The notes under the pieces: model-generated
The model's database searches: none
Told to the model about the DNA's origin: nothing
Seen by the model: only the letters and a program-made list of their open reading frames with translations
Position numbers and translations under genes: made by a program
Shown: positions 1 through 64,000 of the stretch, piece by piece
Layout: every line of letters begins with the position of its first letter
How positions within the stretch are numbered: the first letter of the stretch is position 1
Source of the DNA: an uncultured Acidimicrobiales bacterium
GTDB lineage: Bacteria; Actinomycetota; Acidimicrobiia; Acidimicrobiales; SZUA-35
DNA: 64,000 nucleotides
Assembly (NCBI GenBank): GCA_937997485.1
Contig: CALKTH010000005.1
Span: forward strand, 2,812 to 66,811
Reading direction: 5' to 3'

Positions 1-1398
1 GATCTGCTGCTTGAACGTCGGAAGGACTGAGCCTCTGGAGCCAAGCACGTTGCCGAAACGGACGGAGACGTAGGGGAGACCTGTGGTTTGTGCCATGCGA
101 GCAGTAAGACGCTCAGCGACGAGCTTTGTCGCGCCGAGAACGCTCGTGGGGTCCGCAGCCTTGTCGGTGCTGACGTTCACGAAACGGGCGACGCCGTGTG
201 CTCGAGCGGCCTCGAGCAAGTTGTTGGTGCCGAAGATGTTCGTCTTCACACCCTCCTGAGGGTGGTTCTCGAGCAGTGTCAGGTGCTTCAGCGCAGCGGT
301 ATGGAAGATCACTTCGGGCTTGCGGTCGGCGAAGATCTCGTTGATCCGCTCACCGTCTCGAATGTCGGCCACGAGGAGGTCTGGGGTGTCGAGCAGTGCC
401 TTGCCCTCGATGGAGAGCTGCACGCCGTGGAGCGCGGTTTCATCTCGGTCCAGCATCATCAGCTCGCTCGGGGCAAGGTGGAAGAGCTGACGGCAGAGCT
501 CGGAGCCGATCGATCCGCCAGCGCCGGTGACGAGCACGCGCTTCCCGGTGATGTAGTGGCTGATCGCGTCGAGATCAACGTTCACTTCTTCACGGCCCAG
601 AAGGTCAGCCTCGGTGGGTTCGCGAATGTCGCCAACATCGAGAAGTCCGAGAAGCTCGGACGTCGAAGGCAGCACTCGCACGTCGAGACCTGCCGCCTCG
701 GCGAGGTCGGAGAGTTCTCGGATGACGGAGCTGTTTGCTGAGGGGATGGCGATCAGGAACTGTTCGGCGTTGTAGCGGCGAGCGACAGCTGCGATGTCCT
801 TGCGGGTGCCCTGCACGGTCACTCCGTGATAGGTCCGGCGAGCGCGATCCGGTGAGTCGTCGAGCATGGCCACCGGGCGAAGCTCACTCCGCACGTCGAA
901 CTGCATGGACCGGATGATCTGTTCAGCGCCCAGGCCAGCGCCGAAGACGATCACGTTGGTTCGGGGCGCACCGCGGGCTTGCAGACGAAGCTGCTGCATC
1001 ACGCTCCAGATCAGACGAATGCCGAGCATGAGGAGCAGGGTGAGCGGAACAGCGGCAAGGAAGGCCAGCGTGGTGACCGGGCGGTTCAATACGAGGTAGT
1101 TGGCCAACGCCAGAAGCGGCACCACCAAGGCCCAGCCCCAGATCACCCGCACGGCGTCGAACGTCGAACCAATGCGGAACTGCTTGTCGCCCATGATGGG
1201 CAGGGCCGTTGCTGCCGTTTGCAGTAGGCCGGCCGTCGCAATCAAGAGGGCGAGTTGTACGTACTGGACGTCGCCCTCGGAGATTTGCAGGCGAATCATC
1301 GTGGCCGGGCCGAGGGCGACGGCCCACGCTCCCACGTCGAGGAGCACCAAAGCTGGGGAACGAAAACGAGTTGCCCCGTCCATCATTTTCTGCCGCAT
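1..1398 (-). CDS. CapD/PglF/WbpM-type nucleoside-diphosphate-sugar dehydratase, runs off left edge
   Basis: Not in ORF track. Manual translation gives an N-terminal TM region, VLVTGAGGSIGSELCRQ, STDKA and VSVRFGNVLGSRGSVLPTF. Confidence 0.93.
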   Translation of the reverse strand, partial: MRQKMMDGATRFRSPALVLLDVGAWAVALGPATMIRLQISEGDVQYVQLALLIATAGLLQTAATALPIMGDKQFRIGSTFDAVRVIWGWALVVPLLALANYLVLNRPVTTLAFLAAVPLTLLLMLGIRLIWSVMQQLRLQARGAPRTNVIVFGAGLGAEQIIRSMQFDVRSELRPVAMLDDSPDRARRTYHGVTVQGTRKDIAAVARRYNAEQFLIAIPSANSSVIRELSDLAEAAGLDVRVLPSTSELLGLLDVGDIREPTEADLLGREEVNVDLDAISHYITGKRVLVTGAGGSIGSELCRQLFHLAPSELMMLDRDETALHGVQLSIEGKALLDTPDLLVADIRDGERINEIFADRKPEVIFHTAALKHLTLLENHPQEGVKTNIFGTNNLLEAARAHGVARFVNVSTDKAADPTSVLGATKLVAERLTARMAQTTGLPYVSVRFGNVLGSRGSVLPTFKQQI

Positions 1399-1495
1399 GC
1401 CATACCCATCTGCCGCGAACGCGTACCGCTACACGCTCTCAAGTCCGCCCCAAGCGACTCGGCGTTTCCCTCCGCCGCGTCACCGCTTGATTGCC

Positions 1496-1600
1496 TGAAT
1501 CTAGCCCAATGTCGGACAGAACCGTTGGGGAAACCCCTAAGGGGGCACCTAGTTCCAATGGCCCTGCCGCTCGTCGCTCGAGTCGCTGCGGCTAGATTCA
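1496..1600. repeat. Perfect 11-bp inverted repeat in the divergent intergenic region
   Basis: TGAATCTAGCC (1496-1506) and GGCTAGATTCA (1590-1600), 83 bp apart. Confidence 0.7.
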
Positions 1601-1623
1601 CTGCATCGCCAAGGAGGCGCACT

Positions 1624-2613
1624 GTGAACTCGCCTGCATCTCTCGCATTTCCATCAGAGCCCATTGATCGCGCCGCCTCGATCTTCGTGGCTGGCCACCG
1701 GGGGCTCGTGGGCTCGGCGCTCATGCGCCAGCTCGAATCCGAGGGCTTCGCCAACGTCCTCACGGCCACTCGCCAGCAGCTCGATCTGCGAGACCAGGCC
1801 GCCGTCAGCGCCTGGTTCGAGGCCAACCGGCCCGAATACGTCTACCTGGTGGCCGGCACCGTGGGTGGTGTCTACGCCAACAGCACGCGGCCGGCCGAGT
1901 TCTTGTACGACAACCTGATGATCCATGGCACGGTTGTGCATTCGGCTCATCAAACCGGCACCAAGAAGCTCCTCTACCTGGGCTCCAGCTGCATCTACCC
2001 GCGGCATGCCTCTCAGCCGATCAGTGAAGATCAGCTCCTCACTGGCCCGCTCGAGCCCACGAACGAGAGCTACGCCCTGGCCAAGATCGCCGGCATCAAG
2101 CTCTGTTCCAGCTACCGGCGCCAATACGGGGCCGACTTCATCTCTGCCATGCCCACGAACCTCTACGGCCCTGGCGACAACTTCGACCTCGAGGCTTCGC
2201 ATGTCATCCCGGCGCTCATGCGCAAGTTCCACGACGCCAAGCTGGCTGGCGCCAGCGAAGTCAGCATCTGGGGCACCGGATCGGCGATGCGTGAGTTCTT
2301 GCACGTGGACGACCTCGCTCGAGCTTGCGTCTTCCTGATGGACAGCTATTCCGACGAACCCCACCTCAATGTGGGAACTGGTGAAGATCTCTCGATTCGC
2401 TCGCTGGCTGAGATGATTCGAGAGATCGTGCATCCCGAGGCCGAATTGGTGTTCGACACCTCGAAGCCGGATGGGATGCCCCGCAAAGTGCTCGACGTGT
2501 CCGCCTTGCATGACCAGGGCTGGAAGCACAGTGTCGAGCTGCGAGACGGTCTCGTCGAGACCTACCGCTGGTTCGTCGAGCATTACGCCGACGCTCGCGG
2601 AGTTCAGAACTGA
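1624..2613 (+). CDS. fcl: GDP-L-fucose synthase
   Basis: IFVAGHRGLVGSA, LGSSCIYP, YALAKIAG, MPTNLYGPGDNF, REFLHVDD; GTG start after AAGGAGG. Confidence 0.95.
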   Translation: MNSPASLAFPSEPIDRAASIFVAGHRGLVGSALMRQLESEGFANVLTATRQQLDLRDQAAVSAWFEANRPEYVYLVAGTVGGVYANSTRPAEFLYDNLMIHGTVVHSAHQTGTKKLLYLGSSCIYPRHASQPISEDQLLTGPLEPTNESYALAKIAGIKLCSSYRRQYGADFISAMPTNLYGPGDNFDLEASHVIPALMRKFHDAKLAGASEVSIWGTGSAMREFLHVDDLARACVFLMDSYSDEPHLNVGTGEDLSIRSLAEMIREIVHPEAELVFDTSKPDGMPRKVLDVSALHDQGWKHSVELRDGLVETYRWFVEHYADARGVQN

Positions 2614-2645
2614 GGTAACCAGCACCCCGGCGCTTCCAAGGGAGA

Positions 2646-3458
2646 CTAGAAGGCGCCGGGGCTACCGGTCAGCAAGTGACCCGCAGTGCGAGCCACGATC
2701 TGTACATCGCCCGAGAGTGAGCGATTGCGGATGTAGTGAAGGTCGAGCGGGATGCGCTCGTCGAAGGTCATGAGGTTGCGGCCGCTGATCTGCCAGAGGC
2801 CGGTGCAGCCGCCCTTGACTCGGGCCAGCTCCGGGCCGTGATGGCCCACCATGTCGAGTTCCTCTTCCAGCATGGGACGAGGGCCAACGATGCTCATCGT
2901 CCCGCCGATCACGTTGAACAACTGGGGGAGCTCGTCGAGGCTCGTCCGTCGGATGAAGCGACCCACACGGGTGATGCGGGGATCGTTGGTGAGCTTGCGG
3001 TTCTTCGCATACTCGGCCGCCCGCTCCGGAAACTCGGCGAAGTGCTTGGCCAGCACCTCGTCGCCGTTCGAAACCATGGAACGGAACTTCAGCATCGGAA
3101 ACACCGCGCCGCCCCTGGTGACACGGCGGTTGCGATAGATGACCGGCCCGCGGGAAGTGACAGACACGAGCACGGCAACAATCGCCATCACCGGGAGCAG
3201 CACGATCGCGGCCGGAATGGCGACGGCAAGATCGAACGCCCTCACGCTCGCTCTTGTGTGCCAGGCAACCGGGCGCACTAATGGCTGGACGGAGGCCTCG
3301 ACCTCGGCACTCGCCGGGTCCAGGACCAGCCGCAGCGCAGGGGGTCTCTCCCCGAGCACCGCTACATCATCAAGAGATCGAATTGAAGCCACGAAGGCCC
3401 TCCGCCATTTCCGCCTGAGCCGATGTCCCTCAAGGGCTCTTGGGGAGGATGAAATCAC
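2646..3458 (-). CDS. Priming sugar transferase (WbaP/ExoY-type phosphoglycosyltransferase)
   Basis: KFRSM, DPRITRVGRFIRRTSLDELPQLFNV, MSIVGPRP, TGLWQISGR; start uncertain. Confidence 0.92.
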   Translation of the reverse strand: MISSSPRALEGHRLRRKWRRAFVASIRSLDDVAVLGERPPALRLVLDPASAEVEASVQPLVRPVAWHTRASVRAFDLAVAIPAAIVLLPVMAIVAVLVSVTSRGPVIYRNRRVTRGGAVFPMLKFRSMVSNGDEVLAKHFAEFPERAAEYAKNRKLTNDPRITRVGRFIRRTSLDELPQLFNVIGGTMSIVGPRPMLEEELDMVGHHGPELARVKGGCTGLWQISGRNLMTFDERIPLDLHYIRNRSLSGDVQIVARTAGHLLTGSPGAF

Positions 3459-3567
3459 GGTTCGCGGTGCTTGTCGACGCTCAAGAGCGCAATGGGGGGT
3501 TGTCCCCGAGACCCCCTATCCGCTGAGGGGAGATCCCCCAGGTTTCGGGGTGCAAAAGGAGGTTGTT

Positions 3568-3633
3568 GTGGGTGGATTTTCCCAAGGCGACGTGCCCAAT
3601 GGCACTTGGCGTGCGTCCCCTGAGGACAACTAG
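3568..3633 (+). CDS. Candidate 21-aa micro-ORF (MGGFSQGDVPNGTWRASPEDN)
   Basis: AAGGAGG at 3556-3562, GTG at 3568, TAG at 3631-3633; 27 nt upstream of the PqqD gene. No homology evidence. Confidence 0.25.
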   Translation: MGGFSQGDVPNGTWRASPEDN

Positions 3634-3660
3634 TCTCGCAATTGACAGTTGGAGGGAAAC

Positions 3661-3933
3661 ATGGTGGATCTGCAGAAGACATACGCCATCTCGGGCGACG
3701 CTCTGGCACGGAAGGTCGGTGACGAACTCGTCATCATGGACCTCGCTGGTGAGGAGTACTTCTCGCTCAATCAGGCCGGGCGGAAAGTGTGGGAGGGGCT
3801 GTCGCAACAGCAGACGCTGTCTGTGGTTGTCGACGCCTTGGTCGAGCAGTTCGACGTCTCACGAGAGACCGCAGCCCACGACGTGCTCGCCGTAACGCGA
3901 GAGTTGCTCAGCGCCGGCCTTGTCGTCGAGTGA
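3661..3933 (+). CDS. PqqD-family protein / RiPP recognition element (lasso B1-like)
   Basis: 90 aa; RKVGDELVIMD...YFSLNQAGRKVWEGL...LVEQFDVSRETAAHDV...LLSAGLV; SD GGAGGG. Confidence 0.92.
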   Translation: MVDLQKTYAISGDALARKVGDELVIMDLAGEEYFSLNQAGRKVWEGLSQQQTLSVVVDALVEQFDVSRETAAHDVLAVTRELLSAGLVVE

Positions 3934-3949
3934 CCTCAGGTCAACTCGT

Positions 3950-5092
3950 CTACAGCTTCGCCTGACGCGCTCGTTGCACCGCGGCTGTGACAGCCCGCGT
4001 CACCTTGGCCGGGTCAGCGTCAGGGAACGCCTCTTTCGCCAGGGCGCTGATCGACGCAATCGATCCGCCTCGATCGTGCTCGTCGAGCACCAAGCGTTCG
4101 AGGCGACCGCGCTCGCCTGTCGGCTCCACGCGCTGCGCGTCGACCTCACGCACGTCGTCGGTGCTGAGGAACCTCCCGAGGAACGTCGAGTGGGTCTGCG
4201 AATACAGACGTTCGCCTCCGGCTGACGTGACAGCGATCTTCCACGTGGCCGTGTACGTCGTGGGAGCGATGCGGGAGGAGAACTGGACCTGGTCTCCCTC
4301 GTCCACCGCTACGGAGCGGCTGAGGGGAAACGACGTTTGCCACCGCCGAAGCATCCGGTCCGGATCGGCAGGATCATTCGTCATGGCGACACCGGATGCC
4401 ATCTGCGCTCGGAAGTAGCCAACGACGGCGTGGAGTTCGCCAGCTTTCTCGATCGTCATCTCTGCTGCGGTGTCGAACGGTGCGTCGCTCGAGGCTGCAA
4501 CCCGGCCGGCCGCAACCCCGGAGCCCAGGAGCGCCTCATCGTCCAGATGCACCGTATGAAGCAGGTTCGCTCCATGCTGCGCTGCGGGCGAGAGGTCGAA
4601 TCCGAGCGGTGCTGAACGCCAGAACTCGATGTTCTCACTGACCTCGGGAAGTGTGACCGGGGCTGCGAACAACTCGAACTCGGCCGGCACGGTGACGACG
4701 TCGGGAGTGCCGAACCTGCGAACCGCATCGGCGTAGTACTGGTTCACGCCAGCGTCATAGGCAAAGCCGCCGATCTGATCACCGACGATGACATCCACCT
4801 TCTCCGGAAGGTTCACCGAGGTTGAGAACCCGTGGAGGGGAACGATCACGTCTCCCAACCCGTTCGCCTCGATCAGTTCCTCGATGAGGCCAATGATCGA
4901 GCCACCGTCGACCGAGTACACGCGCTTGGCGCCGGCCTTCGCTGCAAGGAAGCCGAGCAGGCACGTGCCTGATCCGAGGTCGAGCACCACCGAGTCCTTG
5001 GTGATGACCTTCGCAAACGCCGCTTTGTAGGCCTCGACCTTCGGGCCGTCATCCCAGTACGAGCGGTGTTCCTTGAGTTCACTGACCGTCAT
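3950..5092 (-). CDS. SAM-dependent methyltransferase with protein-arginine-methyltransferase (PRMT)-like architecture
   Basis: VLDLGSGT, AAKAGAKRVYSVD, LPEKVDVIVGDQIG, ELHAVVGYFRAQ and RRWQTSF are collinear with PRMT motifs I, post-I, II, double-E loop, beta-barrel and THW loop. Confidence 0.82.
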   Translation of the reverse strand: MTVSELKEHRSYWDDGPKVEAYKAAFAKVITKDSVVLDLGSGTCLLGFLAAKAGAKRVYSVDGGSIIGLIEELIEANGLGDVIVPLHGFSTSVNLPEKVDVIVGDQIGGFAYDAGVNQYYADAVRRFGTPDVVTVPAEFELFAAPVTLPEVSENIEFWRSAPLGFDLSPAAQHGANLLHTVHLDDEALLGSGVAAGRVAASSDAPFDTAAEMTIEKAGELHAVVGYFRAQMASGVAMTNDPADPDRMLRRWQTSFPLSRSVAVDEGDQVQFSSRIAPTTYTATWKIAVTSAGGERLYSQTHSTFLGRFLSTDDVREVDAQRVEPTGERGRLERLVLDEHDRGGSIASISALAKEAFPDADPAKVTRAVTAAVQRARQAKL

Positions 5093-5098
5093 GGTTCC

Positions 5099-6817
5099 TC
5101 ACTTGCTGAGTTGTGCTCGATCGCCGCTGGGGGCGAGATGGAGTGTGGTGGTTGGCGTCAGCGCCCCGTCGTTCGATTCGTGATGTGTGACCAGCACCGA
5201 GGCCCGCTGCTCGGAGGGCTCGAGCAGAAGACTCCGGATTGCTTCTTGGCTCGCTGCGTCTTGCATCGACGTGGGCTCGTCCAGAATGAGCAACGCCGAA
5301 TGCTGCTGATAGAGCGCCCGGGCAAGCGTGAGCCGTTGCCACTGCCCGCTGCTGAATTCGCGCCCACCCTCGAACTGGCGCCCCAAGCGCTGCGAGCTTC
5401 CGTCAGTTGTCGTCTCGATGAAGGCATCGGCGGTCGATCTTCTGAGCGCATCCGTGACGCGCTCCAGGTCCGGCACCTGGTCCTCGGCCCCAATGGCCCG
5501 ATCGAGAGGGATCTCGAAACGGGTGATGTCTTGGAACTGGGCACTGGTCATCTCTCGCAGCCGCTTTCGTGCGACATCACCGGTGTCGCCGTTGTCGAAG
5601 ACGATTCGGCCGGTCGTGGGCTCCAAGAGGCCCGAGAGCAACGACATCAACGTGCTCTTGCCGGAGCCGTTCGGACCCCGGACGACCATGAGCTCCCCCG
5701 GTCGCAGCGCGAATGAAACGGGCTCCAAGGCGTTGACAGTCGTCCCTGGATAGCGGAACGACACGTCCTCAAACCGCAGCTCTACAAAGGATCCGCCGCG
5801 CTCCTGGCCGGTCGCATGGGCGAAGAGATCTCCCTCAACTTCGGCTGTCCACGTCAGGTAGTTGTCCAGATGCATCCCCGCTTCTCGCAGATCCACCGAG
5901 CTGCTGGTCAACGCACGGAGGCGGCTGAAGAGCTGGAGCAGGGCGACGACAACCACCCCGCCCTCGGCCAAGGAGATCGAACCGTTCGAGATCGCCCGCA
6001 GGCCCCAGGCTGTTGCCCCTGCGAGCACCACGATGAGGAAGAGATCGCTGAGCATCGCGAGACCAACACGACGCTGAGCCTGAGAGCGGATGCCGTTCAA
6101 GATCTGCGTTGCCAAGCGTTCGTGATCGGGGAACAGCGATTGGCCCAGGCGGTAGAGGCGGGCCTCCTTCGCCGATCGGCGGGAAGAGACGATGGAGATG
6201 ATCTGGTTCCGTTCACGGCGGAGCGCTGTCTGCTCTGCGTAAATCCCGTAGCGAATGCGGGCGATTCTGCTGAGCGTCCAAGCCGAGGGAGCGACCGCAG
6301 CGACGCCGACAAGGACGATCGCCGGGCTGATCGACCACAACACGGCGCCGATCGCTGCGGCCGAGACGATCGAGCGGACGGCCTCGAACAGTCCCCGTGT
6401 CAGATACCAGGTGCGGCCGGAGACCTCCTCATGGGCCCGACGCATGTTGTCGTGGAACTCTGCGTCGTCGAACTCGGTCAACTCAGCAGCGAGGGCTCGC
6501 CGGGCGATTCCGCGATCAACTTCGAAGGTCAGTTTCGTTGAGAGAAGCCAGACCAGCTCGGTGGAAACGGCCGAGGCAGCTCGGGAGAAAAGAAGCAGCC
6601 CCGCAACGCCGAGCGCAGAAGGGAGCGCATCGAGGGCGTCGGCCGCCTGTGCCTCGTTGCCGGTGAGCACATCGAGGACACGCTTCAGCAAGAAGAGCTG
6701 GGCCACCGTCGCCACAACGTTGGAAATCTGCAGGATGAGGCCCCAGGTCAGCTCACGCGGCGCGGCATCGGCCGTCAACTTGATGGCAGCTCTCAGCGTT
6801 CGCATCAACGCGTTCAT
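5099..6817 (-). CDS. ABC exporter, fused permease/ATPase (peptide-exporter-like)
   Basis: Multiple TM helices, Walker A GPNGSGKST, signature FSSGQWQR, Walker B LLILDE. Confidence 0.92.
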   Translation of the reverse strand: MNALMRTLRAAIKLTADAAPRELTWGLILQISNVVATVAQLFLLKRVLDVLTGNEAQAADALDALPSALGVAGLLLFSRAASAVSTELVWLLSTKLTFEVDRGIARRALAAELTEFDDAEFHDNMRRAHEEVSGRTWYLTRGLFEAVRSIVSAAAIGAVLWSISPAIVLVGVAAVAPSAWTLSRIARIRYGIYAEQTALRRERNQIISIVSSRRSAKEARLYRLGQSLFPDHERLATQILNGIRSQAQRRVGLAMLSDLFLIVVLAGATAWGLRAISNGSISLAEGGVVVVALLQLFSRLRALTSSSVDLREAGMHLDNYLTWTAEVEGDLFAHATGQERGGSFVELRFEDVSFRYPGTTVNALEPVSFALRPGELMVVRGPNGSGKSTLMSLLSGLLEPTTGRIVFDNGDTGDVARKRLREMTSAQFQDITRFEIPLDRAIGAEDQVPDLERVTDALRRSTADAFIETTTDGSSQRLGRQFEGGREFSSGQWQRLTLARALYQQHSALLILDEPTSMQDAASQEAIRSLLLEPSEQRASVLVTHHESNDGALTPTTTLHLAPSGDRAQLSK

Positions 6818-6848
6818 CGACCCTCCGCCCGTGACGCCATGGGACAGA

Positions 6849-7352
6849 GTGAACTACTCTCCGCGGGTTCGCAAGCACATCGTGAAGGCAGCATTCGTGG
6901 CAAGACGCTTTTCGTTGCCCATGTGGGCCTATTTCAGTGCCAGCCTCGTGCTCTTGCCGGTCGTCCGTGTCGCCATTGCGTTCGTCGGTGTTCAGAGAAC
7001 AGCGGGTTGGGTGAAGGCGCTCTCGCGATTCTCGGTCGGCCCCTTTGGCGATCAGATCTTGGTGTCGACGCAACTTCACCGCGTCGTCGATGTCGCCGGC
7101 CGTAGAGGTCCGATCAAGGCGACGTGTGTGCCGCAGAGTCTCGTTCTGTGGTGGCTTCTCGCTGTTCGAGGGGTTGAGGCGTCGGTCCGAATCGGATCGA
7201 TTGGAGATGCCGCTTCCTTCACAGCCCACGCCTGGGTCGAGGTTGACGGCAGTGCATTCGGTCGAGGAGAGCACGAACCGTTCGGTGCGTTCGACCTCAT
7301 GAGTCGAACCCACACGCCCGGTCAAGCCCTCAAGGTCGACGTTGATGGCTGA
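6849..7352 (+). CDS. Lasso peptide biosynthesis B2-type cysteine protease (transglutaminase-like)
   Basis: TCVPQSLVLWWLL...VRIG...FTAHAWVEVDG with Cys/His/acidic residues; start could also be 6882 or 6921. Confidence 0.88.
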   Translation: MNYSPRVRKHIVKAAFVARRFSLPMWAYFSASLVLLPVVRVAIAFVGVQRTAGWVKALSRFSVGPFGDQILVSTQLHRVVDVAGRRGPIKATCVPQSLVLWWLLAVRGVEASVRIGSIGDAASFTAHAWVEVDGSAFGRGEHEPFGAFDLMSRTHTPGQALKVDVDG

Positions 7353-8319
7353 GCGCAAGCTGGACGGTGCGACCGGTGCGACCGGTGCCCAAGACCCGCT
7401 CGCCCCGCTCCTGAGCGTTGCTGTCCCGCAGGAGGTCGAGGCTCACCTCCCGTTTGAGTTTGATGCCGGTGCGGTACCGGACATCCAGGTCGAACTCGTC
7501 GATGAGCTCCGGATGCCGATTGTCGAGCCGTACTACGACGGCTACGTCACCTACGGGTCGGTTGTCGACGGCTTCATACCCATGCATGCCGAGGACGAGC
7601 ACTTCGAGATAGCGCTCGATGGCAGCATCGCCCGACTCCCTCGGCCCAGCGACGGTCCCCTCCGCGTTCGGACGATCAGCTGTCTCCTCAACTTCGTGTT
7701 GCCGATGGCGTTCAACTTGGCGGGCCAGACGATTTATCACGGTGCCCTGGTCCGTCGCCCGGACGGCAGTTCGCTGCTTCTCGTTGGCGGCTCGGGAGCA
7801 GGAAAGTCCACGCTCTCACTGGCCGCTTCCCGAAGTCCTGGGTGGAGCGTGGTCTCCGACGATCTCGTGCTGATCCGGCGCAATGAAAGCGGCCGATTCT
7901 TCGGCGGGCCCCTCTATCGAACGGGGATCCGTGTCGTTGACGACTCACTCGATGCAGTTCTCGGCCCCGAAAGCGGAGCAGGTCCAAACGAGGCGCACTG
8001 GAAGAACTTTGTCGACCCGTCTCACGAGGGACTTCGGTTCGACTTCGGCTTCCATCCCATTGATGCCGTCGTCCTCCTCCGGCGTTTCTCGGACACGGCG
8101 CACTCGATCGATGCTCAGCGCAGTTCGCCGGGCGCGGCGCTGACCACGCTGCTCGGGCAGCTGATGCAGGCACCGGCACTCGGTCGACTGGCCGAGACAA
8201 CTCGTTTCAACGTGACGGCCGACATTCTCGAGCAGGCCCCGTGTTGGGATCTCGCGTATCCGAGCGACTTCACCAGGATTCCCGAGGTGCTCGAAGCCCT
8301 TCAGGCGCTCGCCGAGTAA
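7345..8319 (+). CDS. HPr-kinase-like kinase (lasso-peptide-kinase type)
   Basis: YHGALV, Walker A GGSGAGKST, VVSDD; ATG overlaps B2 stop (ATGGCTGA). Confidence 0.85.
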   Translation: MAERKLDGATGATGAQDPLAPLLSVAVPQEVEAHLPFEFDAGAVPDIQVELVDELRMPIVEPYYDGYVTYGSVVDGFIPMHAEDEHFEIALDGSIARLPRPSDGPLRVRTISCLLNFVLPMAFNLAGQTIYHGALVRRPDGSSLLLVGGSGAGKSTLSLAASRSPGWSVVSDDLVLIRRNESGRFFGGPLYRTGIRVVDDSLDAVLGPESGAGPNEAHWKNFVDPSHEGLRFDFGFHPIDAVVLLRRFSDTAHSIDAQRSSPGAALTTLLGQLMQAPALGRLAETTRFNVTADILEQAPCWDLAYPSDFTRIPEVLEALQALAE

Positions 8320-8375
8320 CTGCGGCAGCCAAGTTGCGAGTACCGATCCCCGGGTGCGGTGATGCGTCGGAATGA

Positions 8376-8494
8376 CAGTGCGGTGGGCGGGTTCGTACGG
8401 CCGCCCGGCGCACGAACCCCAGCCCCGTCGTCTCATGAGGTGACACCTCTCACGACGCGCCGGGTGTCTCAAAAGGACACACTCCCACCGCCTG
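8376..8494. ncRNA. Candidate structured RNA (four-way junction with possible pseudoknot)
   Basis: GCGGTGGG/CCCACCGC closing stem, three internal hairpins, extra CCCGGCGC/GCGCCGGG complementarity. No family recognised. Confidence 0.35.
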
Positions 8495-8658
8495 CTTCTC
8501 GCTGTATCGACAAGAAGTTCCACCAACTTGAATCATTTCTTTCAGAAGTTTCCGCGAGCTCAATGTGAGGCGGTGTCGTAGGCGATTCGGCCCTGTTCAG
8601 CGCGACCAGACGCTTTCTACGGTGGTTGGGCACTGTCGGAGGGATCGAGGGGACCGCG

Positions 8659-8859
8659 TTGAAGCTGAATCTTTGGGGCGAGTCGGGGGACGACAGAAGC
8701 TCGGACGAGCCCGAAACGACGACGAAGGCCGAGCGGATCATCCTGTGGCTGAATGAGGACGCAAAGAAGCCGGCTGCGCGTGAGGAGCAGGTCGTTCGCC
8801 TGTTCGTCGAGCCAACACCGGAGAAACCCCGGCCCTCGCTCGGACTCTTCTCCATCTAG
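8659..8859 (+). CDS. Small hypothetical protein (~66 aa)
   Basis: TTG start 6 nt after GAGGGG; fills the intergenic gap. Confidence 0.45.
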   Translation: MKLNLWGESGDDRSSDEPETTTKAERIILWLNEDAKKPAAREEQVVRLFVEPTPEKPRPSLGLFSI

Positions 8860-8943
8860 CGACGCTCCAGCGAGCACCTCCGTCAATTGTGGCGTGCGCT
8901 GCCATCGCCCCTGAGCCAACGGGCACATCACTACGCTGCCCAC

Positions 8944-10227
8944 GTGTCCGAACGCCGCCGACGACGAGCCGTAGGCAAGCTCCCCGCCCGGGCCGTGTCG
9001 CGCATTCCGTTCCGGCCGCTCGGCGGTTTCTTCGGCCCCGATCGGGCTGACGCCCGTCTCAGCCTCGCCGCCCTCGCTTTCAGTGCCATCACCTCCGTGG
9101 TGGCCGGACTCACGCTGGCCTCTCAGCAGGATGAGCTCCGGGCGCTCCCCGGCCTGCTGTTGTTCGTGCCTCCGGCCATCGGTCTGCGAGGCAATGTCTT
9201 CGGTCCCTTGGGCAGCCGCCTCTCGACTGCCATTCAGACCGGACAGTTCGCGTGGAGCTGGCGAATCGACTCACTCCTCGGCCAGAACCTCGTGGCCGTG
9301 ACCGTCACCTCGCTTGCCGCTGGGCTCGGTTTGGCCGGGGCGGCGGAAGTGCTGGCGTTGGTGATCGACGCCGAAGGTGGGGTGATCCCCATCGGCGTGT
9401 CGGACTTCATCGTGGTCTCGATCATCGGCGGCCTGCTCGCCTCCGTCGTGGTGCTGGCCGCCACGCTCGTGCTGACCACGGCCTCAGTCCGTTTCGATTG
9501 GGACTTGGACAACGTGACCGCCCCCATGGTCACCGCTACGGGCGACCTCATCACGCTGCCGGCCCTCGTCCTCTCCACCGTGCTGCTCAGGCGAGGCGAC
9601 CTCACGGTTGTGCTCTCCGCCATCTGCGCGATCGTCACCATCGTGTCGCTTGGCTTGGTGGTGCGCTCCGGTCTCGCTCTGGCCAAGCGGATCGTGTTCG
9701 AGTCCCTGCCGGTGCTCCTCGTGGCCGGCGTGCTCAGCCTGTTCGCGGGCGTGGCCGTGGAACGGTTCGAGAGCGTGCTCAGCTGGGAGCTGCTCGTTCT
9801 CCTTCCCGGGTATCTCGGCACGGCCGGCGCCCTGGGCGGCATCCTCGCCAACCGCCTCAGCACCCGAGTGCACCTCGGCCTGATCGAGGCGTCGCTGATT
9901 CCGAGGGGTGCGGCCCGAACCGACATGGGGATCACTGTCGGCCTGGCCATGCCCATCTTCTTCCTGCTGGCCCTCGTCGCCGAAGGCGCGGCCTACGTCG
10001 CCAATCAGTCCAGCCCCGGCACCTTGCTGATCGTGGCTGTGTCGGTCACGGGCGGCCTGGTCGCCACCCTCTTCGCTCTCGCCATCGCGTACTACGGCAC
10101 GCTCGTGGTGGTCCGCTTCGGCTTCGACCCGGACAACGTCGGCATCCCCATGGTCACCGCATCGCTCGATGTGGTTGGCGCGCTCACGCTCGTTGGTGCG
10201 GTGCTGGTGTGGGGCGCGGGAGCATGA
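8944..10227 (+). CDS. MgtE/SLC41-type divalent cation transporter (duplicated membrane domain)
   Basis: GLRGNVFGPLGSRLST, DLDNVTAPMVTATGD, DPDNVGIPMVTASLD. Confidence 0.85.
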   Translation: MSERRRRRAVGKLPARAVSRIPFRPLGGFFGPDRADARLSLAALAFSAITSVVAGLTLASQQDELRALPGLLLFVPPAIGLRGNVFGPLGSRLSTAIQTGQFAWSWRIDSLLGQNLVAVTVTSLAAGLGLAGAAEVLALVIDAEGGVIPIGVSDFIVVSIIGGLLASVVVLAATLVLTTASVRFDWDLDNVTAPMVTATGDLITLPALVLSTVLLRRGDLTVVLSAICAIVTIVSLGLVVRSGLALAKRIVFESLPVLLVAGVLSLFAGVAVERFESVLSWELLVLLPGYLGTAGALGGILANRLSTRVHLGLIEASLIPRGAARTDMGITVGLAMPIFFLLALVAEGAAYVANQSSPGTLLIVAVSVTGGLVATLFALAIAYYGTLVVVRFGFDPDNVGIPMVTASLDVVGALTLVGAVLVWGAGA

Positions 10228-10292
10228 AAAGGACAGATGAGATCGCAGGAGAGTTGTGCCATGATTCGCCAACGAGGAGTGACTGGTAGCTG

Positions 10293-11510
10293 ATGGAATC
10301 CCGAAATCTGCGGGAGATGCTCGCCGAGGCGAAGGACACGAGCGAGTTGATGGTCGATCTGGCCTATGCCGCGCTCTACTTCGACGATCCCGACATGGCC
10401 GACGAGGTCGAGGAGCTCGAGCAGGACATCTCCGAACTCGTCCACCAGATGCGCACGCTGTGTGTCATTGCCGTTCGCCATCCGAAGGAGGCAGGCGAGA
10501 TCTCCTCGGTGCTGCAAGTGATCTCTGCCGTGGAACGCATCGGCAACGATGCGGTCGACATCGCCAAGATCGTGCAGCGACGCCTGGGCATTCCCCGGGA
10601 ACTCGTCGTCGATCTGTCCTCGGCCGAGGAAGTGTCGCACCGCGTGGTGGTGCACGAGGGCTCACACTTCGCAAACCGCCCGCTCAGCTCCTTCGAGCTG
10701 CCGATCGTGACCGGCATGCGGATCATGGCCATCCGTCGGGAGCGGCAGTGGCTCATCGACCCGGGCGGCAATGACATCTTGAACCCTGGCGACATTCTCT
10801 TCCTCCGAGGATCACCCGACGGCATCGCTCGGCTACGGGAGCTCTCTGGCGCTCCCGAGTGGGTGCCACCGTCCATGGGCGACGCCGCGCCGCTCACCGA
10901 TCTCGGCCGAGCGATTGACGTGCTGGTCGAGATGAAGAACCTCAGCGAGGTGGCGGTGGGCTTGGCCTACTCGGCCCTTGTCTACCGGGATCGCTCACTC
11001 GCCGCCGAGGTTCGCCACCTCGAAGATCGCCTCGATGAGATGAACCACCGGCTCGAGCACTGGGTCTTGCGAGCCGCCGCTCAGGGCGGACAGGAGGAGC
11101 AGCTCCGCGGGCTCCTGCACCTTGGTGCTGCGGCGGAAGATCTCGGCGATCAGGCCCAGTCGATGGTGTGGCTCATCGAGAAGTCCAACGACCTGCACCC
11201 CGTGCTCGGCATTGCGCTGGGCGACACCGACGACATCGTGGTGCGGGTGCCGGTGGGGGAGGGGTCCGAGGTGGCGGGCCGCTCACTCGCACAGATCGAG
11301 TTTCCTGTCGAGCCTGGGTTCAACGTGCTAGCCATCGAGCGAGACGGTCGCTACGCGTACCGCCCTCGTCGTCACGTGGTGCTCGAAGCCGGCGACCAGA
11401 TTCTGGCCAACGGACCCGAGGAGGGTCACGAAGCGCTGGCAGAAATGCTCGGTTGGAGGCTCGTCGAAGACGACGATGGCGAGATCGAGTTAGAGCCGCT
11501 CAACGGCTGA
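10293..11510 (+). CDS. Tandem PhoU + TrkA-C domain protein
   Basis: Two repeats (KDTSELMVDLAYAAL / MKNLSEVAVGLAYSAL), each followed by a TrkA-C-like segment (IMAIRRE, VLAIERD). Confidence 0.85.
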   Translation: MESRNLREMLAEAKDTSELMVDLAYAALYFDDPDMADEVEELEQDISELVHQMRTLCVIAVRHPKEAGEISSVLQVISAVERIGNDAVDIAKIVQRRLGIPRELVVDLSSAEEVSHRVVVHEGSHFANRPLSSFELPIVTGMRIMAIRRERQWLIDPGGNDILNPGDILFLRGSPDGIARLRELSGAPEWVPPSMGDAAPLTDLGRAIDVLVEMKNLSEVAVGLAYSALVYRDRSLAAEVRHLEDRLDEMNHRLEHWVLRAAAQGGQEEQLRGLLHLGAAAEDLGDQAQSMVWLIEKSNDLHPVLGIALGDTDDIVVRVPVGEGSEVAGRSLAQIEFPVEPGFNVLAIERDGRYAYRPRRHVVLEAGDQILANGPEEGHEALAEMLGWRLVEDDDGEIELEPLNG

Positions 11511-12679
11511 TCGTCGCTGCTCCGAAATGCTGTCGGGCTTCGGGCGACGCTCACCGCACTGCCGATGGCGAGTGCCAGCACGAACCACGCCAGGCCCGGT
11601 TCCCTCATCACGGACTCGGTCAGCCCATTGATCATGATGGCAACGACGATCGCATCGCGACCCGCCGAGGGGCGTCCTCTGGCTGCGGCCCAGTAGGTGA
11701 AGGGAAAAGCGAGGAACGCAATAGCTGCCGGCCACCCTCCGCTGAGGGCGAACTGCAGGAAGGCATTGTGGCCAGACGTCGCAAACCAATTCAGGCGGCC
11801 GGATTCGAGGGCCGGTTCGAGAGCCACGGTGGTGCTATCGGCTCCAACGCCGGTCAACGGCTTGGCGTTGATGAGATCCAGCGAGAGATTCCACAGGGTG
11901 GTGCGACCGGTCACGGTCACGATCTCCTGCGCATCGCCGCTGCGGGCAACGGCATCGCCCACCACATCACCGGCGCCGGACACGACGATCCCTGCGGCGG
12001 CGAAGACGGCGCCAATCACGGCAAGCCCCGGAGCGGCCCGGCCGATCAGCGGGCGAGCGGCAACGATCAAGCCCACGCTGGCAGCCAGCGCTGCCGTCCG
12101 TGAATCAGAGACGACGATGCACACCGGCCCGACGGCCAACAGCAGCAGAGCGGTTCGCCGATGCTGGGACAGGATGCCTACGGCGAGAATTACTCCGAGC
12201 GCCGCCGCCATGCCGAATTCGTTGGGGTGCGCGCTCAGACCTTGAATCCGCCCATCACCGGCACCGCCTCCAAGCACGGGCTGCATCGCAAGGCCGAGGG
12301 GCAGCACGATGGCCAGCCCTCTGGCTGCGGCCAGCCTGGTCGTCGGCCAGCCGAGCGATGCTCCCAACCACACGCCGGCAATGAAGACGCACGCGAGCGC
12401 CACGGCGACGACCACATCGTTGATGCCGAGCATGCCCAAGGGGCTCACGAACACGATCCAGGCCAGCGCGAGCGTGAGGGGAAGCGCCGGAGCCTGAACG
12501 AGGGCAGCGCGAACCCGAGGGGAGAGGAGCAGTGCCAGCCCACCGGGCGTAGAGAGCAGAACGAAAACGGACCAGCCCGCGTAGTCGGTCGAACCCGACG
12601 AGATGAGCCCGACCCGAGAGGGTTCGATGGCGATCGCGACGACGATGACCGCAGTCACGATCTGCAGACGACGGATCAC
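11426..12679 (-). CDS. Wzy polymerase / O-antigen ligase family protein
   Basis: Many TM helices, GRIQGLSAHPNEFG, SDSRTA, TGRTTLW, GHNAFLQ. Confidence 0.85.
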   Translation of the reverse strand: MIRRLQIVTAVIVVAIAIEPSRVGLISSGSTDYAGWSVFVLLSTPGGLALLLSPRVRAALVQAPALPLTLALAWIVFVSPLGMLGINDVVVAVALACVFIAGVWLGASLGWPTTRLAAARGLAIVLPLGLAMQPVLGGGAGDGRIQGLSAHPNEFGMAAALGVILAVGILSQHRRTALLLLAVGPVCIVVSDSRTAALAASVGLIVAARPLIGRAAPGLAVIGAVFAAAGIVVSGAGDVVGDAVARSGDAQEIVTVTGRTTLWNLSLDLINAKPLTGVGADSTTVALEPALESGRLNWFATSGHNAFLQFALSGGWPAAIAFLAFPFTYWAAARGRPSAGRDAIVVAIMINGLTESVMREPGLAWFVLALAIGSAVSVARSPTAFRSSDDQPLSGSNSISPSSSSTSLQPSISASAS

Positions 12680-13908
12680 GAGCCGAGAAGCACGGGAATC
12701 CGATGGCTGACCTGCAGGTCACGCAGTCGCTTCAAGGCCGCTCTGGTCGCTCGGCGACTGCTCTTCTTCTTGTCGACAAGGAGAACGACAGCATCAGCCG
12801 CTCCTGCGGCCGCCGCAGCCCCGGAATCGGCGACACTCCCCGCGTCGACGACTCGTTCGCCAAAGGCGGGCCGAAGCTGCTCGGTCACCTCGCTTGCTCG
12901 GCCGGCCGACTGGAGCGACATCACGGCGATCGTGCCTTCGACGTGTCTGGACGCGTTCGTCACCGCCGTGGCCACGTCAGCGACCGCGAGGGGGCCGTTG
13001 CCCTCACCCACCGCAATCCACGGGGCAGACAATGAGGCGAGCTCGCTGTGGTGAACGCTCCGGACCTTGCCAAACCAGCGCTCCAGTGCTGGGGCCATGG
13101 CCAGAGCACCAAGGACGCCGAGCAACGCTCCGAGGATCGGCGCCGAGCGGAGCGCCCCGCCGTCACCCAAGCCGACCGTGCCCACGTTCTGGGCCAGTTC
13201 GAGGGCGGGCTCATGGGTTTCGAGTTCAGCGTCGAGGTTGGCCACTTCGACGGAGCGGGCTCGCACGGTGACAAGTGCGGCTTCGATGTTGCTCTCCAAC
13301 ACGTCGACCTCGATGCGCAACGTCTGTCGCTCCTCACCCTCGATGGCATCGATGCGAGTGTTGAGATCAGCAATCTCGGCTTCCCAGCCGGTGATCTGCT
13401 CCTCCAGCGGGCCGATGAGCCCGGCGAGTTCGCCTCGCTCTTCCTGGATGGAATCGAGCACGGCTTGGTCGACCTGGGCGACCGAAGCGACAGCGATCGC
13501 CTCGGCTGCAGGCTTCACGAGGTCGGCCGGCCCACGCGTGGTGATGGTGATGAGGCGGCCGCCATCCAGTTCGGTCGCCACGGAGATCTCTGACGGATCG
13601 ATTCCCGCCTCGGTCAGGGCCGCGGCTCGGGTCTCGTCATCGGTGGCCAAGCCCGCGGTGCGGGTCAAGATCGATTCGAAGAGCGGCCACTCAGCGGCTT
13701 CGGTCAGGCCGACAACGGCGCGGGCCTCCGCCTCGCCTCCGTCACCGAGCAGCGCATCGGCCTGCGAAGCAACAAGCCATCCGACGGCAGCGAAGACAAC
13801 GGCCAACCAGGCCCAGCGCATCCACGAGCGCACAAGGTCGAAGACGTCATCCATCTCGCCGTGATTCGCCCCGACATAGGGGTCTCCACCATTGCTCCGC
13901 TCGGCCAT
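12676..13908 (-). CDS. Wzz/Wzc-like chain-length regulator with degenerate kinase-like tail
   Basis: TM - coiled coil - TM layout; C-terminal ADAVVLLV...RAALKRL; no Walker A GKS/T. Confidence 0.7.
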   Translation of the reverse strand: MAERSNGGDPYVGANHGEMDDVFDLVRSWMRWAWLAVVFAAVGWLVASQADALLGDGGEAEARAVVGLTEAAEWPLFESILTRTAGLATDDETRAAALTEAGIDPSEISVATELDGGRLITITTRGPADLVKPAAEAIAVASVAQVDQAVLDSIQEERGELAGLIGPLEEQITGWEAEIADLNTRIDAIEGEERQTLRIEVDVLESNIEAALVTVRARSVEVANLDAELETHEPALELAQNVGTVGLGDGGALRSAPILGALLGVLGALAMAPALERWFGKVRSVHHSELASLSAPWIAVGEGNGPLAVADVATAVTNASRHVEGTIAVMSLQSAGRASEVTEQLRPAFGERVVDAGSVADSGAAAAAGAADAVVLLVDKKKSSRRATRAALKRLRDLQVSHRIPVLLGS

Positions 13909-13993
13909 CTGCCCTCCCAAGGTCGATGAGCCTATTCCGAACCAAGGGGCGGCGGGATAGGTTGAATCCCGCGTGGTGAGGGCTTTGGTAGGG

Positions 13994-15943
13994 ATGAAGC
14001 GCGCACAGGTGTCGATCTGTGTTGCAACGTTGAATCGACCGAAGGGACTCGATGTCCTGCTCGGTTGTTTGTCGCGTCAGGTCTCCTCCATCGTTGATCT
14101 GGAGCTGGACATCCACGTTGCCGTCTCCGACAACGACCCAACCGGAGGCGCTCGCCCGATCGTCGACGGCTGGCGGGAACAAGGACTCAACATCACCTAC
14201 GGCATCGAGTCTCGACGCGGTTACGCCTCGAACCGGAACAACACCGTGCGGCTCGCTCGGCCGGATGACGAATGGCTGGCGTTCGTCGACGACGACGACC
14301 GGCCAGATCCCGAGTGGGTCTCGACACTGGTGGCTGCTGCGTTGCGCCACGGGGCAGATGGGGCGGAAGGGCCGGTGCTCGTCGAGAGCGCAGCGCTCTT
14401 CGAAGGCGCGACTTCCCGGCGCGCTGGCATGGTCGACGGAACGCCGTTGGACGTCGCTGCCACCTGCAACCTCTTGCTGCATCGGGACGTCCTGGGCGAC
14501 GCCCCGTTCAACACGCGCTTCGATGTCACCAGTGGTGAGGACACCGAGCTGACGCTGCGTCTCACTCGAAGCGGGCGCCGCATCGTCTTCGCCGAAGATG
14601 CCATCGTACGTACCGATCTGCGCCCAGAGGAGGCCAGCCGAGCGGGACGCCTGCGCCGTCACTACGCCGGCAGCGTTCGCTACGGATGGGCCCTGCGCCA
14701 TCTCCACGCGCCGATCGTGCCCGAGCTCGCTCGATCAACTGGGCGAGCGGGGCGAGGTGCTGCTCTCTGGTTGGCGTCGTTCCCAGCCCGATCCGCCTCC
14801 CAACGAGAAGCTGCGCTCAGAGACATCGCTCTGGCTTCGGGCAAGGTGGCCGGGCTCGTTGGACTGGCGCCACAGAAGGCCTGGCGCTCAACGGTGGCTG
14901 ACTACGGATCGACACAAGCGGTCGGAGACGAGCCGCTGGTCTCGGTGCTCATCTCCTGCCACAACTACGAACAATACGTTGGCGAGGCCATCCGCAGCGC
15001 CCTCGCTCAGACCTATCGCAACGTCGAGATCATCGTGGTCAACGATGGGTCGACCGACGGTTCCGTCGACGAGGTCCTGGCCTTCGGCGATGCGGTCACG
15101 CTGGTGTCCCGCCCTCGGGGCGGACCTTGGCTCGCCTTCCGTGAGGGGCTTGCTCATGCCAAGGGCGAGCTCATCGCTCCGCTCGATGCGGACGACACGT
15201 GGGTGCCTGATCGGCTCGAACAGATCGTTGGCGTGTTCACTCGCAATCGTGAGCTGGCGATGGTGGGGAATCAGCGCACGATCATCTCGGCCGCCGGAGT
15301 GCCGCGCATCAGCCGCAAGGCACGATTGACAACAGGATTCGTCGCCGATGCGCTGCTCCGGCACGCGCGCTACGAGTGGCCGCTGACCTCTCAGCTCGTC
15401 GTTCCGAAGTGGCTGACGGAACCGCTGCATACCTATGACCCGGGGCGCAGAGTCCCGCCCGACATGGTGCTCACACACCTTGCCGGGTTGAGTGGGACCA
15501 TCGGCGCGGTGCAGCAGCCGCTGACCAACTATCGAGTGCACGATGACAATCGTCGTGCCCGGACGGCCGACGTCGGTCGGCTGCGAGCCGAGCGAGAAGT
15601 CAGTCTCGACATTCTCAATCACTGGGCCGAGGTGCTGGGAGTGAACGCCGTCGTTCCCTCCTCAGCCGACAGCGAGCTCGTCCTTCTGCAATGGCAGGAC
15701 CACGAGCCGGTCTCCGCCGGCCAGCGGGCGCGGGCGCTCGTCCGGACCGTCCCGGAGGCAGTGCGCCTTCGTCGGTCCCTGCTGGACACGTCGCTCACGA
15801 TCTTCTCTCGCACGCTGCTCGCATGCTCACGCCAGCAGGGTCCCCGCGTCGCCGCAGACGGGCCCGGTCAATACGTGGTTGCTCGGCTTCGCCGCCACAC
15901 CGACCAGGCAAGAATCCCGAACATCGCCAGCTCGGCGGCGTAG
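13994..15943 (+). CDS. Glycosyltransferase with two GT2 domains
   Basis: VSICVATLNRP...AFVDDDD...GEDTE; second domain VSVLISCHNYEQYVGEAIRSALAQTY...VVNDGSTD...LDADD. Confidence 0.92.
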   Translation: MKRAQVSICVATLNRPKGLDVLLGCLSRQVSSIVDLELDIHVAVSDNDPTGGARPIVDGWREQGLNITYGIESRRGYASNRNNTVRLARPDDEWLAFVDDDDRPDPEWVSTLVAAALRHGADGAEGPVLVESAALFEGATSRRAGMVDGTPLDVAATCNLLLHRDVLGDAPFNTRFDVTSGEDTELTLRLTRSGRRIVFAEDAIVRTDLRPEEASRAGRLRRHYAGSVRYGWALRHLHAPIVPELARSTGRAGRGAALWLASFPARSASQREAALRDIALASGKVAGLVGLAPQKAWRSTVADYGSTQAVGDEPLVSVLISCHNYEQYVGEAIRSALAQTYRNVEIIVVNDGSTDGSVDEVLAFGDAVTLVSRPRGGPWLAFREGLAHAKGELIAPLDADDTWVPDRLEQIVGVFTRNRELAMVGNQRTIISAAGVPRISRKARLTTGFVADALLRHARYEWPLTSQLVVPKWLTEPLHTYDPGRRVPPDMVLTHLAGLSGTIGAVQQPLTNYRVHDDNRRARTADVGRLRAEREVSLDILNHWAEVLGVNAVVPSSADSELVLLQWQDHEPVSAGQRARALVRTVPEAVRLRRSLLDTSLTIFSRTLLACSRQQGPRVAADGPGQYVVARLRRHTDQARIPNIASSAA

Positions 15944-17121
15944 GTCGCGACGACTGCACCACGCCACGAGTGCTGCGGGATCAAGACAAGATTCAGTGCG
16001 ATGTTGAGCAGCGCCGAGGCCAGCACTGCTCTGGCTCGATCCACGAAGTGTCCCGTGGTTGTGAGGACGTCGCCGAGCAGGCTCTGGACCGCCCGGAACA
16101 TCGGGAGCGCGCTGAGGGCCATGATGATCGGCGCCGCATCGGCGAAGCGGTCGCCCGCGATGATCTCGACACCTCGCGCGCCCAGGAGCAGGAACGTCGT
16201 CATCACCACTGCATAGGAGACGAGGGGGAGGGCCAGCTTCTTGGCGTAGGCGCGAGAGTGGGCGATTCCTTGCTCGCCCCGGCGGAAGAACTCCGGGGCG
16301 ACGGTGTGCAGAAAGGCGTATGCCGGCAGGAACGCGTATTGCACGAGGCGGGCACCGGTTGCGTAGAGGCCGTTGTCGGCTTCGAACCCGGCTCGGAGCA
16401 GCAGGGTCTGGTCGATATCGCTGGACAGAGCCTGTGAGGAATGCCCAACGCCGACCGCGGCGCCGTCGCGGGCCGAGGCCAGCCAACGAGTGGGGTGAAG
16501 CTGGGCCGGTCCCGCGATCGATCGCATCGTGGCGAGCGAGATGATGGCGGTGATTATCGACGCCGCGCCGATGGCGGCAACAAGAAAGAGCAGCTGGGTC
16601 GAGTCCGACACGGTCTCGTCAGCCCGGAGGGCGGCGTAGCTGACGATGGCGATCATTCGGAGACCAGCAGCCGTCAGGACGACGAGGGCCGAGGTGACGA
16701 ACCGGTTGAGGGCTCGCAACGCACGGCTTGCCGTGTCCGAACTGCCGAAGGCCAGGAACTCGCCTGCTGCGAGCACAACAACAACCAGTGTGGACTGGGC
16801 AGGCAGAACGACGAGGGCGATCAGGCCAACGGCGAAGGTGGCGATCACGCCGGCAATCGCCAGTGCGCTCAGCGCGTCACCCCACGCCTCGGGCGCATCG
16901 TCGGCGTTACGGGCGATGCGCATGGTGACGATGTCGCCCTGACCGAGACTGGCCAATGAGGGAAACACCGCGACAAGGCCGACGATGCCGGCGTAGATGC
17001 CGTATCCCGTGGGCTCGAGGGTCCGAAGAAGAACGGTGAACGTTACGAGCGAGAGGACGGCGCGGCCAGCGAAGGCGACGAGGGTCCAGCTGGTGTTCTG
17101 AACAATCCTTCCCCCTCGCAC
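15868..17121 (-). CDS. Wzx-type polysaccharide flippase (MOP family)
   Basis: IVQNTSWTL, YGIYA, IDQTLL, GLYATGARL, LNIALNLVLIP...GAVVAT. Confidence 0.88.
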   Translation of the reverse strand: MRGGRIVQNTSWTLVAFAGRAVLSLVTFTVLLRTLEPTGYGIYAGIVGLVAVFPSLASLGQGDIVTMRIARNADDAPEAWGDALSALAIAGVIATFAVGLIALVVLPAQSTLVVVVLAAGEFLAFGSSDTASRALRALNRFVTSALVVLTAAGLRMIAIVSYAALRADETVSDSTQLLFLVAAIGAASIITAIISLATMRSIAGPAQLHPTRWLASARDGAAVGVGHSSQALSSDIDQTLLLRAGFEADNGLYATGARLVQYAFLPAYAFLHTVAPEFFRRGEQGIAHSRAYAKKLALPLVSYAVVMTTFLLLGARGVEIIAGDRFADAAPIIMALSALPMFRAVQSLLGDVLTTTGHFVDRARAVLASALLNIALNLVLIPQHSWRGAVVATYAAELAMFGILAWSVWRRSRATTY

Positions 17122-18251
17122 GACGGTGACCGTAGCGGCCCCGCAACGAGGCGCTTGCGACTGCGCTCCCGCGTCACCGATGCCACACCCACGGCCAGGA
17201 TCAGCAGAGGGATCGTCGGCTCTCGCACGACGTGCTCCGTGATTGAGATCAAGGCGAAGCACATCAGGTAGCCATCACGCACTGCGTTGGGGTGCCGGCG
17301 TCGTAGAACGAGGAAGCAGAGCAGGGCGATCACGGAGAGCGCGGCGGGGATCCACCCGCCGTTCACGGCCATCTGGATGACGCCGTTGTGGGCGTGGCGA
17401 GGGAACCACGTCATGAAGCCGTCGACGGCGATGCCCGAGCTCTCCGGACCGAAACCGGTGAGTGGCCGCTCGGCCACGCCGGTGATGATGAAATCCCACA
17501 AGCCAGTGCGGCCAGTGAGGGTTCTCGTCGTCTCCCAGGTGTCTTCGCCCATGACCGGACGGCCGAGGAGACCGCTGGCCACGACTGCGCCGAGAACACC
17601 GAGCCCGCCAGCGATGGCGAGCGAGGCAAGACCCCGACGGACTCGCGGGCCCACGATGAGGAGCGACCCCAACGCCCCAGCCACGAAGGGGATGATCGCC
17701 TCGGTCTGATAGAGCACCATCGGCGAGACCACGAGGAGTGGAAGGAGTGGGAGCACCCGATCGGCAGCGGCCCGAGCGCCAGCGACCAGGCCGAAAGCGG
17801 CAAGAATGGCGAGGGCGTTCGGTTCTTCCGTCCACGCTTCCCAACGTTCTGGGTTGTCAACGCTCAGTTCGATGAGCGTGGCGTTGGAGAGAACGAGGAG
17901 CAACGTCGGGCCGAGCAGACGTTCGAAGCCAGCGAATCCGTACTGCGCTTCGACTTCCGCTCCGAGGAAGACCGTGCCCAGCAGACCGGCGGCGACAAGA
18001 AGGCCACGAGTTCCACCCACTCCAAACGGTGCCGCCAACAGGATCCACACGAAGGCAAGGGTGAGTGGAAGCAGAGGTAGCGAGCGCAGTGTGCGGAGCG
18101 TGTTCGGCCGAGTCGTGACGACCCATGCTCCAGCAACGGCAATCACGAACAGTGCGAGGGAACGAAAGCTGTCGATGGTGCCCGAGAGCCGGGTGTTGGG
18201 TACGACCGCCAACGCGGCGATGAGCGCCCCGAGGGCCAGCCGCTGCGCCAC
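17043..18251 (-). CDS. Wzy polymerase / O-antigen ligase family protein (second paralog)
   Basis: EPNALA, TLTGRTGLW, RPLTGFG, HAHNGVIQ. Confidence 0.85.
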   Translation of the reverse strand: MAQRLALGALIAALAVVPNTRLSGTIDSFRSLALFVIAVAGAWVVTTRPNTLRTLRSLPLLPLTLAFVWILLAAPFGVGGTRGLLVAAGLLGTVFLGAEVEAQYGFAGFERLLGPTLLLVLSNATLIELSVDNPERWEAWTEEPNALAILAAFGLVAGARAAADRVLPLLPLLVVSPMVLYQTEAIIPFVAGALGSLLIVGPRVRRGLASLAIAGGLGVLGAVVASGLLGRPVMGEDTWETTRTLTGRTGLWDFIITGVAERPLTGFGPESSGIAVDGFMTWFPRHAHNGVIQMAVNGGWIPAALSVIALLCFLVLRRRHPNAVRDGYLMCFALISITEHVVREPTIPLLILAVGVASVTRERSRKRLVAGPLRSPSCEGEGLFRTPAGPSSPSLAAPSSRS

Positions 18252-18253
18252 GC

Positions 18254-19213
18254 TCAGTTCTTCTCCACCAGCATGACGATGGGGAGGGGCGAGCCGATCG
18301 CGTCCAGGCGGCGGAGCAGAGCGTCGACCTTGCGGCGGGGGAGCTCTCCCTTACCCAGTACGAGTACGACCGACGAGGCGTCGCTGATGCTCTCGGTTGC
18401 CTCTGGCTCCGAAACGACGCCTCCATCGTGCACTTCGACCGAGAGCTCGGAGGTGAGCGTCTTTGCCACATCGCTTGCTCGGGAAGCTGAGGCGGCGCCG
18501 ATCACGGCGATCGGGCCTTCGAATGATCTCAGTGGACGAACGAGCCGGTCCGTTCTGTCTGCCAACGGCAGCAGGCCCTTGCCGTCATCCGTCGTGTCCA
18601 CCCAGCGGGAGACTCGTCCGGCGAATTCGGGGTGATCGGTGCGCCGCAAGCGACCGAAGGTGCGATCGAAGGCGGGGACGACCGCCAAGCCCAAGAGCAG
18701 ACCAAGGAAGCCGCCGGTCGCGGCAAGGACCGAACGGTTGACCACGGACGGCGGCTCGGCTCGGTCGATGATCTCCACCGGCACCTCAGGTTCCCGTGCC
18801 AGCATCAACTCGGCGAGACGATTGGCGCCATCGGCGGCGGCCTGGGGATCGTCGGCGCTGACATCAACCCGCATCGTCGACTGGGTGACCGTGGCGCGGT
18901 CGGAGCCGCGTACATCGAGCGTGCCCGTGGCCAGTCCAAGTTCTTGCTCGGCTTGGGCGATCAGCTCACCGTCGTCGAGCGCTCCGGCCATGCGCAGCAT
19001 GTTCGCTTCGTGAAAGGGCCAGTTCGATTCTTCGGTGATGGCGATCGTCGCCTGTGCAGGCGAGCGCACAGGGAGCGCCTCGGCGATGGCTGGTGCCAGG
19101 GCGAATCCGAGTGCGCCCAGGGCGAGGATGATGGGCGACCATCGAACGAGCGTGCGCGCCGAACTCAGCCAATCCGCGCCGCCGGTTCCCATCGTCCACT
19201 CCGCCGAGTCCAC
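18254..19213 (-). CDS. Wzz/Wzc-like chain-length regulator (second paralog)
   Basis: Same layout as 12676-13908 (WPF/WPLF motif, DPQAAADGANRLA, IIDRAEPP, TM, truncated kinase-like tail). Confidence 0.7.
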   Translation of the reverse strand: MDSAEWTMGTGGADWLSSARTLVRWSPIILALGALGFALAPAIAEALPVRSPAQATIAITEESNWPFHEANMLRMAGALDDGELIAQAEQELGLATGTLDVRGSDRATVTQSTMRVDVSADDPQAAADGANRLAELMLAREPEVPVEIIDRAEPPSVVNRSVLAATGGFLGLLLGLAVVPAFDRTFGRLRRTDHPEFAGRVSRWVDTTDDGKGLLPLADRTDRLVRPLRSFEGPIAVIGAASASRASDVAKTLTSELSVEVHDGGVVSEPEATESISDASSVVLVLGKGELPRRKVDALLRRLDAIGSPLPIVMLVEKN

Positions 19214-19354
19214 CTGCGCACGTTAGGCCGACGATCCAGCCGAGACCACGCAGACGTTGGTGAAGAGCACTCGACCCACGCCACTCGTCTCGGATAGATC
19301 ACCCCCTCACCCGCCGAACCACCCCCACCCGCGCCCCTTTCCACCCACTCTTTT

Positions 19355-19580
19355 CTGTGGGTGCCTGACCCTCACCATCACTGCGCTCCGTCTTGCTGTG
19401 GGTGCCTGACCCTCACCATCACTGATCCGGCCGTTGCCTGACGCCAGGTCGGCGTTTCGCGCAGTCACCTTCACAAAACGCCGACCTCGACTCACCCCCG
19501 GCCGCGGCTGTGGGTGCCTGACCCCCACCGTCACTCTGCTGTGGGTGCCTTCTGTGGGTGCCTGACCCTCACTATCACTG
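19355..19580. repeat. Cluster of ~29-bp direct repeats CTGTGGGTGCCTGACCCTCACCATCACTG with an internal 12-bp inverted repeat
   Basis: Copies at 19355, 19396, 19508, 19539 (partial) and 19552; AGGTCGGCGTTT/AAACGCCGACCT at 19446-19487. Confidence 0.9.
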
Positions 19581-19635
19581 GCCGGGAAGGGCCCGTTCGC
19601 TCGCGCTGATCAGCGAGTCGTGCCAAGGTTGAGGC

Positions 19636-20028
19636 ATGCGTGCGTTCCGAATCGCTCTGCCCACCTCTGATCTCGAGCGATCGAGATCCTTCTATGAGCA
19701 GGTGCTTGATACCGAGGCCGACGACACCGTGCCGTCTCGTTTGTACCTTCACTGCGACGGGTTCATCGTGGCGCTCATCGACTGGGCGATCGAGAACCAC
19801 GGAGAACCATCACCGGTTCGCCCGCTACCGGACAACCTCTACTTCGCGACCGAGGATCTGGACGCCACGCTGGCGCGGGCCATGGATGCCCAAGCGGAAA
19901 TCACCTCACCGATCCAGGTCATGCCGTGGGGCGAGCGTTCGTTCTACTGCACCGACCCGGACGGTCACCCGCTCTGTTTCGTTGATCAGGACACCCTGTT
20001 CCTCGGTCGCGGTGCGGACTGGGGCTGA
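19636..20028 (+). CDS. VOC/glyoxalase family protein
   Basis: DLERSRSFYEQVL, LYFATEDLD, MPWGERSFYCTDPDGH. Confidence 0.9.
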   Translation: MRAFRIALPTSDLERSRSFYEQVLDTEADDTVPSRLYLHCDGFIVALIDWAIENHGEPSPVRPLPDNLYFATEDLDATLARAMDAQAEITSPIQVMPWGERSFYCTDPDGHPLCFVDQDTLFLGRGADWG

Positions 20029-20059
20029 GAGCCACCAAAGACAATGGGTGCACGACCCG

Positions 20060-20485
20060 TCACACTCGATTCCAGTGCTTGGACGAAGACAGCTTTTGGA
20101 GGGACTCTTGGGCGACGTAGAACCGGAGCAGGCCACAGTCGCCGCAGATGACGGGCCGGAGTTTGGCGGACGAGAATCGTCCCGTGGAGAGCTTGGGCAG
20201 CAGCTCTCCACCGATCGTGGTGGAATCGACCACGTCGGCGGACTGAAAGACCTGATCTGACGAGCATTCCGGGCACGTTGACATCTTTGACTCCTTGTCG
20301 TCGAGGTCCTGAATATTGAGATCGAGTGCGTCAGCGACGGCTCGCTTGGATCGAAGCGAAGCAGTAGCGGTGCGTTCGATTCGTTGAATCGTCCGCAGAT
20401 TCAGCTCCGCCGCAGCGGCGAGCTCCTCCTGAGACCAGCCGCGTGCCAACCTCGCCTCAAGAACTCGCTTGGCATCTACGTTCAT
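20060..20485 (-). CDS. XRE-family HTH regulator with C-terminal zinc ribbon
   Basis: RGWSQEELAAAAELNLRTIQRIE; CPEC...CGDCG. Confidence 0.85.
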   Translation of the reverse strand: MNVDAKRVLEARLARGWSQEELAAAAELNLRTIQRIERTATASLRSKRAVADALDLNIQDLDDKESKMSTCPECSSDQVFQSADVVDSTTIGGELLPKLSTGRFSSAKLRPVICGDCGLLRFYVAQESLQKLSSSKHWNRV

Positions 20486-20627
20486 CTGGTTCTCCCGACG
20501 TTGGTGTGGACCTGACCGCAGCGTCCGCGAGTTGAGCGAAAACCGCCACGGCGTCTCGGCGACTTGTGCACGTCACCAGTACGACATTCTTACGACAGTT
20601 GCCGCGATTGCGTCCTCAGAGACGACC

Positions 20628-20668
20628 CAAAACGAGAGCGGCCGCTCGCCGGGAGGGCGAGCGGCCGT
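20628..20668 (-). terminator. Intrinsic terminator after the SPFH gene
   Basis: CGGCCGCTCGCC/GGCGAGCGGCCG stem followed by TCTCGTTTT on the minus strand. Confidence 0.65.
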
Positions 20669-20688
20669 TGCTCAGTCAGTGTCTCGGA

Positions 20689-21780
20689 TCAGCCGCCCGG
20701 AGGCGGGGGCGTCCGTGGTGGTGCCGGCTGTGCCGGGGGAGTTGGAGGCACGGCCCGCTGAGCAACTCGCGGAGTTGCTGCGGCTGCCGGGGTGGCCTTC
20801 GGGGTAGATGCGGCCGGCGCGGACGCCGTGCCGCTGGGCCCGCCGTCGCGCAGCATCTCGGCGATGCCACCGATCGAGCCCAATGTTGCACTCATGTCGG
20901 CAGGCACGAAGATCTTCGTGGCCTGGCCGTCGGCGATGCCCTGGAGGGCTTCGAGGTACTTGATAGCGATCACACGATCGTCGGTACCGGAGTTGATGAT
21001 GGCGGCGTAGACCGATTCGATGGCGTGCGCCTCACCGGCAGCCACCACTTCCTGACGGAACTGCTCGGCTTCAGCCTGCGTACGGACGGCCTGGGCTTGA
21101 CCCTCTGCTCGAAGGATGTCTTTCTGACGCTGACCTTCGGCAGTGAGAATGGCGGCGGTCTTATCGCCTTCGGCCCGAGTCACGGCTGCTTCACGAGCAC
21201 CCTCAGCCTCGGTGACCACAGCACGACGTGTGCGCTCGGCCTTCATCTGCTCGTGCATGGCGTTCATGACGTCCTGCGGCGGATCGATGCGCTGGATCTC
21301 CACACGCACGACTCGCACACCCCACTTGTCGGTGGCGTCATCGAGGATCTGGCGCAGCGTGCCATTGACTCGCTCACGAGAGGTGAAAGCTTCGTCCAAA
21401 CTCATCTCGCCGATGACGTTACGAAGGTTGGTCTGTGCCAGCTTCGTCACGGCCAGGATGAAGTTCGAGATGTTGTAGAGCAGACGCTGGGGATCGGTCG
21501 GCTCGAAGTACACCACGGCGTCCACGGCCGCAGCCACGTTGTCCTGGGTGATCACTTCCTGCGGCGGAACGTCGATGACCTGCTCACGCATGTCGACCTT
21601 CCGCAGCTTCTCGATGAACGGAACGATGAAACGGAGGCCGGGGTCAACCGTCTCCTTGTACTTACCGAGGCGTTCTACGACGCCCTTCTGATACGGGGAC
21701 ACGATCTTGATCGCTGCTGCCACATAGACAAACAGCAGGACCACGATGATGACCAGAATGCCGCCGAGTACGGGGGCCAT
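20689..21780 (-). CDS. SPFH/band 7 (stomatin, QmcA-like) protein
   Basis: [42 protein letters not shown]; Pro/Ala tail. Confidence 0.93.
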
Positions 21781-21881
21781 GGGTTGCTCGCTTTCCTTGG
21801 GTTGGGGAGGGACGATGTGTGAGAGGTGAATACGGGTGCCGGGCGCATGAAGCGTCCGAGCAATTGGGTGCTGAGATCGCC

Positions 21882-22361
21882 CTACACGAAGCGATCGAGG
21901 CCGGCAGCAGGGGCGGGTTCAACGATGACTCGAGTGCCCCGAACCTCGACGATGCGAATCTCGGTGCCCTGCGGGAGGCCCATCTCGTTGGCGCTTTCTG
22001 CTTTCCATTCCTCGCCGCCGGCCTTGATATCGCCCGTTCCGGACGGTCCTGCGGGAATGGAATTGGTCACAATGCCTTCATGGCCGATGAGCCGATTCGC
22101 ACCGACACCGACCTTCTCGGGGAGGTCGAGATCGAGGCGTCGGGCGTAGGGCTTGAGGCCGACGAAGGCCCCGATTGAACCCACCACGAAGACCGCCCAC
22201 GAAACAGCCAAAGGCGCACCAAACAGGCTGACCAGGCCAGCTGCGGCCGCGCCGAGGGCAAACGGAATGAGAAAGAAGGAGCCTGCAAGTGCCATCTCGC
22301 CGATGCCGAGCGTGACCGCCGCGGCCAACCAGATGCCGGCCCAAACCAATGGATCGTCCAT
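21882..22361 (-). CDS. NfeD family protein
   Basis: Three TM helices, [19 protein letters not shown]; adjacent to SPFH gene. Confidence 0.9.
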
Positions 22362-22451
22362 GTTCCTGTCGTCACTTTCCTACTGCGTTGAAGATGACAC
22401 TACTAACGACACGTGAGGGGCAGGGGGTTCCCGCCCGTTACCGTTTTCTCA

Positions 22452-23543
22452 ATGGCCCGGTTGCTGACCATTCATGCTCATCCCGACGACGAAGCTTCCA
22501 AGGGTGCTCCCACCTGCGGCCGCTATGTGAGCGAGGGCCATGAGGCCGTCCTCGTGTGCGCCACAGGCGGCGAAGAAGGAGACATCCAGAACCCGGCGAT
22601 GGATCGGCCCGAGATCAAAGAAAACATGGCAGCGGTGCGGGCCGACGAGCTCGCGGCCTCCGTAGAGGCCATTGGTTTCTCCGACTGCATCATGCTTGGT
22701 TACCGAGACTCCGGCATGGAAGCTGACCCGGCCAACGCCAACCCCGAGTGCTTCTGGCAGGCCGATCTCGATGAGGCGACCGAACGGTTTGTGGCCATCA
22801 TCCGTCGGGTTCGGCCCCACATCCTCATGACGTATGGCGATGACCAGCAGGGATATCGCCACCCGGACCACCTTCGGGTGCACGACATCAGCTACCTGGC
22901 GTGGCAGCGAGCCGGTGATCCCGCCTGGTACCCCGAGGCCGGAGAGCCCTGGGTTCCCCAAAAGCTGTATTACTCCACCTGGAGCCGGGCCCGACTCGCC
23001 GCCCACCATGCCAAGTTCCAAGAGCTGGGCAAGGACTCTCCGTACAACGACCGTTGGTTCGAGCGCCCCGATCAAGATCACCGAATCAACGCCAAGGTTG
23101 ATGTCACCGGCTTCTACGGCGTTCGCCGCGCTGCTCTTCTTGCCCACGCCACCCAGGTCGACCCGAACGAGAAGTTCTGGTTCGGGCTGGACGATGCCGA
23201 CGCCGAAGCGGCGTATCCCTATGAGGACTTCATCCTTGCCGAGTCCCGCGTGGGCCGAGTGCCCGCTGGTGGCGAAGATCTCGAACACGATCTCTTCCAC
23301 GACGTGGTCGAAGCCGGGCTCGAGCCGGTGGCTGAAGATCCCGCCGCTAGCGCCCGGGCCATCGCCACGGTCCAGACCGATCACCAGAACGCCGCAGACA
23401 AGGCAGCCGAGGCCGCAGCCCGTGCCGCAGAGTTGGCCGAGGCCGCACGAGCCAGCGCCGAACGAATGAGCGATGCCGCGGCGACCGCTGCTGCACGCGC
23501 CAGCGACAACACCGTTGAGACCGCCGCAGGAGATGCAGCATGA
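22452..23543 (+). CDS. mca: Mycothiol conjugate amidase (PIG-L family)
   Basis: HAHPDDEASKG, TGGEEGDIQNP, LGYRDSGM, HPDH, ALLAHATQVDP; Ala-rich C-terminal extension. Confidence 0.85.
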   Translation: MARLLTIHAHPDDEASKGAPTCGRYVSEGHEAVLVCATGGEEGDIQNPAMDRPEIKENMAAVRADELAASVEAIGFSDCIMLGYRDSGMEADPANANPECFWQADLDEATERFVAIIRRVRPHILMTYGDDQQGYRHPDHLRVHDISYLAWQRAGDPAWYPEAGEPWVPQKLYYSTWSRARLAAHHAKFQELGKDSPYNDRWFERPDQDHRINAKVDVTGFYGVRRAALLAHATQVDPNEKFWFGLDDADAEAAYPYEDFILAESRVGRVPAGGEDLEHDLFHDVVEAGLEPVAEDPAASARAIATVQTDHQNAADKAAEAAARAAELAEAARASAERMSDAAATAAARASDNTVETAAGDAA

Positions 23544-23890
23544 ACGCACGATTCAGTTCAGAGGCCTTCAGCGACGAGTGGGTGGCAGAGATGATTGCCG
23601 CCCATGCAGAACGGCCCGCCGTGCCCGGTCTCTCGGGTGTTGTCGGACTCGGTGTCGGGAAGAAGGTGGCTGTCGTAGTCTCGATCACCGACGGCCGGAT
23701 CACCGGCTCGGTCGACCTGAGCGGCGCTGGCGATGACGTCGAACCTGGCGTGACGATTCCCTTCAGCGGCGCTCAAGTCGAAGCCTGGCAATCGGGTGAG
23801 CTCGACCTCTCCGAGGCCTACATGATGGGCGATCTCAAGCCCGTGGGATCGACCGGCGCGCTGCTCGCAGCGTTCACCGCACTCGGATAG
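23540..23890 (+). CDS. SCP2 sterol-binding domain protein
   Basis: FSDEW, GELDLSEAYMMGDLKPVG. Confidence 0.7.
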   Translation: MNARFSSEAFSDEWVAEMIAAHAERPAVPGLSGVVGLGVGKKVAVVVSITDGRITGSVDLSGAGDDVEPGVTIPFSGAQVEAWQSGELDLSEAYMMGDLKPVGSTGALLAAFTALG

Positions 23891-23895
23891 CCGTC

Positions 23896-24474
23896 ATGAA
23901 GAAGTTGCGTTTGCCCGGACGCGGAAGCTGCGAACCGATCACGCTGTGGGGAAACCCCGTGCTCCGGACACCGGCCACACCGGTGACGGTGTTCGACAAG
24001 TCGATCACCCTGCTCGTGGCCCAGATGTTTGAAACCATGTACGCCATCGAAACCGGCGTTGGCCTTGCCGCCAACCAGATCGGACGCTCCGAAAGCGTCT
24101 TCGTCTTCGACTGCCAGGACGACGTCGTCGGTCACGTCATCAACCCAGTGATCGAGATCATCGGCATCGACATCCAAGACGGCCACGAAGGCTGCCTTTC
24201 CCTCCCCGGGCATCAGGCACCAACCGTCCGCTTCGAGCGATGCCGCGTGCGGGGCCAGGACGAGCGCGGAAACGACATCTCCTACGAAGGAGAGGGTCTC
24301 CGGTCCCGAGCCTTCCAACACGAAGCAGACCACCTGAGCGGTGGTCTCTACATCGACCACCTCGCCGACGACGTCCGCAACACGATCGAAGCCGAGATGC
24401 GCACGGCCGAGTGGTACGGCAACAACTCCCTCGACCCCAAGAGCGCCCTCTACAAGCGATATCAGGACGATTAG
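23896..24474 (+). CDS. def: Peptide deformylase
   Basis: GVGLAANQIG, EGCLS, QHEADHL. Confidence 0.95.
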   Translation: MKKLRLPGRGSCEPITLWGNPVLRTPATPVTVFDKSITLLVAQMFETMYAIETGVGLAANQIGRSESVFVFDCQDDVVGHVINPVIEIIGIDIQDGHEGCLSLPGHQAPTVRFERCRVRGQDERGNDISYEGEGLRSRAFQHEADHLSGGLYIDHLADDVRNTIEAEMRTAEWYGNNSLDPKSALYKRYQDD

Positions 24475-24480
24475 CTCGGG

Positions 24481-24683
24481 TCGCCCTCGTGTGCTCGGTC
24501 TCCTCGTTCCTCGGAGACCTGCGCGCACTCGGGCGAATCTCTGGTGGTCCTCGCTTCGCTCGAGCTGTTTGTGGCTCTGCTCACGACTTCGTCGTCTCGC
24601 AGAGGGCAAGGGGACTCCGTCGCCCCTTGCGACCCCCTGATGGGGCTGCGCCCCTACGTCCCCCTGCCGGGCTGCGCCCTGGC
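24481..24683. repeat. Array of GC-rich hairpins between convergent genes
   Basis: At least five stem-loops, including GGTCTCC-TCGTTCCTC-GGAGACC, GCAAGGGG/CCCCTTGC and GGGC-TGC-GCCC twice. Confidence 0.55.
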
Positions 24684-24686
24684 GAA

Positions 24687-25517
24687 CTACGAGGAGCGTT
24701 GGGCGGTGCGGAGGGCTCGGTAGGTGGTGAGGGTGGCTCCGGAGCGGTCGAGGGCGGCTCGGAAGCTCCAGTCTTGGGTGACCAGGTGAGCGTCGGCCAC
24801 TCGCTGGGCCCATTGTGGGGTGATGGCTCGCAGTTCCGGGGTGTCCTCGGCCGGTCGAACATGCAGCTCGGTGACACCGACGGGAAGATCGCGGATCATG
24901 GCTTCGATCGCAGCGCGAGAGGAGCCAGGCAGCGGGACCGCAACCTCGGCGTCAGGAACCAGCACTCCCTCTTCCGCAGCCAGCGTGCGAGCCTCGAATC
25001 CGAGGTCGACCGCCGGGTCCGGCAGGCTGATCGGAAGCTCGAACTCGAGTGCCAGGTCGAGGAAGATGTCGAAGAACTCTGGCCGGGAACACAACGCACC
25101 GAGATGGGCCGACAGATGCGTCACATCGAAGCCCCACAACACCGCCCGTTCGATCTGGGCCCGACATTCACGCCGGGTCTCTTCGAGATCGGCGTGCTCC
25201 CACAGGTCGGTCGGGGTTTTGGGGAATCCGCCGTTGCCGTCGAGGAGCGACGGAGCCTGGGTCACCGGACCCCAGCGATAGAGGTCGTACTCGGCGTTGA
25301 CGGTGAGCGCGACACCAACGTCTTCGCCGTGATACTCCGCGGCGGCGCCCCGGGCCCATGGCGCCGGCACCTGCAGGCCGGCGCTGGTGGCGACGCCGTC
25401 GCGCATGGCTCGGTAGCAGCCGATGTTCGCGGCGTTACTGGATCCGAGCCCGTCGGCCACGATCAGCACGAGCTTGGCATCGGCAGAAAAGCCGAGGCGT
25501 TCGAGTGCAGAGGGCAT
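24687..25517 (-). CDS. ChbG/HpnK (YdjC) family deacetylase
   Basis: LIVADGLG, ECRAQIE, VTHLSAH, GVTELHVRP; some canonical Asp/His residues are substituted. Confidence 0.8.
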   Translation of the reverse strand: MPSALERLGFSADAKLVLIVADGLGSSNAANIGCYRAMRDGVATSAGLQVPAPWARGAAAEYHGEDVGVALTVNAEYDLYRWGPVTQAPSLLDGNGGFPKTPTDLWEHADLEETRRECRAQIERAVLWGFDVTHLSAHLGALCSRPEFFDIFLDLALEFELPISLPDPAVDLGFEARTLAAEEGVLVPDAEVAVPLPGSSRAAIEAMIRDLPVGVTELHVRPAEDTPELRAITPQWAQRVADAHLVTQDWSFRAALDRSGATLTTYRALRTAQRSS

Positions 25518-25528
25518 GGAAGGCAACG

Positions 25529-26086
25529 CTACTCCAGGGGTTGGTCGGGTCCGTCACACTGACCCCAGAGGCCAACCGCTTCTGACCGTGCCTTGTTCCG
25601 TAGCTGCGTGAACTCTCGCTCGAATGTCGTGTTGGGTTCGAAGAAGAGCGCATCGGCGAACCCAGATTCGACGAGCCACCGGTTGACGAAGAGGTCATCT
25701 TCCGCTCGGTGGATGTAGACGAGAAGCCGGCCGAATCGGTCTCGGGCCTCGTCGTCGCGTGTCAATCGAACCTCGGTGCCAATGGGCAGCAGTCCCTTGA
25801 GCGCCTGAGATGCTTCTTCTCCGTAGCACTGCACTGGTGTTGACTCACTCACGGTTTCCGGCGTGTCGATGCCGATGAGTCGGGCGCGTTCTTCCTGCCC
25901 GTCGATGATGAGATCGACGGTGTCGCCGTCGATCACGAACTCGACAACACCAATCGACGCATCAGCGGTCGTTGGTGAGGACGAGACGCCGGTGCAGCTC
26001 GCCGCCAAGACGGCAAACGCAACGAGAAACTTGAGGCGTGCGAGCGGAGCGCGACCGGGGTTGCGCGGTCGGGTGAGACCCGGCAC
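25529..26086 (-). CDS. Thermonuclease (SNase) family lipoprotein
   Basis: Lipobox LAASC, VIDGDT, RLIGIDTPE, DRFGRLLVY, GLW. Confidence 0.9.
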   Translation of the reverse strand: MPGLTRPRNPGRAPLARLKFLVAFAVLAASCTGVSSSPTTADASIGVVEFVIDGDTVDLIIDGQEERARLIGIDTPETVSESTPVQCYGEEASQALKGLLPIGTEVRLTRDDEARDRFGRLLVYIHRAEDDLFVNRWLVESGFADALFFEPNTTFEREFTQLRNKARSEAVGLWGQCDGPDQPLE

Positions 26087-26117
26087 AAACCTCAGGCGAC
26101 GCTCCGCTTCGACGGAC

Positions 26118-27311
26118 TTACAGGCGTTCGATGAGCGTGCCGGTGCCAAGTCCACCACCACAGCACATCGTCACGAGGGCGGTCTGTTTGTCGGCCCGCT
26201 CCAGCTCGTGCACAGCCTTGGTCATGAGGAAGGCTCCGGTGCCTCCGAGGGGGTGGCCGAGCGCAATCGCACCACCGTTGGGATTGATGATGTCTCGATC
26301 CACGCCGAGCTCCCGCTCGAATGCGAGCACCACCGAAGCGAAGGCCTCGTTGACCTCGGCCACGTCGATGTCGCCGATCGACATGTTGTTGCGGGCCAAG
26401 AGGTGCTGCGTGGCGTCGATCGGGCCGGTGAGCATGAGGACGGGATCGGTGCCCACGTTGCATGTATCGATGATGCGAGCCTTCGGCGTGAGGCCAAGCT
26501 CCTTGGCCTTCGCGGCGGTCATCAGCATCACCGCTGCGGCGCCGTCGGAGATCTGGGAGGAGTTGCCGGCCGTGTGCACACCGTTCTCCCGGGCCACCGG
26601 CTTGAGCTTGGCCAGCCCCTCGATTGTGGTGTCTCGGAGGCCTTCGTCTCGAGCGACGTGGTGCGTTGACTCGAGAATGTTTCCGTCTTCGTCGGCGTCG
26701 GGCGCATCGAGAGGGAGGACCTGCGTGCCGAAGCGGTCCTCGGCCCAGGCTTGCGCTGCGAGCTGCTGGGATCGCAGGCCAAATTCGTCGGTATCGGCCC
26801 GAGTGATGCCCCACTTGTCGGCAATGCGCTCGGCGCCTTCGAACTGGCTCGTCATTTCGTACTGCTCGAAGTACGGCTTGGGGATTGGCGTGCCGAGCCC
26901 GAGTTTCTTGTTGCCGCCGACGCCGATCGGGATACGACTCATCACCTCGACGCCAGAGGCCACGGCTGCGTCGACGACGCCAGCGCCGACCAGTGCAGCG
27001 GCCATGTTGGTGGCCTGCTGTGAAGAACCGCACTGGGCATCGACGGTGGTGTTGGCAACGGTGAGGGGGAGCCCTGCGCTCAGCCACGCCGTGCGACCGA
27101 TGTTGAACGCTTGCTCGCCGACCTGGCTCACGCAGCCGGTGACGACCTGGCCGATCTCGGCAGGATCAATGCCGGTTCGCTCCACGAGGCCCTTCTGGGC
27201 GTGTGCGAGCACGTCGGCGGGATGCATGGTGGACAGGCCGCCGTTGCGCCTCCCAATCGGGGTGCGGACGGCGTCGACGATCACGATGTCGGTGGGAGCA
27301 AGCTCAGTCAT
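26118..27311 (-). CDS. Acetyl-CoA C-acyltransferase (thiolase)
   Basis: DAVRTPIG, QCGSSQQA, NEAFA, GGAIALGHPLG, MCCGGG. Confidence 0.95.
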   Translation of the reverse strand: MTELAPTDIVIVDAVRTPIGRRNGGLSTMHPADVLAHAQKGLVERTGIDPAEIGQVVTGCVSQVGEQAFNIGRTAWLSAGLPLTVANTTVDAQCGSSQQATNMAAALVGAGVVDAAVASGVEVMSRIPIGVGGNKKLGLGTPIPKPYFEQYEMTSQFEGAERIADKWGITRADTDEFGLRSQQLAAQAWAEDRFGTQVLPLDAPDADEDGNILESTHHVARDEGLRDTTIEGLAKLKPVARENGVHTAGNSSQISDGAAAVMLMTAAKAKELGLTPKARIIDTCNVGTDPVLMLTGPIDATQHLLARNNMSIGDIDVAEVNEAFASVVLAFERELGVDRDIINPNGGAIALGHPLGGTGAFLMTKAVHELERADKQTALVTMCCGGGLGTGTLIERL

Positions 27312-27352
27312 GGCGAGAGGGTAGGGCTGAGGTCGACGTGGAAACCAAACGA

Positions 27353-27550
27353 TCAGGCGGCGAGATCGGCCATCGGGGTGTCTGCAGCGACGCTTTCGGC
27401 GGCGAGTCGAGCGTTCTGCTCGGCGGTGCGCTCAGCGAGGATGGCCCGTGCCTTCGCCAGACCGGTGAGGCCGATTCGGCGGGTTTCGGCATCGATCTTC
27501 CAAGGACGATCGGTGGTGACGAGCGTGAGTTGGAGGGGCGTGTTCTTCAT
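27353..27550 (-). CDS. Small hypothetical protein (65 aa)
   Basis: MKNTPLQLTLV...WKIDAETRRIGLTGLAKARAIL; the 3' end of the 565-aa track ORF that does not overlap the ligase. Confidence 0.6.
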   Translation of the reverse strand: MKNTPLQLTLVTTDRPWKIDAETRRIGLTGLAKARAILAERTAEQNARLAAESVAADTPMADLAA

Positions 27551-27691
27551 GTGGACGAGTATGAGGAGGGGGTGTGACAGTGATGGTGCGATGTGGGCGT
27601 TTGCGGGGGTGGAGATGGCGGTCGCGAGGCGGAAAAACCCCTTGAAGAGTGGGTTTGGAAGAAATTCGGGAAAGTTCGCTACGTTCTCGGC

Positions 27692-29296
27692 ATGACGTCT
27701 TGGAACCTTGCTGATCTCGTTGAGCAGACGGCGGCGGTGGTTCCGGACCGGCTCGCCATCTCGTCGCCGTTGGGCGATCTGACGTACGAGGCGTTTGCCA
27801 GTCAAGCTCGGGATGCCGGCCGAGCGCTGATCGATGCCGGAGTGGAGCCCGGCGAGCGCGTGGCGTTGCTGGCGTGGAATCGCCCTGAGTGGCTGGTGGC
27901 CATGATCGGTTGCTTCGAGGCCAGCGTCGTTCCCGTCAATGTGAATTATCGCTACGTCGACGAGGAGGTGGCGCACCTCCTGTCGGACTCGGATTCGGTG
28001 GCGGTGATCACCGAGCCGGAGTTTCTGCCGCTCCTCCGTCGGATCCTGCCCGACCTGCCGTTGTGCACCCGAACGATCGTCTTCGACGGTCCTGGGCGGG
28101 GCGAGCCGTTCGACCGGGCGGCGACTCTCGATGCCATGGCGTGGACTGACTGGCTGACCCAGGGCAGATCGAGTTCGGCTGAGCTCCCACGACGATCCGG
28201 CGACGATCGATACATCCTCTACACCGGTGGGACGACGGGCATGCCGAAGGGTGTGCTCTGGCGTCAGGAAGACATCTTTCTCGGCGCCATGACCAGTCTC
28301 GAGACACCGGCGGATCCCAGCGTGGTGACTGACACTCTTGCCCCGGCCCGGGCCCCATGGTTGGTCACGTCGCCGTTGATGCACGGCAATGGCCAGTGGA
28401 ACTCCCTGCGGCCACTCATCGCTGGGAACGGCGTGTCGTTGTGGGTTGAACGGCGATTCGATCCGCTGGCGGTGATCGAACAGGCCGAACGGGATCGAGC
28501 CCAGCTCATCGTTTTGGTGGGCGACGGCATGGCCCGACCCTTTGCTGAAGCTCTTGCCGACGTGGATCCTGCTCCCGACCTTTCCTCCGTCGCCGTGCTG
28601 GCGTCCGGCGGAGCGATCCTCTCGCCCGTAGTGAAAGAGCAGCTTGCGGCACTCCTGCCCGACGTGCTGATCGTTGATGGCTTCGGTGCCAGCGAGAGCG
28701 GCGGAAACGGCGCGTTGGTCGGCACTGGTGATGGCGGAGCTCCCCGGTTTCAGATGAAGCCCGACACAGCGGTGCTCGACGACGACGGGCGCCCGTTGCC
28801 GCCGGGTTCGGGCATCACAGGCCGACTCGCACGGACGGGCCACATCCCGCTCGGCTACCACAAGGACCCGGTGAAGACGGCAGCGACCTTCCCCACCGGC
28901 CCGGACGGGAGGCGGTGGGCGATCCCGGGAGACGCCGCTCGACTGGAAGCGGACGGCACGATCACGGTCTTTGGCCGCGGCTCGAATTGCATCAATACCG
29001 GCGGCGAGAAGGTCTTCCCGGAAGAAGTGGAAGCGAAGCTGAAGGCCCACCCGGCTGTGATGGACGCCTTCGTTCTCGGCCGTGCCGACGAGCGTTTCGG
29101 ACAGCGCGTCGCTGCCGTGGTTGCCGCCCGACCGGGAACCACGCCGACACTCGACGACCTCGACGAGTTCCTCCGTTCACGGGTCGCCCACTACAAGATT
29201 CCCCGAGAGCTCGTCGTGGTGGATGCGCTGACCTACACGGGACCGGGCAAGCCCGACTACCGGTGGGCGAAGGAACAATTCAACGACCCCGATTGA
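27692..29296 (+). CDS. Acyl-CoA synthetase (FadD19-like)
   Basis: YTGGTTGMPKGV, PLMHG, CINTGGEKVFPEEVE, GKPDY. Confidence 0.93.
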   Translation: MTSWNLADLVEQTAAVVPDRLAISSPLGDLTYEAFASQARDAGRALIDAGVEPGERVALLAWNRPEWLVAMIGCFEASVVPVNVNYRYVDEEVAHLLSDSDSVAVITEPEFLPLLRRILPDLPLCTRTIVFDGPGRGEPFDRAATLDAMAWTDWLTQGRSSSAELPRRSGDDRYILYTGGTTGMPKGVLWRQEDIFLGAMTSLETPADPSVVTDTLAPARAPWLVTSPLMHGNGQWNSLRPLIAGNGVSLWVERRFDPLAVIEQAERDRAQLIVLVGDGMARPFAEALADVDPAPDLSSVAVLASGGAILSPVVKEQLAALLPDVLIVDGFGASESGGNGALVGTGDGGAPRFQMKPDTAVLDDDGRPLPPGSGITGRLARTGHIPLGYHKDPVKTAATFPTGPDGRRWAIPGDAARLEADGTITVFGRGSNCINTGGEKVFPEEVEAKLKAHPAVMDAFVLGRADERFGQRVAAVVAARPGTTPTLDDLDEFLRSRVAHYKIPRELVVVDALTYTGPGKPDYRWAKEQFNDPD

Positions 29297-29346
29297 GTCG
29301 ACCCTTTGACAGGCACGTTGTCAGAATCTGCGACTAGGTTGCCCAC

Positions 29347-30267
29347 GTGCTCGGTGCTGGTTTCGTCCTCGTGGTGATGGCTGTGACAGCAGCGTTCTTC
29401 GCCGTCCTTGAACTTCGTTGGTCGGCCGCGACTCGGCGCCAGCTCTACCAAGCCCAGCCCAGTCGAGAGATCCGCGAGGCGTTCGAAGAGTCGATGGCGG
29501 CACGAGGCGCCTTCGTCCAAGCTGTCGCCCGCTGCCGCTCGGTCGAACAGACCAGCGATCTGCTCGCTATCCAAGCGGCGGCAGATGTCCGACGAGGGGC
29601 ACTCAAGCGCCTCGAACGAGCGCAGAACGAATGGTCGTCGATTCGCGCTGAACACTCAGCGGACGACGGCTCCTGGTTCGGCCACGGTGTTGTGACGGCG
29701 TGGGCGCTGGGCTTCGTTGCCTTTGAGCGGGCGTTCATCCGGCTCGACCATTCGACCGATGAAGCGGCGTGGGTCATCTTCGAAGTACGGCGGCGCCGGT
29801 TCGGACTTGGGTTGGGCTGGGAGCAACAACGCGTCGCCGCCTCCGCCACTCACGCCGACCTCGCGCACCTCGACCTCCTCGTCGCCAGTGCGTTCGACGA
29901 CGCCGATGTCGCCTTCCGGCCGGGCTTCGTGCCGCTTCGTGTTCTCCGTTTGCTGCGTCGCCCCGCCCCACAACGTCGGGCAATCGACGAGCTCCTGGCG
30001 GTGGGAACGGCGGCCGACATGGCAGCAGGAGCCAGATTCGCGATCGATGCGGCCGCTCGACAACACGACGTGCTGCCGGCGGTACGCACGGACCGAGCTG
30101 CGCTCGACCTGCACCTCTCGGGGCCCTCTGTACTCATCGGCGCCTGGCTGCGTGCCGCAGCAACGGTCGATGTGCTCGTCAGCTGGCCTGAGCGGCCGTC
30201 GTCGGATCGCTCATCACGCGTTGTTGCACTTGATGGTGCCGCTGTCGGTGAACCCGCTCTCCGCTGA
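29347..30267 (+). CDS. Hypothetical membrane-anchored protein
   Basis: N-terminal TM, fills the gap; no motif recognised. Confidence 0.5.
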   Translation: MLGAGFVLVVMAVTAAFFAVLELRWSAATRRQLYQAQPSREIREAFEESMAARGAFVQAVARCRSVEQTSDLLAIQAAADVRRGALKRLERAQNEWSSIRAEHSADDGSWFGHGVVTAWALGFVAFERAFIRLDHSTDEAAWVIFEVRRRRFGLGLGWEQQRVAASATHADLAHLDLLVASAFDDADVAFRPGFVPLRVLRLLRRPAPQRRAIDELLAVGTAADMAAGARFAIDAAARQHDVLPAVRTDRAALDLHLSGPSVLIGAWLRAAATVDVLVSWPERPSSDRSSRVVALDGAAVGEPALR

Positions 30268-31185
30268 GGGCACCGGTACGAATTCGAAGCTCCACTCATC
30301 AGCCGCAAGCTCGAATCGCACGACGCCACGGGTGTCGTTTTGCCGGGCCGCTGAACCCTGCCGGATCTCTCCGAACTGAGTGAAGGTGGCGCCGCCGATT
30401 CCGATCGTGAAGTTCGAGATTCCGCCCTCGGCGGGCAGGCCGTCCGGCCCGAGGGGCTCGAAGCGTTCGTAGTGGTGGGAGTTGCCGGCAAGCAGGATGT
30501 CGGTTCCCGCTTCGAAGAGCAGCTCATACATCGGGCCGAGCCGCGGGATCTCCTGATAGTTGGCAGAGGAGGTGAAGCGAGGAAGGTGCCACATGGCGAT
30601 ACGACACTGGTCAGCCGGAGCCTCGGCCAACGTCTGAGCGAGCCATTGGTACTGCTCGCTCTCTGGATCGCAGCCGCCGACTTCGCCGCACTCGGAGTTG
30701 AGGCCAATGAGTTGCCAGGATCCGAGCTCCGCGGTGAACCAGCCCTTGCCGACCTCCCCGACCCGATCACCGAGGATTTGGAAGAAGGCGTCGGGGTTGC
30801 CGGTGCCGTAGTCGTTGTCGCCAGGCACGGCATACAGCCGATCGAGGTCTCCGCCGTAGAGCGGCAGGAAGCACTCGGTGAAGTTGGCGATCGAGCCTTC
30901 TTTGTAGGCGAGGTCTCCCGCCATCAACAGCGTGCCCTCGAGGCTCTCAATGAGTTCGGCCACCTCCGTGTCGGGCCCACGGCAATCGGCCGCATCGGCC
31001 ACGGCGAGCACCGTGGCCGGCGGGGGTGGGGGCGCCGTGGTGGTCGGTGCGATCGTCTCGTCCGGCGCCGGCTCGGCGACGTTGCCATCGTTCCCACCGC
31101 AGGCTGCGGCCAGCATGAAGAAGGTGGCAAGCAGGGTGGTCAGAGATCGCGCTCGAGAGGTGGCGGCAGGCCTGGCGGATTTCAT
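30214..31185 (-). CDS. Metallophosphoesterase lipoprotein
   Basis: Lipobox LAAAC, AGDLAY, PGDNDY, WHLPRF, GNSHHYER. Confidence 0.85.
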   Translation of the reverse strand: MKSARPAATSRARSLTTLLATFFMLAAACGGNDGNVAEPAPDETIAPTTTAPPPPPATVLAVADAADCRGPDTEVAELIESLEGTLLMAGDLAYKEGSIANFTECFLPLYGGDLDRLYAVPGDNDYGTGNPDAFFQILGDRVGEVGKGWFTAELGSWQLIGLNSECGEVGGCDPESEQYQWLAQTLAEAPADQCRIAMWHLPRFTSSANYQEIPRLGPMYELLFEAGTDILLAGNSHHYERFEPLGPDGLPAEGGISNFTIGIGGATFTQFGEIRQGSAARQNDTRGVVRFELAADEWSFEFVPVPSAESGFTDSGTIKCNNA

Positions 31186-31232
31186 CGACGACACGGTAGG
31201 TGAGGAAGGGCGTGAAGTGAGAGAGTGGGCGG

Positions 31233-32216
31233 ATGACAACCGCTCGCTATGGCATGTCCGTCCCCTTCGCTGGCCTTCAGCTCTCGGAACACCGAGACGC
31301 CTTCCGTGAATTGGTCGATCTGGGATACACCGACGCGTGGAGTTCCGAGGCGGACGGGGCGGACGGTTTCACACCGCTTGCGCTTGCTGCCGCCTGGGCG
31401 CCCGAGCTTCGTCTGGGCATAGCCATCATTCCCGCCTTCACCCGTGGTCCTGCACTTCTTGCCCAGAGTGTGGCGTCGCTGGCCAGCGCCGCTCCCGGTC
31501 GGTTCGTGATGGGAATCGGGTCGTCCTCCAACGTGATCGTCGAGCGATGGAACGGCATTCCCTTCGATGAGCCCTATAAGCGAACCCGTGATGCTGTCCG
31601 CTTTCTGCAGACGGCGCTGACGGGCGAGAAGGTGAAGGAGGAGTACGACACGTTTACGGTGAACGGCTTCAAGCTCGGCCTTCGCCCGGCGGAGATGCCA
31701 CCCATTCTCGTGGCTGCGCTGCGTCCCGGCATGTTGCGTATGGCGGGCCGCGAAGGCGACGGCGCCATCATCAACTGGTTGTCAGCTGACGACGTGCGAA
31801 CCGTTGCCCCGATCGTCACCGAAGCGGCGGCCAAGGCCGGAAAGCCTGAGCCCGAGATCGCGGCCCGCATTTTTGTTTGCCCGAGCGAGGATGCCGAGAC
31901 CGTGCGAGCCCAAGCCAAGTTCGCCATCGCCGCCTATCTCAATGTGCCCGTGTACGCCGCGTTCCACGAGTGGCTGGGACGAGGCGAGCAACTTGGGGGC
32001 ATGTGGGAGCAGTGGAAGGCTGGCGACCGCAAGGCTGCGCTTGCCGCCATTCCCGATTCGGTGGTTGACGAGATCATCGTGCACGGCTCGCCGGGGGAGT
32101 GCCGAGAGCACATCCAGCGCTACGTGGAAGCGGGCGTCACCACGCCCGCAGTCTCCGTCATGCCGTTCGCCGGCATCGACCCCATGCAAGCCGTCCGCGA
32201 CCTCGCACCCCAGTAG
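31233..32216 (+). CDS. LLM-class F420-dependent oxidoreductase
   Basis: LGYTDAWSSE, DGFTPLA, PGRFVMGIG, AALRPGMLRMAGREGDG. Confidence 0.9.
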   Translation: MTTARYGMSVPFAGLQLSEHRDAFRELVDLGYTDAWSSEADGADGFTPLALAAAWAPELRLGIAIIPAFTRGPALLAQSVASLASAAPGRFVMGIGSSSNVIVERWNGIPFDEPYKRTRDAVRFLQTALTGEKVKEEYDTFTVNGFKLGLRPAEMPPILVAALRPGMLRMAGREGDGAIINWLSADDVRTVAPIVTEAAAKAGKPEPEIAARIFVCPSEDAETVRAQAKFAIAAYLNVPVYAAFHEWLGRGEQLGGMWEQWKAGDRKAALAAIPDSVVDEIIVHGSPGECREHIQRYVEAGVTTPAVSVMPFAGIDPMQAVRDLAPQ

Positions 32217-32294
32217 CCGCCGCCCAGCTTCTGCAAGACAGCGAGTGGCGAATACGCAACTGGGTGTCTTGCCGAAGCGGTGACAGTGGCGAGA

Positions 32295-34721
32295 TCAGTC
32301 GGTCGGGAGCCACACCAGGAGGAGATCTTCGACGGTGATGTCGGTCTTCTCCAAGGGAATCTCGTCGGTCTCGATGTTCTCTGCCTTCTCGGTCCACTCG
32401 TCGTCGATTTCAATGACGGCGTCCTGAAGCTCGGCTTCGAGTTCTTCGAGTTCTTCGATCTTCTCAGCCACTCGGTTCTGGGCGGTATGGAGACGAGCCT
32501 CGGTGGAATCGGACTGGCGCTTGCCTGACGCCATGCGGCGGGCGGCACCTCCGAGACTGCGGGCCGAGCGCCGTCCGCCGAGGAGACCTCCGAGGATCGA
32601 GGTGCCGATGTTGATCACGTTCTGGGTCTTGCGGCCCTTGGCTGACTCTTCCAGTTCGACCACTCGATCTTCGGCCTTCGCCAGCGCGGCTTGCACCCGG
32701 TCGTACTTCGTCTCGAGCTTGGTCCGCAGCTTGGCCGCAGCCTCGTCGGCCTTGTCGTCGGCCGCCGCCTCGCACCGTTTGGCGAAGTCTTCGGCAGATT
32801 CGCCAGGCCGGCTCCACAGCTTGAGATCCGGGTTGTGCTGAAGCGAGAGCGTTTCACCGGTGTAGAGGCGGGCTCGCAGATCGGTCTGAGCCTTCTTGAT
32901 CGCCGTGGCCGTCAGGTTGAATGAGGGCATGACGTAGACCGGGTTCGTCGGTCCGTCGTTCACAAAGTCTCGATCGTCGAAGTCGACCTCGATCGCATCG
33001 TCGGCGTCGATGGCATCGCCGGTGAGCGGAATGATGGCTTCCCATTCTTCGTTGTGGCGCAGGTCCGCCTTCGTCTCGTCGAAGAGGAGATTCATGCGAG
33101 CAGCCAGGGCGGGCATCAGCTTCGTGCCGCCCTCACGCGCACCGACGGCGTCGAGCCATGGAGCCGAGGAATGCACGTACTTCATGGGGAGGCTGTCGGG
33201 CACCGAAGGCGGAACAGACGACTCGTTGTCGGCCAGCGTCGGCGCCTCGGGCTCGGCTGGTGCACTTGCCGCACCGCCGGCGGGCGTCGCTGCAGACGAT
33301 CCGCCGTCGGCTGTTGGCGCGCCTTCGAGAGCTGCCTTCTGATCGACCATGAGCTCGCCGATCTGGTCTCGGGTCAGCGGACCGGCGAGGTAGCTCATCG
33401 CCCAGCGCGTCGTGAGCAGTGGCAGCTTCGAGGAGCGAGCGGATCGGAGCACGAATTGACGCTTGCCGAGTCCGCTGATGATCCGCTCGACTTCCGCCAC
33501 GTCAACGCCACCATCGGCCGAACGCAGGCCGTCAACCAAGCGGTTCTTGTCCTGCTCGGTCTGCAACCGTCCGATCATCCAGGTGCCAGCGTTGCTGATG
33601 GCCTTGTAGTCCAGGTCGACCGGGTTCTGCGTGCTCAGTACGAGCCCGACACCGAACGCACGCGCCTGCTTGAGCAGCGTGAGGATGGGGCCCTTCGTGG
33701 GCGGATTGGCCGTGGGAGGCGCGTAACCAGCGACCTCGTCGATGTACACGAGCACTCGAAGCTCGCCGGTTCCCGACTGGGCGCGCATCCAGCTGATCAG
33801 CTTGCTGAGGACGAGAGTGACAGCGAACTGCCGCTCCGCCTCGTCGAGATGGCTGAGGCTCACGATGGCGGCCCGGGGATCGCCATTGCTGTCCCAGAGC
33901 ATCGACTGCATGTCGAGCGGTGCGCCCTCGGCCCACGCAGCAAAGCTCGGTGAGGCGAGCAGGCCGTTGAGCTTCATGACCAGCGCCGTGCGGTCCTTCG
34001 CGGGGAAGAACGAGTCGAGTTCGAGCACACCCAGCTTGCGGATGGGCGGATCCATCATCTGCCCGAGGAGTGTGGGGAGATCCATCGGCGCATCCGATGC
34101 CCAGGCCCGGGTGATGAGGTTCGCCATCAGAATGTGTTCGCGCCCGGAAAGCGGATCGCTCTCGATGCCGACAAGGCTGAGCAGGCCGGCGACGGTGCTA
34201 TCAACCTCGTCTTGCAAGACCTGTGGGTCATCGCTGTCCGGTTTGGAGAGCCGGCCGAGTGCATTGAGCGGCACACCGGACGTCGAGCCCGGCGTGTAGA
34301 TGATGGGATTGGCTGAAGCCTGGAGCTTGGCGATGTCGTCGCCGTCGTGGCCCCACGAGGCGAGCCCGTTCTTCCACATCTCTGCCGTTGAAGCGGCGAG
34401 TTCGGGCACGGTGGTCTGCTCGACGCGGGCTGCGCCCTCGTCGATCCAGGGTTCGAAGTCGCTCGGTGCCAGGTTCGGGAAGGTGAGGCTGAGATTGCTG
34501 AGATCGCCCTTGGGATCGATGGCGAGCACCGGCACGCCGGACATCAACGCCTCTTCGAGCAAGACGACGCCGAGGCCCGTCTTGCCGGACCCGGTCATGC
34601 CAACGATGACCCCGTGGGTTGTGAAATCTGCGGCGTCGAGCAGGACACTTTCACCCGTTCGATCACCCGAATCGCTCTCGATTTCTTCACCGATGAACAA
34701 CTCGCCTGGCTTGCGTTCCAT
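32295..34721 (-). CDS. DUF87/HerA-like P-loop ATPase with C-terminal coiled coil
   Basis: THGVIVGMTGSGKT, VYIDE, QARAFGVGLVLSTQNPVDLDY. Confidence 0.88.
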   Translation of the reverse strand: MERKPGELFIGEEIESDSGDRTGESVLLDAADFTTHGVIVGMTGSGKTGLGVVLLEEALMSGVPVLAIDPKGDLSNLSLTFPNLAPSDFEPWIDEGAARVEQTTVPELAASTAEMWKNGLASWGHDGDDIAKLQASANPIIYTPGSTSGVPLNALGRLSKPDSDDPQVLQDEVDSTVAGLLSLVGIESDPLSGREHILMANLITRAWASDAPMDLPTLLGQMMDPPIRKLGVLELDSFFPAKDRTALVMKLNGLLASPSFAAWAEGAPLDMQSMLWDSNGDPRAAIVSLSHLDEAERQFAVTLVLSKLISWMRAQSGTGELRVLVYIDEVAGYAPPTANPPTKGPILTLLKQARAFGVGLVLSTQNPVDLDYKAISNAGTWMIGRLQTEQDKNRLVDGLRSADGGVDVAEVERIISGLGKRQFVLRSARSSKLPLLTTRWAMSYLAGPLTRDQIGELMVDQKAALEGAPTADGGSSAATPAGGAASAPAEPEAPTLADNESSVPPSVPDSLPMKYVHSSAPWLDAVGAREGGTKLMPALAARMNLLFDETKADLRHNEEWEAIIPLTGDAIDADDAIEVDFDDRDFVNDGPTNPVYVMPSFNLTATAIKKAQTDLRARLYTGETLSLQHNPDLKLWSRPGESAEDFAKRCEAAADDKADEAAAKLRTKLETKYDRVQAALAKAEDRVVELEESAKGRKTQNVINIGTSILGGLLGGRRSARSLGGAARRMASGKRQSDSTEARLHTAQNRVAEKIEELEELEAELQDAVIEIDDEWTEKAENIETDEIPLEKTDITVEDLLLVWLPTD

Positions 34722-34843
34722 TCGCCCGTCTCCTCTTTGACCGTGCCGGATCTTTCAACTATCGCACCTCTTGGGCAAAAACCCGGCAAACTAGGCGCAG
34801 TATCCCCAGCTCGTGGGGCTGCAATGACAAGGGAGAGCACCTC

Positions 34844-35194
34844 ATGGGCTTCATGGACAAGATCAAGGGAATGTTTGGCGGCGCGACCAACAGCGTTTCC
34901 GACATCGCAAACAAGGCTGGCGACGTGGCTGGCGATGTTGCTGGCAAGGCCGGCGACATGGCTGACAAGGCCGGCATGGGCGGCGTGGCCGACAAGATCG
35001 GCGACGTTGCTGAGAAGGCTGGCGACATTGCTGGCAGCGCCCGCGAGACCGTCGGCGGCGTCGTCGAAGGCGCCGTGGACAAGGTCGCAGACGTGGCCGA
35101 CTCCGCAACTGGCGGCAAGATGAGCGATCAGATCGACAAGGTCCGCGACGTGGCCGACAAGATCGACGGTGTCGACGACAACCCCGACGCCTGA
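34844..35194 (+). CDS. Rv0909/MT0933-like protein with expanded K-x-x-D-x-A repeats
   Basis: MGFMDKIK; AVDKVADVADSATGGKMSDQIDKV; SD GGGAGAG. Confidence 0.75.
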   Translation: MGFMDKIKGMFGGATNSVSDIANKAGDVAGDVAGKAGDMADKAGMGGVADKIGDVAEKAGDIAGSARETVGGVVEGAVDKVADVADSATGGKMSDQIDKVRDVADKIDGVDDNPDA

Positions 35195-35247
35195 TCCATT
35201 CGCGCTGCTCACCCTCGGGTGAGCAAGCGGTGAACAGATGTACGCGC

Positions 35248-35285
35248 AGACCGCAGCGGCTTCGGCCCTGCGGTCTTTGCGTTTC
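35248..35285 (+). terminator. Intrinsic terminator
   Basis: AGACCGCAG...C(TTCG)G...CTGCGGTCT followed by TTGCGTTT. Confidence 0.7.
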
Positions 35286-35362
35286 CGGGGACAGAGCCGC
35301 TCGGCCGTCAGGCACTGCTCTGCGTCCGGCTTCGCCCTGCGTCGGCCGCTGAGCCGCAGTTG

Positions 35363-36079
35363 TCAGGCGGACGGGCCCGCCGCGGCTCGCTTGAGGTGCT
35401 CGGTGAGGCTGGCCAGCGTTTCGTGGGTGTTGAGTCCGCTCGTGTTCGGCATGAGGTAAACCTGCGTGGCGCCCATGGGGGCGTCCTGCCAGCCAGCGAC
35501 AGCCTGTCGGTCAACGGCCATGCGCCACCCGGTGAGGCCGACCATCACCAGCGTGTTCGGCTCGAGCCAGCCCATGAGCCGTTCCAAGCGAGTTCTCCCC
35601 GCCTCGAACTCGGCGGAGTTGACCTCGTCGGCTCGGACCGTGGCTCGCTTGGCGAGGTCGGTGAACCCGACACGGTGATCGGCGAGCGCTGCGTCGGTGT
35701 CTCGATCTTTGGTGACGACTCCCGCTTCTATCGCCGCCGGCCAGAACCGATTGCCCTTCCGAGCAAAGCCGACTCGCTGGTCAGCGGCGTACAGGCTTGG
35801 GTTCAGGCCGCAGATCAGCAGACGCATGCGCGGCCGGACGATGTCGGGCAGTGAGTGCTGCCGAATCGCCTGCGAGCCCCGCATCCGGAATCCAGCACCC
35901 TCGAGGAGCAAATCCTCAGGAACGGGGAGATCTCCCGAAATGGAGATGTTCACGGCTGCGTCGACAGGGAGCGTCCGGTGCAAACGCGCCAGCCACATCG
36001 GAAGATCGGCGGAGTCGACGTTGGTCTCTCGCCGAAGGCCGACGTCGTCGCTGACAGCCTTGACGAGGTGATTCGTCAC
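35363..36079 (-). CDS. Mismatch-specific uracil-DNA glycosylase (Mug family)
   Basis: LPDIVRPRMRLLICGLNPS, GNRFW, MPNTSGLN. Confidence 0.88.
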   Translation of the reverse strand: MTNHLVKAVSDDVGLRRETNVDSADLPMWLARLHRTLPVDAAVNISISGDLPVPEDLLLEGAGFRMRGSQAIRQHSLPDIVRPRMRLLICGLNPSLYAADQRVGFARKGNRFWPAAIEAGVVTKDRDTDAALADHRVGFTDLAKRATVRADEVNSAEFEAGRTRLERLMGWLEPNTLVMVGLTGWRMAVDRQAVAGWQDAPMGATQVYLMPNTSGLNTHETLASLTEHLKRAAAGPSA

Positions 36080-36224
36080 CCTTCTCCGGCGATCGGGTGC
36101 CGCGACCGAACACTGCGCATTGAGCGAACCCTACCGGGCTGATGAAGTGACCGGACGAACAGGTCAAACGTGGCTACGGTGGCCTGACCCGGACGAGGCG
36201 AGGGCCTCGAGCAGGAGTCCAGAC

Positions 36225-36404
36225 ATGGTGACCGAAGCAACCGATCTCGAGACCGCCGACGTGAAGATGACGTCTGTCGCCTCGCTCGAAGAAGCGCTGA
36301 GCATGATCGACGCCGGACTTGGCGGACTCACTGACCGGCAGCTGGTTTCCGCTGCTGAAGTGACGGATTTGCTGCTCGACGTCCGTTCGCTCCTCGCCCC
36401 GTAG
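36225..36404 (+). CDS. Small hypothetical protein (59 aa)
   Basis: AGGAG SD; ...RQLVSAAEVTDLLLDVRSLL. Confidence 0.65.
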   Translation: MVTEATDLETADVKMTSVASLEEALSMIDAGLGGLTDRQLVSAAEVTDLLLDVRSLLAP

Positions 36405-36449
36405 GCTCGGCCAGACCGTTATCTCGCGGCTGCTTGGGCCGCAAGAGCA

Positions 36450-36995
36450 TCAGAGTGGGCGGACCCGCTTGGCGATCTCGCCGAGGATCGCACCGGTCAC
36501 GAATCCGGCGCCAACATCGGTGGCGTGGTGCATGCGCGCATGGATTCGGCTCGTGCCGACGATGCCGCTCAGTGTCCACCAGACCAAGAATCCCCCGGGG
36601 ACAGCGTTGGTCAACAACACCGCCGCCATCGCCGCGCTGCTGGCGTGTCCGCTCGGAAAGCTTGCGGTCTTCGGCCGTCGCAGGTGCGGGGCACCCTCGA
36701 TGAGATCGGGCCGCTGCCGGTTGAAGATGCGTTTGATGCCCTGGTTCACCAGAAGCGACTCAACGCCGAGGGCAACGGTCATGCGGGCGGCGTGCGGGCG
36801 GAGCGACGGGATGAACGCCGCACCAGCGAGGGAGATCACATGCCAGCCGATGGAGAACTCGGCGGCTCGGCTGGCGTTGTAGAACACCGCATTGGCGACC
36901 TTGTTCTGTCGCAGCGGCATGAAGGCCTGATCCACCTTCTCGTCCAGCTCGTGCAGTGCTCGCAGCATGGCGTGGAGCCTACGCCTTGCACCCAT
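36450..36995 (-). CDS. PAP2 family phosphatase
   Basis: KRIFNRQRP, SFPSGH, SRIHARMHHATD; start could be 36968. Confidence 0.9.
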   Translation of the reverse strand: MGARRRLHAMLRALHELDEKVDQAFMPLRQNKVANAVFYNASRAAEFSIGWHVISLAGAAFIPSLRPHAARMTVALGVESLLVNQGIKRIFNRQRPDLIEGAPHLRRPKTASFPSGHASSAAMAAVLLTNAVPGGFLVWWTLSGIVGTSRIHARMHHATDVGAGFVTGAILGEIAKRVRPL

Positions 36996-37033
36996 CTGCT
37001 CCCGCCGCACACTTTGCTCCGCCCTAAAACGCA

Positions 37034-37079
37034 CGTGGCACCGTTACTTGTCGCCAGAGCGACAAGTAACGGTGCCACG
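37034..37079. repeat. Perfect 21-bp palindromic hairpin (REP-like)
   Basis: CGTGGCACCGTTACTTGTCGC-CAGA-GCGACAAGTAACGGTGCCACG. Confidence 0.9.
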
Positions 37080-37158
37080 AAGATGTTGCCGAGCCACGAC
37101 GCTGCCAGATCGGAACGCTGTCAGGTGAGAAAGCTGTCAGACAGCGACTCGTGTCAGA

Positions 37159-38070
37159 TCAGGACTGCCACTGGGCGGCGAGCTTCATGAACTCTTCGCC
37201 AGGGTTCGCCGGAACGACGTAGCCCTCTTCGTTGTTGATGGCGTCCCAGTCCTCGGCCACGCTCTCGACCGTGATGTCGCCGCCCCGGGCCGTGCCCTGG
37301 GTGAGGCCAATGAAGAACTTGGCGATCGTGCCGCCGGCTGCGGAGTACACACAGCCCGTGGTCTCGTTGCTCTCGTGAGCGAGGTACACGACGACCGGGG
37401 TCACCATCTTCGGGTCGAGCTGATCGGCGAGCGCACCAAGGAGATCCTCGGTCATGCGGGTCTTGGCCACCGGAGCGATGGCGTTGACCTTGATGTTGTA
37501 CTTCGCACCCTCCGCGGCGAGCACCCGAGTGAAGCCGACGAGGCCCATCTTGGCGGCGCCGTAGTTGGCCTGTCCGAAGTTGCCGAGGAGGCCCGAGTTC
37601 GAGCTGGTGTTGATCACACGGCCGTAGCCCTGCTCACGGAAGTGGAGCCAGGCCGGCTGGGTCACGTAGAACGCACCCTTGAGGTGGACGTCGAGGACCG
37701 AGTTGATCTCGGCGTCTTCCATCTTGTGGAAGGTCTTGTCCCGGAGGATGCCGGCATTGTTCACCACGATGTCGACCTGGCCGAACGCGTCGATGGCGCT
37801 TTGGACGATGGCTTCGCCACCCTCCTTGGTGGCAACTGAGTCGCCATTGGCAACAGCTTCGCCACCGATGGCCTCGATCTCTTCCACCACAGCCTGCGCG
37901 GCCGAGATGGCGCCACCACTGCCGTCCACGGCACCACCGAGGTCGTTCACCACGACGCGAGCGCCGCGGCGGGCGAACTCCAGGGCGTGCTCACGGCCGA
38001 GACCGCCGCCTCCGCCGGTGACGATCGCAACTTTGCCGTCGAATCCAAGTTCCATCTGTGGTTTCTCCAT
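37159..38070 (-). CDS. SDR oxidoreductase (MFE-2-type hydroxyacyl-CoA dehydrogenase)
   Basis: TGGGGGLG, VVVNDLG, NNAGILRD, GNFGQANYGAAK. Confidence 0.93.
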   Translation of the reverse strand: MEKPQMELGFDGKVAIVTGGGGGLGREHALEFARRGARVVVNDLGGAVDGSGGAISAAQAVVEEIEAIGGEAVANGDSVATKEGGEAIVQSAIDAFGQVDIVVNNAGILRDKTFHKMEDAEINSVLDVHLKGAFYVTQPAWLHFREQGYGRVINTSSNSGLLGNFGQANYGAAKMGLVGFTRVLAAEGAKYNIKVNAIAPVAKTRMTEDLLGALADQLDPKMVTPVVVYLAHESNETTGCVYSAAGGTIAKFFIGLTQGTARGGDITVESVAEDWDAINNEEGYVVPANPGEEFMKLAAQWQS

Positions 38071-38150
38071 CTTCAGGTGTTTCTGAGAGCGGTGTTCTGA
38101 GAGCGGGGTCGATCATAGAGCGCCCCCTGTCGAACAACTAGACCGCTCGG

Positions 38151-38831
38151 TCAAGAACGCCCATCGGATGATGACTTGCGGCCGCCGAAGAGGATTGTGA
38201 GCGTCCCGGCGGCCACCGCGAACAGCGCCCCGCCAACGATGAGAAGATCACGGGTCGAGCTGTCGCTCGAACGGTCCGCACCGGTGCTCTCGAGTGGCAG
38301 AGCCTCTGCCTCGCCGTCCTCCTCGGCCCCGCCATCCTCCTCGGTCAGAGGGACGGGCTCGTTGGCGAAGGGTTCCCGAGCGGGACCGAAGGCCGCTTCG
38401 AGTGTCGCCGGCGGGACGAATCCTGTGCTGCAGAGGTCTGACGTGAATGCATCGGGTGGGCGCGACCAAGCCAACACGACGTGGGGCCCATCGATGGAAT
38501 AGCCACACGAGCCGCTGTCACCGGTGGTGTGGATGAGGGTGGACGCACCCGTTTCGCCGGCGAAGACCTCGTCCACCTCGTATCGGTACAGCACGCCAGG
38601 ATCCAGATCTGGGAATCGGGCATCGTCGAAGAGGGTCGACTCGCCGGTCTCGACGATGGCGCCGGTGAACACAAGGGGCGGTGGAGCCTCGCGGCCAGCG
38701 GCGATTTCTTCGACGTAGGTGGCCAGGTCAGACCCGCACGAGCACGCGGAAGCTGGCCGGACGCCGACGATGGCGAGGAGGGCCATGGCAGCCATAGGCA
38801 ACGCGATCCATCGTGACGTGATGATCCCCAT
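38151..38831 (-). CDS. Secreted, membrane-anchored TIMP/NTR-like protein
   Basis: Signal peptide then A-CSC, VFTGAIV, GSCGY, DLCS; C-terminal TM with basic tail. Confidence 0.65.
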   Translation of the reverse strand: MGIITSRWIALPMAAMALLAIVGVRPASACSCGSDLATYVEEIAAGREAPPPLVFTGAIVETGESTLFDDARFPDLDPGVLYRYEVDEVFAGETGASTLIHTTGDSGSCGYSIDGPHVVLAWSRPPDAFTSDLCSTGFVPPATLEAAFGPAREPFANEPVPLTEEDGGAEEDGEAEALPLESTGADRSSDSSTRDLLIVGGALFAVAAGTLTILFGGRKSSSDGRS

Positions 38832-38949
38832 CGACAGATCTTGGCAGCTCAACGGTTCGGGTGGGAGCCGCTCCGATCGAACCACCGTCGCTCCTGTCGT
38901 GGCTGAGTTGATTTGGCGGCGCCGGGCACCGCGCGTAGCGTCGGCGGCC

Positions 38950-39747
38950 ATGAGTGATGAACCGGTGCTGTATGAGGTCCAGGATCAGGTGGCCCTGATC
39001 ACCTTGAATCGCCCTGAGCGGCTGAACGCATGGAACGCTGCGCTCGGAACCGCCTACCACGATCGATTGGATGACGCTGAGGCCGATCCGAATGTGAAGG
39101 TCATCGTCGTGACCGGTGCCGGAAAGGGCTGGTGTGCCGGTGCCGACATGGACCTGCTGCAGGGCATCGATAGCGGCGGAGTGAGCGGCGCGGCCGATAC
39201 TCGAGACACCCGGCGGCACCTGGAGATCCCCAAGCCAATCATCGCCGCCATCAACGGGGCGTGCGCCGGGCTCGGCTTCGTCTATGCCCTGTCGGCGGAC
39301 ATGCGTTTCGCCGCCGAGGGCGCCAAGTTCACCGCTGCCTTCAGCCGTCGAGGACTCATCGCCGAGTACGGCAGTTCCTGGTACTTGCCGCGGCTCGTCG
39401 GCCAGTCTGTGGCGCTCGACATTCTGATGTCGGGTCGGGTTTTCCTCTCCGAGGAGGCGAAGGAGATGGGTGTGGTGAACAAGGTCTTCAGCCCGGAGAC
39501 GCTGGTGGAGGAGACCATGGCATATGCCCGAGACATGGCGAACAACGTCTCGCCCACGTCAATGGCGGTCATGAAGAGCCAGGTCTACCGCCACCCGCAA
39601 ATGACGGTGGACGACGCCGTGGCCGACTCGATTGCCCTCATGCAGGCCTCGCTCCGTCGCCCGGACTTCAAAGAGGGTGTGGCAAGTTTCGTGGAGAAGC
39701 GTGCCCCCGAGTTCGGCGCCATCGTCCCCGAAGCCCTCCCCGACTGA
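38950..39747 (+). CDS. Enoyl-CoA hydratase/isomerase
   Basis: ITLNRPERLNA, CAGADM, KPIIAAINGACAG, DFKEGVASFVEKR. Confidence 0.93.
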   Translation: MSDEPVLYEVQDQVALITLNRPERLNAWNAALGTAYHDRLDDAEADPNVKVIVVTGAGKGWCAGADMDLLQGIDSGGVSGAADTRDTRRHLEIPKPIIAAINGACAGLGFVYALSADMRFAAEGAKFTAAFSRRGLIAEYGSSWYLPRLVGQSVALDILMSGRVFLSEEAKEMGVVNKVFSPETLVEETMAYARDMANNVSPTSMAVMKSQVYRHPQMTVDDAVADSIALMQASLRRPDFKEGVASFVEKRAPEFGAIVPEALPD

Positions 39748-39842
39748 CCCCAGCCCAGACTCGCTCTGTTCATCTCTGAAGCAATCGCAACCTCGCCCCC
39801 GCCCACCATCGCTTCGTGCCACGAGATGAGGGGGAGGACGCG

Positions 39843-39873
39843 GAAAGGGCCGCCCGGGGTGGGCGGCCCTCTC
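39843..39873. terminator. Hairpin terminator between convergent genes
   Basis: AGGGCCGCCC-GGGGT-GGGCGGCCCT. Confidence 0.65.
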
Positions 39874-39933
39874 GCGTGAGTTGTTGCGATCCGTCAGCCG
39901 CTTGGGGGGAGAGCGGTGTGACGCCTTGGCAGA

Positions 39934-41622
39934 TCAGTTGGTGCCGGTGTACTCACGGAACTCAGGGCTGTCGGCGAAGAACAGCAGCATCTCGTGGCGG
40001 TTGATGTCGCCGGAGGAGAGACGGTTCTCCCAGTAGGCGAGGCCGCCGGCATCGCCGGGACGACCGAACACATGCTGGTAGGCGAGGTCGAGGAACTCAC
40101 GGTCGGTATCCACGTCCGGGAAGCGGGTGGTGAACTCATCGGAGGTCTCGAAGAAGGCGATGATGTCGGTGAGGGCCCGACCGTCAGCTGCCTGGCCCTG
40201 CCAGAAAGCGAAGCCGCCAGCATCGGGGTTGCGGCCGAGGACGGCGAGGTAGGTGCGCACCAGCGTGGCGTCGAGACCAGCAGTGTTGCGGTAGTCAGGA
40301 CGGACGTTCAGGCCGTTCTCGGAACGAACGATCAGGTCGAAGCTGGAGGCGAGGTCGCCGATGGCGTACACCGTGACGCTCTGGCCGGGCACGAGGCTGA
40401 CCGGGGCGTCGAAGAGCACGTCGGTCATGCCAGCGGCAGCGATACCGGTGGGGTAGGAACCAGCGGGGAGTTCAGCCGCAGCTTCGCCTCCGTTGCTGAT
40501 GCCGGTGAGCGGAGCGACAGCGGCGCCGCCGGCGACGATGTCAACCGTGGGGGCCTTCGCCGTGTGGCGAACCGTGACTCGACCGTTGATCGGATCAGCG
40601 ATGGTGCTGGTGTCGTTCACGAAGGCCTGGAGCGATGGCGTGCCGGCCTCGTTCAGGAAAGCGATCAGGTCGATGTCGAGGCCGGAAGGCACCGAGACGA
40701 CCTGAGAGATGGCGGCAGCGTCGGAGCGCTCAGCTGAGGTAGCGGCCGGAGCGGAAGAAGCAGCGAAGATCTCGACGGAGAGGTCGCCGGGCTGAAGGGC
40801 GAGAGCGTCGGTCACCGTCTTGGGAGCGAAGCCGGGCAGGAGCAGGTTGCCGCCGGCGTAGACGTCGACGTCGAGGCCGGGGATGCCGTGGATGACACGG
40901 ACGTCGGAGGCCACCGAGCCGAGAGCGTTGAAGCGCTGGGTGATGAGCGTGAAGCTGGAGGCGAGATCGCCAATGGCGTAGACCACGAGGTTGCTTCCGG
41001 CCTGCACGTCAACCGGAGCATCGAAGAGCACGGCGGTGGTGCCGGCAGCGGCGATGCCGGTGGGGTAGGAAGCGGCGGGAAGGTCAGCGACCTTCTCCTG
41101 ACCGTTGGCAATGTTGGTCAGCGGTGCGACGGCGGCGCCGGCGGCAACGATGTCTACGGCCGGGGCCTTGGCGGTGTGGCGGATCGTGACCCGGCCAGTG
41201 TTGGAGTCAGCGGGAGCCGACAGATCGTTCACGAAGGCGCTGAGCGTGGGCACACCACCAGCGTCGAGGTGAGCGATGAGAGACACGCTGGAGTCAGCCG
41301 GGATCGCAGCGCCGTTGACGTCGATCACGACGGCGTCAGAGCGGCCGGACGTGGTGGCGGCGGGGGAAGCGGCCTGGGCGAAGATGTCGATGTCGTAGTT
41401 GCCTGCGGGAAGTGCGAGCGGCCCGGCAATGTCCTCGGGCTCGAAGCCTTCGAGGGTCAGGTTTCCGTTGACGTACACATCAACGTTCACACCAGGAATT
41501 CCGTGGAGAACGTAGACGTCACTGGCGCCCTGGGCACTTGCGGGAACGGCGGCAACCGTTGCAAGCATCGAGAGCATCGCAATGAACGCGATGAAGAAAC
41601 GTTTCATGGTGGCAGGTCTCAC
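39934..41622 (-). CDS. Secreted protein with duplicated DUF4397-like modules and a C-terminal DUF4214-like domain
   Basis: Signal peptide; two copies of HGIPG.VDVY and RHTAKAP.VDI; YLAVLGRNPDAGGFAFW and FADSPEF. Confidence 0.82.
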   Translation of the reverse strand: MRPATMKRFFIAFIAMLSMLATVAAVPASAQGASDVYVLHGIPGVNVDVYVNGNLTLEGFEPEDIAGPLALPAGNYDIDIFAQAASPAATTSGRSDAVVIDVNGAAIPADSSVSLIAHLDAGGVPTLSAFVNDLSAPADSNTGRVTIRHTAKAPAVDIVAAGAAVAPLTNIANGQEKVADLPAASYPTGIAAAGTTAVLFDAPVDVQAGSNLVVYAIGDLASSFTLITQRFNALGSVASDVRVIHGIPGLDVDVYAGGNLLLPGFAPKTVTDALALQPGDLSVEIFAASSAPAATSAERSDAAAISQVVSVPSGLDIDLIAFLNEAGTPSLQAFVNDTSTIADPINGRVTVRHTAKAPTVDIVAGGAAVAPLTGISNGGEAAAELPAGSYPTGIAAAGMTDVLFDAPVSLVPGQSVTVYAIGDLASSFDLIVRSENGLNVRPDYRNTAGLDATLVRTYLAVLGRNPDAGGFAFWQGQAADGRALTDIIAFFETSDEFTTRFPDVDTDREFLDLAYQHVFGRPGDAGGLAYWENRLSSGDINRHEMLLFFADSPEFREYTGTN

Positions 41623-41704
41623 TTCCTCCGGCAGCGGCGGCCGGTTTTGGTTTGTCCGTCAACCCGGGGGAGAGGGCGACGGTCCTGTCACGTTGTTCGC
41701 CAGG

Positions 41705-42640
41705 TCACCCAGAGCTGGATGCACCAAATGCAGATTTGTCTCCCGGCGTCTGCCACTGGGGCTCATCGCTGCGCGGGAGACGGGTGTCGCCCGCATCCTG
41801 TCCGCTCTGTCCAGCGTCTGCTTGTTGGCGGCTCCACGACAGCGGACTGGCCTTCCAGTTGCTCTCGTGCCAGCGCAGAGGGAGTTCGAGCATCCGCCCG
41901 CCTTCACCCTCAGCCGGCGGCTCCATCGCTGCCCCGAGGCGGAGCGCTCCCTCAACGATGGTGCGTTGCGTGTCTGGATCGTGCGGTGGCCCGGCGGTGT
42001 GCCCGAGGGGCACATCGACGAGGACGGACCGCGGAGGGTTCGCGCTCGCCGTGATGGATCTCGCCGAGGTCAGCCCGATGGTTGGGATGCCGGCAGCTTC
42101 GAGGTGTCGTGCGATCAGACCGATCGACTGGTGGCAGACCGGTCAAACAGGCACGAGGAGCACCACGTCCGGCTCCTCAGCTTTCACATGTTCGAGTAGA
42201 GCGGGCACCGTCTCTTCTTCGAGCCGGCGCGTGCTGTAGATGCCGCCCATGAATCCGAAGGCGTTTGGTGTGAGCCGGCCTCGAAGGGCATCGAGGGGGA
42301 AGACACAGTTCGCATCGTTGCGGGCATCTTCTTGGTCGTAGGCGAAGTGAGCGGTACGAAGATCAGCGGTTGGCGTGTCGGTCGGAATGGCCCGGATCGA
42401 GGTGTCGTCCTTGGTGTGGAAGGCCTCTTGGCCCACGGCGTAGATGCCGCCCGAACCGATGAGCGTGATGCGGCATTCCTCGATCGGCTTGGTGATCGGC
42501 GCCCACGCTGGCGGCTCGGGGCGTTCGGCCCATCGATACGCGTCGTAGCCGAGGGAGCTGTAAAGCGACCGGGTTTCTTCGATGTAGTCCGCTGGGGGGA
42601 GCGAGCAGCTACCAGAAACAACTTCAGCATCTTCCGACAT
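41705..42640 (-). CDS. Selenoprotein of the PrdB/GrdB (reductase selenoprotein B)-like family; UGA at 42143-42145 read as Sec
   Basis: Track ORFs 42143..42727 and 41705..42013 share a frame; readthrough gives VLLVPV-U-PVCHQSIGLIARHLEAAGIPT...PPRS...PLGH. SECIS-like hairpin follows. Confidence 0.9.
42108..42128 (-). promoter_or_regulatory. Bacterial SECIS element
   Basis: CGATC-GGTCT-GATCG hairpin; loop starts 21 nt after the UGA and matches the GGUCU loop of E. coli fdhF SECIS. Confidence 0.8.
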
Positions 42641-42757
42641 TGCGCCAGTCTGGCAAACCCACGCGAGGTGTGCGCAAAGCTCGGGCGCACTTCTCGGTGG
42701 CTGCACCTCGCGGCACCGTCGCCACACGTGGAACAGCGAGCCCTCGGCGCTGCCAGG

Positions 42758-43213
42758 TCAAGAGCGGAGGCGGTTCACCATGCGTTCAGCTTCTCGATCA
42801 ATGTTCGCTTCGAGTACGCCCCGCAACGTGCCAGCGAGCGGGCGAGTCAGGAAGTTCGATCCCTGCGCGTCGAGCACGACATCAATGTCGGTCACTGCCT
42901 CTGCGTCCGAATCCTGCACATCGCGAGTCCCGGTCATGTCTGTGAGAGCGATCTCCACGCTCACGATGATCCCTTTCGCTTCTGCGCGCGCTTGCATTCG
43001 ACGAGCCTCGGCCGTGGTCACCTTTGCCGTGTCCCGGATCATGCCCAGCGGCGTGTCGATGGAGAAGGCGAACGAGGTCAGGTCTCCCACCCCGTCGTGG
43101 ACGGCATCACGCAGGTCATGCAGACCGGCCACGCCTTCCCACGACTCGGTGGACTGGAGCCGCTCCCACACGACCATGTGCGGTTGGTCAACTCGTAGCG
43201 TTCTCTTTGGCAT
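42758..43213 (-). CDS. Hypothetical protein, possibly SRPBCC/CoxG-like
   Basis: VVWERLQ...W; size and beta-rich pattern; follows the acyl-CoA synthetase. Confidence 0.55.
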   Translation of the reverse strand: MPKRTLRVDQPHMVVWERLQSTESWEGVAGLHDLRDAVHDGVGDLTSFAFSIDTPLGMIRDTAKVTTAEARRMQARAEAKGIIVSVEIALTDMTGTRDVQDSDAEAVTDIDVVLDAQGSNFLTRPLAGTLRGVLEANIDREAERMVNRLRS

Positions 43214-44834
43214 ACGCCGTCCACTTCTTGTAGTCGATCTTGCCGTTCGGGGCTCGGGTCAGCGACGGCACGGCGTGCACCACGCGGGGAGCTTTGTAGG
43301 TCGCAAGCGCACCCTTCACATGCTCGATGATGGCATCGCTGTCGATGCCCTCGGTGCCAGCCGCCGCAGTGGGCTCCACCACAGCGTTGATCACCTGGCC
43401 GAAACGCTCGTCGGGCAGGCCAACCACGATGGCGTCGACGATGTCCGGGTGTGTCTTCAGCACTTCCTCCACCTCTTCGGGGAAGACCTTCTCGCCGCCG
43501 GTGTTGATACACACCGAACCACGGCCCAAGAGTGTGATCGTGCCGTCGGCCTCGACCGTTGCGAAATCGCCGGGGAGTGAGTAGCGCACTCCATTGATGG
43601 TGGGGAAGGTGGCGGCGGACTTCACCTCGTCCTTGTAGTAGCCAACCGGCATGAGTCCCTGGACACCGACTCGGCCGATGTCACCTGAACCGGGCTGTAC
43701 GAGCTCGCCATCCTCGCGAACCACAACCGCTCGGTCGCCGAGCTGGAACTTCGCCGTGGTCTGCACCGAATCCTTGGTTGAGTAGCTCGCGCCCATGCCC
43801 AACGCTTCGGAGCTACCGAGTGAGTCGAAGATCGTGAGCTGGGGGATGTGTTGGATGAGGCGGTCCTTGATGGACTGGCTCCACATCGCCCCGGAGCTCA
43901 CGGCCAGAAGCACGGAGGACAAATCCCAGCGGCCAAGGTTGCTGTCCAGCGCCTCGAGGATCGGGCGAGCGAAGGCGTCGCCCACGATCACCATCACGTT
44001 GACTCGCTCGCGCTCGACCGTGTCGAGCATGGCAATGGGGTCGAGCTTGCGGTTGGGAAGCGTCACGATGCAGCCGCCCTGCAGCAATGCGTTGAGCGCC
44101 GTGACCTGGCCGGTGCCATGCATCAGCGGCGCTCCGGGCATCGTGGTCGGCGCGGCCTCGCCAGCTGCGGCGATGGCGGCCTCCCATGCCTCGATGTCGG
44201 TCTCGGCATCGAGCGGAACGGCGTGGGTCCGAGAACCCAGCTGGATCAGCGTGTCCTGCTCCCACATCACACCCTTCGGCATGCCGGTGGTGCCGCCGGT
44301 GTAGAGGAACCAGCGGTCGCCAGGGGATCGGCCTCCCTCAGGCTTCACCGCATCCGAGGTGCCAGCGTCGGCCGCGTCGCTCCATGTGGTGGCCCACTCA
44401 GGGCACGCCGCTCCGCTCTCGTCGGGGACGAACAGCCAGAGCTTGACCTTGGGGCACTGCTCCCGAATGCGTTCCACGATGGGAAGGAAGACGCCGTGGA
44501 ACATGACGCACGCCGCGTCGGAGTTGTCCCACAGATAGAGCAACTCGTTGTCGGCGTACCGGTAGTTGGTGTTGACCGGGACCAAGGACGCCTTGAAGCA
44601 GCCGAACACGCCCTGCATGTACTCGGCGCAGTTGTAGAGGTACTGAGCCACCTTGTCCTGTGGCCCGAGGCCAGCGTCCAGCATCGCCTGTGCGATGCCG
44701 TTGGCCCGCCGATCGAACTCGGACCACGAGATGGTCTCATCACCATGAACTTGGGCCCGCTGGTCGCCCCGTATGGCGGCGCACCGTTCCCAGAGATCAG
44801 CGAAGTTCCAGCGAGCAGTCTCGACAGCGGTCAT
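43188..44834 (-). CDS. Acyl-CoA synthetase (FadD19-like)
   Basis: YTGGTTGMPKGV, PLMHG, CINTGGEKVFPEEVE, NGKIDY. Confidence 0.93.
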   Translation of the reverse strand: MTAVETARWNFADLWERCAAIRGDQRAQVHGDETISWSEFDRRANGIAQAMLDAGLGPQDKVAQYLYNCAEYMQGVFGCFKASLVPVNTNYRYADNELLYLWDNSDAACVMFHGVFLPIVERIREQCPKVKLWLFVPDESGAACPEWATTWSDAADAGTSDAVKPEGGRSPGDRWFLYTGGTTGMPKGVMWEQDTLIQLGSRTHAVPLDAETDIEAWEAAIAAAGEAAPTTMPGAPLMHGTGQVTALNALLQGGCIVTLPNRKLDPIAMLDTVERERVNVMVIVGDAFARPILEALDSNLGRWDLSSVLLAVSSGAMWSQSIKDRLIQHIPQLTIFDSLGSSEALGMGASYSTKDSVQTTAKFQLGDRAVVVREDGELVQPGSGDIGRVGVQGLMPVGYYKDEVKSAATFPTINGVRYSLPGDFATVEADGTITLLGRGSVCINTGGEKVFPEEVEEVLKTHPDIVDAIVVGLPDERFGQVINAVVEPTAAAGTEGIDSDAIIEHVKGALATYKAPRVVHAVPSLTRAPNGKIDYKKWTAYAKENATS

Positions 44835-44901
44835 TCGCAGGTTCTAGCCGCGACGGTGACTGCCGTCACGTTGGCGGGCCCAAAGGCTCGCCAACGGTGG
44901 A

Positions 44902-45513
44902 TCAGATGCCTGAGTCCTTGGCTGTTCCGATGTTCGGGATGTCGTCTTGACGCTCCAGCATGCAGATGACTTCGCGGTCGTTGATCTCGTTCCAACCCTC
45001 TTCGGTCGGGGTGAGGGGCTGGATGTAATAGAGCGACTGGGCGTACTCGATGCCCACGTAGGCGTCGAAGCGCTCGAGGCAACCGGCCTCGGTCTGAGCG
45101 GAGATTTCTTCCGCTCCGGGCCAGTCGATACCGATGATGTCGAACTTGGCGTACACCTCGAAGAGGTGCTCCTCAGCGCAGGAGATCTCGTCCAGCGTGC
45201 GGACATCGCTGCCGGTGTTGCCCTGGTAGCAGAGCCCGATCTCGAGGTCGAAGACGGATTGCTCTTCGGTGGTGGGGGGAGCGGTGGTCTCTTCGCCTGC
45301 GTCGTCTGCGGCCGCGTCTGTGGTGGCAACGGGGACGGTGGTGGGCGCCTCGGTGGTCGGCGCTTCCGTCGTCGGGGCCTCGGTGGTTGGAACGGTGGCG
45401 ACAGGGACCGTCGTGGCTGGTCCGGCGTCTTCTCCTCCGCCACAGCTGGCGAAGAGCAGAGCGAAGGCGGCGAGAGCCATGGCTCCGCGCTTGGTGTTGG
45501 TCGGGTTGCGCAC
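44902..45513 (-). CDS. Septum-formation-domain lipoprotein with PTTEA linker repeats
   Basis: Lipobox FASC; SVFDLEIGLC, CAEEHLFEV, PTEEGW...DREVIC. Confidence 0.8.
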   Translation of the reverse strand: MRNPTNTKRGAMALAAFALLFASCGGGEDAGPATTVPVATVPTTEAPTTEAPTTEAPTTVPVATTDAAADDAGEETTAPPTTEEQSVFDLEIGLCYQGNTGSDVRTLDEISCAEEHLFEVYAKFDIIGIDWPGAEEISAQTEAGCLERFDAYVGIEYAQSLYYIQPLTPTEEGWNEINDREVICMLERQDDIPNIGTAKDSGI

Positions 45514-45608
45514 GGGTGTCCTCGTTGGTTGATCGAAAGGGATGAGCCGTGGGAGCAGGCTCAACCTCTTTTGTCATCGGAGCCCGAAGAGCCCAGGTTG
45601 AGAACTTG

Positions 45609-46595
45609 TCAGCCGAGTCCGTCGATGAACGCAGCAAGTGCAGCGTTCGTTTCCTCGGGGCGCTCTTGGCTGACCCAGTGGCCGGCGCCCTCGATCAGTG
45701 TGGTGCCTCGGAAGTCGGCCATGGCCGCACCGGGGTCGGCGTACAGATCCATGCCGGGCACGAAGTTGCGCACGATGTCCCGGCTGCCCGCAATGAAGCA
45801 TGAGGGTTGAGCCAGTGTTGGTGACCCCACACCCTCGATCTCGGCGCCGTCCAGCGCCTGCGCCCGATAGCGGTGGAAGGCGCCGTGCATCGGACGATTC
45901 AGGTGAGCGTCGATCACTGGTTGGAGCGCATCGCCGGCCATCCACTCGGGTGCCGGGTCGGGGTCGATCAGGCCGTCGAGGAATGCGTGATCGGCGGGTC
46001 TCGGCGCGAGCCACAGGTCGTCCGGTGCGTCGCCCGATGCTGCGTAGTAGGTCTTGCGAATGGCCGCTGGGAGGTCTTCCGCGAACGCCGCCTCGGCCAC
46101 ACCAGGCTCCTGGAAGTACTTCATGTAGAAGTACGCATCCGGGTAGACCAGGTCCCAGATCTCCATCGGATCCCCGGCCGCAGCGGGACCGTACGGCACG
46201 CTCAGCCCGGCGACGGCGGAGACCTTCTCGGGGTAGAGGCGAGCCAGGTTGTGGGCAACCGGAGCGCCCCAATCGTGTCCGAACACAATGGCTGCGCCGT
46301 CGGCGGAGAGCGCCTCGATCACCGCGGCAGCATCACCGCAAAGTTCGGTCAGGCGATACGCCTCGATCGCTTCGGGGCGAGAGCTCTCGCCGTAGCCCCG
46401 CACGTCCATGGCTGCCACCTTGAAGCCACGCTCGCTGAAGTGAGCCATCTGGAAGCGCCAGGAGTGCCACGTCTCGGGCCACCCGTGGATGCACAAGATG
46501 AGTGGTGCGTCCTCCGCTCCGACCACCGCGACGTTGAGATCGATGGGGCCGTGATCGGCCGACTCATGATGGACGAGAGTGAAGCGAGGTTCCAT
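45609..46595 (-). CDS. Alpha/beta hydrolase (epoxide hydrolase-like)
   Basis: HGWPE, DVRGYG, GHDWGA, GAGHWVSQE. Confidence 0.92.
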   Translation of the reverse strand: MEPRFTLVHHESADHGPIDLNVAVVGAEDAPLILCIHGWPETWHSWRFQMAHFSERGFKVAAMDVRGYGESSRPEAIEAYRLTELCGDAAAVIEALSADGAAIVFGHDWGAPVAHNLARLYPEKVSAVAGLSVPYGPAAAGDPMEIWDLVYPDAYFYMKYFQEPGVAEAAFAEDLPAAIRKTYYAASGDAPDDLWLAPRPADHAFLDGLIDPDPAPEWMAGDALQPVIDAHLNRPMHGAFHRYRAQALDGAEIEGVGSPTLAQPSCFIAGSRDIVRNFVPGMDLYADPGAAMADFRGTTLIEGAGHWVSQERPEETNAALAAFIDGLG

Positions 46596-46651
46596 GCCGT
46601 GATCGTGACACGTCAATCTGCGTTCGTCGCCTCGACGTGCCAGCCTGGCTC

Positions 46652-47167
46652 ATGGTCGATCGCGCAAAACTCCTCCGTCATCTCGCCAAACAACGTTCGG
46701 TGCTCGAGTCTCGCTACCGAGCATTCGATGCCGAGGAGCTCCTTGCGCCCTGCACCACAAGCGAAGACCCTGGCGGCAAGGATTGGACGCCGAAGGACCA
46801 CCTTGCACACCTTCTCCGGATCGAAGAGGCGTTCCTCGGAATGGCCCGCCTCACGGTGGAGGGCGACACCGCCCCGATCAAAATCCCGGGCTCCTCGTTC
46901 GAAGAACGGCTTGCCGCTGTCCATCGTGCGAACGAAGCGCACATCGCCGATCACGCGGATCGGTCGGTGGAGGAGCTTCTCGATCTTCTTGCTGATGCGC
47001 GGGAAGCAACCGTGGCGTTCATCGATCAACTCTCCGACGAGCAGCTCGCTCTTGATATGCCAGGGGCGCCGTGGGGCGACGGAACGATCGCTGGAGTGCT
47101 CCACGCCAACTCGCTTCATGAGATGCAACACATCGCTTGGGTGGACGAGGGGCTGGCCGCTCGCTGA
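46652..47167 (+). CDS. DinB family protein
   Basis: WTPKDHLAHL, HEMQH. Confidence 0.85.
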   Translation: MVDRAKLLRHLAKQRSVLESRYRAFDAEELLAPCTTSEDPGGKDWTPKDHLAHLLRIEEAFLGMARLTVEGDTAPIKIPGSSFEERLAAVHRANEAHIADHADRSVEELLDLLADAREATVAFIDQLSDEQLALDMPGAPWGDGTIAGVLHANSLHEMQHIAWVDEGLAAR

Positions 47168-47429
47168 GCCGTTTGTGCCGCGAGCGTCTCGGGAGTGGAG
47201 AGGCTCTGCCCGAGCCGGTGAGATGGTCTAACCTACGCCGCCGAGACAGAGGGCGTTTGGTTTCGCCGGCTGCTCAACCGCTGTTGCAAGGTTGCCGCAG
47301 CGAACAGATGCGGTGAAAGACGCCGCTTGAGATACGCGCCCAGGCGGCGCGCTCGGGAAGATCCAAACGAATGATCATCGACGGCGTCCAGAACAACGAC
47401 AGGTTTGGCGCGGTCACCGGGCGGCGGCG

Positions 47430-47591
47430 ATGAACCGGCGGCTTGAGGTTGCGAGCTACTGGCTCTGGACGATCGGTTCCGTCTTGTTCATCGCGGCGTC
47501 CCTGCGTTCTGGCGATTGGATCTCGCTCGCGGCGAGTTTCCTGTACCTCTTCGGCTGCTTTGGTTTCCTCGCCTCCGTCAAGCGGAGTTGA
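47430..47591 (+). CDS. Small two-TM membrane protein (53 aa), below the ORF track cutoff
   Basis: MNRRLEVASYWLWTIGSVLFIAASLRSGDWISLAASFLYLFGCFGFLASVKRS; stop abuts the next gene's stop. Confidence 0.7.
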   Translation: MNRRLEVASYWLWTIGSVLFIAASLRSGDWISLAASFLYLFGCFGFLASVKRS

Positions 47592-48092
47592 TCACCGCAC
47601 CAACGGCTTGATCAGCAGCAGCGCTGGATTTGCCTCATCCCAGAGCGTTGGGAACTCCTCGACGCGGAGAAAGCCGACTGCCTCGTAGAAGGAACGGGTG
47701 CGTGCGTAGCCGGCGTCCTCGCGACTTGGGCCCAACGTCTTGACTTGCAAGACCTTTGCGCCTTCGTCTCTTGCGATCCGCTCCGCTCGCTCCACGAGCG
47801 CTGCTCCAACGCCGCACCGGTGCAACTGGGGTCGAACAGCGAGCAAGTGGATCTCCACACTCGCCCCGGGATGGCGAAGCAGCGAAACGAGACCGATCGC
47901 CGTGCTCTCGACCGCCGTGTCGTCGAGCGACGCAACGATGGTGGTGTGAGCCGAGACGTGGCGTTCGTAGTCCTCGTTCGCCTCGGGAAGACCGAAGAAG
48001 TCGGGAAGCTCGGCCAGCACCGAACGGCACACGCCTGAGGCGGCTGTTCCGCTGGTGCCGTTGTCGTACGCCGTGAGTTCGAAGGTAGTCAT
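47592..48092 (-). CDS. GNAT family acetyltransferase
   Basis: LAVRPQLHRCGVG, LQVKTLG, FYEAVGF. Confidence 0.88.
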   Translation of the reverse strand: MTTFELTAYDNGTSGTAASGVCRSVLAELPDFFGLPEANEDYERHVSAHTTIVASLDDTAVESTAIGLVSLLRHPGASVEIHLLAVRPQLHRCGVGAALVERAERIARDEGAKVLQVKTLGPSREDAGYARTRSFYEAVGFLRVEEFPTLWDEANPALLLIKPLVR

Positions 48093-48142
48093 CGCTCCGA
48101 ATATTGGCAGACGGATCGCATACGAGGTCCTAGATTTCCCGC

Positions 48143-48679
48143 ATGGCACTCGTCCTTCGCCCCGGTCAGCCAAGCGATGCGGCAGGCATCGCGAGCGTGC
48201 ATGTGCGCTCATGGCAGGTGGCCTATCGCGGCATCGTTACCCAGCAGCAGCTCGACCAGATGAGCATCGAGGAACGCACGGAGCGGTGGGAATCGATCTT
48301 CGCGATGGACGAGAGCGGCGAGGTGCCGGTGATCTCCGACAAGATGGTGGCCGAGGCTGACGGCGAGGTCGTCGGCTTCGCCTGCTTCGGCCCGGACCGC
48401 GATCGCCTTGATGAGCACGAGCGGGGCGAGGTGTGGTCGATCTATGTCGACTCTGACTCGTGGGGCACCGGCGCGGGGTATGCACTTCTTCTCGAGGCGA
48501 TGGCGGGGCTGCGTGAACAGCGCTGCACGCGTGCCTCGCTGTGGGTGTTGGAGGCCAACGAGCGGGCTCGGGCCTTCTACGAACGGCAGGGATGGCGGCC
48601 AGACGGCACACTGCAGGAGATCGACGTGTTCGGCGAGCAAGTCCCGGAAGTTCGCTACGAGATCAACCTGCTCCGCTAG
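48143..48679 (+). CDS. GNAT family acetyltransferase
   Basis: IYVDSDSWGTGAG, LWVLEANERARAFYERQGW. Confidence 0.9.
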   Translation: MALVLRPGQPSDAAGIASVHVRSWQVAYRGIVTQQQLDQMSIEERTERWESIFAMDESGEVPVISDKMVAEADGEVVGFACFGPDRDRLDEHERGEVWSIYVDSDSWGTGAGYALLLEAMAGLREQRCTRASLWVLEANERARAFYERQGWRPDGTLQEIDVFGEQVPEVRYEINLLR

Positions 48680-48688
48680 CGTGCCGCG

Positions 48689-49657
48689 GTGATTCAGACC
48701 CCGGTGGCACGAGCCATGACGCTGCTTGTCGTCTCGATGACGCTCGTGCCGCTGATGGACTCGTTTGGCAAGCTCCTCAGCACCGAAGAGGGCATCGCCC
48801 CGGCGTCGGTCGCGCTCGGTCGCTTCGGCGGCCAGATCATGTTTCTTGGCATCGGCTTTGTTGGGCTGGCCCTGATCGGCCGAGGCGTGACGGCACGGCC
48901 TGAGGTGCTGTGGGTCCATCTGGCACGTGGGTTCTTTCATGGCAGTGCCAGCCTGCTGTTCTTCGTCGCGCTGAAGTACATGCCGCTGGCGGACACGATC
49001 GCCGTCTTCTTCGTTGAGCCGATGATCCTTCTCGTGCTCTCCGCTGTGTTCTTGGGCGAACACGTGGGGTGGCCCCGCCGGATCGCCGCTGTGGTCGGAT
49101 TCGGCGGTGCGCTACTGGTCATCCAGCCGAGCTACGAGCTGTTCGGCCCCGTCTCGCTGCTGCCATTGGCCACCGCCCTGCTCTTCGCCACCTACCTGCT
49201 CTTCACTCGTAAGTTCGGCGTCGACGATCACCCGATGACGATGCAGCTCTGGTCTGGCGTGGGGGCGGTTGGAACGGCCCTCGTCTTCATCTCGATCGGC
49301 GAGGCCGTCAACGCCGGCGACTACCAGTTCACGTTGCCGGATTCCCGTGCAGCGGTGATCTACTTCCTCGCCATCGGCTTGATTTCAACCGGAGCGCACC
49401 TGTTCATCGTGGCTGCGTTCAAGCTGGCCGAAGCCTCGATCCTTGCGCCGTTCAACTATCTGGAGATCGTCACCGCGACGGTGTTCGGATTCTTCGTCTT
49501 CGACGAGTTCCCCGGCTCGCTGCAGTGGCTCGGCATCGTCATCATCGTCAGTACCGGGCTCTTCATCTTCTTTCGAGAGCGCGCACTGGAGCGCCGGGCC
49601 GAACTCGAACTGGCATCCCGAGACATCGCCCAGCCCTCAGCTCGGCCGCCCGCCTGA
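48689..49657 (+). CDS. DMT/EamA family transporter
   Basis: About 10 TM helices, MPLAD, LGEHVG, AEASILAPFNY. Confidence 0.9.
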   Translation: MIQTPVARAMTLLVVSMTLVPLMDSFGKLLSTEEGIAPASVALGRFGGQIMFLGIGFVGLALIGRGVTARPEVLWVHLARGFFHGSASLLFFVALKYMPLADTIAVFFVEPMILLVLSAVFLGEHVGWPRRIAAVVGFGGALLVIQPSYELFGPVSLLPLATALLFATYLLFTRKFGVDDHPMTMQLWSGVGAVGTALVFISIGEAVNAGDYQFTLPDSRAAVIYFLAIGLISTGAHLFIVAAFKLAEASILAPFNYLEIVTATVFGFFVFDEFPGSLQWLGIVIIVSTGLFIFFRERALERRAELELASRDIAQPSARPPA

Positions 49658-49701
49658 ACAGGCTGCCCGTGCCGCGGCGCGCGGCCAGGTGGTCGGGCGA
49701 A

Positions 49702-50547
49702 TCAGACGAAGCCGGTGAGATCTGGATTCACGCCGTGCACGATCTGCTGAGCGCGGGCCGTCACACCCGGCTTGGTCTCGTCGTGGGTGAGGATCCAGAA
49801 GCGGTTGTTGCGGACGGCGTCAACGACGGCCTCGCCTACCACGGAGGTGTCGATGCCGTTGTCGACCAAGGCCTCCATCATCGCCTGCATCTCGCTGTTC
49901 TCTTCCCGCTCGGGGAGCGTTGTCCGAACGTCCTCTGGCATGTTTCGATCGCTTTTGGCGATGCCGGTGGCGACGAACGCCGGACACAGCACGGAGACAC
50001 CAACGGAGGTCTGCATCATCTGCATCTCCTTCGACATCGTCTCGGACAGGGCAACCACGCCGTACTTCGAGATGTTGTACGGGCCCATGAAGGGAGCTGA
50101 GGCCAAGCCAGCCATCGATGCGGTGTTGACGATGTGGCAGGGCTCGCCGTGCTCAATCATCGCTGGCAGGAAGACCTTGCAGCCGTAGATCACGCCCCAC
50201 AGGTTGATATCGATTGTCCACCGCCATGCCTCGAGGTTGGTGGGATCAGCCGTCGGGCCACCGGCGCCTACGCCAGCGTTGTTGCACAACACGTGCACGT
50301 TGCCGAAGCGCTCGCGGGTTGCGGCCTCGAGCGCCACGATCTGGTCGTGCTCCCGTACATCCAGTTCGACGGCCAGCACCTCATGACCACGCTCGGTCAT
50401 GGCTGCTGCCGCCGCGTCGAGCGCTGGCTTCTCGACGTCGGCCATCACGAGGTTCATGCCAGCAGCGCCGAACTGCTTGGCCAGTTCGAAGCCGATGCCA
50501 CTGGCGGCGCCCGTGATGACTGCGGTCTTTCCGGAGAGGTCGTCCAT
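49702..50547 (-). CDS. SDR oxidoreductase
   Basis: TGAASGIG, NNAG, YNISK. Confidence 0.93.
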   Translation of the reverse strand: MDDLSGKTAVITGAASGIGFELAKQFGAAGMNLVMADVEKPALDAAAAAMTERGHEVLAVELDVREHDQIVALEAATRERFGNVHVLCNNAGVGAGGPTADPTNLEAWRWTIDINLWGVIYGCKVFLPAMIEHGEPCHIVNTASMAGLASAPFMGPYNISKYGVVALSETMSKEMQMMQTSVGVSVLCPAFVATGIAKSDRNMPEDVRTTLPEREENSEMQAMMEALVDNGIDTSVVGEAVVDAVRNNRFWILTHDETKPGVTARAQQIVHGVNPDLTGFV

Positions 50548-50606
50548 CTAGAGATGTGTAGCCGCTTCAGACCGTCCCGAAGCTATTGATTCGGTTCGGC
50601 TTGGGT

Positions 50607-51026
50607 TCAGGCCCGCTTCGAACGCATCGCTTTCAGCTGCTTGAGGTCGGCCCGGGCGAGGTACTCGTCGTACTCCGGGGAGTCCATCGAGATGAGGGCC
50701 GCCTTTCCCTCACCGTCAAAGGCCACGCCCCAGCCGTGGGTTTTGGTGAGCGGTGACGCTCGGAGGCACGGCTGGCCCTTGGAGTAGAACTGGCGGCGAA
50801 GCTCGGCGATCTCGTCGTCCGCCAGTGCGCCCTCGTCGTGGTTTCGTCGCAGCCAGGTGAGGAACAGCACGTCCTCCTGGGTGCGCCCGAACGCTCGCTC
50901 GTTGAGCAGCTCGAACTGCACCTCGGCAACGGAGGGACCCTTCTTGCCGGGCTTTGGAATCACTCCGGCCGTGGCCTTCGTATCTTCCGCAGCGGCAATG
51001 AAGGTGTCGTAGTAGTTGTGTTCCAT
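50607..51026 (-). CDS. Conserved hypothetical protein (DUF6157-like)
   Basis: NYYDTFI, KGQPCLRASPLTKTHGWG, KAMRSKR. Confidence 0.75.
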   Translation of the reverse strand: MEHNYYDTFIAAAEDTKATAGVIPKPGKKGPSVAEVQFELLNERAFGRTQEDVLFLTWLRRNHDEGALADDEIAELRRQFYSKGQPCLRASPLTKTHGWGVAFDGEGKAALISMDSPEYDEYLARADLKQLKAMRSKRA

Positions 51027-51071
51027 GGGGTGCTCCTGCGAGTGGCGAGTGGGTGGCCGTTGGGTGTGTGG

Positions 51072-51671
51072 CTACGCCACTGGGCGACCCATCCAGCCTG
51101 CCATCTGCTCGACGATCGTGGCGTCGGGACCAGGATCGACCACGGCGCCAAACGGGATCTCGGGTGTGTCACGACCCTCGGCCGGCAGCTGCTTGGCGGC
51201 GAAGAGCGCACCCATGAGGTGCTCGTCTGGAACGGTGAACTCCTGGTCGGTCGCGGTCGCCAGATCCCATCCGTGAACGCAGAGCTCAGCGGTGTAGGTG
51301 AGGAGCACGGGTGCTCCCGGGAGGTTTCCGAACGGCACCTCGAACATCTGCTCGAGCTTGGCTGAGTCTGTCCACGCTTCCATGCACTTGTGAGCACCGG
51401 CCTGGAAGTCCTCGGCCCAGCCGGATGCCACCGCAACCTGTTCCGTCGTGGAGAAGTGTTCGCCGCGACCCACAGCAGCGCAGCGCTCGACGACGAGGGT
51501 GAGGTGTTCGAGTAATTCCTTCACGGTGAAGTCGGGGCAGGGAGTCGGGTTGGTCAGCTTGTCGAGTGATCCGGCGATGAGCGGGTGGAGGGCCTGCACC
51601 GTCATGGCAAAGCCGATGCGGGGATCGTCGGCGGCCATCTCGGGTGCGTTGTTGGTCTCTGCGTTTGTCAT
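51072..51671 (-). CDS. Mycothiol-dependent maleylpyruvate isomerase-like metal-binding protein (DinB superfamily)
   Basis: PTPCPDFTVKELLEHL, ELCVHGWDLA, GWMGRP. Confidence 0.88.
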   Translation of the reverse strand: MTNAETNNAPEMAADDPRIGFAMTVQALHPLIAGSLDKLTNPTPCPDFTVKELLEHLTLVVERCAAVGRGEHFSTTEQVAVASGWAEDFQAGAHKCMEAWTDSAKLEQMFEVPFGNLPGAPVLLTYTAELCVHGWDLATATDQEFTVPDEHLMGALFAAKQLPAEGRDTPEIPFGAVVDPGPDATIVEQMAGWMGRPVA

Positions 51672-51690
51672 GGTTGCCACCTTGATGCAC

Positions 51691-51730
51691 AAACTGGCCA
51701 CCTCGTGTCCAGTTTTTCTGAGAAACTGGA
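51691..51730. promoter_or_regulatory. Overlapping inverted repeats, candidate WYL-regulator operator
   Basis: AAACTGG (51691) / CCAGTTT (51709) and TCCAGTTT / AAACTGGA (51723) in a 63-bp divergent gap. Confidence 0.6.
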
Positions 51731-51734
51731 AATC

Positions 51735-52700
51735 ATGCGTGCTGATCGGTTGATCGCTGTCCTTCTTCTGCTCCAACGGCACGAGACCGTCACGGCGTCG
51801 CAAGTGGCCGAGGAGCTCGAGGTCTCCGAGCGAACGGCGCGTCGAGATCTCGAAGCGCTCGCCATGTCCGGCGTCCCCGTGTACTCCCGTCACGGCCGAG
51901 GCGGCGGTTGGTCACTGATCGGAGGCGCCTCCACGGACCTGACGGGTCTCGTCGCCGACGAAGCCCAAGCGCTCTTCCTCGCCTTGAGCCCGGCGCTCGA
52001 CAACAACCCGGAGCTTCGCTCGGCACTCAACAAACTGACGGGTGCTCTGCCCGAGACTTTTCGAGCCCAGGCTCGGAACGCCGCAAGCGCCATCCGAATC
52101 GATCCCACTGCGTGGGGCCAGGAGGCCATCGTCGAACCCCCAGCGTTTCTGGAGCAGCTGACCGATGCCGTTGTTGAGGGGCGGCAAGTCGAAATGGACT
52201 ACGACAGCGCACGGCGAAGCAAGGGAACGCGCATTGTCCACCCGCTCGGTCTCATCGCCAAGCGAAACACCTGGTACCTCGTCGCCAACATGATCGAAGG
52301 TGAGACGCGGTCGTTCCGAGCCGACCGCGTGCTCTCGCTCCGGCTTCTCGACGATCCGGTGGATCGGCCCGTGGACTTCGATCTCGACAGGGAGTGGGCT
52401 CGTATCCGTTCCACGGTTGAGGCGATGCGCGTCGGCACCGAGATTCGGGTCCACATCGATCCGCAGATGATGGGTCCGCTGCGCTGGCTGTTTGGTTCCG
52501 AGCACGTCACCGAGCACGAGATCGTCCAGGCTGGCGAAACGGTGGGCATGGTCGACGTCACGGTCATGGCGCACAACCCGAACGTCTTCGCCGTTCAGAT
52601 TGCCGGATTCGGTAAACGCATCCGACTGATCGATGCTCCCGAGGAGACCTTCACTCGACTGGCCGAACTCGCCGCCGAACTCGTCGAGCTCTACGGCTGA
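51735..52700 (+). CDS. YafY-like HTH-WYL transcriptional regulator
   Basis: MRADRL, AEELEVSERTARRDLEAL, VHPLGL...WYLVA, FRADRV. Confidence 0.93.
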   Translation: MRADRLIAVLLLLQRHETVTASQVAEELEVSERTARRDLEALAMSGVPVYSRHGRGGGWSLIGGASTDLTGLVADEAQALFLALSPALDNNPELRSALNKLTGALPETFRAQARNAASAIRIDPTAWGQEAIVEPPAFLEQLTDAVVEGRQVEMDYDSARRSKGTRIVHPLGLIAKRNTWYLVANMIEGETRSFRADRVLSLRLLDDPVDRPVDFDLDREWARIRSTVEAMRVGTEIRVHIDPQMMGPLRWLFGSEHVTEHEIVQAGETVGMVDVTVMAHNPNVFAVQIAGFGKRIRLIDAPEETFTRLAELAAELVELYG

Positions 52701-52932
52701 GGTCGATCCAGCCTCTCCGCCCTCCCAACTGTGAGCGTTCAACGTGCGTGGCGGGCGTTTTGCGCACCGTTCGGGTCGCGACGAGGCACGTGATGTCGTT
52801 GCGGAGCGAATGCGGGCGGGTCGAAATTGCAGCGAACGACGACCTCGCGCCTGATCTCGCAGCGTCAGCCCACCGGAACGGTGGGCTGGACACGATATTT
52901 CGGCTGGGGTGGGTTCGGGGCGGGGGTGAGGG

Positions 52933-55182
52933 TCACTCTTTGGCGAGGACGACCTGGCCGGCGGCGTCGTGGTCAAGCTCTTGGTCGTCGTTGGCATCGA
53001 CAATGACTCGACGAAGTGCGCCGGTGAACGAGAACGGACTGGCGTAGTTTCCGACGGGGGTGCCTCGATCAAGGCCAATGTCGAGCCCGCTCCAGGAGAT
53101 CATCAAGAAGAAGATGTAGTTGGTCTCCATCTCGCCCGCTGGCTCGCCGTTGATCAGCAATGTGCCGGTGCCGGGGTGCATGCCGGGCTCGTCGCTGTGG
53201 CGGCGTCGCATTCGGAAGCCGAGTGTGCACTCGCCAGTCGGTACGGGCCGGTCGGAACGCACGAGCTGATGGGTCCCGCCGATATTGAGGTCGTGCACAA
53301 GATGACCGTCTTCGACATAGAGGCTGTAGCCGGTCGTGGCATCCCCGTGAGCAATGAGCACGCCCTCGCCCGAACCATCGGACGGCATCTCGACCTCAGC
53401 GGTGATGGTGTAGCTCCGGCTCCGGAGGTCGGGGGCCACGTCGGTGGGCACGTGACCCATGCCCTTCCAGAACTCGTACCGATTGCGACGGCCGTGATGA
53501 CGCTCCGCCTCCTCGGCAAAGCGAAGCGCAAACCGATCATCGAGCGGCAAGACCTTGTTGGCTTCCGCTGCCTTCCACCAATCGGCAACCATCGCGGCCA
53601 AGCGTTCCGGCTCGGTGGCGGCGAGATCGTTGGTTTCAGAGAAGTCCTCGTCGAGATGGAAGAGCTCCCACTGGTCGTCGTCGAACGGAGTACCGGGTGG
53701 GTGATAGGCCACGGCCTTCCAGCCGTCTTGCCAGATGCCGCGGTGACCGAACATCTCGAAGTGCTGCTCAGTCTTTCCGGTCTGGGCGCTGGCGTCGTCG
53801 AACGTCGAGGCGAAGCTCACACCAGTGATGGGGTCCTGTTCAACGCCGTTCACGTCCTCGGGTGCAACGACGCCGATGACGTCGAGCAGCGTGGGAGTGA
53901 TGTCGGACGCGTGGCAGAACTGGTCACGCGTCTCGCCCCGCGCAGTCATCCCGCCCGGCCAAGAAATCACGAGTGGATCCCGGATGCCGCCGCCGTGAGT
54001 GTTCTGCTTGTACCGACGCAGGGGAGTGTTCGACGCCATGGCCCAGCCCCACGGAAAGTTGGAGTGCGTATCTGGCCCGCCGATGTCGTCGAGCCGAGCG
54101 AACTTCTCATCCATCGGCTCCGGCACGCCGTTGAACGGGCCCATGGCGTTGATGAAGCCCTTCGGGCCACCCTCCTGGCTGGCGCCATTGTCGCTCAGCA
54201 CGAGTACCAGGGTGTCTTCGAGCTGACCGGTCTGTTCGAGGAAGTGGATCAGGCGACCAAGGTGTTGGTCAGCGTGGTCCAGCATCGCGGCGTACGCAGC
54301 CTGCAGTCGCTGGAACACCCGACGCTCGATATCGGTGTGCTCCTCCCACGCCTTCACGCCTGGATTGCGTTCGGGGAGCCGTGTGCCGGGTGGAACGATG
54401 CCCATTTCGATCTGGCGAGCCAGCCGGCTCTCCCGGGCTTCATCCCAACCGCCAGCGAAGAGCTTGTCGTACGTGTCGATCAGTTCGCGTGGTGCCTGGT
54501 GAGGAGCGTGGCACGCTCCAAAGCCGACATACGTGAGCCACGGTGTGTCCGGGAGCGCGGCCTTGTGGTCGGCCAGCTGATTGATGGCGTTGTCGATGAG
54601 ATCTTCGGTGACGTGATAGCCCGTCGCATACGAGCCCTCGACACTGATGTGGGTGTTGTCCCGCACCATCTCCGGCGAGTATTGATCCGTCTCGGCGTCG
54701 AGGAATCCGTAGAAGCGATCGAAGCCGCGGGCGAGAGGCCAGCCATCAAACGGCCCCGTTGGTCCCGTTTGGGTGAGTGGCGTGACGTGCCACTTGCCAA
54801 TCATGTAGGTCCGATACCCATGCGGCCGGAGCATCTCGGCGAAGGTGCCGGCGGAGCGGGCGATCTTGCCCCGATAGCCCGGGAAGCCACTGTCGAAGTT
54901 GGCCAGGCAACCCATTCCGACGGCGTGATGGTTGCGCCCGGTGAGGAGCGACGCACGGGTGGTGCTGCACATGGCGGTGGTGTGGAAGCCGGTGTAGCGG
55001 AGTCCGTTTCCGGCGAGCCGATCAATCGTTGGTGTGCTGATCGGCGAGCCGTAGCAACCGAAGTCGCTGAACCCCACATCATCGAACAGGACGATGAGAA
55101 CGTTGGGTGAGCCGGCGGGTGGCTGCGGGGGCGAGTCCCACGTGGGAGTCGAGTCTTCGAGATACCGGCCGATCCGTTGCAT
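52933..55182 (-). CDS. Arylsulfatase (formylglycine-dependent family)
   Basis: PNVLIVLFDD, CSTTRASLLTGR, GKWH, HAPH, SDNG. Confidence 0.92.
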   Translation of the reverse strand: MQRIGRYLEDSTPTWDSPPQPPAGSPNVLIVLFDDVGFSDFGCYGSPISTPTIDRLAGNGLRYTGFHTTAMCSTTRASLLTGRNHHAVGMGCLANFDSGFPGYRGKIARSAGTFAEMLRPHGYRTYMIGKWHVTPLTQTGPTGPFDGWPLARGFDRFYGFLDAETDQYSPEMVRDNTHISVEGSYATGYHVTEDLIDNAINQLADHKAALPDTPWLTYVGFGACHAPHQAPRELIDTYDKLFAGGWDEARESRLARQIEMGIVPPGTRLPERNPGVKAWEEHTDIERRVFQRLQAAYAAMLDHADQHLGRLIHFLEQTGQLEDTLVLVLSDNGASQEGGPKGFINAMGPFNGVPEPMDEKFARLDDIGGPDTHSNFPWGWAMASNTPLRRYKQNTHGGGIRDPLVISWPGGMTARGETRDQFCHASDITPTLLDVIGVVAPEDVNGVEQDPITGVSFASTFDDASAQTGKTEQHFEMFGHRGIWQDGWKAVAYHPPGTPFDDDQWELFHLDEDFSETNDLAATEPERLAAMVADWWKAAEANKVLPLDDRFALRFAEEAERHHGRRNRYEFWKGMGHVPTDVAPDLRSRSYTITAEVEMPSDGSGEGVLIAHGDATTGYSLYVEDGHLVHDLNIGGTHQLVRSDRPVPTGECTLGFRMRRRHSDEPGMHPGTGTLLINGEPAGEMETNYIFFLMISWSGLDIGLDRGTPVGNYASPFSFTGALRRVIVDANDDQELDHDAAGQVVLAKE

Positions 55183-55505
55183 CAAAAGATTCCGAGGAGT
55201 TCGAACTCAGGAAACATGGCGGTTGCGTTCGGTAGGTCCGCCAGCGTCTTGTACTCACAGCACTCGGCGTAGCGGCCCCACATCTCCAGCACGGCCGGAT
55301 GGCTGTGTGCGGTGTCGATTGCGGCTTGGTCTTTCCATTCGAACTGCTCGAGCAGCGTTCCGTCTGGCGCCCGCAAGATGGTGGATGGATGGTCGGTGGC
55401 GAGGCCCAGCTCGCGAAGCAGCGGCACGTGAGCTTTTGCCTCCCGCTCGAGCTCGGCCGCCTTGCCTTCTTTCGGTTGGAACACTCCGATGACGTGAACT
55501 CCCAT
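55182..55505 (-). CDS. Small ABM-like (dimeric alpha/beta barrel) protein
   Basis: FQPKEGK, FEWKDQAAIDTAHSHP; TGATG overlap with the sulfatase start. Confidence 0.7.
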   Translation of the reverse strand: MGVHVIGVFQPKEGKAAELEREAKAHVPLLRELGLATDHPSTILRAPDGTLLEQFEWKDQAAIDTAHSHPAVLEMWGRYAECCEYKTLADLPNATAMFPEFELLGIF

Positions 55506-55515
55506 GGCCGGGAGA

Positions 55516-56394
55516 CTAGGTCGCCGAGCGGTCTCGGAGGAAGTGTGAGAGCTGGCGATCGAAACGGCCGGTGGCCTTCTTCATCTCGACGCGGGGCTCG
55601 TAGCGAGGTTTGTCGAGTGAGACGGCACCTTCGGGTCGATCGCCGGTCACGGTCACGCGCTGGATGATTCGTTCGCCCACGAAATCATTGAGCACGTGGT
55701 GCTGAGTGCACCGGTTGTCCCACATGGCGATCGTGCCCTTGGTCCACCGGTAGCGAACGGTGAATCGCTCGGTGCGAACCCAGCCGGTGAGCAACGAGAG
55801 GAGCGCCTCGCTCTCGATGTGGGTCAGCTCCACGATGCGGCGAGTGAAGTGCTCGCTGACGTAGAGCACCTTCTCGCCCGTCACTGGATGGGTGCGAACG
55901 ACGGGATGCACTGCCATCTGCTCCGCCCGGTTGTGAGCATGCGCATCGTGCAGAGCGGTCAGACCCTCACACATCTCCTGCATCGCTGGCGAGAGCTGCT
56001 CGAAGGCCAGGGCCAGGTTCGTCCACATCGTGTCGCCACCTACCGGCGGGCACTCGACCATGTTGAGAATCGAGAGGATCGACGGCTCCTCTTGGAACGT
56101 GAGGTCGGTGTGCCATTCGTCGGCGATGCCGCCCCTCGACGCTGCGAGCTCGAAGATCTCGGGGTGATCGAGGAAGGCGTTCTTGATGTTGGGGTGGGCT
56201 TCGAGATCGCCACCGACGATCGCGGCCATGTGTCGCCCGAAGGCGACGTGGTCCTCAACGGCCAAGTGCTGGCCGGGAAAGAACAGCACCTTGTGTTCGA
56301 GAAGGAGTTGGTTGATCTCTTCGGTGTCGGCATCAGTGAGCGAGAGGCCGTGGACCTCGGCGCCCAATGACGGGCTCAGCTGCTCGACCTTCAC
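55516..56394 (-). CDS. TauD/TfdA family 2-oxoglutarate dioxygenase
   Basis: WHTD, GGDT, HPVVRTHPVTG, WDNRCTQH. Confidence 0.93.
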   Translation of the reverse strand: MKVEQLSPSLGAEVHGLSLTDADTEEINQLLLEHKVLFFPGQHLAVEDHVAFGRHMAAIVGGDLEAHPNIKNAFLDHPEIFELAASRGGIADEWHTDLTFQEEPSILSILNMVECPPVGGDTMWTNLALAFEQLSPAMQEMCEGLTALHDAHAHNRAEQMAVHPVVRTHPVTGEKVLYVSEHFTRRIVELTHIESEALLSLLTGWVRTERFTVRYRWTKGTIAMWDNRCTQHHVLNDFVGERIIQRVTVTGDRPEGAVSLDKPRYEPRVEMKKATGRFDRQLSHFLRDRSAT

Positions 56395-56404
56395 GATGCG
56401 ACCT

Positions 56405-58042
56405 TCACGATGCTGCAGCCGCTGTCGCAGCGGAACTCGCCGCCTCGGCATGTGCGGTCCAGCGCTTGTAGTCGATCTTGCCGTTTGCGGCCCGCTCCAG
56501 GGAGGGAACGGCGAAGACCTGCTTCGGCGCCTTGTACGCAGCCAGTCGCTCCTTCACGTGTGCGATCACGCTGGCTGGATTCACGACGCCGTCCGCAGTG
56601 GCGACCACTGCGGTGACGGCCTGGCCGAACCGATCGTCCGGGATGCCGACGGCGATGGCGTCGAGCACGTCGGGGTGGAGCTTGATGGCTTCTTCGACCT
56701 CTTCCGGGAAGATCTTCTCTCCACCGGAATTGATGCAGACCGAGCCTCGCCCCAAGAGTGTGATGGATCCATCGGCCTCGATGGTGGCGAAGTCGCCGGG
56801 GATCGAATAACGAACGCCGTCCACGACGGGGAACGTGGCCGCCGTCTTCTCCTCGTCCTTGTAATAGCCAACCGGCGTGCGGCCTCGGATACCGACGCGT
56901 CCGATCTCTCCGGAACCGGGCTCGACGAGCCGTCCGTCCTCGGTGATCACAGCGGAATCCGGCGAGAGGGAGAACGTCGCCGTCTTCGCCGATGCCGCCT
57001 TCGAGCTGACCGACGATCCCATGCCGATGGCTTCTGACGAGCCGTAGGCGTCAACGAGCACGAGGTGTGGCCAGTGGCGGAGAAGGCCTTCTTTGCTCTC
57101 TGAGCTCCACATCACACCGCTCGAGATGATCACTCGCATGCCGGAAAGATCCCAGCGATCTGGCTCGGCGTCGAGCGCCGCCAGCATCGGCTTCGCAAAT
57201 GCATCGCCAACGATGAATGTGCTCTTCACTCCGACCGAGTCGAGGTTGTCCAGAAACTCTTCGATGGAGAACTTGATGCCCTCGAGCGTTGAGATGGCGC
57301 CACCCAAGGCCAGTGTGTTCGTGGCGTTGAAGAGGCCCGTGCCGTGCATGAGCGGGCAGGCCGGCAGGCTGATTGGGCCGGGCTTGAGGGTGCGGGCACG
57401 GACGGCGTCGAGGTCGAGCATGGCGGGCAGCGACACCTTGTTCTTGGCGTCGTTCACCATGAGGAGGTCGTCTTGGCGCCACATCACGCCCTTCGGCATG
57501 CCCGTGGTGCCGCCGGTGTAGAGCAGGAGAAGGTCGTCGCCGCTTCGGCCGTTCGGATGGCGGACGTTGCCCTCGGTCTTGGTGGCGACCGCGTCTTCGT
57601 AGGGGAGCGCCCACTCGGGGCAGGTGCCGGCACCGAGGCCGTCGGCCACCCAGTAAAAGGTGTGCACCTCCGGAACCTTCGAGCGGATGCGCTCAACGGT
57701 TTCGGTGAACGCATCTTGAAACACGACGGCACGGGCATCAGCGTTGTCCCAGATGTAGACGAGTTCATCGTCGGCGTAGCGATAGTTCGTGTTGACGTGG
57801 ACCAGTGAGGCCTTCGAGCAGGCAGAGAACGTCTCGAGATACTCGGGCCGGTTGTAGAGGTAGAAGGCCACCTTCTCCTGATGGCCGCAGCCTCGATCCA
57901 GGAGGGCTTGGGCGAGCCCGTTGGCCCTTCGGTCGAAGTCGGCCCACGTGGTGGTCTCCCCGGCATGAATCAGCGCTGGTGCTTCGGGGAGCACCTCAGC
58001 GATCGTTTCCCACACATCGGCGAAGGTCCATCCGTTGCTCAC
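56405..58042 (-). CDS. Acyl-CoA synthetase (FadD19-like)
   Basis: YTGGTTGMPKGV, PLMHG, CINSGGEKIFPEEVE; the 669-aa track ORF is over-extended at its 5' end. Confidence 0.93.
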   Translation of the reverse strand: MSNGWTFADVWETIAEVLPEAPALIHAGETTTWADFDRRANGLAQALLDRGCGHQEKVAFYLYNRPEYLETFSACSKASLVHVNTNYRYADDELVYIWDNADARAVVFQDAFTETVERIRSKVPEVHTFYWVADGLGAGTCPEWALPYEDAVATKTEGNVRHPNGRSGDDLLLLYTGGTTGMPKGVMWRQDDLLMVNDAKNKVSLPAMLDLDAVRARTLKPGPISLPACPLMHGTGLFNATNTLALGGAISTLEGIKFSIEEFLDNLDSVGVKSTFIVGDAFAKPMLAALDAEPDRWDLSGMRVIISSGVMWSSESKEGLLRHWPHLVLVDAYGSSEAIGMGSSVSSKAASAKTATFSLSPDSAVITEDGRLVEPGSGEIGRVGIRGRTPVGYYKDEEKTAATFPVVDGVRYSIPGDFATIEADGSITLLGRGSVCINSGGEKIFPEEVEEAIKLHPDVLDAIAVGIPDDRFGQAVTAVVATADGVVNPASVIAHVKERLAAYKAPKQVFAVPSLERAANGKIDYKRWTAHAEAASSAATAAAAS

Positions 58043-58067
58043 CCGTGGGAGGGTAGGAGTTGCGCCC

Positions 58068-58751
58068 TCAGCGGGACAAACGAGCGGCGACGATCTCCCA
58101 CACATCGGGATCGATGCCCATGCCCACGTGCGAACTCTTGATCTCGATGTTCTCCACGTCGGCGCTGAAGGTGTCGATGCAGGCTTGCCAGGAGACGATG
58201 CCGTCGTTCTTGGAGTACATCGCCGTGATGGGCACGTTGATCGGGATCTTGTTGCGTTCCTCGATCGTCGCCGCAATCGCGATGCGCTCCTCCGGGGAGT
58301 ACACGCCGCTGACCGTTGTGTAGAGGGGGCCGCCAACCACTGGCGTGCCATAGGTGATGACCTGGGCCACGAGCTCCGGACGGTCACGGGCGACCTCCCG
58401 GGAGAGGACACCACCCAAGCTCCAGCCCACCATGTTCACCGGCTGACCCGTTCGTTCGAAAATCGCCTCGACTCGCTCAACCACGCTGGGCAGCTGCCCC
58501 TCGACATCGCCATTGTTCGTGCCGAGGTCCCAACCGAAGGTCTGGAAGTTTCGGCGGTTCAAGTAGGAGCGCAGCGGAAGGTTCGACACATCGTTCGCCT
58601 TCAGCCCGGGCACGAACATGACCGGCTCCTGGTTGCCCTTCGGTCCCCGCAGCAACAGCGACGGTGTCCGCAGCGCAAGCCGGGGGACCTGGAGGATGGT
58701 CAAGCTCTCCTTGAGAATCTTGTTTCCGGCCGGTGGCTCGAAGTCGGGCAT
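58068..58751 (-). CDS. Alpha/beta hydrolase (lipase/PGAP1-like)
   Basis: GWSLGG, GTP, DGIV, SHVGM. Confidence 0.88.
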   Translation of the reverse strand: MPDFEPPAGNKILKESLTILQVPRLALRTPSLLLRGPKGNQEPVMFVPGLKANDVSNLPLRSYLNRRNFQTFGWDLGTNNGDVEGQLPSVVERVEAIFERTGQPVNMVGWSLGGVLSREVARDRPELVAQVITYGTPVVGGPLYTTVSGVYSPEERIAIAATIEERNKIPINVPITAMYSKNDGIVSWQACIDTFSADVENIEIKSSHVGMGIDPDVWEIVAARLSR

Positions 58752-58908
58752 GGTCGCAATGTTATGACCCCGCCGCCGACCCCTCATCGCGACCTTGCCC
58801 ACTCTTCTGCAAGACGCCGGGTGTCGGATGCGCGACGAGCGGTCTTGCAGACGTGCGGTTGGGTACGCAATGGATTGAGGGTGACCTGCACTACTAGCTT
58901 CGCTCGCC

Positions 58909-60093
58909 ATGGAGCTCGCCCCTGATAACCACCCGGCACGCCTCGCCTTCCGGGAGTGGCATGCCTCCAACCCGAACCCGTCACCGCGGGAGCTGGCGGA
59001 GTCGGGATACGTCGTCCCGCACTGGCCCGAGCCCTACGGATTGGGTGCCGGGCCTCTCGAACAGCTCATCATCGATGAGGAGATGGAACGGGCTGGAGTG
59101 AAGAGGCCCCAAAACCAGATCGCCATCGGCTGGGCTGGTCCCACGATCATGCACGCTGGCACCGAGGAACAGAAGCAGCGCTACATGATGCCGCTCCTCG
59201 CCGGCGAGGAGATCTGGTGCCAGATGTTCTCCGAGCCAGGTTCGGGTTCGGATCTGGCAAGCCTGAGTACGCGGGCTGAGCGGGACGGCGACATCTACCG
59301 GATCAACGGCCAGAAGATCTGGACGTCTGGGGCGCACAATTCCAAATTCGGAATTCTCATCGCCCGTACCGACCCTGATGCCCCGAAGCACAAGGGCATC
59401 TCGTACTTCATCTGTCCGACGGACCTGCCGGGCATCGAGCTCCGGCCAATCATCGACATGACGACCGCGTATTCGTTCAACGAGGTCTTCTTCGACAACG
59501 TGGAGCTCCCGGCGGAGAATCTCGTCGGTGAGGAGAATGATGGTTGGCGCCTCGCCAAAGTCACCCTCGCCAACGAGCGCGTGTCACTCTCCACCGGCGG
59601 TGTTCTTTGGGGGATGGGGCCAAAGACCGAGGATCTCCTCGACGTGATTCTGGCCAACGGTGGCGAGGCCGATCCGGTCATGCGTCAACGCATTGCCGAC
59701 ATGCACATCGAAGGGCAGATCCTCGACCTGATCCGTCAGCGGACACTCATGGCCCGACTCTCAGGCAAGCAGCCCGGACCGGAGGCCTCGATCCGAAAGA
59801 TCCTGGCCGACGAGCACGGCCAGAAGGTGATGAGCATCGCGAAAGACTTGGCGGGTGCGAAGGGGATGCTCGAAGACAGCGTTCCGGCGGAGGCAGAAGG
59901 AATCGCGGGGAACACTCGGAGCGCCCAGGGCGATGCCATGTGGCATTGGGGCTACCTGTTCTCCCAGGCACTCACGATCGGCGGCGGCACCGGCGATGTG
60001 CAGCGCAACATCGTGGCCGAGAAGGTGCTCGGCCTTCCGAAGGAGCCAAACGTCGAGCGTGGCATGACCTGGCGCGAAACCCGCCACGCCTGA
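58909..60093 (+). CDS. Acyl-CoA dehydrogenase
   Basis: WCQMFSEPGSGSDLA, INGQKIWTS, FNEVFFD, TIGGGT. Confidence 0.95.
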   Translation: MELAPDNHPARLAFREWHASNPNPSPRELAESGYVVPHWPEPYGLGAGPLEQLIIDEEMERAGVKRPQNQIAIGWAGPTIMHAGTEEQKQRYMMPLLAGEEIWCQMFSEPGSGSDLASLSTRAERDGDIYRINGQKIWTSGAHNSKFGILIARTDPDAPKHKGISYFICPTDLPGIELRPIIDMTTAYSFNEVFFDNVELPAENLVGEENDGWRLAKVTLANERVSLSTGGVLWGMGPKTEDLLDVILANGGEADPVMRQRIADMHIEGQILDLIRQRTLMARLSGKQPGPEASIRKILADEHGQKVMSIAKDLAGAKGMLEDSVPAEAEGIAGNTRSAQGDAMWHWGYLFSQALTIGGGTGDVQRNIVAEKVLGLPKEPNVERGMTWRETRHA

Positions 60094-60141
60094 CCTCCGG
60101 GCGACTCCAGGCCCCACCCGTCCAGCCTCTTCCCCTTTCAT

Positions 60142-60196
60142 CCCAGAATTGCGACGCTCATGTACCTCTCAGGTACATGAGCGCGGCAATTCTGGG
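60142..60196. repeat. Long imperfect palindrome (24 of 26 bp), REP-like
   Basis: CCCAGAATTGC-GA-CGCTCATGTACCT [CTC] AGGTACATGAGCG-CG-GCAATTCTGGG. Confidence 0.85.
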
Positions 60197-60247
60197 GCTC
60201 GCTGCGCACTCTCTCAGGTTCAGGACAGAGCGTGCCGATCCGCAGAC

Positions 60248-60742
60248 ATGGAGTTCTTCTCGTTCAACGGCCGGGCTGGACGGCTCGAGTATCTGGGCAT
60301 CGTCATGTCGGCGACGGTCGTGCACTTCATCAACGCGCTGCTCTTCGTGGACCTCGAGTCGTTCCGAGGCGATGGCACGTTCGACGCCAGCCCGCTCTAC
60401 TTCATCCCCTTTGTCTTGGCGACGTGGGCGACGTGGTGCGCGGCGATTCGTCGATGCCACGATCTCGGCCGCTCGGGCTTCTTCCTGCTCTGGCAGATCG
60501 TGCCGCTGTTGGGCCTGGCCGCCAGCTTGTTCATCATCTTTGGGCGAGGCGACGACATGAAGAATCGATTCGGGCCGCCGCCCTGGTCGATCTCCAACCG
60601 AGCGGAGAAGCGGGCCGAAATCGAACGAGCCGCGGTCTGGGACGCCACGGTCAACCAGCCCAAGCCTGAAGAGGACTGGGTGACCGAGGAGGGGACGTTC
60701 GACATGGACGGCCTTTGGAACGAATCCAACATCTCCCGTTGA
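60248..60742 (+). CDS. DUF805 domain membrane protein
   Basis: FFSFNGRAGRLEY, RRCHDLGRSG, NRFGPPP. Confidence 0.9.
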   Translation: MEFFSFNGRAGRLEYLGIVMSATVVHFINALLFVDLESFRGDGTFDASPLYFIPFVLATWATWCAAIRRCHDLGRSGFFLLWQIVPLLGLAASLFIIFGRGDDMKNRFGPPPWSISNRAEKRAEIERAAVWDATVNQPKPEEDWVTEEGTFDMDGLWNESNISR

Positions 60743-60777
60743 TGTCGTGCTCTCGGTGATCCCTCGATCACCGCTGC

Positions 60778-61692
60778 TCAGCTGAGCGCAGCGACCAACG
60801 GGGCCATCATCTCAGGGTCTCGGATGACGTAGTGCGTGATGCCGAGCTGCTCGCGAAGCCGCTCGATCTTCTCTTGGATCTCGCTTTGGGATCCCGCGAG
60901 CACGAACGGCGTGGCGTCCAAGACGTCGCGGTCGAGGCCGGTGCGTTCTGACACGCCGACGAGCGCCTCTTCCGCCTTGCCGGCGTCATCATGCATGGCG
61001 GTGACCTGCACGAGCGCCGATCGCTCGGGCCCGCCTGGTGCATCGATCTCTCCCAGCCATTCGCTGCGCCGCTGGATGTCGTCGATCGAGAACCCGCCCG
61101 CCGCCGGCGCTCCTGTTTCCGGTTCGTGCGTGAGCCCGGTGAACTGGAAGATGTCGGCGTGCGTTGCGGCGGCAGACACCATCCGCTTGCCATGGGCGCC
61201 GATGAGGAGTGGCACCCGAGTCTGTGAAGGCCGCACGCCGAGGTCTTCCACGTCGACTCGCACTTCCTGCCCGTCAAGCTCGGCCGTCCCAGTGTCGAGG
61301 AGTGAGCGCAAGACCTGCACGGTCTCGATGAAGCGCGTGACCCGCCGTCCCGGCGCTCGCAACTCGATGTCGCTGGCATCGTGCTCGGACTGCATGTAGC
61401 CGCTGCCCAAGCCGAGGGTGAGCCTGCCTCCACTCAAGGCATCGAAGGTGGCTGCGGCTCGGGCCAGCAGCACGACGTTGTGGAACTCGTTGTTGAGTAC
61501 GAGGGGTCCGAACCGGAGCGTGGTCGTGGCATCGGCAGCGGTCAGGAGCGGCAGGAACGGATCAACGGCGCCGATGTGGTCGGCGGAGAACAACTCCCGA
61601 TAGCCGAGTCCTTCAACCGTGCGAGCGTGCTCTCTCAACGCCTCCGCATCGGTGAACGGGCCGCCCTGAACGCTGAATGCGATGGGAGTCAT
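60778..61692 (-). CDS. LLM-class F420-dependent oxidoreductase
   Basis: EGLGY...ADH, LVLNNEFH, LSGGRLTLGLGSG. Confidence 0.9.
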   Translation of the reverse strand: MTPIAFSVQGGPFTDAEALREHARTVEGLGYRELFSADHIGAVDPFLPLLTAADATTTLRFGPLVLNNEFHNVVLLARAAATFDALSGGRLTLGLGSGYMQSEHDASDIELRAPGRRVTRFIETVQVLRSLLDTGTAELDGQEVRVDVEDLGVRPSQTRVPLLIGAHGKRMVSAAATHADIFQFTGLTHEPETGAPAAGGFSIDDIQRRSEWLGEIDAPGGPERSALVQVTAMHDDAGKAEEALVGVSERTGLDRDVLDATPFVLAGSQSEIQEKIERLREQLGITHYVIRDPEMMAPLVAALS

Positions 61693-61783
61693 GTCCTGCA
61701 ACTTATCAGTTGCGTATGCGGTTTCGCGAGAAAGTGTCTTGATCGACGGGCGGCGAACTCGCCGAGGTGGAACGGTGGAAGGT

Positions 61784-64000
61784 ATGGGAATCACGAAGTT
61801 GCTCGTCGCCAACCGTGGCGAGATCGCCATTCGAGTCTTTCGAGCGGCGTACGAACTCGGCATCGAGACGGTGGCCGTGCATACGTGGGAAGACCGTCAA
61901 TCACTCCACCGCTTGAAGGCCTCTGAGTCCTACCAGCTCGGGGAGCCTGGTCATCCGCTCAAGCCCTACCTCGATCCGGATCTCATCGTCCGAACAGCAC
62001 TGGAAGCGGGTGTCGACGCCATCCACCCGGGCTACGGCTTCCTTTCCGAGAATCCGGACCTGGCCGACGCGTGTGCTGCCGCCGGGATCACCTTCGTTGG
62101 GCCGCCCTCTTCCGTGCTCCGCCTCTGCGGCAACAAGATGCGCGCTCAGGCCTCGGCCGATGCTGCCGGGATTCCCGTGCTGCATCAGTCCGGCGAGGTG
62201 ACGCCGGAGACAGCACTCGAAGCAGCCGAGCCCATCGGATTCCCCATCTTCGTGAAGGCGGCGTCCGGGGGCGGTGGTCGAGGTCTGCGCCGCATCGACG
62301 ATCCGGGCGAGTTGGAAGCGGCTGTTGCCACGGCTCGGAGCGAAGCGGCCTCTGCGTTCGGAGACCCCACGGTCTTCTTGGAGCAAGCGGTGATTCGGCC
62401 CCGTCACATCGAGGTCCAGCTGCTGGGCGACGGCACCGACGTCATACATCTGTTCGAGCGGGATTGTTCGGTCCAGCGACGCCACCAGAAGGTGGTGGAG
62501 CTCGCTCCCGCTCCGGCACTCGATCCCGCCTTGAGGGACGAGATGTGCGCGTCCGCTGTCGCGTTCGGCGAAGCGATCAGCTACGTGAACGCAGGCACGG
62601 TGGAGTTCTTGCTGGGCGAAGACGGTCGCTACGTCTTCATCGAGATGAACCCTCGGATTCAGGTCGAGCACACGGTCACGGAAGAGACGACCGACGTTGA
62701 CATCGTGCAGACCCAGATCCGCATTGCCAGCGGGGCCTCCCTTCAAGAGCTGGGCCTCACCCAGGACCGAATGCATCAGCGAGGCGCAGCACTCCAATGC
62801 CGGATCACCACCGAGGACCCGGCCGACGGATTCCGTCCCGACACGGGCCGCATCCTCGCCTACCGCGAGCCCGGAGGTGCCGGCGTTCGCTTGGATGGCG
62901 GTGGCGGCTACGCCGGTGCCGAGATCACTCCGTACTTCGATTCGCTTCTCACCAAGCTCACCTGCCGAGGGCGCACGTTCGAAGATGCTGTTGCTCGGGC
63001 GGAGCGTGCGGTTGCCGAGTTCCGAGTGCGCGGTCCGGTGACCAACATCGCGTTCCTTCAGGCGCTGCTGGTCGATCCCGACTTCCGGGCGGGTGGGGTG
63101 ACCACCTCATTCATCGACGAGCGACCACATCTCATGGAAGGCCAGGTCACCCACGATCGTGCCACTCGCTTGCTCCGCTGGCTCGGTGAGGTCACGGTCA
63201 ACCGGCCGAACGGCGCTCCGCCGGCCGATGTTCTCCTCGCTGGCGACCCGACCGAAAAGCTCCCGCCTCATCCCAGCGAGCCGCCACCATCAGGGAGCAA
63301 ACAGCGGCTCGATGAGTTGGGGCCTGCTGGCTTTGCTGCATGGATGCGAGAGCGCCCGGGCGTGCTCGTCACCGACACCACGTTGCGAGACGCTCATCAG
63401 TCGATCCTCGCCACCCGTGTGCGCACGATCGATCTCGTTGCTGGCGCTCGACACATCGCCCACCTCAATAGTGACCTGTTGAGTCTCGAGTGCTGGGGCG
63501 GAGCGACCTACGACGTTGCCCTTCGCTTCCTTCACGAAGATCCCTGGGAGCGCCTGGAGAGAATCAGGGAGGCAGCGCCGAACCTCTGCCTCCAGATGTT
63601 GCTTCGAGGCCGCAACACGGTTGGGTACACGGCCTACCCCGATCGTGTGGCCCAGGCGTTCGTGGCCGAGGCCAAGCGCAGCGGAGTTGATGTCTTCCGC
63701 GTGTTTGATGCGCTGAACTCTGTGGAGCAGATGGCTCCCGCGATCCATGCGGCGATCGACGCCGGCGGACTCGTCGAAGGCACGATCTGCTACTCGGGTG
63801 ACCTCTCCAGTCCGAACGAGAACCTCTACACGCTCGACTACTACCTCGGCGTGGCCGAGCAGTTGATCGCCGAAGGCGCTCACGTCTTGTGCGTGAAGGA
63901 CATGGCTGGGCTGCTCCGGGCGCCAGCGGCGTTCACGCTGGTGTCCGCGCTGCGGGAGCGATTCGATGCGCCCGTGCACCTGCACACCCACGACACGGCG
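61784..64000 (+). CDS. pyc: Pyruvate carboxylase, runs off right edge
   Basis: Not in ORF track. KLLVANRGEIAIR, HPGYGFLSE, EMNPRIQVEH, DTTLRDAHQS, ECWGGATYD, HLHTHDT. Confidence 0.95.
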   Translation, partial: MGITKLLVANRGEIAIRVFRAAYELGIETVAVHTWEDRQSLHRLKASESYQLGEPGHPLKPYLDPDLIVRTALEAGVDAIHPGYGFLSENPDLADACAAAGITFVGPPSSVLRLCGNKMRAQASADAAGIPVLHQSGEVTPETALEAAEPIGFPIFVKAASGGGGRGLRRIDDPGELEAAVATARSEAASAFGDPTVFLEQAVIRPRHIEVQLLGDGTDVIHLFERDCSVQRRHQKVVELAPAPALDPALRDEMCASAVAFGEAISYVNAGTVEFLLGEDGRYVFIEMNPRIQVEHTVTEETTDVDIVQTQIRIASGASLQELGLTQDRMHQRGAALQCRITTEDPADGFRPDTGRILAYREPGGAGVRLDGGGGYAGAEITPYFDSLLTKLTCRGRTFEDAVARAERAVAEFRVRGPVTNIAFLQALLVDPDFRAGGVTTSFIDERPHLMEGQVTHDRATRLLRWLGEVTVNRPNGAPPADVLLAGDPTEKLPPHPSEPPPSGSKQRLDELGPAGFAAWMRERPGVLVTDTTLRDAHQSILATRVRTIDLVAGARHIAHLNSDLLSLECWGGATYDVALRFLHEDPWERLERIREAAPNLCLQMLLRGRNTVGYTAYPDRVAQAFVAEAKRSGVDVFRVFDALNSVEQMAPAIHAAIDAGGLVEGTICYSGDLSSPNENLYTLDYYLGVAEQLIAEGAHVLCVKDMAGLLRAPAAFTLVSALRERFDAPVHLHTHDTA

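Follow-up and report, generated by a model that had tools for sequence, protein, structure and literature searches.

A probable paeninodin-like lasso peptide pathway split over two contigs, with a putative PRMT-fold tailoring methyltransferase

The five genes at positions 3649–8319 of the window (the whole 64-kb stretch of contig C5 that was analyzed) are suggested to be the accessory half of a predicted paeninodin-like, kinase-type class II lasso peptide pathway, of which the cyclase gene and two tandem precursor genes are located at the end of another contig, C98; we put the probability of this reading at about 0.78. The five genes are intact and encode a PqqD-like RiPP recognition element (RRE; B1), a PRMT-fold methyltransferase, an ABC exporter, a B2 leader peptidase and an HprK-like kinase. 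The lasso class II core genes are not contiguous: B1, B2, the kinase, the methyltransferase and the exporter are encoded on C5, and the cyclase and the precursors on C98. As the assembly has no RRE, B2 or lasso-type kinase other than those of the window and the precursors and the cyclase end are on C98, the predicted pathway is split over two genomic places, and a cyclase seemed to be absent due to this split and to the cutting of its gene by the contig end. With the cyclase and the precursors located on the other contig, the only unusual part is the PRMT-fold methyltransferase, which travels with lasso clusters in several phyla; this conserved, putative tailoring enzyme is the apparent novelty of the locus. 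The original prediction had preferred a distinct, cyclase-less modification system and had given as its second option a lasso pathway of which the cyclase and the precursor are encoded at another place; it is the second option that our data favor.

Genes of the module

B1 is a discrete PqqD-like recognition element encoded at 3649–3933 on the forward strand, with 94 amino acids from TTG 3649 or 90 amino acids from ATG 3661, the latter being the form that was recovered by exact look-up. The module had been predicted to start at 3568, which is 81–93 bp upstream of the actual PqqD start. B1 matches PF05402 with 60.3 bits (cut-off 23.4). In NCBIfam it is closest to the lasso PqqD chaperones NF033536 and NF033530, with 45–46 bits, under their cut-offs of 80 and 70. 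The SAM-dependent methyltransferase (3950–5092, reverse strand) has 380 amino acids. D is an MsbA-like half-size ABC exporter of 572 amino acids (5099–6817, reverse strand), which matches ABC_tran with 87.5 bits and also ABC_membrane; its NCBIfam matches are CydD, MsbA and type I secretion exporters, every one of them under cut-off. Homologous exporters are present in the related loci L009, L010, L016 and L079.

B2, a transglutaminase-like lasso leader peptidase, is encoded on the forward strand at ~6849–7352, with an uncertain start (GTG 6849, 6882 or 6897, TTG 6915 or ATG 6921). It matches NF033537 (lasso_biosyn_B2) with 61 bits (cut-off 33) and PF13471 with 55.8 bits, and keeps the conserved Cys91 and His125 (residue 1 at 6855). 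K is an HprK-like lasso precursor kinase of 325 amino acids, encoded on the forward strand from 7342 or 7345 to 8319. It shows an Hpr_kinase_C match of 22.3 bits, under the Pfam cut-off, and its best NCBIfam match, TIGR04352 (HprK_rel_A), reaches 33.9 bits against a cut-off of 200, so that the kinase is not a member of this equivalog. H133, G149, G152, G154, K155, S156, D173 and D174 are conserved over 18 aligned sequences and match the lasso kinase motif H-G-G-G-K-S-D-D given in the available part of PMC10368454. Both the kinase and B2 have intact catalytic motifs.

The methyltransferase start (5092) and the exporter stop (5099) are separated by a 6 bp gap on the same strand, the B2 stop at 7352 overlaps the kinase gene by 8 bp from ATG 7345 or by 11 bp from TTG 7342, and the exporter and B2 genes are divergent. 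The gap, the 8 bp overlap and the divergent pairs agree with what had been predicted, as does the presence of five intact genes, each with Pfam or NCBIfam matches. B1, B2 and the lasso-type kinase of the window are the sole copies in the assembly, all of them on C5, and further copies of PqqD, B2 or the kinase were not found on any of its contigs; since the assembly is 92.8% complete, "only copy" is provisional.

Precursors, cyclase and contig C98

It was correctly predicted that the 64 kb contain no cyclase and no precursor. Profile searches in six frames over the whole assembly gave neither on contig C5, a relaxed search of window positions 1–20000 gave no remnant of them, and no precursor-like ORF was found inside or beside the module. 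The whole-genome six-frame search did show two tandem canonical precursors (E-values of 4e-7 and 1e-6) at the very end of C98, at 23813–24049 and 24205–24459 on the reverse strand. These lasso precursors, directly behind the cyclase gene, are the only precursor-like ORFs of the genome. Together with 22 precursors from relatives, they fit the pattern [YW]xxPx[LIVM]xxxGxxxxx[TIV]x in 24 of 24 cases, and most of the 24 have Asp or Glu at core position 7–10. The leaders of this genome read Y(-17)xxP(-14)xM/L(-12)...G(-8)...T(-2), and the spacing of Y-17, P-14 and T-2 agrees with the accessible text of PMC10368454. The core starts with GNISSNDVDG, with Asp at positions 7 and 9.

Directly upstream of the precursors is a 58-codon ORF that is cut by the end of C98. 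It shows 100% identity with the C-terminus of P0122, a 588 amino acid protein of the Asn-synthase family (PF00733). The best NCBIfam match of P0122 is the albusnodin/ikarugamycin-family macrolactam cyclase NF033561 (114 bits), and the lasso cyclase NF033535 gives 76 bits; the NCBIfam lasso-cyclase scores of P0122 and of the cyclases of the relatives are under the curated cut-offs. A profile built from 11 cyclases of methyltransferase-linked loci gives P0122 a score of 191 bits. The assembly contains just the last 58 codons of the cyclase gene, and the precursors and this fragment are found only on C98. A genome search for an AsnB-like cyclase, lasso precursors and a nucleotidyltransferase had been proposed; the first two are on C98, the cyclase as this end only, and the nucleotidyltransferase PF14907, which is common in such clusters, was not found in the assembly. 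The possibility that a cyclase and a canonical precursor lie outside the window was thus borne out in essence, but not their position just outside of it, as they are on another contig.

Contigs of three public runs from one study reach past the end of C98, by 474, 424 and 1835 bases. Variants of the DegT neighbor on C98 are found on contigs of 29570 and 11233 bases, the same lengths as the contigs that carry the full cyclase. On the 29570-base contig, a second RRE/B2 set might be encoded in the ~3.3 kb upstream of the cyclase, and the C98 part would then need no help from the window genes. A 2286-base contig carries a 550 amino acid member of the P0122 protein cluster; the smallest contig of the bin has 2506 bases, and contigs below ~2.5 kb were dropped from it. 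No contig was found to overlap the right end of C98 or the left end of C5, so that a physical linkage of the two halves is hypothetical; three assemblies have the cyclase on a contig other than that of the methyltransferase/ABC genes.

Another question is whether C98 belongs to another organism, in which case the window genes would not share a cell with the precursors and the cyclase. The assembly was obtained by binning and has 158 contigs, and the GC content of C98 is the fifth-lowest of them, with 0.58–0.62 in its last 12 kb versus a genome mean of 0.641. Yet, the first 12 kb of C98 have a typical GC content of 0.64–0.66, its left end has a 200-base stretch in common with C49 (98% identical), short repeat units of it recur on more than 20 other contigs of the bin, among them C5, and the contamination estimate is 0.97%. 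The C5 module is, like the C98 part, absent from congeners, which fits one acquired system. A binning artefact is very improbable.

It is also unlikely, though less so, that the C98 part is a complete cluster with its own B1 and B2 upstream of the cyclase and that the window genes are the orphan or decaying leftover of a second cluster, which lost its cyclase and precursor after a rearrangement. The window gene order (PqqD> <MT-ABC B2-HprK>) is rearranged versus that of relatives such as L010 (PqqD-MT-HprK-B2-cyclase> <precursor-ABC), the unread ~3.3 kb upstream of the cyclase leaves room for B1 and B2, and the completeness of the assembly is 92.8%. However, decay does not fit with five intact genes that keep their catalytic residues, nor with the lack of any cyclase or precursor remnant at 1–20000 and of a second PqqD, B2 or kinase in the assembly. 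In the relatives, moreover, the methyltransferase and the kinase share the cluster of the cyclase, whereas neither is found downstream of the precursors on C98.

Loci of the methyltransferase family

Loci with the methyltransferase family (58) were fetched and their partner genes were counted by one round of profile search: 24 loci had a PqqD, 19 a B2 and 25 an HprK gene, while 23 had an Asn-synthase-like cyclase and 17 a canonical precursor. The co-occurrence of methyltransferase homologs with RRE, B2 and HprK, which had been proposed as a check, is therefore strong; the HprK-like kinase gene directly adjoins the methyltransferase gene in 17 related loci, and Pfam found Asn_synthase together with GATase in all eight candidate cyclases that were sent. 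In the tree, the window methyltransferase falls in a clade of 15 rows (SH-aLRT 100). All 14 other members, its nearest relatives, have an Asn-synthase-like lasso cyclase at a distance of up to 4 kb, and 13 of these 14 loci have a canonical YxxPxL...T(-2) precursor. The PqqD, cyclase, precursor, methyltransferase and HprK genes are consecutive in two genomes of the same order, both of them nearly complete.

These neighborhoods speak against the preferred reading of the original prediction, a cyclase-independent modification that yields a linear peptide tied to surface-glycan synthesis, and we regard it as very unlikely. Such a system would have its analog in the linear polyphosphorylated peptides (LPP) of Bacillota, whose clusters, in the available part of PMC13381572, combine an archaeal-type signal peptidase (SpI), an RRE, a kinase resembling HprK, an NTP transferase and an exporter resembling MsbA, with no cyclase in the immediate set, in polysaccharide-rich loci. 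The window resembles them in its RRE, kinase, exporter and surroundings, and some members of the methyltransferase family also lack a cyclase: the Nitrospinota locus L056 (PqqD-HprK-MT-NTP_transf_5, beside Wza/Wzc-like genes) has neither a cyclase nor a B2 gene within 7.4 kb upstream and 10 kb downstream, and both are also missing from L029 and L020. But the window methyltransferase lies apart from these three, in the clade in which the 14 others are cyclase-linked. The LPP clusters are defined by the signal peptidase and the NTP transferase, whereas the window has neither and instead encodes the lasso-specific peptidase B2. No signal peptidase was found among the genes scanned at 1–34754, and the homologs of the archaeal-type enzyme (TIGR02228) are on C37, C4 and C9, only two on C37 being above the cut-off. 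Nor is there a precursor-like ORF in or beside the module that such a system could use, and the precursors on C98 have the lasso form and not that of the LPP leader, given as YxxPxVLxHQxIxFETxxS in the same available text.

Structure of the methyltransferase

The methyltransferase matches PF22528 (PRMT_C) with 29.4 bits (cut-off 27), and the profile of its family aligns with PRMT6 from the PDB at profile positions 2–278 (E-value 2.2e-63). Its AlphaFold model (pLDDT 93.3) gives CARM1, PRMT6, PRMT2 and PRMT1 as top Foldseek matches, with E-values of ~1e-26 and TM-scores of 0.65–0.80. Based on this model, the protein is predicted to have the two-domain PRMT fold, a Rossmann SAM domain and a β-barrel, followed by an extra C-terminal three-helix domain that the type I PRMTs (PRMT1/2/3/4/6/8) do not share. 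As in these enzymes the SAM-binding GxGxG motif is retained, and LDLG.G is invariant in the family. In type I PRMTs, the two Glu of the double-E loop hold the guanidinium and the THW loop is the second signature. Neither loop is kept here: in the PRMT6 alignment both Glu are replaced by Asp in the window protein and are weakly conserved in the family, and the T-H-W positions are R-R-W or otherwise.

The partner precursors of the methyltransferase loci have no conserved Arg, and the cores of this genome contain no Arg or Lys at all, which excludes the classical PRMT reaction on the core. Their leaders contain several Arg, none of them at a position that is conserved over the 24 precursors. The enzyme also differs from the lasso methyltransferase StspM. 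StspM, a C-terminal O-methyltransferase, is related to protein isoaspartate methyltransferases, whereas here a two-domain type I PRMT fold with a C-terminal helical domain is predicted. Common to both is a SAM-dependent tailoring enzyme that is encoded with a lasso pathway, putatively so in our case; the lassomycin-type StspM and other lasso methyltransferases are described in the available part of PMC8498205 as SAM-dependent enzymes that are encoded in the lasso cluster and act on the linear precursor.

Proposed pathway

The closest known systems are the paeninodin-type clusters (paeninodin, pseudomycoidin and bsf of Bradymonas), which are alike in B1, B2, the Asn-synthase-like cyclase, the kinase with its H-G-G-GKS-DD residues, the ABC exporter and the YxxPxL...T(-2) leader. 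Their kinase acts on the leader-bearing precursor and, in bsf, is stimulated by B1, according to the available parts of PMC8498205 and PMC10368454. They differ from the present case, in which the genes occupy two separate places in the genome, the assembly search gave no nucleotidyltransferase, a PRMT-fold methyltransferase belongs to the set (the same available parts mention none for paeninodin-type clusters) and the host has a high GC content, its relatives being labelled with the class Acidimicrobiia.

The mechanism that we suggest follows the knowledge on these families, apart from the leader and core features of the precursors, which are seen in the sequence. B1 of the window, a discrete RRE, would bind the precursor leader, and the HprK-like kinase would phosphorylate a core Ser or Thr with the leader still attached. 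The PRMT-fold methyltransferase may transfer one or more methyl groups from SAM, B2 would cleave after T(-2)-x, the cyclase would link Gly1 to Asp7 or Asp9, and the ABC exporter would secrete the peptide.

We tentatively raise the idea, which at present seems rather doubtful, that the PRMT-fold enzyme adds an undescribed lasso modification hand in hand with the HprK-like kinase, taking the placement of clusters in capsule/O-antigen-like loci of Acidimicrobiia, Nitrospinota and Bacilli as a working link. If so, candidate chemistries would be methyl-esterification of phosphoserine, or methylation of Asn/Asp side chains in the Gly/Ser/Asn/Asp-rich core. The phosphorylated peptide might then be coupled to surface polysaccharide or regulate it, and cyclase-less sets such as L056 might represent a linear form of the same chemistry.

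Surface-glycan loci

The original prediction placed the module between glycan genes and suggested a possible tie to them. The left side does have glycan genes, with CapD, an NAD-epimerase and a Bac_transf priming transferase, and at least 6.4 kb of them separate the PqqD gene from the left end of C5. On the right side wzy does not follow directly, as MgtE (8887–10227) and a PhoU/TrkA_C protein (10293–11510) intervene; beyond them are Wzy, an unknown gene, a double GT2, Wzx and a second Wzy. The co-localisation of surface-glycan loci and such clusters is real and recurring, though not universal, and lasso clusters embedded in capsular polysaccharide loci are already in print for Bacilli (2026; PMC13381572, available part). 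In the present genome both halves, the C5 module and the C98 part, are found within polysaccharide-synthesis loci of a species-specific, variable region.

The Module Genes and Their Flanks

All five genes of the module, within 3649-8319, are intact. The first encodes a PqqD-like RRE (3649-3933, + strand; PF05402, 60.3 bits) and is followed by two genes on the - strand, one for a 380 aa methyltransferase (3950-5092), which matches the PRMT oligomerisation subdomain PF22528 with 29.4 bits and PrmA weakly, and one for a half-size ABC exporter (5099-6817). On the + strand lie B2, a transglutaminase-like peptidase (~6849-7352) that reaches 61 bits in the NCBIfam lasso B2 model against a cut-off of 33 and retains both its conserved Cys and His, and an HprK-like P-loop protein (7342-8319). 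The 6 bp gap, the 8 bp overlap (counted from the ATG at 7345) and the divergent gene pairs of the original prediction are correct on these coordinates.

The kinase retains H133, G149, G152, G154, K155, S156, D173 and D174, and this is the residue set of the motif that is essential in lasso kinases according to passages of PMC10368454. In passages of the same work and of PMC8498205, lasso kinases are described as using leader-bearing precursors as substrates and as phosphorylating the C-terminal Ser or Ser3, and in the bsf system the kinase is stimulated by B1, the RRE protein.

The module had been placed between a CapD/priming transferase side and a wzy side. The left side stands, with CapD, an NAD-epimerase and a Bac_transf priming transferase, while on the right side MgtE and a PhoU/TrkA_C protein intervene before Wzy, an unknown gene, a double GT2, Wzx and a further Wzy.

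The Methyltransferase in Related Loci

Of the scored candidates, 138 are homologs of the methyltransferase with E <= 0.001, and the best besides the protein itself shares 46% identity. Around such relatives, 58 loci were obtained from a scan that took a single genome for each species, and each gene type in them was counted after one round of profile building. A check for co-occurrence of the methyltransferase with lasso genes had been advised, and such co-occurrence is seen, with PqqD in 24, B2 in 19 and an HprK-like protein in 25 of the 58 loci; a cyclase candidate of 570-680 aa is present in 23 loci and a precursor gene in 17. Pfam detects Asn_synthase together with glutamine-amidotransferase in all eight cyclase candidates tested, and likewise NTP_transf_5 among the locus genes. 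The small ORFs between cyclase and methyltransferase are textbook lasso precursors: 22/22 fit the pattern [YW]xxPx[LIVM]xxxGxxxxx[TIV]x and most cores have Asp or Glu at position 7-10. Two nearly complete genomes from the same taxonomic order have consecutive PqqD, cyclase, precursor, methyltransferase and HprK genes.

In a quick maximum-likelihood tree the methyltransferase of the window belongs to a clade of 15 sequences (SH-aLRT 100), and a cyclase is encoded within 4 kb of each of the other 14. Where homologs have no lasso neighbours they group in clades of their own, and a paralog from the same genome is in one of these. Based on these 14 cyclase neighbours and the separate non-lasso clades, the methyltransferase family regularly accompanies kinase-type lasso clusters; examples come from Acidobacteriota, Rokubacteria, Myxococcota, Pseudomonadota, Actinomycetota and others. 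The paralog (C42:48558-49664, - strand) is PRMT-fold, has 369 codons and groups with proteins of Ilumatobacter, Microthrixaceae and Acidimicrobiales MAGs.

In 17 related loci the methyltransferase gene directly adjoins that of the kinase, which suggests that the two proteins perform coupled steps. One locus, L079 (contig C22 of genome G327, 167300-187200), carries two cyclases and two different precursors on either side of a single methyltransferase-HprK pair, together with two PqqD genes, one B2, an ABC exporter and NTP_transf_5; its lasso genes sit behind heparinase-like, UDP-glucose dehydrogenase and glycosyltransferase genes. Seven of the 22 relatives' precursors (L005-L008, L014, L015 and L032) end in Cys-Leu, often after a Met-rich stretch. 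Six of these come from Acidobacteriota/Rokubacteria loci and one from a deltaproteobacterial MAG, and the precursors of our genome lack this end. The Cys-Leu end may serve for a further modification or for recognition.

Smaller sets also exist. In a Nitrospinota MAG (L056:6077-15629) consecutive PqqD, HprK-like, PRMT-fold methyltransferase and NTP_transf_5 genes adjoin Wza-like (Poly_export/SLBB) and Wzz/BY-kinase genes, with no cyclase, B2 or recognisable precursor within 7-10 kb. A Planctomycetia locus (L029) has only PqqD, HprK and the methyltransferase, and a Nostocaceae locus (L020) only HprK and the methyltransferase. In these sets the same chemistry may run without a cyclase, on a linear peptide.

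The Search for the Cyclase and the Precursor

Neither a cyclase nor a precursor had been recognised in the 64 kb, and profiles of related cyclases and of precursors indeed have no match on C5, the contig of the window. Left of position 1, where a check was advised, the 2.8 kb of C5 encode a class I methyltransferase, a WecA-like transferase and the terminal part of a membrane protein, and no cyclase. In window 1-20000 no cyclase or precursor remnant was detected (best E-values 0.76 and 0.11, in a small search space) and no RNA family at E <= 1. Between the kinase and MgtE there is an ORF (8626-8859, + strand) of 77 aa (96 codons stop to stop) that has a gene-like codon bias and no Pfam or NCBIfam match. 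It was rejected as a precursor, having no leader motif, no match to the precursor profile and no homolog in the related loci or the genome. The stretch 8320-8990 is absent from congeners.

Across the assembly (4.86 Mb, 158 contigs, 92.8% complete) the Asn_synthase model PF00733 gave only three short, weak matches, on contigs C33, C25 and C49. They cover 66-85 of the 354 model positions and were rejected as the cyclase; profiles of related cyclases miss them, save for a short C25 stretch. A stretch of C16 matches the cyclase profile at its amidotransferase end only. These weak matches probably belong to other enzymes of the same superfamily.

The missing genes were found at the end of another contig of the assembly, C98. 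The precursor profile, run against 106,406 six-frame segments, detects two tandem ORFs there (23813-24049 and 24205-24459, both - strand; E 4e-7 and 1e-6), which are 77% identical to each other and have Y-17, P-14, M-12, G-8, T-2 and the core GNISSNDVDG... The contig ends 180 bases from them, and in this interval a 58-codon ORF runs off it; a profile of cyclase C-termini ranks this ORF 9th among the 106,406 segments. When longer proteins were searched for, the result was P0122, a 588 aa protein (PF00733) that is 100% identical to the ORF over all 58 residues. It contains the SGGLDSS signature and reaches 191 bits with the profile of related cyclases, and among NCBIfam models it comes closest to lasso-type macrolactam cyclases, with scores under their cut-offs.

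Members of the 90% cluster of P0122 are on contigs of 11233, 29570 and 2286 bases, and contigs of two of these lengths, 11233 and 29570 bases, carry variants of the DegT gene that adjoins the precursors on C98. In three runs of one marine-metagenome study, contigs extend 474, 424 and 1835 bases beyond the C98 end. The smallest contig in the bin has 2506 bases, so that a piece of 2286 bases would have been dropped from it. Based on the run contigs and this bin minimum, the cyclase exists in the organism and its absence from the assembly is a technical loss. Metagenome contigs scanned with the two precursors and with P0122 gave no relative.

The reading preferred in the original prediction, a cyclase-less peptide-modification system, is not supported for this locus, since the 14 other methyltransferases of the clade have a cyclase nearby and the end of the organism's own cyclase gene is on C98. 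The second reading, a pathway with its cyclase and precursor encoded elsewhere, is the one that fits, as both precursors and the cyclase end are on C98.

Do the Two Halves Belong Together?

We propose that the window locus and C98 are the two parts of a split kinase-type lasso pathway, with a probability close to four in five. In the assembly PqqD, B2 and a lasso-type kinase are found on C5 only, and precursors and a cyclase fragment on C98 only. By the typical GC of its first 12 kb and by repeats common to many contigs of the bin, C98 seems to belong to this genome. Another option is that a second RRE/B2 set sits in the unread ~3.3 kb upstream of the cyclase, and this might be so. No contig-end overlap was found at the right end of C98 or the left end of C5, and the class I methyltransferase at the C5 left end has exact matches only on contigs of 87246 and 3331 bases. 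Exact look-ups of neighbours that would link C98 and C5 (three TTG-start proteins, one further precursor and one ATG-start protein) gave no match.

The lasso pathway of the window is species-specific. None of the other six species in the genus has the methyltransferase (0/6 at E < 1e-20) or the cyclase (0/6 at E <= 1e-10), and the module-flanking DNA (window 1674-3223 and 8991-11500) is retained with 68-78% identity in all five congeners searched; in one congener other glycan genes occupy the slot between the flanks. A polysaccharide slot that replaces the module in a congener (G003) also holds SET-domain and PEBP-like proteins (L091:9047-9592, - strand).

The apparent lack of a cyclase is the result of locus architecture and assembly. 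The case illustrates that a split locus, a contig end and a binning size cut-off can make a cluster seem incomplete, and that a missing gene can be recovered starting from a 58-codon stub.

A short repeat with a unit of ~28-37 bases forms small tandem groups at window ~19355-19580 (C5:22166-22391), at C98:128-216 and on more than 20 other contigs, with a 200-base copy of 98% identity on C49 as well; the element may be dispersed and REP/MITE-like. C5 ends with the same 141 bases with which contig C97 begins. These contigs are probably adjacent, and the length of their overlap suggests a word size of 141 in the assembly.

Structure and Chemistry of the Methyltransferase

The predicted methyltransferase model has a pLDDT of 93.3, and the structures closest to it are CARM1, PRMT6, PRMT2, PRMT8 and PRMT1 (E ~1e-26, TM 0.65-0.80). 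The family profile matches PRMT6 with E 2e-63. In the profile alignment we looked at the double-E and THW loops of PRMTs. The Glu pair of the PRMT6 double-E is replaced by Asp in the window protein and is weakly conserved across the family, and the THW positions are not retained. The cores of the two own precursors contain neither Arg nor Lys, and the 24 precursors (22 from relatives and these two) have no conserved Arg position. Judged from these sequence features, classical arginine methylation of the peptide is unlikely.

The methyltransferase model has an extra C-terminal domain of three helices and no β-sheet. Considered as a possible RRE, this domain is weakly similar to the helical part of PqqD (hhalign against a PqqD profile, probability 58%, E 9.8e-5, 45 columns); 3/39 C-terminal segments match this profile at E <= 0.01 and that of the window protein has 0.48. 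A complex prediction of the methyltransferase with precursor A scored 0.00 in a run without controls and has no weight either way.

A PRMT-fold methyltransferase in lasso clusters is apparently undescribed in the searchable full-text literature. The word methyltransferase is absent from the main text of PMC13381572, whose supplementary tables may list co-occurring domains. The conserved, putative PRMT-fold tailoring methyltransferase looks to be the sole new feature of the locus, and for natural-product research the case highlights such an enzyme as a companion of kinase-type lasso clusters. If it methylates a target other than arginine, both lasso-peptide chemistry and the substrate range of bacterial PRMT-fold enzymes would be wider.

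Polysaccharide Genes at the Lasso Loci

After the precursors, C98 encodes DegT, Bac_transf, a sulfotransferase, a FemAB/GNAT protein, a formyltransferase, a GT1-sulfotransferase fusion and Wzy. In the coordinates of this locus (L063), a Sulfotransfer_3 protein (7950-9035, - strand) and a sulfotransferase-GT4/GT1 fusion (2157-5081, + strand) are encoded near the precursors. Some Firmicutes lasso clusters begin with sulfotransferase genes, according to passages of PMC8498205.

Three of the four annotated loci from the same class lie within glycan genes (L079, L080 and L010; L016 does not). With 30 seed proteins, lasso-linked loci gave 17 glycan-like ORFs in 427 kb, with at least one in 11 of 26 loci, and the other methyltransferase loci gave 4 in 507 kb, with at least one in 3/32; three of the 17 are the seeds of L010 itself, the seeds are skewed to this class and the two sets differ taxonomically, and we regard the enrichment as a weak trend.

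Passages of PMC13381572 describe paeninodin-like lasso clusters of Bacilli that lie within capsular polysaccharide loci and are co-expressed with an EPS gene, and also a cyclase-less family of linear polyphosphorylated peptide (LPP) clusters. Co-localisation of lasso and polysaccharide genes is therefore already known in kind and is extended here to another, distant phylum. Unlike the LPP clusters, the window has neither archaeal-type signal peptidase I nor an NTP transferase, and the precursors have a lasso-type leader. Elsewhere in the genome two matches to this signal peptidase, unrelated to the window, are found on contig C37 (74561-74932 and 78752-79096); they score 72 and 69 bits, over the cut-off, and lie in open frames of 1096 and 583 codons.
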